Positions 1 through 64,000 of a DNA stretch of 64,000 nucleotides are shown here, piece after piece. Position numbers and translations under genes: made by a program. The stretch is from Alloascoidea hylecoeti (lineage: Eukaryota), in contig BCKZ01000016.1 of NCBI GenBank assembly GCA_001600815.1, positions 1-64,000 on the forward strand, given 5' to 3'. The notes beneath the pieces were generated by a model. It was not told the DNA's origin. It did no database searches and worked only from the letters and a program-made list of their open reading frames with translations. Positions within the stretch are counted from its first letter, which is position 1; the number at the start of each line of letters is the position of its first letter.

Positions 1-672
1 ACTACATCGGTGCCATGCAGTTACTCCACTATCACAAAGTCTATCCCAGTTAGCTTCACACTTGTGTCATCTACAGTTCCAGCTACCTCTACAGTCGTTG
101 TTAGTACTGCTTCTCCTGCATCATCTGCTGTTGTACCAGAGTCGGATGTTAGCATTACGGTTATTGTTCCTTCCTCAATCGTTCTTAATAGTGTTACAGA
201 ATTCACATCCTTGATCACTAGTAATGTTGAAATTGAAACTTCCACTCTGACTTCGGTGAAATCCACTGTTAGCACTCTATTTTCATATAACCCTTCGTCA
301 TATGAATCAGGTACTAATACTGTTCTTACTGAAGCTTCAGTCATGGAGACCGGCACATCCTCAATTGCCGCTGGCTTTGCATCTTACGAAACAGTTGCTT
401 CTAAAACGGTTGAGGTTGTTTCATCTGTGGAAAATTCTGTTTCTGCTACATTTTCAATCACTTCTAAATTGGAAGCTACTAAGACTAATAGTCTCTGTGA
501 AAGTTGTGCTGGAACGACCACTACGCCAACTTCGTTATTAACTTCTGTTGTTCCTTCTAGTACATTAAGTGGTACTTCTGCTATCCCTACTTACGTGGGA
601 TCTGCTGAGATGATCATCCCTTCAAGTGGTGCTCTTGCTCTTTGTTTATTTGCCTTTCTTTCTTTTGTATGA
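1..672 (+). CDS. 3' part of Ser/Thr-rich GPI-anchored cell wall protein (5' end outside window)
   Basis: Frame open from base 1 (ACT ACA TCG GTG CCA TGC) to TGA 670-672. Very S/T/V-rich, ending in a GPI-like signal (YVGSAE...GALALCLFAFLSFV). Confidence 0.85.
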   Translation, partial: TTSVPCSYSTITKSIPVSFTLVSSTVPATSTVVVSTASPASSAVVPESDVSITVIVPSSIVLNSVTEFTSLITSNVEIETSTLTSVKSTVSTLFSYNPSSYESGTNTVLTEASVMETGTSSIAAGFASYETVASKTVEVVSSVENSVSATFSITSKLEATKTNSLCESCAGTTTTPTSLLTSVVPSSTLSGTSAIPTYVGSAEMIIPSSGALALCLFAFLSFV

Positions 673-1853
673 TTAGCTCATACACTTTATATATTAAACT
701 TATTTTTTCATTTACCCATTTGTTTTGCCAAATTGATGTGGTATGTGATCCTTTATGATTTTTCTGATGACTTGTTTTATCCCTTTTTATTTTTTTTTAT
801 AATGGTTTTCTGACTCTTCTTGCATCAACCAAGTATTGTTAACATTCTGGTTCGACATCTTCATTTATAAAAGCATTTTTAAGCATAATCTGTTTTTAAA
901 GTTTCTTTGTTTTCACATACTTATCCATTCTATCAAATATCGATTCTCGATTTTCTTCTTTTCTTTTTTCAAGTTCTTCGTAACTGTATCTTACTTTTAC
1001 ATCATTTATTATAAAATTTCTTCTAAACTTTAAATATCTGCTATATAGATAACCTACACATATTTTAATTTATATTTTGAAGTTTGCATATAATATAATT
1101 TGACTATACTTATATATATGAGTATTCCTTGATAAGTGATTTAGGTTGTGCTAAATCGTATACTCATCGCTGAAATGAGAGATCCAATGTAACTTTAAGT
1201 TCTAAAGGAGATAGAATTGTAAACTTAATTATTCAAATGTCTGCACTAGCAAATTTGGCATATCAAAGATAAAAACTCTTATATTATATCTTTATATTAT
1301 CACATAGGTATAGTTTAGCTAGCGCTAGCTAATGGCTATATGGGTATATGATCAATTTTACAAATTAAAAGCCATAATATTCAAGGATAGCTCTATATAT
1401 ATCAATGTAGACAAATAACTATGCATATGCATACTTGACTAATATTAGTTAACCTTCGCCTTCGAGATATCGATTCTTGAGTATATATATTATATATATT
1501 TATTCTAAAATAAATTTCCAGCTAATATAATAGCTCTTATTATTTATATTTGTCAATTTTGGTATAATTATAAATATCGCTGTGTCTTTAGTTTAATGCC
1601 TCACGCTTATTTAGTTTTAAAGGGGTACAAACTCACAAAGTGTTGTGGTAGTCTGCAGCTGAACCGAATTACTTGTTTGGACGTGTTTTCTCCTCGTAAA
1701 CATGCATATGCATATATATTAAGGAAGGAAACTAAACTATATAAATATATCGGTATTACTCTTTTATTTCTTATCAAAATATATATTTATTCTCTTGTTT
1801 AAAGTCAATCTCTACACATTCTTTTGTTAATAAATCCCCCAAATACAGAAAAA

Positions 1854-2345
1854 ATGAGATATTCTACCATTGTTGCTTCCTTAGTCACCCTTGCCGCTCC
1901 TTCTGTTTTTGCCGGCAACTACAGTAATGTTACAGAGGTCTACGACACAGTCACTGCTTATGAGGTTGTCACTGAATTCACAACTTACTGCCCAGAACCA
2001 ACCACTTTAACCTACGGAACGAAGACAATTACCGTTACAGGTGCTACTACTTTGACTATCACAGACTGCCCTTGCACAATCCCCGTGACTTCACCTACAC
2101 CTGAAGTCACAGCTCCAGCACTTATAGCCCCCGCACTTACACCTGAGGGAACAACTACCTCAACTGTGTGCCCTCCAGAAGGATGTGATTCCACAATAAC
2201 TGTCCCAATCAAAGTTACAGTTACTAATTCTCGTATTATGTCAGGTAATGGTACAGCAATGATTGCTGAAGCTACAGGTGCTGCAGATAAGCTCATACCA
2301 GCTGGTGCTTTTGCCGGTGCCGTTGCTTTTGCCTTTCTTTTTTAA
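1854..2345 (+). CDS. Ccw12/Sed1/Spi1-type GPI cell wall mannoprotein
   Basis: ATG 1854 in AAAAATG context. Signal peptide [20 protein letters not shown], motif [36 protein letters not shown] tail [22 protein letters not shown]. Confidence 0.9.
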
Positions 2346-3465
2346 ATTTTCTACCATGGTTAGCTATATAATCTAATTTCTTTCATTAAAAATTACTTAC
2401 GTTATTTCTTGTTTTAATACCAAGTTGTCTGTTACTTTAGAGCTATCTTTGGTTTTTTGATTCTTTATGTTTTTTGTTTACTCTTCTAATATTACACTAT
2501 GGCTAGCACTCAGTTATATAGTTAAGCCCTCAAAGTATATAATATTTATATTCTATAATAAATTACAACTCCTAGTAAAAGTGAATAAATATTATAATAT
2601 GGCTTTAATCAAATCATGATCGCGATTACAAGTAACGTCAACTGATATGTGGCTCGAAATCAATAAAATGAAATATTAATTTGTATCTGTTGTTATGAAT
2701 AGTGATGCAGCTTGAAAAGAGTAAGAGTTACTTGAATATCTCAAACACCTGTGTTCTCCACTTCATTATTGGAAATATACGCGTAGGCGTGGATGAAATA
2801 AGACAGGCAAACCCCAAAAGAGACGATAGTGGGAAATCCGCACACCAAATTTTCCCCTTTTGGGTGAATCGTTACCCGGGTTTAATATCACCAAAACATT
2901 CGGAGAAACTTCATTATCTATAGAGAATCCGAGATAGTAGTAATGATCTTCCAAAAAGCTCTGATAATAGGTTTAATATTATATTACCCATGGAAGGCCA
3001 ATCTAATCATGTTATTATAATCTGACCATCACCAGTACCACCCTACAGAGTATAACCTGAGTTTGAGTAAGAGCACCACGACAATTTCATGGAGATACTG
3101 TCGTAACATTATAGTGCAGCTTACTGGTAAAGTCAAATCTAAAAAAGGGATTTAAAAAATTGGAAAATAGCTATTTATATCTATTTATACATTCAAATAT
3201 ATTATTTAATAATAATTCATTTATTTTTAGCAACTGCTCATGGTCACTCAATGATTAATTGTTGCAGGTGTTGGGACCTATATTAGAAAAAGAACCGTAA
3301 TTGATTCGTGTTTTCTAGTATAATCTACACCCTATTAATGCATGAAAATATTTTATGATATTTTCTGGCCTTTGGGGAGTCCTGGATTATAAAAAGTGTC
3401 AATTTCCCTTAATCTTCCCTTCGGTTTTATAGTATTATCATTCCATTGACTCTCGCTTACTTTCG

Positions 3466-4770
3466 ATGAAATCGTCTGCTGTTATCAATTTACTCACTCT
3501 TGTGGGCGCGGCTCTCGCGAATTTCCATAACACTACTGTTCAAACTCCTACCATATTTACGGAGACGACTAGTACAGTTGTCACGGAGTACACAACTTAC
3601 TGCCCAACTCCAACTGAAGTCGTCGTTAATAACAAGACAATCACAGTTACAGGTGCTACTACTTTGACTATCACTGATTGTCCTTGCACAATTCCTAAGA
3701 CCACTCTCGTTACTTGCTCTTCTGAATGCCATCTTCATACATCGAAGACTTATATCACTCCTACTGTCATACCAACCGAGTCCACTACGGTTTATGAGAC
3801 TACGGTTACGGGCTACACTACCTATTGTCCGGTTCCAACTACAATTACTCAAGGTAATGTAACTATTCCTGTCACAACACCTGGTTACGTTACAATTACT
3901 GAGTGTCCTCCACATGGTTGTACTGTCTCAAAGACCAAGACTTATATCACTTCCACTGTTACACCAACTACTAGCTATGGTACCTATGTGACAACTGTTA
4001 CAGGTTACACTACCTATTGTCCAGCTCCAACTACAATTACTCAAGGTAATGTAACTATTCCTGTCACAACACCTGGTTACGTTACAGTAACTAAGTGTCC
4101 TCCAATTGGTTGTACAGTTTCGAAGACTAAGACTTATATCTTTCCAACGGTTACGCCAACTGAGCTCACTACGATTTATGAAACTACTGTTACAGGTTAC
4201 ACTACATATTGTCCAACCCCAACAACAATCACTCAGGGTAGTATAACCATTCCTGTTACAACACCCGGTTATGTTACAGTAACTAAGTGTCCTCCAATTG
4301 GTTGTACCATCCCAACGACTGCTGTTGAAACTTACACTCCCCCTGTTAAGTCAACTAAACTCACAACTACCGCTGTTGAATCTTACACTACCCCTGTTAA
4401 AACAACTGAATTGACAACTACCTATAGTACATCAGTTCCTTATTTTACAACCTATTGTCCTACACCAACTACTTTAACTTATGGATCTGTTACTATCCCT
4501 GTTGAAACGCCTGGTACTGTTACAGTATCATCGTGCCCATCAGAGGGTTGTACCATTAAGACAAGTAGTGTCATTACAAGCGAAGTGCCAATAACAACTC
4601 CAGTATTTATTAGTACCATACCACTTGTTACTCCCTCATCTGTGTCAGCAGCGACCACCGCAATTCCAATCCCAGTAGTTGGCGGTGCTGCCACACATCT
4701 TGCAACTCCTATTGATATGTCTATGCTTACAGGTATTGCTGTTATTGCAATTGGAGTTTTCTTCTTGTAA
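3466..4770 (+). CDS. Sed1-like GPI cell wall protein with five TTYCP modules
   Basis: Signal peptide, five TTYCP...CP..CT modules, Thr-rich, hydrophobic C-terminal GPI signal. Confidence 0.9.
   Translation: MKSSAVINLLTLVGAALANFHNTTVQTPTIFTETTSTVVTEYTTYCPTPTEVVVNNKTITVTGATTLTITDCPCTIPKTTLVTCSSECHLHTSKTYITPTVIPTESTTVYETTVTGYTTYCPVPTTITQGNVTIPVTTPGYVTITECPPHGCTVSKTKTYITSTVTPTTSYGTYVTTVTGYTTYCPAPTTITQGNVTIPVTTPGYVTVTKCPPIGCTVSKTKTYIFPTVTPTELTTIYETTVTGYTTYCPTPTTITQGSITIPVTTPGYVTVTKCPPIGCTIPTTAVETYTPPVKSTKLTTTAVESYTTPVKTTELTTTYSTSVPYFTTYCPTPTTLTYGSVTIPVETPGTVTVSSCPSEGCTIKTSSVITSEVPITTPVFISTIPLVTPSSVSAATTAIPIPVVGGAATHLATPIDMSMLTGIAVIAIGVFFL
3740..4310 (+). repeat. Coding tandem repeat, 192-bp (64-aa) period, about 3 copies
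   Basis: Cys codon of TTYCP at 3826, 4018 and 4210; long identical stretches between copies. Boundaries approximate. Confidence 0.85.
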
Positions 4771-6149
4771 TGTTGTTGATTTCTCATCAACTTTTATGAA
4801 TTTTTATCATTGAGACTTTTAGAATTTTCTTCAATTTAATCATAAACTTCTAATTATCAACCCATTAATCTTTTTCTCATTATTATTATTAATAAAAAAT
4901 TGTTTCTAATTTAAATATATATAATGACTTTTCTTGCATATTGAAATTTGGTTTTCTTGCCGATTTTATTGTTTCTAATTTAGCACTAATTTAGCATTGA
5001 TTTTCTAAATAATATATAAACTTTAAATTTCTTTATAGTTAATATATTAACTAATCTTTAATCTATTTATAATTATTTATTATCTAAGTTTAAGATATAC
5101 ATACCTAATTGTTAAATGGTTCTGCATGTGCATACTGCATAGCATTCAAATATGTTGGACGAGAATGGGCGTAAAAAGTAAATTGAGTTAGATATAGCAG
5201 TTACTTGATACCAGTAATTCGGCGGTGAAACCTATCGAAAGTCATCTTCAACAAAGTAAAGCAGGTAACCTGAAATACCTAGATCAGCTAGGTCATATGA
5301 TCGGGCAATACCATAATATTAGCTCTATTAGAAATAAAAACTTCGATCAACAAGAATAAAACATGCAAGGAATGGCATTCTTCGATGGCCAGATGGCATT
5401 TTCAACGGTTTGTGTGTTTTCCAAAAAGAGCTCTAATTTAATGTGTTGTTAACCTTATTGTCCTGTCTACAATATCCTTCTTCTTCCATGGATATCAACC
5501 CTTCCCAACTTTCCTTTATTTCACGATTAAGAGTGATAGCACCAATCATCCTTACTTTTATGTCTCTTGTAAATTTTCCACTGCCGGTGGCTGCGGAGTG
5601 GTGAAATAGAAATTTGAGCATGTTGGAGATGGATGGTCGAGTACTCTGTGCTGGTCAAGAACAATGCGAGCACCCTAACCTTTCATGGTATAATGAGCAG
5701 TTATTGTACGATTGAGATTTTGAGTGGCTTAGAATATACTATATGAAGCGCCGTGCGATCAATGAAAAAGGATAGAATAAATAGGAAAAGAAATATGTCT
5801 TACATTTTCAAACGTGACCAACCGACAATATATACCGGTATATGGTTCATTTACTACGCAAGTGTGTAAGGGGATTTCCAAGATTATGCCTCTCTTAACA
5901 TTGATGAAACCGTGGAAATCGTGAATGATGCGGAGAACCTGCTGCCATCTTCACACATATTCCACCCGCTGAAAGACGTCAAATATTTGTATAATCTTCA
6001 AGAAAAACTACCAAATTCTAAGCTGAATACTGCGATGAAAGCTTACTACCTCTCCCTATTCCGACACTATTTTTTTAATTGATGATTAACGGTATTATTA
6101 TTTTTACCTATGCTAAACTAGTAAAACTTATATGAATATATTACAAAAA

Positions 6150-7505
6150 TCAATTGATAAAATCCAACACCAATTTATTAAATGCATCAGGATTATCAAG
6201 ATAAACATGATGTCCTGCCTCTTCCACAACTTCAAACCGTGCCTTTTGATCATCTCCCACTTTCTTATTGATCCATTCAACAACTTCTGCTCCAGCATCT
6301 TTATTCATCCAATCTTTATCTCCATAAATCCATAACGTTTTACACTTTAATTGATTTCTAAAAAGTTGGATTCTATCGGAAAGTGGGAAGTAAGCAAGTG
6401 CTCCTGGTGCTAGTAATCTTGTTAAACCATATTCTCCAGATGATTTTGCAGACATACATTTATAACAATATGAATGTAGAGTTAGGAATTCATTTTTATC
6501 AACTCCATTAAATCTTTGATGTGACCAGAATGAAATAATTCTTGGACCAATGGGACCAAATGCTTTCATTACCGCGAATGGTGACCAATGTTTTGACCAT
6601 AGATATATTGCAATTTTTGGCATATGGGGGATTTTAACATATTCTTTTTCTTCCCCTTCTTCTTTTAGATCATCACCTGTAATAGCAGATTGAGAAACTA
6701 TCAATTCTTGTTCAAAATCAGGAGCATCTTTTTTATTTTGAAACTTATTCAAATCAACATTTTTATTTGAAACAATTTGATCTTCTACTTCCTTTGAATA
6801 ACCATTTCTTTCAACTCCAACCGGAGAAATCAATATTAATTTCGAAACTCTTTCTGGATGTTTTAAAGTATAAATCATACTTAAATAACCACCCATAGAA
6901 TGTCCAATTAATATAAATTTATTTAATTCATCTTTATAAGTTTTCCTCCATTCTTCTAAAGGATCTAAAAACCAATTTTCAGTATTTGAAACGATTTCAT
7001 AATGATTTTTCCCAGGTGCTATAAAATCATGTCTTGAAGAATTTCCATGACCTGCTAAATCTAAAGCATGAATAGTAACACCAGGTATTTTACTAAGAGT
7101 ATCAAAATTTCTATAATATAAACCTAAAGCAGCACCAAAACCATGAAGAATAACAATATGTAAATTGGTAGATGAATGTTCTATATTTTTAATTGTAAAT
7201 TCATTTATTGTTTTACCATTTCCAACATTTATTTGATGAACTGTGGCTATTCTTGTACCATCGGATTCTGGATAAAAAGGTAATCTTGATAGAACATTAT
7301 CTTGAGCCTCTTCAAGTGTTAATGAACTACACCATTGTTTAAAAGATTCTTTATAAGTTATTGCCTCTCTTTTTGGCTTTCTGGTTCTTTTGGTCCTTTG
7401 AGTTCTTTTTGTTTTTCTATTCGTCTTTTCATTCGATTTCCTATTCATATTGATAGTTGAATTTACGTTTGAGCTTGAATGTAATGTTCGTGAACTTGAA
7501 GTCAT
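6150..7505 (-). CDS. CLD1: Alpha/beta hydrolase of the Cld1/Ecm18/Ict1 (ABHD4/5) family, probably cardiolipin-specific deacylase
   Basis: LHGFGAALGLYYRNFD, nucleophile motif GHSMGG, C-terminal HHVYLD (HX4D), basic N-terminus resembling a mitochondrial presequence. Paralog assignment tentative. Confidence 0.75.
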   Translation of the reverse strand: MTSSSRTLHSSSNVNSTINMNRKSNEKTNRKTKRTQRTKRTRKPKREAITYKESFKQWCSSLTLEEAQDNVLSRLPFYPESDGTRIATVHQINVGNGKTINEFTIKNIEHSSTNLHIVILHGFGAALGLYYRNFDTLSKIPGVTIHALDLAGHGNSSRHDFIAPGKNHYEIVSNTENWFLDPLEEWRKTYKDELNKFILIGHSMGGYLSMIYTLKHPERVSKLILISPVGVERNGYSKEVEDQIVSNKNVDLNKFQNKKDAPDFEQELIVSQSAITGDDLKEEGEEKEYVKIPHMPKIAIYLWSKHWSPFAVMKAFGPIGPRIISFWSHQRFNGVDKNEFLTLHSYCYKCMSAKSSGEYGLTRLLAPGALAYFPLSDRIQLFRNQLKCKTLWIYGDKDWMNKDAGAEVVEWINKKVGDDQKARFEVVEEAGHHVYLDNPDAFNKLVLDFIN

Positions 7506-8189
7506 TGATTATAAAACGACAATTATTGAGATAACATTGTGGATTTAAATATAAATTTCCTTCGCTTTTATCGCCGTTTAATGTTTCTTAGCTATAATTA
7601 TAAAAACATTGGCTATTTCCGTTAATCCCCAAATTATCAGCCTCACAATAATAAATTTAAAACTACAGCTAGCGTTATCTTTATATTTACATGTTATATT
7701 GAATCACTAACATTCTATGACGAGAATCCATGCCCACGTGGTGATTGTTTTATGTTTAACTAATAGATGGTGAAGATGTTGCAACTTGTCCAAGTATCCA
7801 TTTTTGATGAAGATGAAAATGAAAATGATCTAAATGAATATCAACAGTATATTCTGCTAATCTACATTACTATTATTTTCAGTTATCGTCATCGTTTCGG
7901 AGATATAGCTATGAATCCGGATCCTATCATCATCAATATTACGATATATCCGCTGTAATTATATATAATTATATTATAATGACCTTCACTTGTACAAATT
8001 TAAAGGTCCTTTTTTTATTTACCACTATTTCTCTATAATTTAATTTGTCAAGGTATAGAAATAAGAAGTGGGTATAAATCAGTTTGTCCTTTATTGGGTT
8101 TTATAAGAGCTAAACTCCCAACATCATCATGGGTGCATAAGTGTAGCTGGTGGTACTTCCAACCCTTGTGACATCATAAACTTATAAAA

Positions 8190-8700
8190 GACATCAACTG
8201 CTGGGGTTTCTCTGATTAACTTTGCCATTTCTTTTATACCGTTATTTAATTGCTTTGTTTCGTTTCAGAATTCTCCTTCAAGCTTAAGCATATTGAGGTT
8301 GTCTTTTGGTGGTGTTAATTTTTAGGCTTAAAGGGTAAATAAGGAGAAAAAAGTTGAACATCTGTTTTATAATAGATTGATTAATTGGATTTTTCTTACA
8401 AATATTTCTAAATCTATAAATATGGAAAAATGGTTTAAATTTTAATCAAATTTGAAACATTTCTGTGTTCTGAAAATTTAGATATATTAATAGTTGAATG
8501 GAAAATCCAATTTTTAATTTATTTCTTATTAACATGTTCCAACCAAGATTTTTCTCCATACAGGGATATACCTTTAAATATCACCACCACCACCCTGTTC
8601 AAGCTTGACGAAGAATTCGGAAACGAAAATGAAATAAGCTTAAGGGTATAAAAGAAAGAAATGGCAAAGTTATTCAAAGAAAGTGGTTGGTGATATCCAG
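8190..8700. mobile_element. Long imperfect palindrome (foldback/MITE-like relic)
   Basis: 8217-8240 pairs with 8645-8672, 8258-8285 with 8601-8628, and pairing continues inward to a centre near 8446. Confidence 0.75.
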
Positions 8701-8742
8701 CTGGTAAGAGGTAAACTTCTTGAAGTAGAGATGTAGCTTATA

Positions 8743-8970
8743 CCATAAAAAAACATGGTTAAAATGAAAGAATTAACTCTCTAACTTTGAATTAAGAACA
8801 AAAAAACGTGTACAAATATATTAGAAGAATCTAGTAGGATATAAGCAGCTTATCTACACAAAATATCTAGTGAATTCATGTTTTTTTGGGGATGTTGGTT
8901 GTTGATTTAATAAATACTAATACTTGTTTTGTTGTGCTCCGATGTTCGTTACAATTGCCCGACCCTTATA
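8743..8970 (+). repeat. Dispersed repeat A, copy 1
   Basis: Colinear similarity to 26921-27110, including identical AATATCTAGTGAATTCAT (8862-8879 vs 27024-27041). Confidence 0.75.
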
Positions 8971-10159
8971 ATGATATTCAATTGAAAACTTGAAATTGAG
9001 CTAAATTAAAAGTGGTTTAACAATTTCTAGTTAAGAAACGGGGTCTACTGTATTATTACTCCCGGATAATGGAGCAGTTTTAGTAGTGCTACCATGAAAT
9101 TAATCGCAGGCTTTATTTCCAATATCGATAGTTTAGCAGCTGTATTTGATCATGAGTCATAAAAAAACATTAAATTCAAATCTAAACGTTAATTGTTGAC
9201 ATTGAAAGGTTTAATAATATGTGTCATAAATCAATATTATTTACTTTGTTTTTAATTTTAATCCCTTCCTCCCTTTTTTTAAGGGTAATTTTGAGTATTG
9301 AGTGACTTTCAACATATTTCAAATCCTCCCAATTATAATTAAACAGATTATTATAAATAGAAATAAATTGGTATTCAATATTCAATATTCAGTTTTCATT
9401 TATTTTGTTTAAATTAATATTTAAATTAAATTTTCACTTGTATAGGCCTACATAATTTGCAATAGGGATTATTCAATGTCACTTCGATGACACTTTTTAT
9501 ATAAGCTGGCGCCTATATCATAAAAGAAAAATTTGATTAGTGAATGTAATTGTGTTTTGAAAAAAAATTGCTTGTGAATTTAATACTTTTTATCATAGTC
9601 ATTAATTTCTCTAGATCATTTCTAATTATAATATTTCTATTATAAATTATTGAATTTTTAATAATTGTAGATTACAAGGCAGATAATAATCAAATTAAAT
9701 AATTTTTATAGGCCCAAGAATCTAGATCAGCGGAGAAGAGGACCGTCAAATGATATTTTTGGCTGATAAACATTCCACCGAGAGGGAGAAAAGGCGAAAA
9801 GGCGTTTTTGTATGGGACTTGTGGAGCCAATGAAATTCGAGTGTTTGAAGGTGAAGGCTCATCACTTTAAGGATTCACCTATCTTTTGTAGCCTTAGGTT
9901 TTGGAGGTCTTTCGGAGGTTTGTCTTACATTATACAGAAGACCCTCTTGTGATTCTTGCTCCGTTGCTTCACGCAATCACGTAAGGTCTAGATCTACAAG
10001 AATTATCTATATAAAATGAGCTCTCTGCTTTCTTTTCTTTTAGATTGTGATTCCAACCATCATTCATTCTTTACTCATAGTTTTTAAAGCTACAACACTT
10101 TCGTTATCATTAACTAATATACATTCATTCGTTGCCTACCTCTTAATATAAATAACAAA

Positions 10160-10690
10160 ATGAAATTTTCAATCGTCTCCTCTATTGTCTTTGCAGCCTC
10201 TGCATTTGCCGTATCAAACGCTACAGTTGCAGCCTCAACAGTCGTTTATACAACAGTTGTTGATAAGGTTGTTACCAAATACACAACATATTGCCCATAC
10301 GCTACCCAAGTAGTTGTTAACAATAAGACTATTGCAGTTACAGAAGCCACAACTTTGACTATTACAGACTGTCCATGTACAATTGCACATACAACAGAGC
10401 TCACCACAGTTCTCTCAGGAACATCTTCTGCCCCCTCAGTAGCAGCCAATTCTACGGTAGTTGCATCCACAGGTGTTTCCAACTCTACTGCCATTGAAAC
10501 AACAGCAGTTGAGACCGCCGTTGAGTCAGCAGTCGGAAGTGAAGCAGCTGGAACCGCAGTTGAACAATCAGCATCTGCCACTGGTACAGGTGTCGCAACA
10601 GTATCAAGTGCTGAAGCTGGAGCAGCCAGATCAGGATTAACAACAGGTGCATTTGCCGGAGCCATTGCTTTACTCGCATGCCTGTTATAA
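10160..10690 (+). CDS. Ccw12-like GPI cell wall mannoprotein
   Basis: Signal peptide MKFSIVSSIVFAASAFA, motif [37 protein letters not shown] tail. TATATAAA near 10008. Confidence 0.9.
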   Translation: MKFSIVSSIVFAASAFAVSNATVAASTVVYTTVVDKVVTKYTTYCPYATQVVVNNKTIAVTEATTLTITDCPCTIAHTTELTTVLSGTSSAPSVAANSTVVASTGVSNSTAIETTAVETAVESAVGSEAAGTAVEQSASATGTGVATVSSAEAGAARSGLTTGAFAGAIALLACLL

Positions 10691-11354
10691 ACTTCAGGAT
10701 AATTACTTAATATAAGTTTATATAAACCCTGTTTTTTTGCATTTTGCATTTCGTCTGATCTTATTTTGTCAATAATGTTTAAATTTTAAAATTTGTTAAA
10801 ATATGTGCAGTTGATGTTTTCGCATTTATTTAGTATTATAATATTTAAAGATATTTTCCATAAGTGGTGTGTAACAAATTAAAATAGTTCTAATAATCTT
10901 TTCTTTCTTTCTTTCTTCTCGTTAACTGGCCGAGTAGTTTTTGTAAACTGCAAACTTATTTCTTCCTCTTCCTTCTTCCTTCTGAATTATACGTCGTGAA
11001 TATTCTTTGAAGTTCTCTTCTCGCCCCTCAACAATTGCCACCACAAGTGTGAGTGTCCGAGTGTTGACATAAAGATCCCGCCAAAATCCGTCCAGCAAAC
11101 CAGCCAATGGCAGGCCCGCACTGAGCATCGTTATCACAACCACATGCGGTCCGCGTATTTGCACTGCGGGTCTTTACCTACTCCCGACGCGAAGAGGCCG
11201 GAAAAAGCGCAGCCAAAACGCGAAAGTGACGCGTGAGCAATCACCCGATAGTGGTGGCGCAAGCCCGTCGGTCGGGTGCTGCAGAGGCCCAAAACAGAAA
11301 TTTGATTTAGTCGAAAATGAGCCTTTGAATGTCTCTTTTTTAACTTCATAAATT

Positions 11355-11362
11355 TATAAATA
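11355..11362 (+). promoter_or_regulatory. Probable TATA box of the bZIP gene, downstream of a GC-rich UAS-like block (about 11020-11290)
   Basis: TATAAATA followed by a pyrimidine tract and an A-run. Confidence 0.55.
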
Positions 11363-11560
11363 TACAAAGAAATCGGCTTTTCTTACTTTTCTTCTTAAAC
11401 ATCACACAAAAAAAAAAATAGATAGAAAAAGTCAATTCTTGCTTGTTTGCTGGCTTCGATTTTCTGGTATTTTTATCTGTAGTAAAAGCATTTATCGCTC
11501 GTACTACTTCTTATAATCTGCAGACACAGAACCTCTTGAACAGGGCCTCTAACCGCAGCC

Positions 11561-12439
11561 TTGATTTCGGAAGTTCCTCCCCTAAATATCGCCAACTTCG
11601 CCTCGTTGTCTTCACCAACTACCTTCTCCGACGCCATTTTAGGTGGTCCCAATTCCCAATGGCCCTCTTTTCCGGGTTTAACCTCCTCTCCTCAGAACGA
11701 TCACGACACATTCTCCTTTCTTAATGATGCGGATTTCGCTTCTTTGGTTCCGAATGAGGGACAGGATAGATCTGCAGATTTAGAACAACATTTAGATCCT
11801 CTTGTCCCCTTCGATTTCAACACAGTCCCTGGTTATTCGGAAGACACAGGCCCTAATCAGAACCTTTTCATTTATCTACCAGAGCATGCCCTGGTTCAAG
11901 ATCCTGCTATTAAAACTGAAGAACCGGAAGATTTACCTTATGATGAATGTTTACATGCTGCTCCAATATTGTCTTTACCTCCTGCTTCTCTCTCTCCTCC
12001 AATAAATACAAATCAAAATCCGGCTCCAACGTTAACTCCTATCCCTACTCCTGATCCAACTCAAACTCCTGTTCCAAATTCATTAAAACGTCGGGCTCCA
12101 TCATCCACTCTTGAATCATGCAAAAAAACAATTAAAAAAGAACTTTCAATCTCTGAATTATCAACAGAAACAGTTTTAAAAAGAATAAATAAGCGTCGAA
12201 AACGTAAACCAGCAACAAATGGTAATATATCTGTTGATACTGATGATCCAGTTGCTAAAAAAAGAGCAATAAATACCTTAGCTGCAAGGAAATACAGAAA
12301 ACAAAGACAGCAAGAAGTTGAAAAATTAGAAGAAAGAATACGGCAATTGGAAAATGAAAGAAGTAATTTAGATATTGAAGTTAAATGGTGGAAAATGGAA
12401 GCACAAAGATGGAAAGAACTTGCTGGTAATAATAAATAA
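11561..12439 (+). CDS. Gcn4/CpcA/JlbA/IDI-4-like bZIP transcription factor; start codon uncertain (no in-frame ATG before the bZIP, TTG 11561 is the candidate)
   Basis: DPVAKKRAINTLAARKYRKQRQQEVEKLEERIRQLENERSNL basic region and zipper at the C-terminus, acidic/aromatic N-terminal region. In-frame TGA at 11537-11539; the only in-frame ATG is 12395. Confidence 0.85.
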   Translation: MISEVPPLNIANFASLSSPTTFSDAILGGPNSQWPSFPGLTSSPQNDHDTFSFLNDADFASLVPNEGQDRSADLEQHLDPLVPFDFNTVPGYSEDTGPNQNLFIYLPEHALVQDPAIKTEEPEDLPYDECLHAAPILSLPPASLSPPINTNQNPAPTLTPIPTPDPTQTPVPNSLKRRAPSSTLESCKKTIKKELSISELSTETVLKRINKRRKRKPATNGNISVDTDDPVAKKRAINTLAARKYRKQRQQEVEKLEERIRQLENERSNLDIEVKWWKMEAQRWKELAGNNK

Positions 12440-12475
12440 ACACTTTTTTTCATATATTGGGGATTAATACACATC

Positions 12476-12563
12476 TATTACTATTATTATTATCATATTA
12501 CTTTTATTGCTACTATTATTGAATATTATTATTTTAGCTATTACTATTATTATTATTACTATT
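12476..12563 (+). repeat. Degenerate (TAT)n low-complexity tract in the bZIP 3' region
   Basis: Runs of tattattat/tactat. Confidence 0.6.
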
Positions 12564-14007
12564 GTTTAATCTGATTTAGGAGTAAAAGGAAACAAAAACA
12601 ATCAAAAAAAAATTTAAAACTACAGGAAATTTACAAAAACAAAAAAAAATTGGTGAAAACTTAAGGATACCAACAAACATTTTAAACGTCATTCAAATTT
12701 CAAATTTCGAATCATCTAAATCAATTAATTTACCTTTTTCTTCATTTCGATAGATAGCAAAGATCTTATCGATTTTATTCATGTATAAAGAAGGAATACA
12801 AAATTAAAATACAATGGTATTATTATTAATATCAATATTCTTTTTTTTTTATTCCCCATTAATCTAAAATCTAAATTTAAAAATTCAATTCTTTATTATA
12901 GACAGATTTCTTTTTCCTTTTTATTTTTATCTTTGTTTACTTAATTACCATCGGTTTTTGACTTCATTGATTTAACTGTTCATATTTGATTTACTTTTTT
13001 TTTAACTATTTATTTATTTTATATACGACCCCTTGTTCATGGCTTTCTATTTATATTTTTATACCAATGTTTTATATTTATAATGTTATTATATGTTACA
13101 ATGTTAACGTTAACTGTGAATTCTCTTTTTTTTATATTCTTTCTAGATAATAAATTTTCATTCAATTGCAATAATGTAATTAAGAAGTAATTTTATGTGT
13201 TTTATCCTTTTGCGATTCTCGAAACTGTAAGCTTAATTAAATGAATTTTTGCTCTGTAATTGTGATTATTGTAACTGAAAGGGCCGGAGATCATCCGAAT
13301 ATTGAATTTTTGGCACATGCTCGTAATTGACTTATCATTATTCAGTTGTATTCCATCATTCAATGCTCATTTCCCTGAGTTTCAAAAGTAAAAAACCCGG
13401 GCAAAGCTTGCTTAAAACGAGACTAATAGTAAATGGGAAGCACACTATTGTTTTATCTTCTTTTTCTTCCGCATTTGAGAAGGGAAAAGCCCAGATAAAA
13501 GGAAAGGGACCTTCAAATTTTAAATCTCTTTGCTGCTGCTGATAGAACTTTATTAAAACAGGAAACCTTGCCACTGTTACGTTGCAATTGATTAATATTG
13601 ATAACGTTAAACTATATTGTTCTTTTTATCATATAGTAATCCTTAGATTATTTTTACATTATAAAATAGTTTAGAAAAAGAAGTACTAAAAGGTAAAGAA
13701 GAATAGATAGTCATTACTTTAAAAGATGACACTAATATGTATTACAACTAAATTGAATGTTTATTCATGGGAAGTTTTTGATCATTCTTCAAGGCTAAAT
13801 AGTTTAAGATAAAACTCATTTATCATATTAAGATAGTATTTCATAATCCGACATGGATAAACTTACCAAGTCTATGATATTATTAGTTAGACTGCCAGGC
13901 TTAATTCAACATCTCTTCGCTAAATAGTTTAAAATAAAAATATTAGAATTCAGCAAATTAAAATAGTTTTTGACTCATTTTATCGATCAAGTATTGCATT
14001 ATTCAGC

Positions 14008-14099
14008 GTTTCCACTTGATTTAGGCCACTTATGATGATCGTAATTAGTGACGGGGGGATGATGATTATTATTTGAGATGGCCTAAATTAAGTGGAAAC
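14008..14099. repeat. 92-bp hairpin with 21-bp terminal inverted repeats
   Basis: GTTTCCACTTGATTTAGGCCA (14008-14028) vs TGGCCTAAATTAAGTGGAAAC (14079-14099): 20 of 21 complementary. Confidence 0.85.
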
Positions 14100-14615
14100 A
14101 TGGTCTTGTTTCTATCCCTCAGTTATATTCCCAAATGGGAAATGTTCTTGTGTGCATTATTATACTATTTACACTATGTATTCGTTATATTGTAGGAAGT
14201 ATTAGATGTTATGGGTCTTCGGAGAGGTTAATCTTGACCCTACACAAATATGGTGTAAGTAAGACTCTGAATGTTATCCTTTTTGATCTGCTTTTCACTC
14301 TCAATTGTTATCGGGTACACTTAATACAACGAACCTAATCGATTAATATATTGATACTAAATCAATGATATAATAAAATTTTGATCTGTACAAATAAATA
14401 TATAATGACCAGGTCTCAAAACATAGTAGCTAAAAGGAATCTAGATAAGCCGTGGCCAGCACATTATAATATAAATATAGGTCTATTTATTGATTGATTA
14501 ATCCACATCTTCCGCTTTTTCATAAGTCAATCAGTTGTTTTTAGATCTACTCAGGTTCAACATTTGTGATTTAATTCTTATAACCTACTACTTTTAAACT
14601 AGGTAATAATTATAA

Positions 14616-15887
14616 ATGTCAACTATTACTACTAAAACAATACTTAATGTTACAGCTTTACTTGATCTTACATTAAAAGGAGTATCTGTCCTTGATGATA
14701 AGATTAAAAATGATAGGAACTTTGATCAACAAGTAATCGATGCTTTGGTAAATAATAAATATACAATCTATAAACTTGAAGATTTTAAAGATGAAATTCC
14801 AAAATTATCGGAAATTGATGCAAATATGGCATATGAATTATTAAGACCAATACAAATTAGAATTGAAAAAGCTGATGAGATAATAAAATATTATATTGGT
14901 GAGAGTGCCATGGAATCAGAAGATGAAACAAATGAAGGGGAAGAAGCAGATGATGATGAACCACCGGATTTTATTAAAAGGATCAAATTCAGTGTTTCAG
15001 ATTCAAATATGTTAACAAGTTATGTAACAGATGCTCAAAAGCATTGTGAAAAATTTATTGAATTTATGAAGGAACGTCGTATTGAACAAGAAAAGAATGA
15101 TGATATTGAATGGGATGATGATTTCCATTCAGGAATGTTAATTTCTTATTCACCACCTTTTGAAAAATGTGAAAAATTATCTCGAGAATCTGCATTATGT
15201 CAAATTTATGTTAATGATTTAAAACATTTTTTTTTAGAACAAACACAAAAGAAAAGAGCATGTGCTATATTAAGAGGTAATAATAATATATCACAAAGAC
15301 AACTTTCAAATATTTCAAGAGATTACGCTTTATTAGTTACAAATGATGAAGATACTAAATCACAATTAGATTATTCAACAATTCTTTGGATTGATGCAAA
15401 AAATATTGAATCAATAACTAAATCATGTTATAAAATTTTACAAAAACTTTTAACTTATTATATTACAAAAATGAATTCAGAAACAACTTATTCATGTATT
15501 GGGAAAAAATTTGGTATGCCATGGATAATTAGTAATTCAGGTCGACTTAATTTAAAACCTCCTTCAAATTCAAATAATCGAATTTCATCATTAATTCATT
15601 CTTTTCATTGGATGTTTAGTAACAAATCTGACTGTATATCACCTATAAATAAAGAATTAGATCATAATGTTGAAAAATCAGAGAATGATATTCATATTTG
15701 GAAGGCAGTATATAATTGGTTAAATCATTATAATAATAAGAAATGGTTACTTATTTTAAATAATGTTGTTGATCCAATACTAGATACTGATGATTTGATT
15801 CCAAAATCTAATTGGGGGCATATAATTATTACTACTTCAGCAAGAATTAGCACAAGTAAAGGGAAAGTTTTTCCGGTTAAATCATAA
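14616..15887 (+). CDS. NLR/STAND-like protein: helical (SesA/HeLo-like) N-terminus plus degenerate, truncated NB-ARC domain
   Basis: Intact 423-aa ORF with ordered fungal NB-ARC landmarks: AILRGNNNISQRQLS...YA (Walker A position), YSTILWIDA, NWL...KKWLLILNNVVD (Walker B position), IP...GHIIITTSAR (sensor 1). Confidence 0.7.
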   Translation: MSTITTKTILNVTALLDLTLKGVSVLDDKIKNDRNFDQQVIDALVNNKYTIYKLEDFKDEIPKLSEIDANMAYELLRPIQIRIEKADEIIKYYIGESAMESEDETNEGEEADDDEPPDFIKRIKFSVSDSNMLTSYVTDAQKHCEKFIEFMKERRIEQEKNDDIEWDDDFHSGMLISYSPPFEKCEKLSRESALCQIYVNDLKHFFLEQTQKKRACAILRGNNNISQRQLSNISRDYALLVTNDEDTKSQLDYSTILWIDAKNIESITKSCYKILQKLLTYYITKMNSETTYSCIGKKFGMPWIISNSGRLNLKPPSNSNNRISSLIHSFHWMFSNKSDCISPINKELDHNVEKSENDIHIWKAVYNWLNHYNNKKWLLILNNVVDPILDTDDLIPKSNWGHIIITTSARISTSKGKVFPVKS

Positions 15888-16125
15888 TTAGAAGTCATGA
15901 ACAAGCCTTGGAGTCTGAGTAAATACAAACTTGATTAATTGTAAGATGTATTCACTTGTTGCGTTGAATATCTTTTATGATTATGTATACTAGTTTAATT
16001 AATGGTATAAATTATGATTTATGGACAGCTATTTTAATCCTTTTTTACAAACGGTGAGTGTTATAATAAAAATACTAAGTATTAATAACTAAATTTTCTA
16101 TGTTCATCTATCTATATGTCTAATT

Positions 16126-18927
16126 TTATTCTGCTTGTAAAACTTTCTTTAATTCTTTCAATTGTTCCAAATCTTCATCTTGATTCCAAATTCCTCTTCT
16201 AACAATTATATAATCTTTACAAGTTTCCCAAGATTTCTTTATTTCATTAACATAATCATCACTGACTTTTTTATTATTTTCAATTTCTTTTATAAAATTT
16301 TCAATTTTTAAAATTTGTTTTTCATTACTTAAATTTGAAAATACAATAATTATAACATCTTTTAAAATATCAATTTTTTTTTTATTAAAAATTAATTGAT
16401 TTAAATTAATTAATGAATGTTGATATAAATAAATAAAATTTGATGAAAACCAATTTAATAAAATTAAACTTGATTTTGATCTTGTTGTTAATCCAACAAG
16501 ACATAATTCAATATTTTCAATATCACCTTTTAAAAAATGATCTTTAAAAAAATTTAATGTTTTATTAATTAATTGTAAATCTTGTGTAAAACCTAATGAT
16601 GTTAAAGCTGCTTGATGAATTTGTTTAGAAGATTGTGATGGTGTTGATAATTTTGTTAATGATAATAATTGTTTATATTGTTTTTGTGATGAATTATAAG
16701 AAACATGACATAAAATATTTGTAATTAATGGTAATGGTATATGATTAATATTAATTAATAATGATTTAAAAAGTTTTGATATAATTTGTTTCATTGTTGT
16801 TGATGATGATGAATAAGATGAAGAAATTAATAAATTTCTTAATGTTAATTCTTTTGTTGAAATTTTAACTAATGTTTCAGTATTTGTAAAATAATCAATT
16901 GACCAATCTAAACTGTTTATTATATATTCAATTAAATTACTTTGCCATTTTAAAAATTCAGAGAAAATTGATGATTCAACAAGTGAGTTTTCAATTGTTT
17001 GACAATAAACTAAAATAACTGCCCAAACATTTATATCCTTTGTTGATTTCAATGTTGTTATAAAATTAATAAATGGAATTAATTGATTTTTTGATAATAT
17101 TGGTAATAATTTCCCATGATCATTTAAAATTCCAACTATATCTAATGTTGTAATTAAATTTTTAGAATTTAAAAAATTTGTTGAAATAATTGATAATTGT
17201 TTTTCAGGATTTAAATAAATTGTTTTATAAAAACCAACTTGATCAGGATTTAATTTTATAAAAAAATTTGAATCATTAATATTAAGTTTTAATTTTCTTT
17301 CATTAAATATTATAAATTTAATACCTTTTGTTGTTAAAATTGTTAATGGAATATCATAAATAAAATCATCTTCAGTTGAAAATTTCCCATTTGTTAATAG
17401 ATCTTGTGGATTTTGATATCTATGTTGTTCTAAATTAATAAAACCTTCTTCATCTTCAGAAACTGAAATTAATGGAAATCCTGGTCTATGAATCCAACCA
17501 GAAATTAATTTTTTAATATTTAATTTATTATTTGTAGCTATTGAAAATTCATCCCATAAATCATTTGAATCTATAGTTTTAAATTGATTTTTTGAAATTA
17601 ATGATTTTAATGCTAAATTAAATGTACTATTTGAATTTGTAAAACCATCAATAAAATTTGAAAACATTCTTAATAAACAAATTCCTTTACGATAAGAAAT
17701 TGCATCAAAAGTATCTTCAGATTTTTTAACATCTCCAATAATTTGTTTAAAAATTTGTTTTGAATTTAAATTTGAATCACTTATAAAAGCAGAATCATAA
17801 TCATCAATAAAATTTAACCATGGATTTTCAATTTCATCTTCATAATATTTTAAAACATGATATGGGAAAAATGTTGCAAATGATTCATTTAACCAAACAT
17901 CTCTCCAATTTTTAAAACCAACTGAATTACCTAACCACATATGAACCATTTCATGTGATACAATATGTTGAATACTTTTCTTAATACCAATGCCAATTGA
18001 TTCTAAATTATCATCTCTTGTCATAACAGCACCTTGTTTAATAGTAATTAACCCCCAATTTTCCATTGCACCATCATCCAAAAAAGGAACAGCCAAAAAA
18101 TCAAGTTTTGGAAGAGGATATGGATGGCCAAATGATTTTGAAACTTTTGGTAAGAAATCAGAAGCAACTGATAAAGCATATTTTAAAGAACCATTTAAAC
18201 CAATTGGTTTAAAACCATTTATTGGAATACCTAATGAATTTTCGGGCGCTTTTTCCAATTCTAAATCACCAATTGCTAAACCAAATACATTCCAAGCCAT
18301 TGCAGGAGTAGTATTAAAAGTGACCCTTTTCCAGTCATTTATGCCTTTTTCATTTGATTTGGGAAGCTGGGTCACGTGTTTGATATCCATAACACTTAAC
18401 ACCGTGAAACGGTTCCAGGTTTCGACCTCAAGGTCAACAGTGGCTCTTACGGAAGGTTCATCGACACAAGGAACAAAACATCTTGCGTGGGTGGGTTGGA
18501 AATGGGAATTGAGGACATAATTCATTTCGCTGCCATCATTTGTTTGAGAAGTATAGTTTGTTTTGTAGAGGCCAGGTGTTGGGATATTGTCTCGGCCCAC
18601 AGTAGTTAAGCGAGCGGTGAAGGTCAATTCCAACGACAAGCCTGAGACTGTTTCGGCTTCTGAAACATCCGACGAAACAGTGACGGTTTCGGCTTTTCTG
18701 TCTGTTTTAACAGCCAGCCTGTTACCATTTAGCAAAGCTGAGGAGACGATCAATTGAGAGGCATGGAGCTTAAAGGAAAACGGCTCTTCAGCTTTGGTGG
18801 TTTCGTTCCTCAGCAGAGAAATGTTCGCAGTTCCTGTGTAGGCAGACCGCGTGGGATCCACACGGATTTGGACCCTGTAGTTTGTGGGTAAATATCTGTT
18901 AGTCGCTGCCAATTCCTCCGTACACAT
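16126..18927 (-). CDS. M1-family zinc aminopeptidase (Ape2/Aap1/Tma108 family)
   Basis: FQPTHAR..VPCVDEP, GAMENWGL, HEMVH-X18-E, FDAISYRKG. Confidence 0.9.
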   Translation of the reverse strand: MCTEELAATNRYLPTNYRVQIRVDPTRSAYTGTANISLLRNETTKAEEPFSFKLHASQLIVSSALLNGNRLAVKTDRKAETVTVSSDVSEAETVSGLSLELTFTARLTTVGRDNIPTPGLYKTNYTSQTNDGSEMNYVLNSHFQPTHARCFVPCVDEPSVRATVDLEVETWNRFTVLSVMDIKHVTQLPKSNEKGINDWKRVTFNTTPAMAWNVFGLAIGDLELEKAPENSLGIPINGFKPIGLNGSLKYALSVASDFLPKVSKSFGHPYPLPKLDFLAVPFLDDGAMENWGLITIKQGAVMTRDDNLESIGIGIKKSIQHIVSHEMVHMWLGNSVGFKNWRDVWLNESFATFFPYHVLKYYEDEIENPWLNFIDDYDSAFISDSNLNSKQIFKQIIGDVKKSEDTFDAISYRKGICLLRMFSNFIDGFTNSNSTFNLALKSLISKNQFKTIDSNDLWDEFSIATNNKLNIKKLISGWIHRPGFPLISVSEDEEGFINLEQHRYQNPQDLLTNGKFSTEDDFIYDIPLTILTTKGIKFIIFNERKLKLNINDSNFFIKLNPDQVGFYKTIYLNPEKQLSIISTNFLNSKNLITTLDIVGILNDHGKLLPILSKNQLIPFINFITTLKSTKDINVWAVILVYCQTIENSLVESSIFSEFLKWQSNLIEYIINSLDWSIDYFTNTETLVKISTKELTLRNLLISSSYSSSSTTMKQIISKLFKSLLININHIPLPLITNILCHVSYNSSQKQYKQLLSLTKLSTPSQSSKQIHQAALTSLGFTQDLQLINKTLNFFKDHFLKGDIENIELCLVGLTTRSKSSLILLNWFSSNFIYLYQHSLINLNQLIFNKKKIDILKDVIIIVFSNLSNEKQILKIENFIKEIENNKKVSDDYVNEIKKSWETCKDYIIVRRGIWNQDEDLEQLKELKKVLQAE

Positions 18928-18994
18928 CTCGATATCAGAGTTATTAAGGTTTGTTTGGTGAAATGTGAAATGTGATTTTTGTACTTAAAGCCGG

Positions 18995-19071
18995 CCGGGT
19001 AACTGACGGGTAACTGACGGGTAACTCCGGGTAACGGCAGTCACGTGGGCACGTGGAAACGTGGCACGTGG
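18995..19071. promoter_or_regulatory. Cluster of four Reb1-type sites and three CACGTG E-boxes in the divergent aminopeptidase/YDJ1 promoter
   Basis: CGGGTAAC at 18996, 19007, 19018, 19028. CACGTG at 19042 (GTCACGTG, Cbf1-like), 19050, 19065. Confidence 0.75.
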
Positions 19072-19123
19072 ACGATTACTAATGGTACCTGTGCGGGTAC
19101 ATTTCAGCACGGGAGTAAACGGC

Positions 19124-19151
19124 GGAATGTTCGATGAGATTCCAAATTTCC
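19124..19151 (+). promoter_or_regulatory. Heat-shock-element-like array upstream of YDJ1
   Basis: gGAAtgTTCg followed by further TTC units, upstream of an Hsp40 gene. Confidence 0.45.
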
Positions 19152-19311
19152 GTTTTGGGACGCAGCACTTTTCAAATTTGCGTTGATAACAATAATTGTC
19201 GATTTTTTTAATGTGTATAATTTTTTAAATTTAAAACCTCTTTTTTTTCCAGTTTGAACATTTGTTTTTCACTTCTTTTCTTTTCTGCGCTTTTATTAAT
19301 ATTTCACTAAT

Positions 19312-20550
19312 ATGGTTAGAGAGTCTAAATTATACGATATTCTTGGTGTATCTCCTTCAGCAACTGAACAACAGATCAAAAAGGCATATCGTTTAGGTGC
19401 TTTAAAATATCATCCCGATAAAAACACTGGCAAACCTGAAGCTGCTGAAAAATTCAAAGAAATTTCAACTGCTTACGAAGTACTTTCTGATCCTGAGAAA
19501 AGAGAAGTATATGACCAATATGGTGAAGAAGGCTTAAATGGTGGTGGTCCTGGTATGGGTGGTGGTTCTGCTGAAGACTTATTTTCACATTTATTCGGTG
19601 GTGGTATGGGCGGTATGTTTGGTGGTGGTGCTCCACAGAGACCAAGCGGCCCAAGACGTGGTAAAGATATTCAACATGCTTTGAAATGTACTTTGGAAGA
19701 TTTATACACTGGAAGAAAAGCTAAACTGGCTCTGAATAAGACCGTTTTATGTAAATCCTGTGATGGTCAAGGTGGCAAGAAGGGAAGTGTGAAAACCTGT
19801 AGGGGATGTAGTGGTTCAGGTTATAAATTCATTACAAAACAAATGGGTCCTATGATACAAAGGTATCAAACTACTTGTCCTGAATGTCAAGGTGAAGGTC
19901 AAACAATTCCTGATAAAGACAGATGTAAAGTTTGTAGAGGTAAAGCAACAACACAGGAACGTAAAATCTTGGAAGTTCACGTCGACAAAGGAATGGAAAA
20001 TGGTCAAGCTATTACTTTCAGTGGTGAAGGTGATCAGGGTAAAGATATAATCCCTGGTGATGTCGTTGTTGTTATTTCTGAACAAGAACATGATCGATTT
20101 AAACGAAAAGGTGATGATTTAATTTATAATGCAAAAATTGATTTATTAACTGCTTTAGCTGGTGGTTCTTTTGCTATTAAACATTTAGATAATGAATATT
20201 TGAAAGTTGATATTATTCCTGGTGAAGTTATATCACCTGGTGCAACAAAAGTTATTGAAGGAAAAGGTATGCCTTCATATCGTCATCATATTCAGGGTAA
20301 TTTATATGTTGTTTTTGATGTTGAGTTCCCACCACCAAATTTTGGTACTGAAAATCAATTACTTTTATTAAATAAAATCTTACCTTCAAGAAAACCTTTA
20401 AATATTCCTGAAAATGCAATGGTTGATGATGTTGTTTTACAAGATGTTGATCCAACAAAACATAGAAGAGGTCAAAAATTATCTGATGATATGGATGATG
20501 ATGAAGGATATGAACAAGGTGGTCCAGGTGTTCAATGTGCTTCTCAATAA
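19312..20550 (+). CDS. YDJ1: Type I Hsp40 co-chaperone Ydj1
   Basis: J domain with HPD, G/F region, four CxxCxGxG-type zinc motifs, C-terminal CaaX GVQCASQ. Confidence 0.97.
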
Positions 20551-21751
20551 ATTTAAAAGAATTTAAAATTTTAATTTAACATTTCAGACATAACATTTTT
20601 TTATATTATTATCTTTTTATAATTAATAATTATTTATTATAGAGCAATAAAAAAGAGGAAAAAAAAATTTAAAAAATTTTTGTCATTTTGTATTGTGCTT
20701 TAATATTCAATTGCAAAATTTGAAATCAATTAATTATATAAACCAAATAAGTCTTGTTTTATTATAGAATTTATAACTATGTTATATATGCCAAATGCAT
20801 ATTTGCTTTAAATTTATATCTATTCTAGTCTAGATATTCAATTGTACTATAATAAAAATTGTATCTACATTTTTAAGTATGATCATCCCCTCTGATTTCA
20901 TAAACCTTAACAAATTTCACGAATTTAAATTAATCCTTATCCATTGTCATTTTTCTAATCAATTGGTTTAATATCTTGATAATAGTCAAAGGCCTATAAG
21001 TATACCTTTTAATCATAATAATTATGAAGATCCAATATTGCTTGATGAGGGGCTATTTTAAGAAATTGTTGATCCTTCAAAACAGCTATTCCACAGTAGA
21101 ATAAATATATTGGGCCATGATAATTAGTAACTGTCGGCACACTCCTTGCAAGTAAAATTATGAACAATTCATTAGTTTGAAATTGTGTATTAATATGCAT
21201 ATTGATTATGATAAGATAATTATAGATCTAGTTTTATTTTGTATTTTATAATTAATATCGTTCAATAGTTATCTTAAATCTTAGAGCTAGCGCTAATAGC
21301 AAATATGTAAAATTTAATGGATTTAATTACAATTTTAATTATAGTTATTGGATATTCTAATTGAGAGTTGTATTTTATATTCATGGTTTATGTCGGTATA
21401 TTTAAAAACAGAGAGGGGGATAACATACAAAAAGATTGTGAAACAAAGACAAATAAATACAAGGAAACACAAACATGTCAAAGATTAATAAGATCATGTA
21501 TCAACTTCGATTCAGGTGTAAGTATCATATCGTCAAGGGAATTAGATCGATGGTATCATCAGATATGGACAAAGGTACGCTTAATCCATTAAATTATGGA
21601 CATACGAAATGGAAAATTGAAAAGATTTGACAAAACATTTGATAAATTGAAATTAAAAGCAGGTAGATTATATAGAAATTCATTACCTCAAAAAAATAGT
21701 GCCTCACTTACCAATACTTGTAACAGAATGACATCTTTTTGCATCCTGCTC

Positions 21752-24700
21752 TTATAATGTTGATGAACCTCCCAACTCATAGTAGACATGTCTACTATCG
21801 ACTGCCGCTTTTCTGACATTTCGTTTTTTATCATCTAATACAGTACCCAATTGTTTAATAACTTGATCTTTAAACGGTAGAACTGTCGTAACATCAAGTA
21901 GTTGCGCTAATTGAGTAAGACATTTCAAACTTGCTATTCGTAATTGTGGTGTTGAACTTTTTGTTATTTGTTTACTAGAAAGTTTTAATAAAATAGGAAT
22001 TAAAGATTGAATATGATCACCTGCTAATTTTAAAGCATTTTCATCTTGTAAATTTGTTCTTATTGTATCGATTGCTGCTGTTTTAATATCACTTGTTAAT
22101 GGTAAATGAAGTGTTTGTAAAAGTAATGTATAAAGTCCCGAAATTACAGGTTGTACTATTGTTGATGGGGTATAGCGTAATAAAATATTCAGCACTGTTA
22201 AAAGATTTGCTTTAATTGGTGATGATGTTTCAGATGATTTGATTGTTGATGATGATGATGATAAAGAATCAACAATAATTGGATGTAAATGATTGAATAA
22301 TCTTTGTTTATATAATTGACGAACTTTAATATTACCATCTTTATTATTTGATTTTGATTTAAATGCAGTTTTCTTAATTTCATCATCAATTTTATTATCA
22401 TTTTCAAAAACTTCATAAAGAGGTATTGGAGTAATAATTATTTCAATTGCTTTAGTTGCAGTTTTACCTAATTCTTCAGATTTCAATAATTCAGTAATAA
22501 TATTTATTAAATCATAACCAAATGGATCATTTTTAAGTATTAATGATTTTATAAACCATGCTAAAACTTCAATATATCTTTGTTTTTCAATTTTTGAAAT
22601 TGATTTATTTTCAATGTTTGATAAAATTAATGATTTGAAAGTTTTAATAATAAAATCATCTTTTATAGGTAACCATTTATTAGTTAATATTGAAATTAAT
22701 TCAAGATATCCCAACCTTTCAAAAAGTGAAAGATTATCATTATTTAAAACTTCAACAATATTTAAAATTAATTTATTTAAATCCATTCCTTTTGGTAAAT
22801 TAACATTAATTGAAACTGCTGTTAATGCTTTTGTAAAAATATGAATTGATTTTGATGGCTTATCTTTTGATGATAATGGTTTGAAAGAATCATGATCATT
22901 TTCATTCCATTTTAAAAATTGTGTTGGTTTATTATTTAAAAAAATATCAAATAAATCATTGATTAATTGTTTTTGAACAATTAAAGTTGCTTTTAAAGTA
23001 ATATTAAAAACAAGTCTAGAAACTGCATTAACTGTTGTATCATCATCTAAAATCGGTGAATTACTACTAATTACTTTTTGTAATATTGTTGGTAAAAATG
23101 ATTTAATATATTTATCTGTTGGAGTTTTATTATCATGATGAACTTCTTTAATGCAATGTTCAATTGTTGAAATTATTAATTGAACATAATGAGCACTACC
23201 ATGGTTTGAAATAACAATATCTAATTTTGCAACAAGTCGAATTATTAATTTTTCTAATAATTGGGTATTTATTGTGATATCTTCTAAAACATTTAAGATA
23301 AATTCTTTTGGTTTCTTTTGTATATCTATAACACTTTGATCTTCATTTTCATTTTCATCATCAGGTAAATTTGTAAATAATGCAGGAAATGTAATATCAA
23401 GAATTAATGAAGAATCAACATTTGCAAATTTAATTAGTGCTTCATTTGCTTTTGCAACTGTTATTTTATTTTTATCTTGCAATATAATTATATCAATAAA
23501 TTGAATAAGTAATCCTAATTCATCACGATCTAAGAAATTTGAAAGTTCAGATATTGTTATTAATGCATCAATTGCTAATACACGTAATGTTACTTCAACA
23601 TTTGATGAACCATTTAATGCTTGTGTTAAAAATAAAAATAAACTATCTTTATATTTTAATAAAGAATTTGGAGTTTTTGTAATACCTGATTTATTAAAAG
23701 TTCCATAAACAATACCAGATGATTTTAAAAAATAATTAACAACTTCAATTATAGATCTTTGTTTTGGAATTGAAATGACATCCCCTGAGTATGATTCTAT
23801 AATAAGAGGAATAGTTGAATTAATTATATATTCACAAGCTTCAGGAGATCCTTCAGAACATTTTGATAATAATGAAGCTGAATTTTTGGCTAATTTCTGT
23901 TCAGGTGTTTTAATGTTTTCATTACATTCATTAGTAATAGTTCTGAGAAATGAAATTAAACCTGGTTCCCTTAATTTGTTGGTAAAATCTTTCTCTAATT
24001 CTTCTTTTTCTATAGACTCTGTTGGTTCTGTTGGATGAATTTTATCATCCTCTTGCCTTCTTGCGTCTGAAAAAACTTTAACTATTGTCTTAAACAATTC
24101 AAGTACTAAATCTGTTACTTCATCTTCTGAACCTTGATGAATAACTTCATATTTTAAATCATCCCAGAAAGTTTTCCAATATTCTTCTAAAGTTTCAGCA
24201 CCATAATTTTCAATACAACTTTTTAAAGTTTCCAAAACATCAACCCTAACACTCAAAGAAACAGATGTAAATTTTTCTAATAATGATGGAATTGAATCTT
24301 TTGCAAAAAGTTTATTACCAGAAATACATTTCCTTAATGAATTTTTTAAATCTTTCCCAGTAATTGTATAATTATTTTTATTTGGTGGATTAAAAGAAAT
24401 TGGAAAATAACAAAATGAAATATCAAATAAATCTTCAATATAATTTTTTATATTAAAATTTTTAATAATTAAAAAATTAATATTAAATGATATAATTAAA
24501 TTTCTTGGATCTTTTTCATTTGTTGCAATTTTTATAAAAATTGATATAAATAAATTATTAATTGTTTTTAAATAATTTAATGATTTATTTAATAAATTTT
24601 GAAAAATTTGAAAAATTAAAAATCGAACTGATTGTGGATGTTGACTCATTTCAATGTTAGAATCAATAGAATTTAGTATTGGTTTGATACTTAAAGAACT

Positions 24701-25240
24701 GAAATTCTTCATTCTAATAAGAGCATTTAATCCTTCGGAGATTTCACGAACGGATGATCCATCACTATACTTTTCAGATAAAAATTCAACAAGTACCGAA
24801 ACTAAACAAAGAAAATTGTTAAAAAACAACGATAAAAATTTTATAAATCATAATATGAAATGTGCTTACTTTCTTGTTTAGAGAGATGTGATTCTGGAAG
24901 TTGAGAAATTGTATCCGAAATACAGCCAATTGCTTTATACTTGTTAATTCAATAAGCCTAAAAATTCGGTTGAAATATAATTACCTTTTGATCGCCATAT
25001 AGGATCATCGTCCTTTATCAAATATTCACCCAATATCTGAATGAAATCAAGAAGTTTTAATTTACCATGTTCAAGAGCTGGATCAAAAACATTTGGTCAG
25101 TAAATAATTACTAATAAGAGCAATATTGAATAAAGTGGAATTGAATTCTTACCATCAGATATCTCTTTTGCAACTTCAGTAGCACCCTCCTTGGAGATGT
25201 CTGTTTCTACAATATATCTCTTTACTAACAGTTTCTCCAT
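21752..25240 (-). CDS. MET18: Mms19/Met18, CIA targeting complex HEAT-repeat protein (4 exons)
   Basis: Exons 25240-25153, 25077-24985, 24932-24870, 24801-21752 joined by GT-AG introns keep frame (LKLLDFIQILGEYL...RSKAIGCIS). Motifs EKDPRNL, LFDISFCYFPISF, LDDKKRNVRKAAVDSR. Confidence 0.92.
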
Positions 25241-25327
25241 CGTTTTTAAGAAATTTGTGAGTGTAAAGATAATTAATATAGGCCTATTATATTCGTATAC
25301 TTCATTGGAGGATCAAATTATGTAAAT

Positions 25328-25335
25328 CCGGGTAA
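25328..25335. promoter_or_regulatory. Reb1-type site upstream of MET18/MMS19
   Basis: CCGGGTAA about 90 bp upstream of the ATG. The same motif occurs at 47194, at 48247 (DNF3 promoter) and reversed at 2872. Confidence 0.55.
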
Positions 25336-25379
25336 CTTGATAACTTGATAAACTTCAATAAAATTAATTTTAATTATAG

Positions 25380-26280
25380 GACTCTTATAGATTTTCTCAA
25401 ATCAGAAGCAAGTAGCTAATAAGTTTAGTAATAATAACTCTAGTGAGTATAGAATGAGGAAGATTTAATTAATCAAAAACTATACGTATTGCAATTGGTA
25501 CCGTATAGCTATAAATCATAGGTTATCATAGACATGGTCGAGTAACGTCCAAATATGGCACTGTGTGTGCATATACATATTTACTCTATGCATATTTGCA
25601 GAATTACTATATATGGGAACACATTGAATAAGATGAAAAAGGAACAACGTTAACTAACGAATACAACTTTGTTACTGGACATCATAGCTAGAGTTCTGTC
25701 TTCAATAATCATCGAGAGTTCTAGCTTAGATACTACTATGGCTACTACTGTAGTAGCATTGGGTCGCCCACTAATTTGAGAAACCCAAGTATTAAAATGG
25801 ATATTTCAAGAGTTGTTGGGACTCTTGGGCTAAGGAAGAAGACATGCTGGTTTTGTATTCAAAATACGTCGAAGCTTGGGCTTAGCCAACTTTGTAAATC
25901 TTTTTTTTCTTATGTTCTATTACTAGGGTCTTGTTTATGTAACTCAATTTAGGAAATATGCAAGAAACGTAAATATTTAATATGATTATTTGATATTCCT
26001 AATACCGATTAATTGGTTCAAAATATGGCCGATGATACATATTCCAAAGTCAAATTGTACTAACCATGCCTTAACAATAGTAGAGTAACAATATCATTTA
26101 TTTACATTTGTAGAACACTATAACTAGTTATAACAATTATGATATACGTTTAGCCGTATGGTACCAATCGCAAAAATTGTAATTTGTGATTAATGGAACA
26201 CCTACTCTAATTTGTACTCACTGCTATTAAACTTATAAACTACTTACCTATTTATTTATAATCTGAGAATATAAGGTCTG
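25380..26280. mobile_element. Degenerate non-autonomous element with long (about 130 bp) terminal inverted repeats
   Basis: 25394-25511 is colinear with the reverse complement of 26151-26269 (e.g. ATTGGTACCGTATAGCTA vs TAGCCGTATGGTACCAAT). An internal segment recurs at 41498-41604. Confidence 0.65.
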
Positions 26281-26920
26281 TGCACCATCTTTCGCCTGTT
26301 GGGTATCTTTACAACCCTAATGTGAGTTCGTTTAAAAGTTTTTTGAATTCATTCATATATTTCGTATTATGTATTTTCAAAATGACAACTACAACTCTAA
26401 TAAGCCTTGGATTATTGTAGTTTGTGTTCAGTCCTCAGTAACCATCGAGACTTCTAACTTGGCTAAACCCAAGAAAGTAGCCGTGATTATTGAACACGAT
26501 GGTGGGTTATGTCAAGCTTCATGTATTTTGAATGCTAAACCAGCGAAACCAAATCCAGCTAAATCAAATCTAGCAGTCCCATCACCAACCAAACAAAATC
26601 TACCTGCCTGGGCTGTCTAATTGATTCACCATCTGCTACCCCTGCAACTGGCGACGTCAATGTTAATAGCATCTGATCATTAAATAATGATGATGATAAT
26701 TATCCAAAAATAGATCTTTTGGTGGGGAAATATGACACAAAAAAAGGGGAGACCATTACAGATTAGGAAGAGTTCACACCGAGCGATCAGCAAACATTTC
26801 AATTAAAGACTCAGAGCTCTTGGAACACAGAATACAACAATTAAGTAAGGGTAAGGAAGGCAAGAAAATGATCGATTTAAATTTAGCAGATATAAAAAAG
26901 GAGACTTCTTGCATTCAGAT

Positions 26921-27110
26921 CATCAAAAATAGGGAAAAAGAAGAAGAAGCTCTCCAACTCTGAACTAAAACCTGTATAAATATACAAGGAGAATGTATTA
27001 GGAGAAGTTGCTTATATATAGAGAATATCTAGTGAATTCATATTTTTTGGTGATGTTGGTAGTTGTTGTATGGTAAACTGTATTTAAATTCGGGTGGCCC
27101 GACTACAATA
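26921..27110 (+). repeat. Dispersed repeat A, copy 2
   Basis: Similar to 8743-8970; a short fragment also at 41742-41762. Confidence 0.75.
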
Positions 27111-27419
27111 ATATTATCGCAGCCAAAAACATTATCAACCCGTCAATGTCGCGATGAAACTCAAACACAAGTGAGAACATCCAAAACTTCAGGAATCTAT
27201 ATTAGATGACTAGATGTGTTGCGTAAGTCCGATTATATCGATAAATAGTAAATTAAATCTCCATCTTATCGATCACAAAGTAAATTATAATACGATATAT
27301 CTTAATAACAAAATCATTTACGACTAACGCCTAGCTATAAGTTCATAACAGAAACTAAATCACTATAAATATTCTCATTTCATAAGTCAGTTAAATCTAA
27401 TACTAGCTGGATATTAAAA

Positions 27420-28526
27420 TTATAATTCATCATTTCCTCTGTATCTATAATCAATCAATTGTTTGGCAGTATCATATAAAGTTTTCTCTGCAGCAGTAAA
27501 TTCAACACCACTTTGTTCAATGGTCTTAGAGGCATCGTATCCAGCCACCCTAGTCAAGGATTCTTTACCAGAACCAGGTAAACCAAGACCAATATGTTTT
27601 GAGGCAAATTCCGGGAAGGTTTTATGTAAATAATCTACTAGATCCTGAGCTGGTGTATAACCTGAAACTCCAAGCCATCTATTGCCATTTGCTATTTCTG
27701 GTCTTTTAATTGCAGCTAAATGAAGTTTTGCAACATCTCTACCATCAGCGAAAATCAAAAATGGACCCATTGGACCATCAAGTGGAGATGTATTATTAAG
27801 ATCAACATTCAAATATTCATCAAATAAACGAGTTGATTCATTAAGAGATTTATTCTCAACTGTTGAATTGAATACATGTGGACCCCAAATATACCCAGGA
27901 TTTATGGTATTGAAAGTGAAAGAAGGTTTCTCTTTTTCAATGAAATCCCAAGCTGCCCTTTCAGCAAGTGCTTTTGAAACGAAGTAACAAAAAATCTTAT
28001 CTGAAGCTGGAAATGCTATAGCTTGTTCAAGTGTAAGTGGATTCCACGTGTCTTCTTTGAAGGTAGTATCAGGATTGAACATTAATAATGGATTAGCCAC
28101 AGCTGCAAAAGATGAAGTTACAACAAAATGTTTGATATTTGGACCATATTTTTTTGCAGCTTTTAAGATTTCTGTAGTACCATTAACTGCTGGATCGACC
28201 AATTCCTTTTGTGGGTCTTCAACAGCACCAGTAAAAGGAGATGCAGTGTGTAAAACAAAATTAATATCTTGATGATTTTTCAATACTGAATCAAAAGCAC
28301 CCGGTACAGCAACATCAGAAACAAATTCAAATGTTAATTTATCACCAGAAAAATCAAGTTCTGGATGAATTATTTTCATATTTTTAATAATGAAATCAGC
28401 TTTTGATTGAGATCTAACAGTACCAATAACTTTATAATCTTCTGGATCAATTAAAAGATATTCAAGAATTCGAAGGGCAACGAAGCCTGAGGCGCCTGTA
28501 AGAAGAACTCTATTACTAGTACTCAT
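27420..28526 (-). CDS. Gre2/Ari1-like NADPH-dependent aldehyde (methylglyoxal) reductase, extended SDR
   Basis: ATG 28526. VLLTGASGFVA, VLHTASP, VVTSSFAAV, YFVSK (YxxxK). Confidence 0.92.
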   Translation of the reverse strand: MSTSNRVLLTGASGFVALRILEYLLIDPEDYKVIGTVRSQSKADFIIKNMKIIHPELDFSGDKLTFEFVSDVAVPGAFDSVLKNHQDINFVLHTASPFTGAVEDPQKELVDPAVNGTTEILKAAKKYGPNIKHFVVTSSFAAVANPLLMFNPDTTFKEDTWNPLTLEQAIAFPASDKIFCYFVSKALAERAAWDFIEKEKPSFTFNTINPGYIWGPHVFNSTVENKSLNESTRLFDEYLNVDLNNTSPLDGPMGPFLIFADGRDVAKLHLAAIKRPEIANGNRWLGVSGYTPAQDLVDYLHKTFPEFASKHIGLGLPGSGKESLTRVAGYDASKTIEQSGVEFTAAEKTLYDTAKQLIDYRYRGNDEL

Positions 28527-29021
28527 TTTTAATTGGAAATTGATTTGGGATGTTAAAAAGAAGATCTTCAAGGAAGGGAATTGCTGTTTAAATAGTTTTA
28601 ATATTAATAAAAAAACACGCAGAATTATGTATTATACTGTACTATAAGTTGCGAATTTCAGATCTTCAAGCCTCGGTAATTAATTTATTTATAAGAAGTT
28701 CTTCATAATAGTTTTATTTCTTTGATATTTTTATCATCCTCTTCTAGGAACACAATTGCCAATACGTCAGATAAATATAAAAGGCGAGTGAACTACATGT
28801 ATTTTGAACAAGCACGGATTTGATGATTTGTTAACGTCGTTTTGATATCCGAGGTCTATTAATTTCGCCTTGACATATTGAAATAACCAATTGCAACACC
28901 AATTGCAACACATAATTATAAGCTTATACATCTATAGATTATATACATTTATCAGTATTAAATTGATCCAGAATCTATCGGTATCAAATATATCCACTGC
29001 CGGCTCGAGATCTAGACATCC

Positions 29022-30105
29022 TCAGAAATCGACTTTATCTCCGTACCACCTTGTAGAAATTGGCAGTTCACTGATAGCATCTTTTTTTATCATGTATGAA
29101 AGCACATTATCAAAACTTTCTTTTTTCTCATCAACCCTATCTCAAATTATATGTTGTTAGTTTTCCATGTTAAGTAAAATATTACTCAATTGATTTCTTA
29201 CCATTTCACCTCAATTCCACCATTTTTCTTAATTGCATCTTTTGTAGTTTGCCATGAAAATCTAACAACTTTTGGCCATCCGAATAAAGGATCTATATTT
29301 GATTTCAACCAGTTGGATGTTTTTGAATCACTTGGGTATCCACAACCCCAAATCCGACTATCAGGATGAGAATTTGCTAAAGATGCATCTCTTGTAACTT
29401 TTGCACAAATACTAGCAGCACTAACAACTGGAAATAATGAATCTGCTTTTTTAGTTACAGTAACTTTAATTCCTGTAAATCTAGCTTGTAATTTTGCTTG
29501 ATAAGTAACAGGAGGACCAACAGTATCAACATATATTTCAGTTATATTGACACCTTGATCTAAAACTCCTTGTATTAAGTCCATTGTTGCATCATGGGCT
29601 TGTTCATTAAGGTTATAATTTGTCATTGTTTTAGGTCGAAGCATACCACTAGAAATATCTCTAGCAGACATTGTACGTGTTGACCAACCAGCATTTTCGT
29701 ATAGTTCTGTATTTATTTCACAGATTTGAGATAAAAGATTTGTTCTTTTTGGTTCTGATAATGTTTTTGAGTCTGCAAATCCATATTTTGTCTTTAGTTT
29801 ATCACTATAGGATTTGAGACAATAACAAACCCCATAAACCATAGGTCCTGAGATTATACGTTAGATATAAACCCTGAAAAAGAAAAAGAATAGAAATATA
29901 AATATATACCTAAAACAGGACCCCTTCCGGCTTCATCAACTCCTAAGATACATTCATCTTTAGGATGTTCTAATATTTGTTTTGGAATATCGGATTTGTA
30001 TGTTGTTGATTCGAAAGTATTGGCATTTGGTACTGATGGGGGAATAAAAGATACGATTTCCTTTTCATCTTCTTCTCTTTTAGAAATTGATCTTTTCTCT
30101 ACCAT
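29022..30105 (-). CDS. RNH201: Ribonuclease H2 catalytic subunit A (3 exons)
   Basis: Exons 30105-29910, 29847-29202, 29136-29022. LGVDEAGRGPVLGPMVY restored by splicing; DSKTL, YVDTVG, KADSLFPVVSAASICAKV, GYPSD. Confidence 0.95.
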
Positions 30106-30160
30106 TTTAATATTTGTTTATTAAAATTTGTGGTTGAGAAGATTTTATGTGTAGAGAAAG

Positions 30161-30200
30161 ACGCGTAAATAATACACAAAAAAAACACAAAAACGCGAAA
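30161..30200. promoter_or_regulatory. MCB-like G1/S elements upstream of RNH201
   Basis: ACGCGT at 30161-30166 and ACGCGAAA at 30193-30200 in otherwise AT-rich DNA. Confidence 0.65.
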
Positions 30201-31015
30201 ATTTAAAATTATTTTATTACAGTTTTAAAACCCCCAAAATTGAACTATTGATATTACTAGAAGATAGTGAAGACACCATGACTTATAAAATATACTTGTA
30301 TCTAAATTTATCTATAAATAACAATATTAATATCTTGCGGTCTACTTGCTAAGTTCAAGATGCTTCAAAATCTTATAGAAAACTTTTCATAATTAAAACT
30401 GTATGATAATTATGACAGTAATAATTACTCTTTTAACGATATTCTTCAATTCTTAAATCTTTCTGAACTGTTAACACAAGTTAAATAACTCACAAATCAT
30501 AAAATAATGGAATCAACCAGAATTGATAATAAAAATGGTACCCTAATATAAATAGGTTAGTTAATTTCTTTCATTTATGAAATTATATCATTTTAATCAA
30601 TTAATTAAATTCAATAATGCTTTTCAATTCAGAGAGAAGATTAGTTGTATCAGCTAAAGATTAAATATTAGAGTAAGTAGATGCTAGCATCGTTATTCAC
30701 TATAATTAACAGCTGGGAAACAAGGCTCATCATCAAAACATCAAATGTGGATTAAACTTCAAACTATAATTGATATAATAGTTGTAATAAACATACCTGG
30801 TATATATTTATTTATATAATTGTGATGGAGGCAAATTATGGTGGTGGCGAACAAAGTAAAGTGAAGTAAAGACCTAGCATTTAGTGTTTTCACCTCCCAG
30901 TCATCTGCATAACAACGTGAAAACCAATATTGTAGTTGTTTTATATAATGAATATCCCATAAACAGCATTATGTAACAATGAGAAAATATAAAAAATAAA
31001 GATAAATGCGTCTGT

Positions 31016-31024
31016 GGTGGCAAA
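31016..31024 (+). promoter_or_regulatory. PACE (Rpn4-type) element upstream of the Arf-like gene
   Basis: GGTGGCAAA exact; variant GGTGGCGAA at 30843. Confidence 0.45.
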
Positions 31025-31191
31025 TAAACCACACGTAAATTAATGGTGTTTAAGTGGTGGATGATGATTTAAATATTTAAAAGGAATTCAGCCTTATAAA
31101 ATAGATCATCACAAGACATCCATTCTCAATCATTCTCAATCTCTCTTTTGCATTTTTGTTGTAGCTCCATATAAGACAAATTAAAAAAAAA

Positions 31192-31947
31192 ATGGGGACA
31201 AACATTTCCCAATTACCTTCATCTATTCGACAATTCTCAGGTTTAAGACCTAAAGATATGAAAACAAATATTTATGTGGCGGGTACAGATAAACTTGGTA
31301 AAATGACAGTTCTTCGTTATTTTAACAAATTAAAAGAAGGTGGAATTGTTTCGATTACATCAATGCCTGATACTAACCAAATACAGCATGATATTAATAC
31401 AGTGGGAGCAGGTTTAGATTCATTTGCAACTATAGATTATACAAATATTTCATTCCATTCAATGGATGATATTTATATGACTTGTCATGATGAATTAGAT
31501 TATTTCAATCTAAATAGGAAACCAATAAAATATCAAAATGGAATAATATTTATTGTTAATCCTGATGATAGATATAATATCATAAATGCATGTTCTGAAC
31601 TTCATGGATATCTACAATCTCCTCGATTAAAAGAAGCAGCGCTATTGATACTTGTAAACAATCAATCCACGACAAGTATGAGTACTATGGATCTTAGTGA
31701 AATAAGTGATCGACTACAATTGCATGATAGTAGGGATAGATGCTGGAGAATCCATAATGTTAGTACTGCCTCAGGAGAAGGACTTTTAGAAGCATTAGAA
31801 TGGTTGATTTCCAGTATCTGGGCATTTGAGAATTCTTGGGTAGTTATTAAAGCACATGAAGAGAAAAATAAACCCCCCGAACCCCCCGAACCTTCCAATA
31901 ATTCCGCAAATGAATCAAAATCAAAAGAAATAGAAAAAGATGTATAG
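31192..31947 (+). CDS. Highly divergent Arf/Arl-family small GTPase-like protein
   Basis: MG N-terminus; IYVAGTDKLGKMTVL (G1), GIIFIV..DR, LKEAALLILVNNQS (G4), L.LH..RDRCW.I...STASGEGLLEALEWL, all Arf-like. Confidence 0.8.
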   Translation: MGTNISQLPSSIRQFSGLRPKDMKTNIYVAGTDKLGKMTVLRYFNKLKEGGIVSITSMPDTNQIQHDINTVGAGLDSFATIDYTNISFHSMDDIYMTCHDELDYFNLNRKPIKYQNGIIFIVNPDDRYNIINACSELHGYLQSPRLKEAALLILVNNQSTTSMSTMDLSEISDRLQLHDSRDRCWRIHNVSTASGEGLLEALEWLISSIWAFENSWVVIKAHEEKNKPPEPPEPSNNSANESKSKEIEKDV

Positions 31948-32112
31948 GAATATAATACAAAATATGATGCAATACCTGTAGATACCAGAACGGATACGCG
32001 TATATCACAGCACTAACAATATACATTCTCTAGGATGCTGTTATTGAACACCTGTTTAATTGTGTGCCTGGCAGATTTATCATTATCTTCTTCACAAACT
32101 GAAAGTTCAACA

Positions 32113-34681
32113 ATGGTAAGCAGGCTGTTGTTCATGTTCGTACTAATTTTAATATGTTATTCAAATCACTAATTTTTTGTTAAATTTTTAAAAAGAATGT
32201 TGAAGCTATTGAGGAAGTCGATAATGTTCGATTAAGTTGGAATTCTTTCCCCCTTAACAAATTAGAGGCTTCAAGAACCGTCGTTCCTATTGGTGCTCTC
32301 TATACTCCATTGAAACAACGAGATGACTTGCCTATTATTGAGGGGGATCCTATTGTTTGTAAGCCTCCATGTAGAGCAGTTTTAAATCCGTATTGGTATG
32401 TCTGGAATATTTGAAACAAAATTAAACAATGAAAATTGAAAATAATATTTTTTCTAATAATGATAATAGTTTAGTAGATACAAACAATAGAACTTGGACG
32501 TGTCCAATGTGTCTTAGCAGAAATGCTTTACCAACAGCTTATCAAGATACTCAATCCGAACTTCCTTATTCTTTACATCCAACTTGTACAACAGTTGAAT
32601 ATATCTTACCACGACCTGCTAAGTTCCCACCAATTTTTTTATTTGTTGTTGATATTTGTACTGATGATGATGATAATGAAGAAACTGGTCATCATCAAGG
32701 TGAAAATTTACAAGCATTAAAAGAAACAATTTTAGTTGGACTTTCTTTATTACCACCAGATGCATTAGTTGGTATTATTAGTTTTGGTACAATGGTTAAT
32801 GTTTATGAAGTTGGTACAAATGATTGTGTTAAAAGTTATTCATTTAGAGGTTCAAAAGAATATGATTTAAAACAAATTGAAGATATTTTAGGTTTAACGC
32901 CATCATCTTCAACAAATAATCAATTTAGACCACCACAAATTCAAAATCAAATCCCAGGAATTAATTATAATGCTTCTAAATTTTTAGCACCAGTTGATTC
33001 ATGTGAATTTCAATTAACCAATATTTTAGAAGAAATGCAACATAACTCTTGGAAAATTGATCATGATAAAAGATCATTAAGAGCAACTGGCTGCGCATTA
33101 AATATAGCAATTTCATTAATGCAAAGTGCTTATCCAAATTCAGGCGCTCGTATAATGACATTTGCTGCTGGTCCTTGTACTTTTGGTCCTGGTTTAGTAG
33201 TTGGTGATGAATTAAAAGAACCAATTCGTTCACATCATGATATTGATAAAGATCGTGCAAAACATTTTAAAAAAGCTTTAAAATATTATTCAAATTTAGC
33301 TTCGAGAGCTGCTTTAAATGGTCATGCAATTGATATTTTTGCAGGTTGTTATGATCAAGTTGGTATGCTTGAAATGGAATCTTTAGTAACTGATACAGGT
33401 GGTGTATTAGTTTTAGCAGATTCTTTTACAACCGCAATTTTTAAACAAAGTTTTCAAAGAATGTTTTCAACTGATCCACAAGATGGATTTTTATCAATGG
33501 GTTTAAATGCAACTTTAGAAGTTGTTACTTCAAAAGATGTAAAAGTTTCTGGTATGATTGGTCATGGGGTTTCATTAAATAAACAAGATTGTGGTAATGT
33601 TGCTGATACACAAACAGGTATGGGTTTTACAAGTGCTTGGAAATTGTGTAGTATTACACCAAATAGTAGTTATAGTTTATTTTTTGAAATATCTCCTTCT
33701 GGTACACCAAGTCATGCAAGCACTGATTTAGATCAACCAACTGGATTAATTCAATTTTTAACATCATATCAACATGCAAGTGGAACTATGAGACTTAAAG
33801 TTACAACAATTGCAAGAAATTTATTAACTAGTGGAGATGGTCAATTGGCACTTTCATTTGATCAAGAAGCTGCAGCAGTATTAATGACAAGAATTGCAAT
33901 TTATAAATTAAGAACAAATGATACAGGTGAAGTATTACGTTGGATTGATAGAACATTAGTTTTACTTTGTGGGAAATTTGCAGAATATCGTAAAGATGAT
34001 GCCTCATCTTTCAGATTATCACAAAATTTTAGTTTATATCCACAATTTATGTTTCATTTGAGAAGATCACAATTCTTACAAGTTTTTAATAATTCACCAG
34101 ATGAAACTGCATTTTATAGACATGTTTTTAATGAAGAAGATACAACAAATTCATTAATTATGATTCAACCTACTCTAACTGCATTTGAATTAGATCAAGT
34201 GGATCCTGAACCAGTTTTATTGGATTCAGTTTCAATTAAACCAGCAAGAATCTTGCTTCTTGATACATTTTTTCATGTTTTAATATATCATGGTTCAACA
34301 ATAGCAGAATGGAAAAGATTAGGATACCAAGATCAAGCAGATTACGTTTCATTTAAAGAGTTATTGGAAGCACCACGAGCAGAAGTAGCGGAACTTCTTG
34401 TTGATAGGTTCCCACTTCCAAGATTCATCGATACCGAGGAAGGCGGATCTCAAGCCCGTTTCTTGTTGTCTAAGTTAAATCCCAGTACAACTTATGAATC
34501 GTTTAATGGGCCGGCCAACGCAAGCAGCATGTATGGGTTCATTGGAGGCGGCAGTACAATGGGACAACAAGGGGGCAATCGTACCGGAGAAGAAGGTAGC
34601 GGAGCAATCATATTGACGGATGATGTCAGTCTACAAAAGTTCATGGAGCATTTGATTAAATTGGTGGTAGCGACGCAGTAA
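32113..34681 (+). CDS. SEC23: COPII coat subunit Sec23 family protein (3 exons)
   Basis: Exons 32113-32115 (ATG only), 32196-32395, 32470-34681. [21 protein letters not shown] zinc finger, [30 protein letters not shown]. May be a paralog rather than the main copy. Confidence 0.93.
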
Positions 34682-34840
34682 CTAATTTATAATTTCTGTA
34701 TGTACGGATCCAAAACCAGTAATAGAATAGCTTTGGCGCATTACGTAATCCAGAGATAAGCATGGCACATGCCCGACTGCATGTGCTGTTAGGCTTTCAA
34801 ATCTCAACCTTTGTACTCGTCCATCAACTCAGCAGAAAAA

Positions 34841-36406
34841 ATGGAATTTCCACTGAATCAAAGCCCCAAACAGCACAAGCCACAACAGTCACAGCTGCCT
34901 TTCGCAAATCCCGTCCACCAGGGCCCCAACGGCATCAGGAACGGGAACGGGAACGGGAGAGCCCAGAGCCCCCGGTTTGCGAGGCAGAGTCCCACGGAAC
35001 ATGGCCAAAAGCCAGGGTTGGTGCTGTCAACGTCCGTGGCTAGCGTTGGAGGCCCTCCCAGTTCGGAGCCATCTTTGTTCCAGTCTTCGATGATCTTCGA
35101 ACGAAGTGTCCAAGACCCAATGAGTTCGTCTCTGTTTTTGCCGTCTGCTCATCCAAATGGAAGCGATAGTGTGTCCGACGCTGGCTCCATCAACTCCCAA
35201 TTCTCCCGTTTTTCGCGGTACGGTACGGATTCAATTCCATCGCATCACCATCAAGAGAATTTCATTGCTCCGGCTCTGGATGCGTCCACCCAAATCTTAA
35301 CCTCCAGTAGCACAGATCTCGATGATGTCGATTTAGTCTATAATAGGAGGAAATCCAGCGTCATTGGCTTAAATATGGCTCTAGGTAGAAACCCTGCAGG
35401 CCCTAACTGTATGACTGGCTCAACCACAAATTCATTACTCAGTTCTCCAAATCCAAGTATTCGAGAGAGAAGCCCAAGTTCTTCATTCCCCTTCAATTCT
35501 CCTTCACAAAGTGCACTTGGTTTATCCAATTTTACTTTTGGTCAATCTCCAAATATTAATGGCGGTATGCAAAGAACTATTGATTTGAGACGGTCAAAAT
35601 CAAATTTGAGAGATTTTCACCCACATAATTTGACTCATGCTCATACAACTACTGGAGTAACGCATTCAAGGGATCCTTCAAATTTAACACAATTAGAATA
35701 TAATCTTTCGAAGAAATTATCTATATCACAATTACAAAATATTGATAATAATATTGAATCAGCAACATCACCTTCTAGTCCAGCTAGAACACCTGGATTA
35801 AGACCAGTACTTAGTTTTTGTTCATTTGCTGATATGTGTGATAATGAAGGAATGGGGAGTGGAATCACAACTCCAAGAGGTTTATCATTTTCAAACCCTC
35901 AGTGGAGAAGAGACTCAACCGCTTCTTCATCTCTTTTAAAATCTCAGTATTTTTCACAACCGGTATCTAGTCCCCATTCTGCTCAATCACCAAAGGTCGT
36001 TAACTCCTCAACCCTTAGAAATCAAGAGTTTGATAATAGCACTGTAAAAAATGAATCAGAATTACCTCCAGATTCACTAGTAAGATCAGCAACCAATGAA
36101 TCATTTAGTTCATCATCATTAGAAAAAGATGTCAAGTTACAATCACCAACTCAATCTTCTAAATCACTTTCTCCATCTGATTCTGGAAGAAAGATTTCAA
36201 TCCCACCACAAACACAACAGTGTATTAATCCATCTGAATCAATATCATTAACTTCATCAATTACTTCAAATTCAATGTTTAATTATTGTACAATTCCTGA
36301 ATCTAAAGATGAATTAGACTCTTTAGAAGATAATGGATTCACTGTTTCTTGTTTAGGTGATACATTACGAAGACATGAAGGAGAAATTTTTGGAACAAGA
36401 AATTAA
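34841..36406 (+). CDS. Ser/Pro-rich, largely disordered protein of unknown function
   Basis: Long ORF from ATG 34841 (AAAAAATGG). Short motif-like islands IFERSVQ, ENFIAPALDAS, LSFCSFADM; many SP/TP and RRxS sites. Confidence 0.8.
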   Translation: MEFPLNQSPKQHKPQQSQLPFANPVHQGPNGIRNGNGNGRAQSPRFARQSPTEHGQKPGLVLSTSVASVGGPPSSEPSLFQSSMIFERSVQDPMSSSLFLPSAHPNGSDSVSDAGSINSQFSRFSRYGTDSIPSHHHQENFIAPALDASTQILTSSSTDLDDVDLVYNRRKSSVIGLNMALGRNPAGPNCMTGSTTNSLLSSPNPSIRERSPSSSFPFNSPSQSALGLSNFTFGQSPNINGGMQRTIDLRRSKSNLRDFHPHNLTHAHTTTGVTHSRDPSNLTQLEYNLSKKLSISQLQNIDNNIESATSPSSPARTPGLRPVLSFCSFADMCDNEGMGSGITTPRGLSFSNPQWRRDSTASSSLLKSQYFSQPVSSPHSAQSPKVVNSSTLRNQEFDNSTVKNESELPPDSLVRSATNESFSSSSLEKDVKLQSPTQSSKSLSPSDSGRKISIPPQTQQCINPSESISLTSSITSNSMFNYCTIPESKDELDSLEDNGFTVSCLGDTLRRHEGEIFGTRN

Positions 36407-37164
36407 TTTTTGAATATCATCCACCAAATTTAATTTCTCATAACTAACTAACTAATATAAGTATGGAAACATTTTTAGATATACTTATTATATTATATTA
36501 AATAAATTTTTCTTCTTTTCTTTTTTTGTTTGTTTATTTGGTTCGAATTCTAAGGATTATGATTTTTTTTTTACTTGGTCAATTTTATTTTTATATTTAT
36601 TTTCATCCCTTTTGTTCTAACTTAATAAATCTCAAATTTTGTTACTTTTATACATTTTTTATAGACATTCATTTTGTTCAATCTTTTTTTTAACTCGAGT
36701 TATTGATGTTACTGTTGTTAGTACTGTTATTGTTATTGTTGTTGTTTTTGCTGTTGCTGTTGTTTGATTGGTTTACTCTTTGATATAGTTTCTTGAAGGT
36801 TACTACTACCTGAAAACTATTGACTAGTTAATATTAAACTCCATAATTAAATTTATTAAATATCTAATAAATGAGATTGTAAGTTATATGATCCTTATTT
36901 GTATATTATACGTAAAAGTAGCCTATACAATATATAGCTATAAATTGCAATTGCGGAGTAAAATGTGTTTTGACGATTGCAAAATAAGCTTTGATAAAAT
37001 TACCAAACCCGAAATCGTGGAAGGTTTTGAAAACTTAAAATTATGAGGGTCTATGCACACAACGTTCATGTGGCTTATGCAGCATCATCGTGAAAACTAT
37101 TTTTTTTCTGTGAGAGTGAAATATTTCATTATTAATTAAAACTTTCAAAAATACAAACACAAAT

Positions 37165-38116
37165 ATGGTAAGTAACAAAAACATATGAATCATAAAATCC
37201 TATTGTCTTTTCTAACTAGTATTTCACTTTATAGATTAGAAGACAAGCACGAGAACGACGTGAATATTTATACCGAAAAGCATTAGAATCCCAAAATGCT
37301 GCAAAATATGAGAATCATTTACGGTTAAAAGCAGCATTAGCAGCAGGTAAAGAATTACCAAAAGATATTGCTGATGATGAACAATTACAAAAAGATTATC
37401 AATATGATGAATCAATACCTTCGGATAGGAAAAAAATAACTGACGATGAATATGGTATTGATGATGAATATGCTCATCTTAGTGGAGTTATTGATCCTAA
37501 AATTGTTGTTACTACAAGTAGGGATCCAAGTACAAAATTAGCACAATTTGCAAAAGAAATCAAGTTATTACTTCCAACAAGTGTTAGAGTTAATAGAGGT
37601 AATACAGTTATGCCAGCACTTGTTTCAGCATGTCAAACTTCAAGTGCAACTGATTTAATTTTATTACATGAACATCGTGGTAAACCAACAAGTATGGTAG
37701 TTTCTCATTTCCCCCATGGTCCAACTGCGTTTTTCACACTTCATAATGTTCAATTACGACATGATTCAGATATTTTTAAAGGTACTGTATCAGAAGTTTA
37801 TCCACATTTAATTTTTGAAAATTTTAATACAAAATTAGGTAAAAGAATAGAAACGGTTTTAAAACATTTATTCCCACCTGGTGTTAAAAAAGATTCTTCA
37901 AGAGTTGTATCATTCATAAATAAAAATGATTATATTAGTGTTAGGCATCATATGTATGCAAAAGTTGGCAAAGAAGTTGTTTTATCTGAAGTTGGTCCAA
38001 GATTTGATATGAGATTATATGAATTAAGATTAGGTACAGTTGAAAATAAAGATGCTGATGTTGAATGGCACTTATCAAGTTTTACAAGAACTGCAAATAA
38101 AAAGGATTATTTATAG
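37165..38116 (+). CDS. IMP4: U3 snoRNP Brix-domain protein Imp4 (2 exons)
   Basis: Exons 37165-37167 (ATG only) and 37235-38116, intron GTAAGT...CTAAC...[40 protein letters not shown]. Confidence 0.96.
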
Positions 38117-39238
38117 TGGCTTAATATACTTAATTTCATTTGTTTTATATTCATATTTGTCTTTTTTATATAACCATACTAGCAATTAAAACTCTCTACC
38201 TAATGATGATATAAAACACTAAGTTTGATTAATAATGATATATGTAAGTGAAGATAATTTCAGGCAGATTGTGTTGAACAAGACATGTTGTGATTTGGGA
38301 CTATTCCTGATCAGAATATCCCCAATTTGAAGTTTTATTAAACTTTATGCGCCAGGAACATAGTCACAGGTTCAAAGAGTATCTCTCTGAGTAGACAAAA
38401 ATCTTAAAATGAGTTTATCCCAACAAACTTTCTCATTTTCCCCTTAATCAAGAAGTTAAAGAAGAACGTTGACGATACGAACTAATAGATTAAAGTACTT
38501 GAAGCATTACATGTATAACATATTTTTTATTAGTTTAGCCTATCTGATCTAACTTTTCCTATATAATTAATTGTTTTTAATCGAATTTTTTTAATGTAGA
38601 ATTTAATCTTGATTCATATCCTAGATCCCAATCAGATCAAATATATTCTCCGGAGGGTTTTCTTAGCACGTGATAATATGTATCAAGTATTCGGTCATGT
38701 GATATTCGCGTTATGCACTAAATAACCGGCCAGATGATACACTAATGTTCGGTCCTGCTACCAGTTTCAAGTACCTCTTTAGTGTTTTGTCGTGTGTGAT
38801 TTTAATGTTACTGACATTTTTTCTAGATAAATAATGTCATAATTTATTTTGAGTTCAAGTTTGTATCTGTTGTTGAATATTAGATAAATTCCTCAGTAAA
38901 TAGAAAAATAAGTGATATAGGAATTATTATCATGGTAATAAAGTATTTAGTGATTAATTCAAGGAAATCATGAGCTCGTGAGTTTTTAAAATTTAGTAGA
39001 ATGATCAATAAGTATAGAATCAATTAATTAGCTATGAATGTATAGAAATTTAAAGTTCTTTTTACCTATCTAGGTTGGTCTGAAATAGAGAGTAAATTTC
39101 GCAACTCCATAATTTATGTCGAGGAACTTCCACATTTTATAGAAGTATCGTAAAAATATAATATATTAATATTCATATTTAATTTCCAAGAGTTTAAAAA
39201 CAATTACGTGTTTATACAATCCAGAGGCACAATCAATT

Positions 39239-40682
39239 ATGGGTGAATTAGAATCAACATACAGACTTAATCAACATGGTAGCGGTGTAAGGAAAACTAG
39301 TGTAAACAGTGAGGGAATATCGGTCTTTGATGGTAGTGCTGAACACGCCAGAACATTGCCAAATTTGACGGAGGAATCGAACCAAGCAGGATTCGATAGA
39401 TATATTTCCTGGTGTCTACTTTAAATCGAATTGGACTGGCCAAATATCTCACAGATGATAACATTTATCATNNNNNNNNNNNNNNNNNNNNNNNNNNNNN
39501 NNNNNNNNNNNNNNNNNNNNNNNNNNATGATAAATGTTATCATCTGTGAGATATTTGGCCAGTCCAATTCGATTTAAAGTAGACACCAGGAAATATATCT
39601 ATCGAATCCTGCTTGGTTCGATTCCTCTGTCAAATTTGGCAATGTTCTGGCATGTTCAGCACTACTATGGTGATGATTTAGAAACTGATTCATGGTATGA
39701 ATTGTACAAAGAACGTTATTTTTTAGAATTAAATTGGAAAAATCATAAATGTATATCGCATACTTTAAGTGGTTCTTCTAACGTAATACATTGTTTATAT
39801 TTTTTAAAAGCTGGATTATAATTGATTCAGCAGATTGTACAATTAGAATTTTGGATAACGACACTTTTCGATGTTTAAGGGTTTTACGTGAACCAAATTT
39901 TTATCAGCAGAGGAAATATTCAAATTAATAATAGCTTTTGATATCAAAATTCATTCGGATGGAGTCAGTTGTATAGATATTGATGATAAATATTTATTTT
40001 CTGTCATTTGGTGGTTCTTGTATTATTTGGAACTTACCAGATTTTAAACCAATAGATCGTTTGACAATACCAAGAGAAACAAATACCAAATTATATTTAA
40101 CAGATGTCACTTTATACAGTGATCATATGTTCTTATGCAAAGGATACAGATGGTACTATTGGTGTTTGGAAATCAAGCCTTGATTCTGAACATCGAAGTA
40201 CAACACTGTTCGGAGCAAGAAGGTTCAGTTAATAGTATTTGCATTCATAATGGTATTCTATATAGTACAAGATATTACAATGTAAGAACCTAGAATATTG
40301 AAACTGGTCAAAAATTCCAAGAATTTCAATATAATCTTAAGTTCCATTACATGATCGATACTTATTTGTTGTTGAAATGAACAGAGTAATAGCTCAGGAT
40401 TTACAAACAAATAAAATGAAAAAAATATTAAAAAATGAAGGAACTGTTAGACTATTAGCTAATAAAAAAATAAAATTTGTCAATTCTGATAATACTATTA
40501 AGATTTGGGATTTAAATGATCAAAAATTACCAATGAAAAAAATACTAAAAAAATATGGAATTTTATATATGCATCCTGTTTTAAAAGTTTTTGGTGATGT
40601 TTTTGCTACAAATGGGGATGTTGCTATTTATGATTTTACCAAAAATTTAAGGGAAAAATATTTAAAATATTTATGCTGTTGA
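39239..40682 (+). pseudogene. Disrupted F-box/WD40 (beta-TrCP/FWD-1/Met30-like) gene
   Basis: Fragments in different frames: WYELYKERYFLELNW...HTLSG...IHCL, SADCTIRI..FRCLRVL, HSDGVSCIDIDDKYLFS, SCIIWNLPDFKPIDRL, SDNTIKIWDL. Many stops and frameshifts. 5' limit uncertain. Confidence 0.75.
39472..39526. other. Assembly gap (55 N)
   Basis: Run of n. Confidence 1.
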
Positions 40683-41497
40683 GATTTGAAAGTAAACATC
40701 AATATATTGTTGCTTAAATAATCAAACGACATAACTTTAATAATCTCAGCCCTCTAAATCTTGGAACCATAGCATATAATACCTGGTACCAGTATATTAA
40801 GAAGAATTTCATCGCACTAATATCAATCTAATTTAAATTCATTGTATTTATGAAATATTGTCATACCATAATTATTTGCCTTGTAATTGATTATATTGAC
40901 AATTTGACACTTCTGAAATATAAAGAAATCGGTACAGCAGAAATACGCATTTGTCTATCAATTACTTTTGCAACAACATTGATAAGAACAAACTCTTCCC
41001 TATCTTCACAAAGTTCACATAATCATATTTATATAAACATATAAAATACAAGGTAAATATTAATATATTTTGCAATCATCTTGAGGGATCCCCATTTTTC
41101 TTAGTAAATTCCTTCCTTTCTCTTTAAAGTCAATAATCCTAGAACAACTAGATAACACTGCTATTTCTATCTTTGAAATTGTAGGATAGAAAAAAAATGG
41201 AGCTGTTCACCGGCTGAGCTTCCGTAATATAAATACGGCTATAAAATAAACCTTGTAATATATTGATAATGATATTTTTTACATCTTTTGTAAATAGCCT
41301 AACAAGCTTATACATTTTTGAAAAGCTGGAATTTTTCTTTTAATTTCAGATCATCCATTAATATAGCAGCAAAGAATACATTTATGAAAGAGAAATTTAT
41401 ACCCCTTTTTGCCGTCTAAATGTTTATGATTTAATATCTTATAATTATTATAATTAGTACAATGGTGGCACATAAGGGACAAATAGAAAACCTCGCT

Positions 41498-41604
41498 ATG
41501 GACGGCTAACTTCCAAATGACGATGCGCATATACTATTTACTATATGCATATTTGCAGAATAACTGTGTATGACAATTCATTGATTAAAGTGAGAAAAAG
41601 GGAC
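41498..41604 (+). repeat. Dispersed repeat B, matches 25534-25645
   Basis: Identical TATGCATATTTGCAGAAT (41544-41561 vs 25587-25604) with colinear flanks. Confidence 0.75.
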
Positions 41605-44600
41605 TAAATGGATTCTGTTTGCCATTTATTTGTTTGCACACATTTTCAGAATTGACATTTATTGTCATGTTCATAATAGTTAATAAGTTAAAGATTATTC
41701 ATGATTATATTAGGATAAACAGTCCACATATACAGAATTTCTGGTGATGTTTGGTAGTTGTTTAAGAACATTAATACAATTGCAACCTGTATAAGTTATA
41801 CCTCAATTTACTTTCGAATTCCACGTACCGACATCTTATTCAATCTGTTTAGATTATTATTTATCCTTAATTATCAGAACTTTTTGGATCTCATAGGTAT
41901 TCTCAAATGTTTGCAATTGGATATGGTATCTTGTAAAGTAATGCCATTCTTTTGACTTTTCATTAAAATCTAATTAAAAAACTAGAGGATATGGCCCTTG
42001 ATGTGAAACCCCACAAAATCTATAAATTTTCTCTATTTGGCAGGTGATATAATACTGATATAATGAGTATATAGTTGATTTCGATCATGTTGTAGGGCTA
42101 GGCAGCTGATATAAATTGCGATGGTTGTAAATTATAAGGAATCACTTGAGCTTCTTATATATTAGCTGAATTTCACGACATCAGTATCAGACGCATATAC
42201 CTATAACAGACTTAAAAAATTGAGTAGTCATTTTACAACTTTAAAAACAAAATAGCAATATAGAAGGATCAAAATTTTCTATTTGTCTTGTAGATCTATA
42301 GGCCTATACATAGTAATTTGATGGATATCTAGAATTCAGGATGGATGGACGAAGTAAGCTTAAAGTACAGGTTTCAGGTTACGAAGGTATCATGAATCCT
42401 GATCTACAAAATGAAGTCCCAATCTCAGAGAACTATAAATATCTTTCTCTAACTTTGTCTCAACATAACATGATTAGCTATAAAGTTTACATGTGATTAT
42501 AATTGCTTCCGGATCCGATATATTCCAAATCCTGTTGAGAGTAAGTTTCAAATTTCAATTGTGATATTAAAAGTTATAATTTTGTGTTATAATATTAGTA
42601 ACGAGGTTTTTATTACAAATAAAAGGATATATTATACCGGTATATATCGAATGCGCTTCCTCTAGACCGTAGCTCCCGCGCCCCTACCCATGTAAAAGTG
42701 TCCGTATCTTGCCGTTATACCAAAAAGCCAATTGACTTTTTGTGAACTGCTCAAATGTGCCATATGATATCAAAGATAATTCAGGTTGTCACAATATCCA
42801 ACAGATTATAACTACATGTAACTCCATATATAAGTTATAACTTATAAGTGCGGCTAATAATAATTGACTCGACTTATTTTATTATATTTTAAGTTTTTTA
42901 AGTGAAAATGTTATAATTTGATTTATTCATAAAATTAACGCCTGAGTCAAGTGAAACTAAAATAGAATTGGTTCAATTTGGTTGGCATCTTATACGTATA
43001 ATTAAATATATATTATTGGTTTATAATCCTTGTATTCTCTACAATAAAACGTTTTAGATCCAGATCTGGGTGAGCATGGTCGTAATTGCAATTAAAATAT
43101 TGCAAACATCAAATGTATTGATGCATTATATTATTACAGTTTTATATGGTCAAGATCTTATAATTATCAATCTTTTCAAGTTTCAAGTTTCATATTTTTA
43201 TTGCATATTCAACTTAAGCGGTTAATTATAATCACAAAAATACTTTTAAATTTGTTTTCTTCGAGTTGTACACCTTATTACATGCTAATATAATCACAAT
43301 TTTTTGTAAGAAGTCAACGTTCCCGTTAATTATCCCTCTCGTTATAAGAAGAGTGACCACAACCTGCCAATTGCGAAGATTTTAAATTTTTCTACATTTC
43401 TTTACACCTTTAATTATACATGTATTTCGATTTAATTGTAACACAAGAAATGAAATCAGGATTTAGGATCGATACCAGTATAACTTTATGACCTTTGGTG
43501 GAATTGAATCGGGCAATAGCATTAAACTAAAAGGATCGTATATCGTATATTTTATTATACAATGGTGAATCATTATAAATTGGTGATTCGGTTAATGTGT
43601 AACTTATATAATATATTGGTATTGCTTTAATTATTATATGTTTATAATATACGTGCTGTATATTGTATATTGTAAATTGTATATTATGTATAACTTATAT
43701 TTTATATTCCAACTTGTGTATGCATAGTAATGTGTACGTACTACGTAGTACATGTTATGCTATAATATTGCAATTTCTATTTTAGCAATCATATCATCGA
43801 TATATAATTAAGTATAGATAGTTAATTATATCTAGAATCGATACTAAATGACATTTGTATAGAGTTTAAACTTTGTATCATGAGGTATATAAATATAACC
43901 CTATATAACCATCATATGTATTAATATTATGTATACTACTTTGTATAAAAATAACTCTTTTTTGTTGATAATTTGATGATCATATTCAATGGGATATATT
44001 CTCAATATTTAGCGTTAAAGTTACGCCCCAGATATGCAGTTGATGCTTGAAAACCAAACCAATTGCAATTATAAATTGTAATGGCTAATATTAATGTTAT
44101 AATTAATGCTGTGAGAATAGCGATAAGGACTAATTTAATCTATGGGAGGAGGAAATTTAATTTGTATTGGAGATTGGAATATAGTAGTTCAAGATGAAAT
44201 CGAACTCTCCGGTCTTAGACTAAGATTCTAACTTTACTTTTTCCTTAGAATATGATTACAATTAACAACACAATGAACACAGTAACTTTTTTATGTTCAC
44301 GTTATTCTCATGATTAATAATTATTCTACTTGCAATTGAAATTGGATCATATTATATTAATATTATAATGTAATAATCTTACATATTACACGAATAACAT
44401 GGAAAATTGATGTTACGATCGATATCTATATATATTGTGTAAATAAGACAATTTATATAATACATGCTAGGTTGCTCCACCTTATAAGCTAGATATAATT
44501 ATATAGATCACGCTTTTCTATATGTCTAACAGATCTAAGATATAAATCATCTTATAGTTAGCTAGGTTATCAGTACAATGTATTATAATATTGCATATAA

Positions 44601-44697
44601 CTACGCTACATTTAATACCAAGCGCTATAGGGATGATTTTGATATCAATTAAGGAAGAAAAAGGAATCGTCTGAGCAAAGTCTCTACTATAGCTAAT

Positions 44698-44737
44698 TAT
44701 AAGGTGTATAAATATAAGGTGTATAAATATAACGTGT
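44698..44737 (+). repeat. 15-bp tandem repeat duplicating a TATA box
   Basis: TATAAGGTGTATAAA twice plus a partial copy, about 100 bp upstream of ATG 44824. Confidence 0.7.
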
Positions 44738-44823
44738 TTTCCTCTAATTAATGTCATATTCAATATTTTATATAATATCACAAATCTTGCTCAATTAAAG
44801 CTTCACATATAAACAAATACAAA

Positions 44824-45903
44824 ATGACCAAAGTTCTTCTTACTGGTGCATCGGGTTATATTGCCCTACATACTCTCGAGCAGCTACTACTTGATTCTGA
44901 TGATTTTAAAGTAGTTGCTACAGTCAGATCACAACCAAAAGCTGATTTTGTTCTCGAAAACATGAAGAAGCTTCATCCAGAAATAGATTATCCCAACAAG
45001 TTGACATTTGAAATTGTTCCAGATATTAATGTTAAAGGTGCTTTTGATGAAACTGTTAAAAAACATCCAGATCTTGAATTTGTTTTACATACTGCTTCAC
45101 CTTTCACATATCAAGTTGAGGATCCAACAAAAGAATTGCATGATCCAGCTGTTAATGGAATCTTAAATGTTCTTAACGCTGTTAAGAAATATGGTCCTAA
45201 TGTTAAACACGTTACAGAAACTTCATCTTTCGCTGCAGTTGCCGATTTAGGTTTAATAAGAGAAAAGGATCACATCTGGACTGAGGAATCATGGAATCCA
45301 TTGACTTGGGATATAGCAGTAAACATTCCAAATCATGCTGTACATTACTTTGTTTCTAAGGCATCTGCAGAACGTGCTACTTGGGAGTTCAATAAAAATG
45401 AAAAGCCTAATTTTACAATAAGTGCTATTAATCCCTCATATGTATGGGGACCTCAATTATTCGATGCCACATTGAAATCCAGACCAATTAATCAATCAAT
45501 GCTAGAGTTTCATGATTTGTTGGTTCTTGATCCTAAAGCTACAGATCCTCTTGACAATCCTGCAACAGGTCCATATTTCTATTACATTGATGTTAGAGAT
45601 GTAGCCAAACATCAAGTAGCTTCTATTAAGAGACATGATATTGCTAAAAATAATAGATGGTTACTTATAGCAGATTTTATTAGTGGACAAGATTTGGTTG
45701 ATTATTTCCATAAAACTTTCCCAGAATATGCTTCCAAACATGTTGGTTTAGGACAACCTGGATCAGGTAAGGATGTCAGAAATCTAATACCTAAATGGAA
45801 TGCGGAGAAAACTCTTGAACAAAGTCAAGTTAAGCTTATAGATCCTAAAAAGACACTTTATGATTCTACTAAACAATTAATTGATGTCCTTCACTCTGAA
45901 TAG
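44824..45903 (+). CDS. Second Gre2/Ari1-like NADPH-dependent aldehyde reductase
   Basis: VLLTGASGYIA, VLHTASPF, TSSFAAV, YFVSK, IDVRDVA. Clear paralog of 27420-28526. Confidence 0.93.
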   Translation: MTKVLLTGASGYIALHTLEQLLLDSDDFKVVATVRSQPKADFVLENMKKLHPEIDYPNKLTFEIVPDINVKGAFDETVKKHPDLEFVLHTASPFTYQVEDPTKELHDPAVNGILNVLNAVKKYGPNVKHVTETSSFAAVADLGLIREKDHIWTEESWNPLTWDIAVNIPNHAVHYFVSKASAERATWEFNKNEKPNFTISAINPSYVWGPQLFDATLKSRPINQSMLEFHDLLVLDPKATDPLDNPATGPYFYYIDVRDVAKHQVASIKRHDIAKNNRWLLIADFISGQDLVDYFHKTFPEYASKHVGLGQPGSGKDVRNLIPKWNAEKTLEQSQVKLIDPKKTLYDSTKQLIDVLHSE

Positions 45904-46616
45904 ATTTTTCATTTGTTATTTAAACATTAGAACTTTATCATATTTTTATTTAAAATTTAAACAAAGTCTGTTATAAATATACCAAACCACAAACCAAAAA
46001 TTGTCTATATAATTGTCAAATAATGCTGTAAATATTCATGTGACTATGAGTAATTTGTTCGCCATTACAGAGCCCATTGTTACAGTATAATTCGTTTCTA
46101 ATTCTTAACAGAATTTTTTGTGAAACGAACGTAATTGGGTTAACGTGGCAAAAGTACGTTCGCTATGTGATTCCCTACTGTTATATGGTATAGACTCTAG
46201 ATCTAGATCTAGCCATTTACATTATTTTTACTAATAATAATGGTACTAGCGAATTGTACGGTGTTATCACTTATGACGTGAGAGTAAATAAGAAGGGAAA
46301 CAAGAAACAAACGATATGAAAAGAAAACACAAACTCTAGCAAGAATATCCATACCAAGTTGAAAAGGAAATAATCAGTAACTCAACGTTAACCAAACATG
46401 AAGAATTCTCTAAAATGTAAAATGTATCTACTTTCACGGCTTGTCTAGTTCTCAGCTCAAAGTTTCAAACGGTGGGTTATAAGATTAAAGATTTCACTTG
46501 TTCAGACCAAAAACTTGATAACTTGATTTCTACAAGAGTTGTAGTTAATAAACATAGATAATCTAGAAGCATGATTACAAAATAAATGGGGAACAAGAAT
46601 TGAAATAATTTGTAGT

Positions 46617-46997
46617 TATACTGTATCTTGACCAGAGAGATCAGTTTCTGGTCTTGAAGATAAACGCATCGGGAAAATTTGATTATTCAAAGCCCTAGGT
46701 TCCATAGCAGGTAGATCAACTATCGGAGAGGGAGAGCAGCCGGGGGAATCATAATGTGAAGATCTAGAGTGCAATTTAGAATCCGAATCTGACGACAGGA
46801 GAGATATTTCACCATGCTACTTCTAAGAGTGACCTACAGAAGTAAACGCTGGGTCTGCAGTGACAGAAGAAACAATAGAAGTTTCTGGTGCAGTATCAAC
46901 CGCAACACTAGTAGAAGGTATTGAAGAAGAATATTGAACGGAGCTATGCTCAAGATGTTCAATGACAGAAGTAATAATAAAAGAATTAGTAAAACAT
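46617..46997 (-). pseudogene. Possible relic of a Ser-rich ORF
   Basis: One frame reads FTNSFIITSVIEH...SSSIPSTSVAVDTAPETSIVSSVTAD for about 125 codons with two internal TAG; the ATG at 46997 is one base out of frame. Confidence 0.35.
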
Positions 46998-47193
46998 TTT
47001 CAGTTTGAAAATTTCTGATTTATACGACAGCCGGAAAGGCAGGGCAGTGCTTAATATAAGTTAATAGGATATAGCTCTATTGGTTATTGATGCTAAAACT
47101 TCAAATATTTCAAATAATTCTACTGGTCATTATAAAATAATTACAATATTAAAATATATAGCGTAGGCCAATATTATGCCGCACTCGGTAGTG

Positions 47194-47246
47194 CCGGGTA
47201 ATCTACGATCAGGCACGTGAGTCAGTGACGCACGCTAACTTATAAA
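47194..47246 (+). promoter_or_regulatory. Compact promoter-like module: Reb1 site, overlapping Cbf1/Gcn4 sites, TATA
   Basis: CCGGGTAA 47194; CACGTGA 47214-47220 overlapping TGAGTCA 47218-47224; TATAAA 47241. Confidence 0.55.
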
Positions 47247-48405
47247 GAAAGAAGGCCTATGGTAGGGACTGTAAAACAGAGGCATGCAGTTTGTGTTTGT
47301 TATAAATACAAAATGTTATCATGGAATATGTGATTGTGCCGATTGAATCCTTGGAAATGGACCAACGACATGTCTTTATCTGCATTAATAATATTGTTGC
47401 TAAACATTAAGAAGGAATTGATATAGAAAGGGAAATTGATACAAGGAGAAAGTTTTGTAAGTTCATAATAAAATTGAAGATGACTCCAGATTTAGAATCG
47501 TATAACAATTATTTCCAAATATATCAAAAGCAAATAGAAGATGCCAAATTTTGATAAACTGAATCATTTAGGCCCATCGAGGAAGAATCAATTTAATGTA
47601 GATGTATTATCAATATTTTCTCCTTTTAATGGCGATAGACAATTGAAAACTGATTTACAATATCAATTAAAATATGAATATTTTGATCCTTATGTCAATG
47701 AATTGTCAAATAAACTAGAATGCCATATTATCAAGCATCCGGCTTTAAAGTTGAACTAACATTTAGACAATTTTTCAGAAGCAGCATTTATTGGAAATGG
47801 TTGTAATATTGAACAGGAAATGATTATGGCATCATGAACATATTTTATATCCATCAGTACTGGTATAACTGGATCGCGATCGGGGAGTTTTTTAGTATAG
47901 AAAATTTAAATTAATGAAGGGGATGGCAATAATTATTCATTAATACGGCCAATTATTTAGTGCAGCATGTGGACGAAATTAAGTAGGCGGTATGTGGCAA
48001 AATGCCAAGTACAGCCGATCAGTGTACTCGAACTATACAGTACTAGTAAACGAATTATTCCCAGTCACTATTCAAAAGATTTAATTTTTTATTTTGACGT
48101 CTAATAATTGAAGACTTCCCTGTATAATAATAGATGAAGAAAGGAATAATATTTCATTCCAGGTGCACTGCCGTATTTATTGTGTTACTTTGTGTACCTT
48201 TGTGTATCGACTATAATTAGAAAGTACTGTGCTACTCCATTCAAGTCCGGGTAAAAGACATACCTTACTGCTTGGCCCATCTTTGAGTACCAATTATTCT
48301 CTTTTGTACTTTTTTCGTCTGTACTATTTTTTTGATCCTGAATTTTTTACCTGTATAAGATTTCTGTTTAATATTTCACGTTGTTTTTCATTGATATGGA
48401 ATAAA

Positions 48406-51400
48406 ATGGCCTCTCAACCTGATCATACTCCCGTTTCAAGATCTCGAAAAAGAGGTTTATCCCTACGAAGTCAACTTTTCACCCGAACTATTCAAAAACA
48501 AAGAAATCCGTCTCCTCCTCCAGGATCACCGTTAAGTTCACATGTTAACTTAATAGAACTTTCTCGCCCGAATACTAGAGAATCTAATATCAATGAGACC
48601 GTCGGGGAACTTGAAACAAATCCTGAGGCCCGACTTAGTACCAGCAGTAATCGTAAGTACTTTATTGCTTTTTTGACATCAGCCTTTTGGGATATATTTG
48701 CTAACAAATGATGATATTTATATTGATGCTATAGGATATACACCTTCTTTGAATGATATTTCCGAATCATCTCATGGATTTTCTTCTGATTCGTCTCGAT
48801 CCCCAAGATCTACTCCCACCACCTCACATGAATCAACAGACATATCATTTCGAATACGCATATTATCAAAACTAGATCATTTACGAAGAGTTATTTTAAA
48901 TGAAGAACAGATTCCTCCCTCAAAAAATGGTAGAATCATTCCTTTGAATTTTGAATCTAATTATAGCCAACCTCAAATCGATGAAAGAACAAAGAAGCCG
49001 TACATTTCAAATATGATCACTTCTTCAATATATACTACTTATAGTTTTTTCCCGAGGCAAATTTATGCCCAGCTTTCAAAAATTGCAAACTTGTATTTTT
49101 TCTGCGTTAGTATATTACAAATGATTCCATCATGGAGTACTACAGGTACTTATACAACAATTATTCCATTATGTGTTTTCATTGGTATTTCTATGGGTCG
49201 TGAAGCCTATGATGATATACGGCGGCACAGGCAAGATAAAGAAGAAAATAATAGAGATGTTACAGTGTTACGGCCTCTATTTGAAAAGAAACATCAAGTT
49301 ACGCATAACGAAGAGACAGATTTCTATCGTGTTAATGCAGTTAATTCATCTTCTCAACTATCCTCTGTTGAAGATTATGAAATAAATCAAGCTGGAGTTC
49401 AAAATGCAGGTTCATCACTAAGTAAAAAACAAATCATGTGGAAAGATTTAAAAGTTGGTGAGGTCATTGAAATAAAAAGAGATGAATGGGTTCCAGCTGA
49501 TATTGTTTTATTAACAGCAAAAGGATCATCAGAAAGTGTTTACATTGAAACAATGGATTTAGATGGTGAAACAACTTTAAAATCAAGAGAAGCACATCCA
49601 GAATTAGCAAAACATTGTAATAGTTATGAAAAATTAAGAAATATAAAAGCAATTGTTACAACTGAAGATCCAAATAATGATTTATATAATTTCGAAGGAA
49701 TGGTTTCTATACGTGATGAATCATCAAGACAAGAAATTACTTATCCATTAAATTCAGATCATGTTATTTATAGGGGTAGTATATTAAGAAATACTGATTC
49801 TGTTTTAGGTTTGGTTATATTTACTGGTGAAGAAACTAAAATTAGAATGAATTCAATTAAAAATCCACGTACAAAAGCTCCAAAATTACAAAAGAAAATT
49901 AATTTAATTATATTATTTATGGTTATAATTGTTATTATTTTAGCAGTAATATGGACAGTTATTGCAAAAGTTACCTATAATAAAAAAGGTAACAAAATGT
50001 GGTATTTAGATGGTTTAGAAGTAACTGTTGTTCAAAATTTCATGGGTTATATCATTATGTATAATACTTTAATTCCTTTATCTTTATATGTATCAATGGA
50101 AATTATTAAAGTTATGCAAATATTTTTAATGGAATGGGATATTGATATGTATCATGTTGAATCAAATACTCGTTGTGAAGCTAAAACTGCTACAATTCTT
50201 GAAGAATTAGGACAAGTTAGTTATATATTTTCAGATAAAACTGGTACATTAACTGATAATCTTATGGTTTTTAGAAAAATTAGTGCTGCTGGAATTGCCT
50301 GGTTACATGATATTGATATTTTAACAAATGGTAGGAATAATCTTGATTTAGAAGATGATCAAGATGCAATAACTGTCGCCAATACAGCAGCGAATGCTGC
50401 CAATACGATACAAAATGCTCGAGGCAGAAGTGAAGGAACCGCAATACTTCCAAGGCTTTCTGTTGCAACAGTAGGAAGTCCTAGACGGAGTATGGATCCT
50501 TCCTTTGTTGCTAGAAAAGGTCAAAGTTCCACTGTTTATACCGGTAGACCTAGTATGGCAGGATTTGTTAGAAATAGTATTTCTAGTTTTCATTCAAACA
50601 TAGCAACTACTGATAACCATAGACTTAGTATGGCAAGTTCATCACACATTTCCACTTGGAGATCAACTGCTGCTCCAATTAAACCACAAGAAATTCGATC
50701 AACATTAGATCTTATTCTTTATATTCAAACACATCCAAATACAGTTTATACTAAAAAAGTTAAATTCTTTTTATTATCAATTTCATTATGTCATGAATGT
50801 TTACCCAAGAAAATTGATTTAAATGATGATATTCCAGTTGATGTTAATTCAGAAGAACTAGATTCAACTATTGAATATCAATCAGCATCACCAGATGAAT
50901 TAGCTTTAGTATCAGCAGCAAGAGATATGGGTTTTATATTATCAGATAAAAAAATGAAATTATTAACAATTAGAACATATCCAAACGGTTTTGATTCTGA
51001 TCCAATTGATGAAATTTATGAAATTTTAGATATTATTGAATTTACATCATCAAGGAAAAAAATGTCTGTTATTGTTAAATTTCCAGATGGAAGAATTTGT
51101 GTTATTTGTAAAGGTGCTGATAATGTTATGTTAGAAAGATTACGTACAAATAATTTAGCAAAAGGTAAAGCTGCTGAAGTGGCAAAAACTGCTACTGAAA
51201 GAAGAAAAAGTGAAGCTGAATTTGTTATGCAAAGGAAATCTTTGGATCAATTAATTAATAATAATAATAATTCTGGAAAATCAGTTAGTAGTTTACAACG
51301 TGCTGCAAGTTTGAATTTAAATAGACGAAAACCCTTAGCTAGTATTGATGGTTATTTATCGAATGCCAGAAATGAAGATATACAAATTGAAGGGATTGCA

Positions 51401-53782
51401 TCTACATCAAGAAGATCTGTAAGTTTATCAAGAGCTAAAAGATTTGGTATAGAAACAAAAGATAATTCAGATGAAAATAGAGTGGAAAATAATAGATTAT
51501 CAACAACAACCGGAATTGTATCACCAGAAGATCTTATTATTGATGATAAACTTGTAACAAATGGCGAATATATTTTGGAAAAAACTTTAGAACATATTGA
51601 AGAATTTTCATCAGAAGGTTTAAGAACTTTAATATATGCATATAGATGGATGGATAAAAAAGAATATGAGTCATGGAGTTTAAAATATAGTGATGCAAAA
51701 AAATCATTAATTGACAGAAAGAAAAAAATTGGTGAAATTGGTGAATTAGTTGAACATGGATTTGAATTAAGTGGAGCAACAGCCATTGAAGATAAATTAC
51801 AAGAAGGTGTTGCTGAAGCAATTGATAAATTAAGAAGAGCAGGTATTAAAATTTGGATGTTAACTGGTGATAAAAGAGAAACTGCTATTAATATTGGTCA
51901 TTCTTGTCGTTTAGTAAAAGATTATTCAACAGTTATTGTTTTAAGATCTGATGATGATGAAGATTTAGAAACAAAAATGTCTGCTGCAATTTTAGAATTA
52001 GATGCTGGTAGAATTGCACATTGTGTTGCTGTTATTGATGGTGGTACATTAGCAGATGTTGAAAATGATGTTGCAATGAAATCAATGTTTATTGATTTAG
52101 GTATAAGATGTGATTCAGTCATTGTATGTCGTGCTTCACCAAGTCAAAAGGCAAATATGGTATCAGCAATTAGAGAAAAATTAAAAGATAAAGTTACTTT
52201 AGCAATTGGAGATGGTGCAAATGATATTGCAATGATTCAAAGTGCAGATATTGGAATTGGTATAACTGGTAAAGAGGGTTTACAAGCAGCAAGATCATCA
52301 GATTATTCAATTGCACAATTTCGATATTTATTAAAACTTTTATTTGTTCATGGAAGATATAATTATATTAGAACATCAAAATATGTTTTAAGTACATTTT
52401 ATAAAGAATTATTTTTTTATTTATCACAAGCAATATTTCAAAGAAATACTTTATGGACAGGTACTTCATTATATGAACCATGGTCATTATCAATGTTTAA
52501 TACATTATTTTCAACTTTACCTGTTTGGTGTATTGGAATGTTTGAAAAAGATTTAAAACCCGCAACATTAATTGCAATTCCTGAATTATATCAAAAAGGT
52601 ATAACAAATTCTGGTTTTAATTTATATATTTTCTTAGGTTGGTCATTATTAGCTGCATCACAATCTGTTTTAGTATCTTTTACAAGTTGGTATTTATATG
52701 GTATATTTGAATATAAAGATAATTCATTATTCCCACTTGGTACTTTAACTTATACTATAATTGTTGCAGTTATAAATCTTAAAATTCAATTTTTAGAAAT
52801 GCATAGTAGATCAATAACTTCATTTTTAACATCAATTATTTCAATTGGTGGTTGGCTTATATGGAATTTATTTATTTCTGAATTATATAAAAGCAGAGAA
52901 TCTAAAATTTATCATGTTTATAATTCAATGATAAAACATTTTGGTAAAGAATTAAGTTGGTGGAGCGCATTACTTGTAATTACAACAATGACAATTTTAT
53001 TAGATATTATTATTACATGTTTTAGAACAGCATTATTTCCAACAGATACTGATATTTTTCAAGAATTGGAACAAGATTTAAATGTTCGAAGAAGATTAGA
53101 AATTGAAGCATTTGAAGAAATGAAACAAGGTTGGACATGGCCAAGAGGTAAAAATGATATTGATGAAGAAAATGTGTCCGAAAAATCATCAATAGCATCA
53201 GTTGAAATGGATGATAATGTTCGTACCATGCCAAGACATGTTGCAAATGGTAGATTTTATGATATTTTTGGACGAAGAAAAAGAGCAACATCGGATGTTC
53301 CTAGCATTCACTCTGAAGAGATGCAAAATGATAATGCTAGTTCAGTTTCTAGAGGTAATGCTTCTACAATTAGAAGATTAGGTTCTCATAGTAAGAATGG
53401 TAGTGATAGCAGCAGCACAATATTTGTTAGAAATGATAAGAAACCAAGACCATTATCTGAAGGATCAACCAATTCTGATAATAGTGGTGTTCTTGGTAGT
53501 GGAATAATGAGTTCCTTAAAATCTATTAATGAAACTGATTATGAGATGGAATATTTACCTAGTGGTAAAGCTATTAAACATCGTAAATCCAACCGACCTA
53601 GCAGAGCAGATAAATTAAAGAAGAAGCTTAGATTCGGAACTCAAGAGTCATTTGAAGCAACGGCAGAAGATGAACGAGAAATTGAAGAAATTTTGGAATT
53701 ACGACAACAACAATTACAACAAGAAGAGGAGAGACAACGAGATGAACGTCGGGAACAAAAAAGGTCGCATCGGGAACAATGA
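48406..53782 (+). CDS. DNF3: P4-type ATPase phospholipid flippase Dnf3 (2 exons)
   Basis: Exons 48406-48652 and 48735-53782, intron GTAAGT...GCTAAC...TAG. N-terminal RKRGLSLRSQLF, LDGET, SDKTGTLT, SPDELAL, TGDKRETA, AIGDGAND. Confidence 0.92.
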
Positions 53783-54739
53783 TAACTAACGAATAGATAT
53801 ATACATGTATAACGTTTGTATAATGTATTAATACAGATACAGTGAAGTCACTATCAGAAGTATCAATGTTATAATTCGCAGCAAAATTGGCCTATTGTTA
53901 ACAGTTCAAAATAGCCATGTACGATGTAAGCAATTCGTGACATATACAATTTTGCCACTTAAAAATAATTCTAATATAAGATATATAAACTATAGATACA
54001 AATACGGTATATTTAATGTTTGAAAGTAAACGACCCATGTAGCTTGAAAACGTTCGAATTGAGTTTCTTTTGCTGCCAAAATTATGCAAATTATAATGCG
54101 ATTTATTTAACCATATGATGGACATTTATTTTCGTCACTTCCACTCTCCGGTGGAAAGAATTATTTGTCATATTAATTATATAAATTACTTATTTTTGAA
54201 GCCACTCCATCGTAACATGTCAGATACGCATATGCATTCAATAGCGTTAACAGTTGAAATTGTAGTTGTTCAAGACTCAAGTGCTATTGGTTTCATTCTA
54301 ACCTGACTTTCTTGTATATATATATTAATGTGGTGACCACTTTTTAATTCCCAAAGAGCGGAATTTGGCAATGACAATCTAGACATTATACATTATTAAT
54401 GTTCAGCTTGCTACCAAAAATGGTTCGGAAAATAAATAGTTTAATAAAGAGTGCTGAAAATTTTTACAATTAATATGAAGTTTTCAGTTAACATTTAAAG
54501 GAAGTTTCCATAAACACATAAAAACATTGAGTTAATTGTAAGATCTACGAGTGCTTCTTTAGGCACAGATGCGATGAGCGCACCAATATGCCATATTCCG
54601 CGCGCATCTGCAGCCATGTCCACGCACACGCGGGGAGTCCGCATAAGTGTGCATCACCAACAAAGCAGCACGGAAGTGAAGTTTTAAATTTATAGTGATA
54701 CCATACTTTTTTTCTGCTTTGGATGGACTTTTTTATAAA

Positions 54740-57373
54740 ATGAAAATTCTCGACTCTTCTCTCCACCAAGCAAACCCACAGGAACTGTCCGCCCTGGTGC
54801 CCTGTCCCTTCCCGCCCCCGTTGCACCGTGCTGTTTTCAAGCCATTCAGCTTTCTGTCCGGTTCTGTAGATCAGCAGGACCACTCTCTCCCGTTTAAAGA
54901 CCCCTATAACTATCTCCCGGGGTCCATGGACTCTCCCACGAGCTTGACCACATCTATGGGTCCCCTAGGCCTCTCCGCCTCTCTGGATTCCGACCCAGCC
55001 GCATTCACACACCCCCAGAACACCGGTCTGGCGAACCAGATGGGCACGACCCCTGTATCAGGTCCTGTACCAGGTCCTGTACAAGGCCCTGGGTCGGCCA
55101 TCTCTACTGCAGCACCACCACCAACAGCTGCAGAACAAGACTTTGTTGGAGTCTACGGCACCGGATTGGTGTCCCCTTGTGACGAGGCCCAATCCTCCCA
55201 GCAGACCTCCTCGCCCTCCGCCGTTTCCGCTTCTGCCCAGGACTACTTAATGTTGGACCCGTACACCTCTGTCCCTGTGGTGACAAGATCTACAGATGGC
55301 ACTCCAGACATAAACCCATCAGATGTCAAAACTTCGAATTCCACTCCACCTCAACAATCACAACAGAAGGAAAGACGTATGTCAATTACTTTGGATCATC
55401 TATCTCCTGATAACAAAAAGGCAATGGGCTCTGGGGAAAAACAGCCCCAAAAGCGCCAAAAAATCAATTCGGACCAGCTCCGCGTCTTACAAACTGAGTT
55501 TCAAAAAAACCCTAATCCGTCCTCAATTGTTCGAAAACAGATTAGTGAGACAATATCAATGCCTGAAAGATCTATTCAAATTTGGTTCCAAAATCAACGT
55601 GCTAGGTCAAAAAAGAAGAGAATCGTTGGAAATACCTCAGCAAATTCAAGTATTGGAAGTTATAGTGATATGCACAAACTAATCGACCGGAAGACGAGTC
55701 TTGCTTATGGCTATGATGTTCCTCCAGGTTCTGAAAGACGCAAATCTTTACGTTTTAAACAGCAACGGCCGAATAGCATTACATCTGCCGACCAAACCCA
55801 ACTTTTGGCTCAAAATCAGATTCAGAACCAACAACAATATATGGGACAAGGCCAGTCATTTTCGGATTTGGTAGATTTGGACTCATCTTCATTGTTCTCC
55901 AGTGGTTTAGGCAACTCCATGTCCTCATTTCCCGAGCCTTGGGATGGTGGTTTCAACCCGGCCAATTCGGAGCTCACTTCTCCGTTGACACCTTTCCCTT
56001 TCGAGTTTCAACCATCCTCAGATTTGTATGAAACACCAAGGTTTAATGGACAAAAACATAGCTCATCAATTTCGACAAACTCTTCTTTTTCTTCTGGTTT
56101 ACGTTCTTATCCAGGATACTCATATTCCCCTCATTCTTCAATAACAAGTAATGTGAACCCATATTCACGAGGTTCTACTACAAGTACTTCATCAGGGAGA
56201 AGTCAATATGATTCAATGTTTTCTATTTATGATCATCAACAAGGTAGAACTACTGGTTCAATTTCAACAAATAATCCTCTTGGTAATAATCAAAATCCAC
56301 AAAATCCTGGTTATAGCATATCAAGAAATTCATCATATATATCTGGATTAACAAGTTATAATAGTATTGATTCAATGAGTACAAATCCAATTGTTTGGGG
56401 GAATTCATCATTTACTAAATCTTATCATGATTTAATTCCCATTACCTTAAATACAATATGTATTGGTAAATGGAGAAGAGTAAGGGATCCAATAAGAACT
56501 AAAATTTTAAGAAGAATTGATTCAAATATTTTGGATGATCCAATTGAAATTTTAAAACTTATGGGTAATAATAATTTAGTTGTTTTTGTTTCATTATATA
56601 ATGCAACAATAACTTATCTTTTCACAAATGAAAAAGTTATTGATTCTTCAGAAAAAAATAATACAACAAATTCAAAAACAAAATCTTTTTCAACAAGTAC
56701 TGTTTCATCAACAGCAACAATATCTGAAAATACATCAGTATTACCAAAACCAAATAATAATAATAATAATATTAATATTAATAATAATAATAATGATGAT
56801 GAATATATTGATCAAATGATCTTTAAAATTTCTTTTTCATTTGATTATATAAATAGTGTTGAATTAAAACCATTATTAGCAGAAGAAAATCAAATTATAT
56901 CTGAAGATGATACAACAGCAGAATTAGTTTTATCATTAAATCAACCACCTGAATTTTTCATTCATTATCCATCATCATCATCATTATCTCAATCAACAAC
57001 AACTACAGCAACAACAAATGAAATAATGAAATTTTCAAAATCAACATCCTCATCATCACATATGAATTCGAATAGTAACAATTCATCACCACAAAGCCCA
57101 AATAGTGGTAGTATTAATTCAACGCCAAGTGCAAATACTTCAGTAACAGTAACAACAATTAACCCAATATTAAATCATTCTTATATGAATGTAAGTCGTT
57201 TTTGGTCATCTTCTGGAGATTTTTCAGAAGGTCAACAAGTTTCAAAAGCTTTTGATATTCCTTTTGGTGGATCTGGTGCAACTCATGTTATTAGTGGTAC
57301 AAATATTTCAAATTTACATATTGTACAAAATGAAATTTTAGGTTTTATAATGAGGAAAAATATTAGTTCTTAA
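54740..57373 (+). CDS. PHO2: Pho2-like homeodomain transcription factor (start may be ATG 54926)
   Basis: Homeodomain QLRVLQTEFQKNPNP...ERSIQIWFQNQRAR; Pho2-type ICIGKWRRV and W....DFSEGQQVS.AF...GGS...HVISG. ATG 54740 abuts a TATA-like TTTATAAAA, so the later ATG is plausible. Confidence 0.85.
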   Translation: MKILDSSLHQANPQELSALVPCPFPPPLHRAVFKPFSFLSGSVDQQDHSLPFKDPYNYLPGSMDSPTSLTTSMGPLGLSASLDSDPAAFTHPQNTGLANQMGTTPVSGPVPGPVQGPGSAISTAAPPPTAAEQDFVGVYGTGLVSPCDEAQSSQQTSSPSAVSASAQDYLMLDPYTSVPVVTRSTDGTPDINPSDVKTSNSTPPQQSQQKERRMSITLDHLSPDNKKAMGSGEKQPQKRQKINSDQLRVLQTEFQKNPNPSSIVRKQISETISMPERSIQIWFQNQRARSKKKRIVGNTSANSSIGSYSDMHKLIDRKTSLAYGYDVPPGSERRKSLRFKQQRPNSITSADQTQLLAQNQIQNQQQYMGQGQSFSDLVDLDSSSLFSSGLGNSMSSFPEPWDGGFNPANSELTSPLTPFPFEFQPSSDLYETPRFNGQKHSSSISTNSSFSSGLRSYPGYSYSPHSSITSNVNPYSRGSTTSTSSGRSQYDSMFSIYDHQQGRTTGSISTNNPLGNNQNPQNPGYSISRNSSYISGLTSYNSIDSMSTNPIVWGNSSFTKSYHDLIPITLNTICIGKWRRVRDPIRTKILRRIDSNILDDPIEILKLMGNNNLVVFVSLYNATITYLFTNEKVIDSSEKNNTTNSKTKSFSTSTVSSTATISENTSVLPKPNNNNNNININNNNNDDEYIDQMIFKISFSFDYINSVELKPLLAEENQIISEDDTTAELVLSLNQPPEFFIHYPSSSSLSQSTTTTATTNEIMKFSKSTSSSSHMNSNSNNSSPQSPNSGSINSTPSANTSVTVTTINPILNHSYMNVSRFWSSSGDFSEGQQVSKAFDIPFGGSGATHVISGTNISNLHIVQNEILGFIMRKNISS

Positions 57374-57788
57374 CACCTTTAAACTTCTCTTAAGCTTCTT
57401 TTTTTTAAAAAAAAAAAAATTGTTAATATATGAAAATGATTGGATTAGATATAGAGGAAAAGTTATGATGGGGTTAAGAAGTTAGTGGCACATGCATATA
57501 TGGTCTATGATTTTTTGATTACTTTTGTTATGATTAATAATAGGGGATTTATTAGACTTTCAATTTCAGATTCAAGTTCAATTTCAATTGGTGAAGCCAA
57601 AGCAACAATTAATTTTGATTACTTCCTTTTTTTTATTATATGTTTTCGATACCTCTTTCTTTTGTTAATCTTCCTTTTTCTGTTTGAATTTAATATATAT
57701 ACAACATTACACATTCTTTTATATTTTATATTTATCTCTAGTACTTGTGATTTTTGTTTAGTTTATATCAATTATCATTATTGTTAAT

Positions 57789-57797
57789 CATTATTAC

Positions 57798-57833
<36 letters not shown>

Positions 57834-57844
57834 TACTATTATTT
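57789..57844 (+). repeat. (TAT)n microsatellite
   Basis: Near-perfect TAT/TAC repeats. Confidence 0.9.
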
Positions 57845-60800
57845 GTTTATTCATTCATTTTTTTGGTGGGGGGGGGTAAGTTAAGTAATGTCTTATTTTA
57901 CTCGATCTGTTTTTGGAAAAAAAATCTTGTGTACGTTATTATTATTTTATTAATTATTATTGGTTTGAAATTTTAAAAAATTTATGACCCCCTTTGAATC
58001 TTTGATATTCATTCATTATAACAAATTTGCTAATACTTTTAAAATTATAGTTAAGTGACGTTTACCGTTTTTTATCTTTTCATTCTCTATTTTTTTGGTT
58101 TCCCATCAGTTAGAATGCATGTATATACTCAAGGGTTTTATGATCATGAGGATAATTGAAAATCAGCCTTGGACAAACCATCTGATGGATCATAATAATA
58201 ATCCTCTAATGATACAATTTACAAAGTTTGAAACTTTTATAAGGTAAAGAAAGATTCAAGGTTTATAACAAAAAAAATTAACAAATAGAAGGAGAGGGAG
58301 TACTGAGTACAATTAAAATTTACATGTTTATGAGAGATCAACCAAAACTGTACACATTTTTTGAATATCTATAATTACATTTTTTTCTCTTTTAATTTTT
58401 ATACCTTTTATATATAATTTTCATTATGGTAGATCCTGATTAATATTCATTCATTTTTTTCATAATTATCAATGATGATATGTTATAATGATGTATTGGT
58501 GGCTGTATTTACTTCAGCTTTTATTGGATTCTTCTTCTTTAATTAATTTATTCTATATGAGCACAAATAATTGATAATATAAATATGGTATATGGGAAAT
58601 TTTTGAATTTTAACGTATAAAAAATATTAACATACTTATAACCATAGTTTTATGATTATAGCGTAGTATATAATGAATTGTTGTATGGTACTGCAGATCT
58701 AAATTTTAAATTCAATGTTTTCAGCTTTATCCTCTTGATAATAAATATTTAAATGATTGACAACAAAATTTATTATCTGTTAAAGATTTGAGAAATTATA
58801 AATGAAGAAATTGAATCGTTATATTGAAGAATTAGATCTGGTATTACAGTTATGTATGTTGACCGGATTATCGAATTTAAATTTACTTTTATACAAAATT
58901 GTAATTAAGTTCACAGTCTATCTAAATCCAATAACGTTAACCATAAAATATATAAAGTATTATATGTAGATGTTGCACTTTAAATTTCCGATGGAGGTAA
59001 AAACTAATAAAGTATACCTGCTGGAAATATTAGGGTGTGGGTATCAAGATCCTGCATTTTATACCTTAACATTGATATTGTTTTTGCCTTGCTTCTACTG
59101 TTGGGTACCCGCGGGATTTAATGAGATGATGATTCTTCTAATAAAGGTGCCAAGCGCTGTAGCACCATTTGTAGCACACTTTGTAGCACCATTAATCAAA
59201 TTTCTTAACGTAACCGTTGATTTTCCCAAATCTAGATATGCCGGGAAACTGAGACATCGATACCTGGTCATGGAATAGTTAATTAAACTGAAGTAATTTT
59301 CATTCTAATATTTAATACAAGCTATTATTCTTCTTCTTCTCCTTCGTCGGCTCTAACGCACAATTACCCATGATATATATCACTCATATCATCCTCATAT
59401 TAGTTAAAGAAACATCTTTACTTCTACCCATGGAGTTGTTGGTGGATAAGATAAACATCAAAATCCTTCCTATGCATATGTGGCTATGGAAACATCGATG
59501 TAGCTATTTATAACGTTCTACGTATTACATCAATTCAAAGGTTTTTTGCCTTAAGAAGATAAAATTATGGGGGTTCCATGATCAATTGCTATCCCACAAT
59601 TTAAAACAAAAATTGTGTTTATTACAATTGTATATAGGAATCTCTTTACATTTGGGGATATTAGTTTAGCGCCAGAGATATAGGAAGTATAAGACACGGC
59701 TGAATCGATATCACCTTTTATGGTTAAAGTTATTCTTTTGTATATGAACAATAACTATAAGTATACTTACATGTATAAGCATCTCAAAGTATAGATAATG
59801 AAAAGTAAAAAGATAAAGGTAACAAAATTCCTGTACATTTGCACAATATATGAAAGAGATCATCTTATAATTATATTGAACTATACATGTCTTTATATAC
59901 TCTATTTATTATACTAATTCTGATGCTCAACATCTGGCATATCTTAATAAATATATAATGAAAAGTATTGAATATAATTGTTGAACAGAAGAATTATAAC
60001 TTAATTATATATGCCAACTCTAACAATATAATAGAGTTAACTTTAACTTTGAAATTGTGTGATGTTGATGTCATCTACGCAATTATCATTGAATTAGCGC
60101 TATCACCACCCACACTTGCGCTATTTCTTGTATTGTATACAACCGATCTTCCGCATCAACAAAATTACAAATTTACCATTTTTGTCAGGTGATATGACTT
60201 TATAACCTTGCGATTTTTATACAAAATGAATTTGATATCGAACGAACAGTAACAATAACCCTGTGAAATTGTATTAGATTTTATCCCATGATCAAATATG
60301 GGATATTTAAAATATATTTCGCAACAATTATCTCAAATATAATTCGCCTACTGTCAAGGGCTAGCACCTCTAAACTTTCGCATAAATATTTTCATCCTTA
60401 TCTGTGAAGAATTGTAAGCTTAGATCAAATGTAATTAATACAAATGAAATACTGCAGCTATCTACGGTGAATTGTCCATAGAATGTATATATAACTGTAA
60501 CTTTCTTTCTTTCTTTCAATAAGGCCTTTATTTTAGTAGCATCGGTATCACCTTTGAATAATTAATGAACGTTAACTATAAGCTTATGGCCATGGCTAAA
60601 TAAGCTACCCAAAAAAAGAAAAAAATTAGGAATAAAAAATAATTTAAATTAATCCGTTAACATTAATTATTAGAAGAAGGTTTACTTTTTTTTTTTTTTG
60701 CCAAAATGTGGTATTATGTTAATTTACAGCGCTAGTTGTAGGATAAATTTGAATACTATACATTAAAAGGTATTCCTCAAGATTATAATTTAACTATGTA

Positions 60801-61104
60801 GTACTCTTATCTTCTACTATAAAGATTATAATTATTCATCAATTTAATTTAGGCCTAAGACTGCGAATTGTTAATTAGTTTAAAAGAAAAGTCAACTCGT
60901 AAGTAAAGTAATGGGCACAACATCGTAATTGCAATGCACAGTGTCTAAATTGTAAAACCGGACAACTCATTTTTGATCCACCACTCCAATATGGCAACAT
61001 TATAACCAGACATGGAGTACTCTACAATGATTTAAATTGTCCCCTAAAATAGTCCATAATGATTTATAAATTCTAGAGATTATATTAGCATGTACAAATT
61101 GGAT

Positions 61105-61780
61105 TGTAACTTAATGTTGGCACCCTTGACTCCATGACACCCTATGAGAAATAGAGTCCATTAGGTTATCAATGATACCCTGATCCACAAGATCCCAGAA
61201 TTTTGGAGAAAACATAAGAATTGAGATTTTCTTCACATTTACAACAAGGCTCCAAATCACAATTTCTGCTATGTGATGAACCTTTATGAAGAGATTCCAA
61301 TTGTGCTCAATTGGGTTCTGATCTGTTCAAAAAGGCGATCACTCTAAAATCTCCATATCCTTTCCACGAAACCAATTCATCCCTATTTTAGCTTTATGGA
61401 TAGGTATGCTATGCTGCTTGAATATGAGATCCTCAGAAATCTCATCAAAGGCCTCCCCCAGAAGTTCCATGGAGGAATGTTGTTTCCTTTTTTCTGCTAT
61501 TAAGAACCCAACCACTCTATACAGTGAAGACAACCTCCCTTCAATATTTTAACCACTTCCATAAGACTTACAGACCAAAACTTCCCTATACTATAGCTAT
61601 AAGTATTTTTTGATACAAAGGCTTGGTGGTGTGAGTGTTGTGGAGCATATAACTTATACTTTTCTAGATCTAGATGGATCCACCGAACATTAATTACTAA
61701 ATAAAACCACCATCCCAAAAGTCATGATACCACTCTAAACTATATTTAGATAATAACATTCTATCCGTTTGGTTCTTATC
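61105..61780 (-). mobile_element. Decayed Tc1/mariner (IS630-Tc1) transposase
   Basis: Minus strand: LEWYHDFW / VVLFSN*CSV (for VLFSDE), IFKQHSIPIHKAK..MNWF...MEILE*SPF*TDQNPIEHNW (for FQQDNAPIH...WPPYSPDLNPIEHVW), W......IIDNLMDSISHRV. Stops and frameshifts throughout. Confidence 0.85.
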
Positions 61781-62576
61781 ATCTATTACATGTCAAAACT
61801 ATTGAATCTTCATACTTTTATAGAAGGTTTATTAGGTGATCTTTGATATTCTACTGTTGAACTTTGAATGATGCTCCTCAAACGTATTCAAGGGGGGAGC
61901 TTTCACAGCCCTCAAAATTTAATATACTACTATATATAGTCTAGCAGCTCTTATGTTCGAGTAGGGATTACGCTAGGGGAGTTATTTTCTGTACTTATAT
62001 ATGGTGAATCGCATACTTGTACGTAGAATAATAAGCCTTCTGCTTATTTCGGGAACTAAGAAGTCATGATTCCTCGGATTACAGACGTCGACCTCTAGAT
62101 TTTATATAGTTGTAATTACTTTCTAGAATTGTTGTCACCTGAAATCTCGCTTGTTGGAATTATGGAAGACATTAATTGAATGATATATTTAAAAAGATGG
62201 GTTTTGGATAGTGTATCAAAAAGGAGTTATTCGTTTTACAATTTAGACGATTGTGGAACAAATTAAGGAGAAACACATCAGAAATTTAAACTTTTAGATC
62301 TATATTCATATGTAATTATATTAATAATTTAAGAGCTCCAGATCTTTCTCCAAATCGTTGCTATAAATTGCAAGATATAGGAATTGAAGACATGGAAAAG
62401 CTCATTCAAAAACATCATTTGGTAGATTGCAGGTTCACTGCACAGACAATTACAAGCTAAAAAAAACATTATCAATGTTATGTTCAAGCGGATTGAAGGA
62501 AGGAGGAAAGGAAGAAAGAAGAAAGGAGAAAAGTGAGAAGTCTGAGTATCAGGGAAACTTCTATATTATAAATATA

Positions 62577-64000
62577 TTATACTAAGTAAACAGAATCAAC
62601 ACATCCAAATCCAGCAGCAACTCCACCTTCGTCACTACTCTTAAACTTACTTCTTAACAGCCAACCAGATTCATAATTTACACCGTCAACAACATTCCCT
62701 TTATCATCGTATAGAATAGATCCAAATACTCCTAATTCACTAACTACATCATCTGTAATAGATTGACCTTCTCTAACAATTGTATTTTGAAAATTTGGAG
62801 GTGTTATAAGTTCCATAAGAATATATCCTGCCCATTCATCTTCTGGAATTGAATTTAAAAATGTTGGTATATTTTGTTTATAAATATTATTACCACCTCC
62901 TTCACGTTGTGGTTTTAAAACAAAATTTTCAGGATTTGAAAATGCAATTTTACGTGCTTCAAGACCTAATGGAGAATCATCAAGAGGGTATATCTTAACA
63001 AATGTATCCAATATATCATTTAAGGTCTCAGTTTTATCATTAATTGTAAATTTTGATAGAATTTCTTTATCAGTAAGTAATTGCTGGACTTTCTTAGCAC
63101 CTGCTAATTGCATTAATAAAGTTGGACATTTAATTGCCCAAGTTGTTTCTAAAGAAACTCTTGCTTTCCAATCCTTTTCACTTGTGAAATCAGAAGGAGC
63201 ATATGCTGATCTATAATAAACAACTGAAATTTCATCACCACTTTCATTATGATATAAATGACCAGTTTTTGATATATTTGTTTTTGATTCAATATCTGAA
63301 AGTGTTAAACGATAAGATTTAATGTTATACTTTGAAAATAAATAATTGGTAACTTTTGTTTGATCAAATATATTTCGTTCATTTGGTTGAACAATCATTA
63401 ATATAGCAGTTGATGATTCAGAATTTGAATTTGATGATGATAATGATGATTTCAAATAAGCATTATGACCAGATGCTAAACCTTTTGCTATTTCAAATGC
63501 AGATTTAGATTCAGGTAATGAATCTAAAGAATATTCAATATTATTATTATTATTTGTATCAATTGATTTTGAGTGATTATTATAAACTCCAGATGAATAT
63601 AAATAACGATGTAGATCTGCGACTAATGTACTTAATCCACCAAAAGATACAGAAATTGTATTAAATTCAATTTGTTTAATTACAAATTCATCTTTTGATT
63701 TTTGATGTATCATATAATCAGATCTAAAAATTCCAAGTGATAATTTTTGTTTAATTCCAATTTTTTTTGATAATTGATATGATTCCCATAATTTCCCTGT
63801 AAATGATTTGTCATACTTTGATAGATCTTCAAGTATATTACTAAGCCATTCTTCATCAGAAGCAACTTTTACGTATAGTTGATTGAATCTTTTTTGAACT
63901 TCAAGGGCCTTGTGAAAAGATGAGGCAGGAAATGGAGAGGGATAAACTGTAGTTGGAGCATGAGTTGATGAAGAACCTGTAAAATTGGGTGGATACATTG
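62577..64000 (-). CDS. GSH2: Glutathione synthetase (5' end outside window)
   Basis: LGIFRSDYM, KQIEFNTISVSFGGL, VVYYRSAYAP, LAGAKKVQQ, FVLKPQREGGGNN, SELGVFG, EGGVAAGFGCVDS. Confidence 0.95.
   Translation of the reverse strand, partial: MYPPNFTGSSSTHAPTTVYPSPFPASSFHKALEVQKRFNQLYVKVASDEEWLSNILEDLSKYDKSFTGKLWESYQLSKKIGIKQKLSLGIFRSDYMIHQKSKDEFVIKQIEFNTISVSFGGLSTLVADLHRYLYSSGVYNNHSKSIDTNNNNNIEYSLDSLPESKSAFEIAKGLASGHNAYLKSSLSSSNSNSESSTAILMIVQPNERNIFDQTKVTNYLFSKYNIKSYRLTLSDIESKTNISKTGHLYHNESGDEISVVYYRSAYAPSDFTSEKDWKARVSLETTWAIKCPTLLMQLAGAKKVQQLLTDKEILSKFTINDKTETLNDILDTFVKIYPLDDSPLGLEARKIAFSNPENFVLKPQREGGGNNIYKQNIPTFLNSIPEDEWAGYILMELITPPNFQNTIVREGQSITDDVVSELGVFGSILYDDKGNVVDGVNYESGWLLRSKFKSSDEGGVAAGFGCVDSVYLV

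What the first reader, a model, noticed from the sequence alone, without database searches (positions are those of the whole stretch)
11355..12439. bZIP stress regulator with no AUG start: obligatory non-AUG initiation or recoding
Seen: the frame is closed by TGA at 11537 and its only ATG (12395) lies in the last 14 codons, after the basic region and most of the zipper. About 290 codons with an intact bZIP stay open. There is no ATG in any frame from the TATA (11355) to 11658. TTG 11561 has a good context (GCAGCC TTG A), with ATT next. I found no convincing GT-AG intron joining an upstream ATG in frame. Known, from memory and to be verified: Neurospora cpc-1 uses near-cognate starts and Podospora IDI-4 was proposed to start at CUG; AARKYR fits the JlbA/IDI-4 group. 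Inference: expression depends on start-codon stringency (eIF1/eIF5), a translational control I do not know of for a budding-yeast bZIP.
Basis: partly seen in the sequence, partly recalled or inferred. Interest (0 to 1): 0.85.

Follow-up and report, generated by a model that had tools for sequence, protein, structure and literature searches.

The report
Yeast bZIP gene lacking AUG start
A yeast transcription-factor gene has a long intact reading frame with no normal ATG start, and because distant fungal relatives share this layout it is probably translated from a non-standard start codon, a way of keeping a stress regulator under tight translational control.

Summary
Frame 11540-12439 is open for 299 codons and ends in a bZIP domain. 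Its only in-frame ATG is codon 286. The first ATG of the predicted mRNA (11659) is out of frame and opens a 21-codon ORF. Two other assemblies of the species give the same frame, and 3 of 3 strain SNPs are synonymous, so it is neither an assembly error nor an obvious pseudogene. The protein belongs to a fungal bZIP clade with the basic region NTLAAR[RK]YR. In 25 of 27 informative metagenomic relatives, including a second yeast (L001), the bZIP frame also lacks a 5' ATG and the first ATG is in the same +2 frame. In 17 of these 25 an in-frame near-cognate codon lies exactly 8 nt upstream of that ATG. Published work proposes a CUG start for Podospora IDI-4 and reports that the ATG-supplying intron predicted for Aspergillus jlbA does not exist. 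Best reading (0.6): obligatory near-cognate initiation upstream of an out-of-frame decoy AUG. No RNA, ribosome or protein data exist for this organism, the start codon is not pinned down, and a weak 333-nt intron model and a +1 frameshift model remain open. It is a new, budding-yeast member of a known kind.

The parts
11355..11362 (+). TATA-like box TATAAATA. It lies in the AT-rich stretch 11300-11540 (29% GC), the presumed core promoter.
   Evidence: Read. Composition. That yeast transcription starts tens of bases downstream of the TATA box is recalled knowledge.
11332..11658 (+). ATG-free stretch in all three frames. It covers the presumed 5' leader and the first 39 codons of the open frame.
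   Evidence: 0 ATG against a shuffle mean of 2.1; 7.9% of 5000 shuffles also had none.
11537..11539 (+). In-frame TGA that closes the bZIP frame upstream.
11540..12439 (+). Open frame of 299 codons plus TAA, with a C-terminal bZIP. No in-frame ATG before codon 286.
11561..11566 (+). In-frame near-cognates TTG 11561 (G at -3) and ATT 11564 (T at -3), both candidate starts. Gene callers used TTG 11561 to start the 292-aa protein P0091.
11588..11590 (+). In-frame near-cognate ATC, the only one of the five with A at -3 and G at +4 (ctaaatATCgcc).
11606..11608 (+). In-frame near-cognate TTG. Gene callers used it to start the 277-aa protein P0002.
11636..11638 (+). In-frame near-cognate ATT (gacgccATTtta), 23 nt upstream of the first AUG. 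It is the closest counterpart of the AUA/AUU that is invariant in relatives.
11659..11724 (+). First AUG of the presumed mRNA, in frame +2 relative to the bZIP frame and in a weak context (C at -3). It opens a 21-codon ORF (MALFSGFNLLSSERSRHILLS) that ends at TAA 11722-11724 and overlaps the bZIP frame. Presumed decoy or regulatory ORF.
   Evidence: The same frame relation holds in 25 of 27 relatives.
12179..12208 (+). Basic patch KRINKRRKRK (aa 214-223). It is the counterpart of the family motif VRKRLEKRKRR and looks like a nuclear-localisation signal (inference).
12242..12409 (+). bZIP domain (aa 235-290). The basic-region signature NTLAARKYR lies at 12272-12298. The zipper ends in VKWWKMEAQRWKELA.
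12395..12397 (+). The only in-frame ATG (codon 286), inside the zipper. It is useless as a start because it would give 14 residues.

Best explanation
The gene encodes a functional GCN4-related bZIP transcription factor of about 270-292 residues. Its main reading frame is initiated at a near-cognate (non-AUG) codon in 11561-11638. A scanning ribosome that starts from a transcription start downstream of the TATA box at 11355 meets no AUG for at least 200 nt.

A minority of ribosomes would initiate at one or more in-frame near-cognates: TTG 11561, ATT 11564, ATC 11588, TTG 11606 or ATT 11636. The rest would reach the first AUG at 11659, which is out of frame, translate a 21-codon overlapping ORF and terminate. 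The bZIP frame holds no internal Met codon, so no N-terminally truncated protein can be made by leaky scanning. Output of the factor would therefore be set by the stringency of start-codon selection.

Shown: the anatomy, the maintenance of the frame, and the same anatomy in relatives. Inferred: that the frame is translated, which codon is used, and that use is regulated.
For: 1. The frame is maintained. 0 stops in 205 codons upstream of the conserved part, against a shuffle mean of 7.7 and 0 of 3000 shuffles with none. 3 of 3 SNPs in run X4 (12022, 12158, 12298) are synonymous in this frame.

2. It is not an assembly artefact. Proteins called on two other assemblies (P0091, 292 aa, from TTG 11561; P0002, 277 aa, from TTG 11606) are identical to the window apart from one Gly-to-Ser change, and both were given non-ATG starts by a gene caller.

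3. In-frame ATGs are absent while 14 out-of-frame ATGs lie within the ORF.

4. Relatives share the layout. Of 72 metagenomic loci, 27 have at least 150 open codons before the basic region and a 5' end inside the contig. In 25 of these 27 the first ATG after the start of the frame is in frame +2. It opens an ORF of 19-38 codons in 22 of the 25. An in-frame ATA, ATT, ATC, CTG or TTG lies exactly 8 nt upstream of it in 17 of the 25.

5. A second yeast locus, L001 (46% identity over the C-terminal 87 residues), has 177 open codons without an in-frame ATG. Its first ATG (311) is in frame +2 and opens a 28-codon ORF.

6. In an alignment of 7 filamentous-fungal members, the only invariant column in the N-terminal ~190 residues is the Ile encoded by that ATA/ATT. 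The first in-frame Met is not positionally conserved.

7. Literature. IDI-4 is proposed to initiate at CUG, conserved in N. crassa (PMC5487733, passages). RNA-seq shows that the predicted first intron of A. nidulans jlbA is absent, leaving only Met175 just before the bZIP (PMC8396895, passages). A. fumigatus jlbA/IDI-4 mRNA shifts to polysomes under ER stress (PMC3943501, passages).

8. NCBI models of filamentous-fungal relatives cover only about 64-65% of the open frame, starting at the first Met, and 7 of those listed are named 'partial'.
Against: - There is no transcript, ribosome-profiling or protein evidence for this organism. No RNA run holds the stretch.
- The N-terminal ~200 residues of the window protein have no statistically supported similarity to any relative. 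The argument by architecture therefore rests on homology of the C-terminal ~90 residues only.
- The near-cognate 8 nt upstream of the AUG and the upstream hairpin, both typical of filamentous-fungal members, are absent from the window. The codon at -8 is AAT, and no hairpin motif or significant fold was found.
- The first 61 codons are open at a rate expected by chance (28% of shuffles), and frame +2 is open there too. Within the window alone a frameshift from AUG 11659 cannot be excluded.
- At least two yeast family members (P0028, P0037) share an 'MPT' N-terminus and so probably use a normal AUG. Three NCBI-annotated yeast members begin with Met.
- A paralogous bZIP exists elsewhere in the genome, so this copy could be dispensable.
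Confidence: 0.6

Rival explanations
1. An unrecognised intron joins an upstream ATG exon to the bZIP frame. The only halfway plausible model uses ATG 11144, donor GTGACG at 11226, branch-like CTCTAAC and acceptor CAG ending at 11558. That is a 333-nt intron and gives MRSAYLHCGSLPTPDAKRPEKAQPKRE joined to TLISEVPP....
For: - I enumerated all combinations of ATG, GT and AG that keep the frame open. There were 35 in all, and this is the only one with a branch-like motif, a moderate length and an exon in the GC-rich island.
- The GC profile (GC-rich 11000-11300, AT-rich 11300-11540, GC-rich 11540-11900) resembles exon-intron-exon.
- The species does splice. The neighbouring MMS19-like gene has three introns.
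Against: - The donor GTGACG lacks the A at +3 and the G at +5 seen in the three verified introns (GTAAGA, GTAATT, GTAAGC). Those introns are 75, 52 and 68 nt long, not 333.
- The branch A would lie only 6 nt from the acceptor AG.
- The intron would contain the TATA box.
- GC-rich islands extend upstream of ATGs at other genes of the window without any intron.
- Relatives, including a second yeast, lack a 5' ATG as well. For jlbA, the intron that had been predicted to supply an ATG was shown to be absent.
Confidence: 0.12
2. Translation starts at AUG 11659 in frame +2 and reaches the bZIP frame by a programmed +1 ribosomal frameshift, at or before the stop of the short ORF (CUU UCU UAA U, 11716-11725).
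For: - AUG 11659 is the first AUG, and it is exactly +1 short of the bZIP frame.
- Both frames are open over 11540-11722.
- Shifting at a stop codon is known from antizyme genes (recalled).
- In L001 the short ORF ends UUU UAA C, on which a +1 slip of tRNA-Phe could re-pair (my reading).
- The +2 frame of the first AUG is conserved in 25 of 27 relatives.
Against: - No shared shift motif exists at the ends of the short ORFs in the relatives or the window. The endings are heterogeneous, with TAA, TAG and TGA after unrelated codons.
- None matches the yeast +1 sites I recall (CUU AGG C, GCG UGA C).
- In all 25 relatives frame 0 stays open through the whole overlap and opens only 14-62 nt upstream of the AUG in most. 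That is unnecessary if frame 0 were entered at the end of the short ORF.
- In L001 the frame-0 residues LWPDLTDRLDY, which lie inside the overlap, are conserved in the 61%-identical protein P0026.
- The frame-0 peptide of 11560-11722 is rich in Ser, Pro and Thr like the rest of the protein, whereas the +2 peptide is not (soft evidence).
Confidence: 0.08
3. The locus is not expressed as protein. It would be a decaying duplicate that lost its ATG recently, with the function carried by the paralog elsewhere in the genome.
For: - There is no ATG.
- Contigs of three runs show a second locus that matches 12244-12267 and 12381-12417 with a diverged middle of the same length.
- The N-terminal region has no detectable homologs.
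- Some yeast relatives appear to have normal Met starts.
Against: - A 299-codon frame without a stop in a 31% GC genome (0 of 3000 shuffles).
- All conserved basic-region and zipper residues of the family are intact.
- 3 of 3 SNPs are synonymous.
- In-frame ATGs are depleted while out-of-frame ATGs are common, which decay does not predict.
- The same state is found in a distant yeast and in filamentous fungi.
Confidence: 0.1
4. A sequencing or assembly error removed an ATG or shifted the frame.
For: None beyond the oddity itself.
Against: Two further assemblies give the same protein from at least 11561 onward, with one substitution and no indel. Run X4 covers 11832-12530 with only 3 substitutions.
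Confidence: 0.02

Closest known systems
Podospora anserina IDI-4 and Aspergillus JlbA (jlbA, AN1812; AFUA_5G01650), starvation- and stress-induced bZIP factors of filamentous ascomycetes
   Same: - A C-terminal GCN4-like bZIP.
- IDI-4 translation is proposed to start at a CUG that is conserved in N. crassa (PMC5487733, passages).
- For jlbA, no intron supplies an ATG and the only Met lies just before the bZIP (PMC8396895, passages).
- Translational induction under ER stress has been reported (PMC3943501, passages).
- The metagenomic filamentous-fungal loci with the basic region NTLAAR[RK]YR show the ATG-less frame with a +2 first AUG, as the window does.
   Different: - The window protein belongs to a separate yeast subgroup, with zipper KWWKMEAQRWKE and basic patch KR..KR.KR.
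- Only about 35-47% identity, over the bZIP alone.
- No upstream hairpin and no near-cognate at -8.
- No named IDI-4 or JlbA sequence could be retrieved for direct comparison.
- The original IDI-4 paper (Dementhon 2004) was not seen. It is known here only through its citation.
Neurospora crassa cpc-1 (GCN4 homolog) N-terminal extensions from conserved near-cognate codons
   Same: A related bZIP family, with a conserved open frame upstream that lacks AUGs and is initiated at CUG, AUU or ACG (PMC5487733, passages).
   Different: - cpc-1 keeps a canonical main AUG and AUG-initiated uORFs, so its non-AUG products are additional isoforms.
- Here no usable AUG exists at all.
- The same paper states that Saccharomycotina cpc-1/GCN4 homologs lack such extensions.
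Saccharomyces cerevisiae GCN4 and mammalian ATF4 (delayed re-initiation through uORFs; recalled)
   Same: A stress-related bZIP with translational control in the leader. The out-of-frame ORF overlapping the main frame recalls ATF4 uORF2.
   Different: - There is no AUG-initiated uORF upstream of the main frame in the window.
- The main ORF itself lacks an AUG.
- The basic region has Tyr (AARKYR) where GCN4/CPC1-type hits have Ser (AAR[RK]SR).
Genes expressed only from non-AUG codons, such as mammalian EIF4G2/DAP5 (GUG) and S. cerevisiae HFA1, or with non-AUG isoforms, such as GRS1 and ALA1 (all recalled, not checked here)
   Same: Dependence of a main product on near-cognate initiation.
   Different: These are unrelated proteins, and none of the yeast examples I recall is a transcription factor. 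The top 15 of 51 papers listed for 'non-AUG', 'bZIP' and 'yeast' included none on a budding-yeast bZIP whose main ORF starts at a non-AUG codon.

Membership tests
bZIP transcription factors (Pfam PF00170 / PF07716) | Basic region followed by a leucine zipper, detected above the curated cut-off | tested here: met
   bZIP_2 scored 30.3 bits (cut-off 22.3) and bZIP_1 scored 28.9 bits (cut-off 27.6), over aa 235-290.
Fungal 'AARxYR' GCN4-related clade (includes the presumed JlbA/IDI-4 groups) | Basic-region signature NT[LI]AAR[RK]YR, with Tyr where GCN4/CPC1 have Ser | tested here: met
   The window has NTLAARKYR at aa 245-253. Among P0001-P0094, 53 have Tyr, 31 Ser, 7 Phe and 3 Cys at this position, and all of the top 30 hits have Tyr.
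Fungal 'AARxYR' GCN4-related clade (includes the presumed JlbA/IDI-4 groups) | The bZIP lies at the extreme C-terminus of a frame with no 5' in-frame ATG, and the first ATG is in frame +2 and opens a short overlapping ORF | tested here: met
   Window: first ATG at 11659, frame +2, 21 codons. The same holds in 25 of 27 informative loci. I propose this feature here from the data; it is not a published definition.
Fungal 'AARxYR' GCN4-related clade (includes the presumed JlbA/IDI-4 groups) | An in-frame near-cognate exactly 8 nt upstream of the first AUG, and a hairpin CGGGTC-N-GGCCCG about 17 nt upstream of it | tested here: not met
   The codon at -8 in the window is AAT. The hairpin motif is present in 20 of 72 loci but not in the window, and no significant fold was found there. 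These features mark filamentous-fungal subgroups only.
JlbA / IDI-4 proper (named orthologs) | Orthology to P. anserina IDI-4 or A. nidulans AN1812 | not testable with these tools
   No protein carrying either name came back in two searches with filamentous-fungal queries. The only link is that a published A. fumigatus jlbA primer translates to LKMRVSKL, which matches LK[IV]RVAKL in 4 of 72 loci with at most 2 substitutions.
Yeast 'WWKME' bZIP subgroup (Priceomyces carsonii XP_062808285.1, Lipomyces kononenkoae KAK9235604.1, Dipodascopsis uninucleata KAK9454034.1) | Zipper end [KR]WW[KQ]ME[AS].RW[KQ]E and a basic patch VRKR.EKRKRR about 20-30 residues before the basic region | tested here: met
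   The window has VKWWKMEAQRWKELA and LKRINKRRKRK. W284, E287 and W291 are invariant in 21 sequences. The best non-self hits scored 55-72 bits.
GCN4 / CPC1 general-control activators | Basic region NT[EL]AAR[RK]SR and AUG-initiated uORFs in a long leader | tested here: not met
   The window has Tyr instead of Ser. No ATG occurs in any frame between 11332 and 11658. GCN4/CPC1-type hits scored lower: P0024 51.8 bits and P0083 35.2 bits.
Programmed +1 frameshift genes (Ty1, ABP140, EST3, OAZ1; sites recalled) | A conserved shift heptamer at the end of the upstream frame | tested here: not met
   The short ORF ends CUU UCU UAA U. The endings in relatives are heterogeneous.

The most novel reading that the evidence does not exclude
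An ancient fungal clade of GCN4-related bZIP factors, spanning filamentous ascomycetes and budding yeasts, is expressed through a conserved two-start switch. A weak in-frame near-cognate codon gives the factor, and it is followed within a few to a few tens of nucleotides by the mRNA's first AUG in the +2 frame. That AUG diverts most ribosomes into a decoy ORF of about 20-38 codons. The window gene would be the budding-yeast form, purged of all internal Met codons and wholly dependent on non-AUG initiation, so that the level of the factor reads out start-codon stringency or eIF2 status.
Probability: 0.45. Interest if true: 0.8.

Novelty: new member of a known kind. Interest (0 to 1): 0.62.

Why it matters
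If the reading is right, this is a budding-yeast transcription factor whose only route to expression is near-cognate initiation. It would be a natural reporter of start-codon stringency in a yeast, and a case that automatic annotation will miss or truncate.

The comparative result reaches further. The ATG-less frame together with an out-of-frame first AUG recurs across several paralogous groups of filamentous-fungal bZIPs. Database models of these genes start at an internal Met or are flagged partial. Many current gene models of this clade, probably including jlbA-type genes, would then be too short. A single conserved translational device could also explain the reported translational induction of jlbA/IDI-4 under stress.

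It makes the 2004 CUG proposal for IDI-4 testable on a family-wide basis.

Tried and rejected
- **Whole genome.** None is held for this window.
- **Earlier scan notes.** None exist for this genome.
- **RNA evidence.** No RNA holder is listed.
- **Laying reads.** I laid four runs.
  - The metatranscriptome run X8 laid nothing.
  - The DNA runs covered only parts of the stretch.
  - X4 covered 11832-12530.
  - Nothing covered 11440-11830.
- **Rfam on 9000-14000 at E up to 0.1.** No match, so the GC-rich island 11000-11300 is not a known RNA family.
- **tRNA scan of the window.** None found, so no clue to the genetic code. Only one in-frame CTG codon exists (11891), so a CUG reassignment would change one residue.
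- **Word-indexed protein search with the whole ORF.** It found only the same gene.
- **Protein Atlas.** Only generic bZIP clusters.
- **Searches for a named JlbA/IDI-4 protein.** Queries L019 and L008 returned none.
- **BLASTP of the window protein against P0015 and the L001 ORF.** Only the C-terminal 55-87 residues align. I saw by eye some N-terminal resemblances, such as W-P and F.F..D.D motifs, but they have no statistical support and I dropped them.
- **Hairpin motif of relatives.** Not present in the window on either strand.
- **Folds of 11400-11700 and sub-stretches.** No better than shuffles, with z-scores of -0.18 to +0.10.
- **Poly(A) tails at the ends of 19 short metagenome contigs.** None found, so I cannot say which contigs are transcripts.
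- **Second bZIP copy in the window.** tblastn found none.
Full report
**The observation**

- An in-frame TGA lies at 11537.
- The frame is then open from 11540 to the TAA at 12437-12439, 299 codons.
- Its only in-frame ATG is at 12395 (codon 286).
- TATAAATA lies at 11355-11362.
- No ATG occurs in any frame from 11332 to 11658.
- Five in-frame near-cognates lie upstream of 11659: TTG 11561, ATT 11564, ATC 11588, TTG 11606 and ATT 11636.

The first ATG of the presumed mRNA (11659, context ttcccaATGgc) is in frame +2 relative to the bZIP frame. It opens a 21-codon ORF that ends at TAA 11722-11724.

Pfam places bZIP_2 and bZIP_1 at aa 235-290, both above their curated cut-offs.

**Real gene or accident?**

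- The 205 codons upstream of the part with detectable homologs (11540-12154) have no stop. The other two frames have 10 and 12 stops, dinucleotide shuffles average 7.7, and 0 of 3000 shuffles had none.
- Within 11540-12394 there are 14 ATGs, and none is in frame.
- With the Met frequency of 12 long ORFs of the window (127 of 8091 residues), the chance of 285 Met-free residues is 0.011.
- Run X4, from a different sample of the same organism label, covers 11832-12530 with three substitutions. All three are synonymous in the bZIP frame.
- Two proteins in the public collections, P0091 (292 aa, NCBI-derived contig) and P0002 (277 aa, Logan contig), are identical to the window apart from one Gly-to-Ser change. 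They begin at the positions of TTG 11561 and TTG 11606, where a bacterial-style gene caller wrote M.

So other assemblies carry the same frame without an ATG, and an assembly error is very unlikely.

There are limits. The 330-nt ATG-free gap is only mildly unusual (7.9% of shuffles). The openness of the first 61 codons is not significant by itself (28% of shuffles). Frame +2 is open over 11422-11724 as well.

**What the protein is**

An exhaustive HMMER search found 89 proteins at E up to 0.001. Apart from the same gene, the best 30 or so are small yeast proteins of 60-253 aa. They share the basic patch VRKRLEKRKRR, the basic region NTLAAR[RK]YRQRRQ and the zipper end KWWKMEAQRWKE. Three carry names: Priceomyces carsonii, Dipodascopsis uninucleata and Lipomyces kononenkoae, all budding yeasts in the wide sense.

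Similarity is confined to the C-terminal ~90 residues. BLASTP against P0015 and against the L001 ORF aligns only residues 241-295 and 209-295.

The Tyr in AARKYR separates this clade from GCN4/CPC1-type hits, which have Ser. Among P0001-P0094 the counts are 53 Tyr, 31 Ser, 7 Phe and 3 Cys.

**Relatives at the DNA level**

A scan of JGI metagenome contigs with the family alignment returned 72 loci. For each I took the stop-to-stop frame that contains the basic-region motif.

Twenty-seven loci have at least 150 open codons before the motif and a 5' end inside the contig. Several are near-duplicates (L007/L010, L019/L021, L041/L043, L005/L016, L020/L022, L002/L015), so roughly 15 lineages are distinct. 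The other 45 loci were left out of this count because they have short last exons, presumably split by introns, or run off the contig.

Among these 27:
- In 25 the first ATG after the beginning of the frame is in frame +2. The exceptions are L011 and L050.
- That ATG opens an ORF of 19-38 codons in 22 of the 25.
- An in-frame ATA, ATT, ATC, CTG or TTG lies exactly 8 nt upstream of it in 17 of the 25.
- The first in-frame ATG lies 47-335 codons into the frame.

The first in-frame Met is not positionally conserved. In L047 the residues homologous to the region after the first Met of L019 lie before its own first Met. In that 7-sequence alignment the only invariant column in the N-terminal ~190 residues is the Ile encoded by the ATA/ATT.

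Twenty of the 72 loci also carry a hairpin CGGGTC-N-GGCCCG, usually 17 nt upstream of the ATG.

Database models of these filamentous-fungal genes (Leotiomycetes and Dothideomycetes by their names) cover about 64-65% of the frame, that is from the first Met. Seven of those listed are named 'partial' even though they sit on large contigs.

**A second yeast**

L001 is the best metagenomic match, at 46% identity over 87 residues. It has the yeast-type zipper (MWWKMESTRWKEE) and repeats the pattern:
- a TATA-like box at 166-173;
- a frame open from 291 with no in-frame ATG for 177 codons;
- a first ATG at 311 in frame +2, in a weak context, opening a 28-codon ORF.

The protein P0026 is 61% identical to L001. 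It conserves LWPDLT[DE]R[LV]DY, which in L001 lies inside the overlap with the short ORF. Frame 0 is therefore the conserved frame there.

Against universality, P0028 and P0037 share an N-terminal 'MPT' and so probably have ordinary AUG starts. The three NCBI-annotated yeast proteins begin with Met. I could not see their DNA.

**Literature**

- Ivanov et al. 2017 (PMC5487733; passages read) show conserved near-cognate-initiated extensions of N. crassa CPC1. They say these extensions are absent from Saccharomycotina GCN4 homologs. [quoted passage not shown] 2004, which I did not see.
- Etxebeste 2021 (PMC8396895; passages) reports that the predicted first intron of A. nidulans jlbA/AN1812 is absent in RNA-seq. 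This leaves a long '5' UTR' and Met175 just before the bZIP, which is what an ATG-less frame looks like to an annotator.
- Krishnan et al. 2014 (PMC3943501; passages) list A. fumigatus jlbA/IDI-4 among mRNAs with increased polysome association under ER stress.
- One of their jlbA primers translates to LKMRVSKL, close to LK[IV]RVAKL in four of the loci. This is the only direct link between the name and the loci, and it is weak.
- Three full-text searches (listings only, apart from the papers above) showed no paper on a budding-yeast bZIP whose main ORF starts at a non-AUG codon. None described the out-of-frame first AUG either.

**Alternatives within the window**

*Splicing.* The species has short introns. 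The neighbouring MMS19-like gene needs three introns, of 75, 52 and 68 nt, with donors GTAAGA, GTAATT and GTAAGC. Removing them gives one continuous 1097-codon frame.

An exhaustive enumeration of ATG, GT and AG combinations that keep the bZIP frame open gave 35 models. Only one is halfway plausible: ATG 11144, donor GTGACG at 11226, and CTCTAAC-CGCAG ending at 11558. It has a poor donor, is 333 nt long, and would contain the TATA box.

The GC profile (55% at 11000-11300, 29% at 11300-11540, 48% at 11540-11900) superficially fits exon-intron-exon. However, GC-rich islands with a 5'-to-3' GC3 gradient mark promoters and 5' ends of several other genes in the window.

*Frameshift.* AUG 11659 is one base short of the bZIP frame and both frames are open up to 11722, so a +1 shift cannot be excluded from the window alone. 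Against it:
- there is no conserved shift motif;
- frame 0 is open through the overlap in all 25 relatives;
- frame 0 is conserved inside the overlap between L001 and P0026.

*Pseudogene.* The points listed under 'Real gene or accident?' argue against this. A paralog-like contig does exist elsewhere in the genome and is not in the window.

**Mechanism proposed**

Shown:
- an AUG-free leader;
- five in-frame near-cognates;
- a first AUG out of frame with a short overlapping ORF;
- a Met-free main frame;
- the same layout in distant relatives.

Inferred: scanning ribosomes initiate inefficiently at one or more near-cognates. Most continue to AUG 11659 and are discarded through the 21-codon ORF. 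With no in-frame AUG downstream, no truncated DNA-binding fragment is made. Conditions that relax start-codon selection would then raise the factor.

Which codon is used is open.
- ATT 11636 is the nearest analogue of the conserved AUA/AUU of relatives.
- ATC 11588 has the best context, with A at -3 and G at +4.
- TTG 11561 is the first in the frame.

**Verdict**

The non-AUG reading is the best supported (0.6) but rests on comparative anatomy, not on expression data. Filing: a new, budding-yeast member of a known kind, the IDI-4/JlbA-like bZIPs proposed to start at non-AUG codons. The family-wide two-start architecture is the more novel by-product.

Noticed in passing
L007-L047 and others (for example L019:183-225, L008:13-50, L018:2296-2335): A conserved 7-bp hairpin ACGGGUC-N5-GGCCCGU lies about 17 nt upstream of the first (out-of-frame) AUG in 20 of 72 bZIP loci from filamentous fungi. 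The sequence itself is conserved and also reads as CGG-N11-CCG. The yeast locus L001 has a different 8-bp hairpin in the same place (L001:262-284).
   Followed up: partly
L019:~115-175, L034:~2240-2305, L047:~365-425: By eye, a short 5'-UTR intron (GT...CTAAC/CTGAC...AG) ends just upstream of the hairpin, with conserved exon ends CCAAAG | GACA(T)CCAACGGGTC. It supplies no ATG.
   Followed up: no
window 18401-19200, 34401-35600, 54801-56000, 10400-12000: GC-rich islands (45-58% GC in a 31% GC window) sit on promoters and the first ~500 nt of several genes. GC3 falls from about 0.6-0.77 to about 0.1-0.2 along the gene. Other genes (14616, 19312) lack the gradient.
   Followed up: partly
window 11000-11300: A 55% GC island lies upstream of the bZIP promoter. 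It contains CCAAT, ACGCGT and a stem CACCCGA...TCGGGTG (11243-11283; -26.8 kcal/mol, z -1.6). There is no Rfam match and no ORF with an ATG of note. Probably an upstream regulatory region.
   Followed up: partly
window 21752-25240, minus strand: The MMS19-like gene needs three short 5' introns (25152-25078, 24984-24933, 24869-24802; donors GTAAGA, GTAATT, GTAAGC). The ATG-to-stop ORF listing misses its first 111 codons.
   Followed up: yes
elsewhere in the genome (contigs of runs X1, X3, X4 laid on window 12244-12267 and 12381-12417): A second locus matches the two flanks of the bZIP core nearly exactly, with a diverged middle of the same length (113 nt). This looks like a paralogous bZIP gene, perhaps with gene conversion at the flanks. 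Its start codon is unknown.
   Followed up: partly
window 10160-10690, plus strand: The upstream neighbour is a 176-aa Ser/Thr/Ala/Val-rich protein with a hydrophobic N- and C-terminus and no Pfam match. It looks like a secreted or GPI-anchored wall protein.
   Followed up: no
proteins P0095-P0111, P0121, P0153, P0157, P0198, P0199, P0206, P0211: Database models of the filamentous-fungal relatives start at the first internal Met, covering about 64-65% of the open frame, or are labelled 'partial'. This suggests systematic mis-annotation of the clade.
   Followed up: partly
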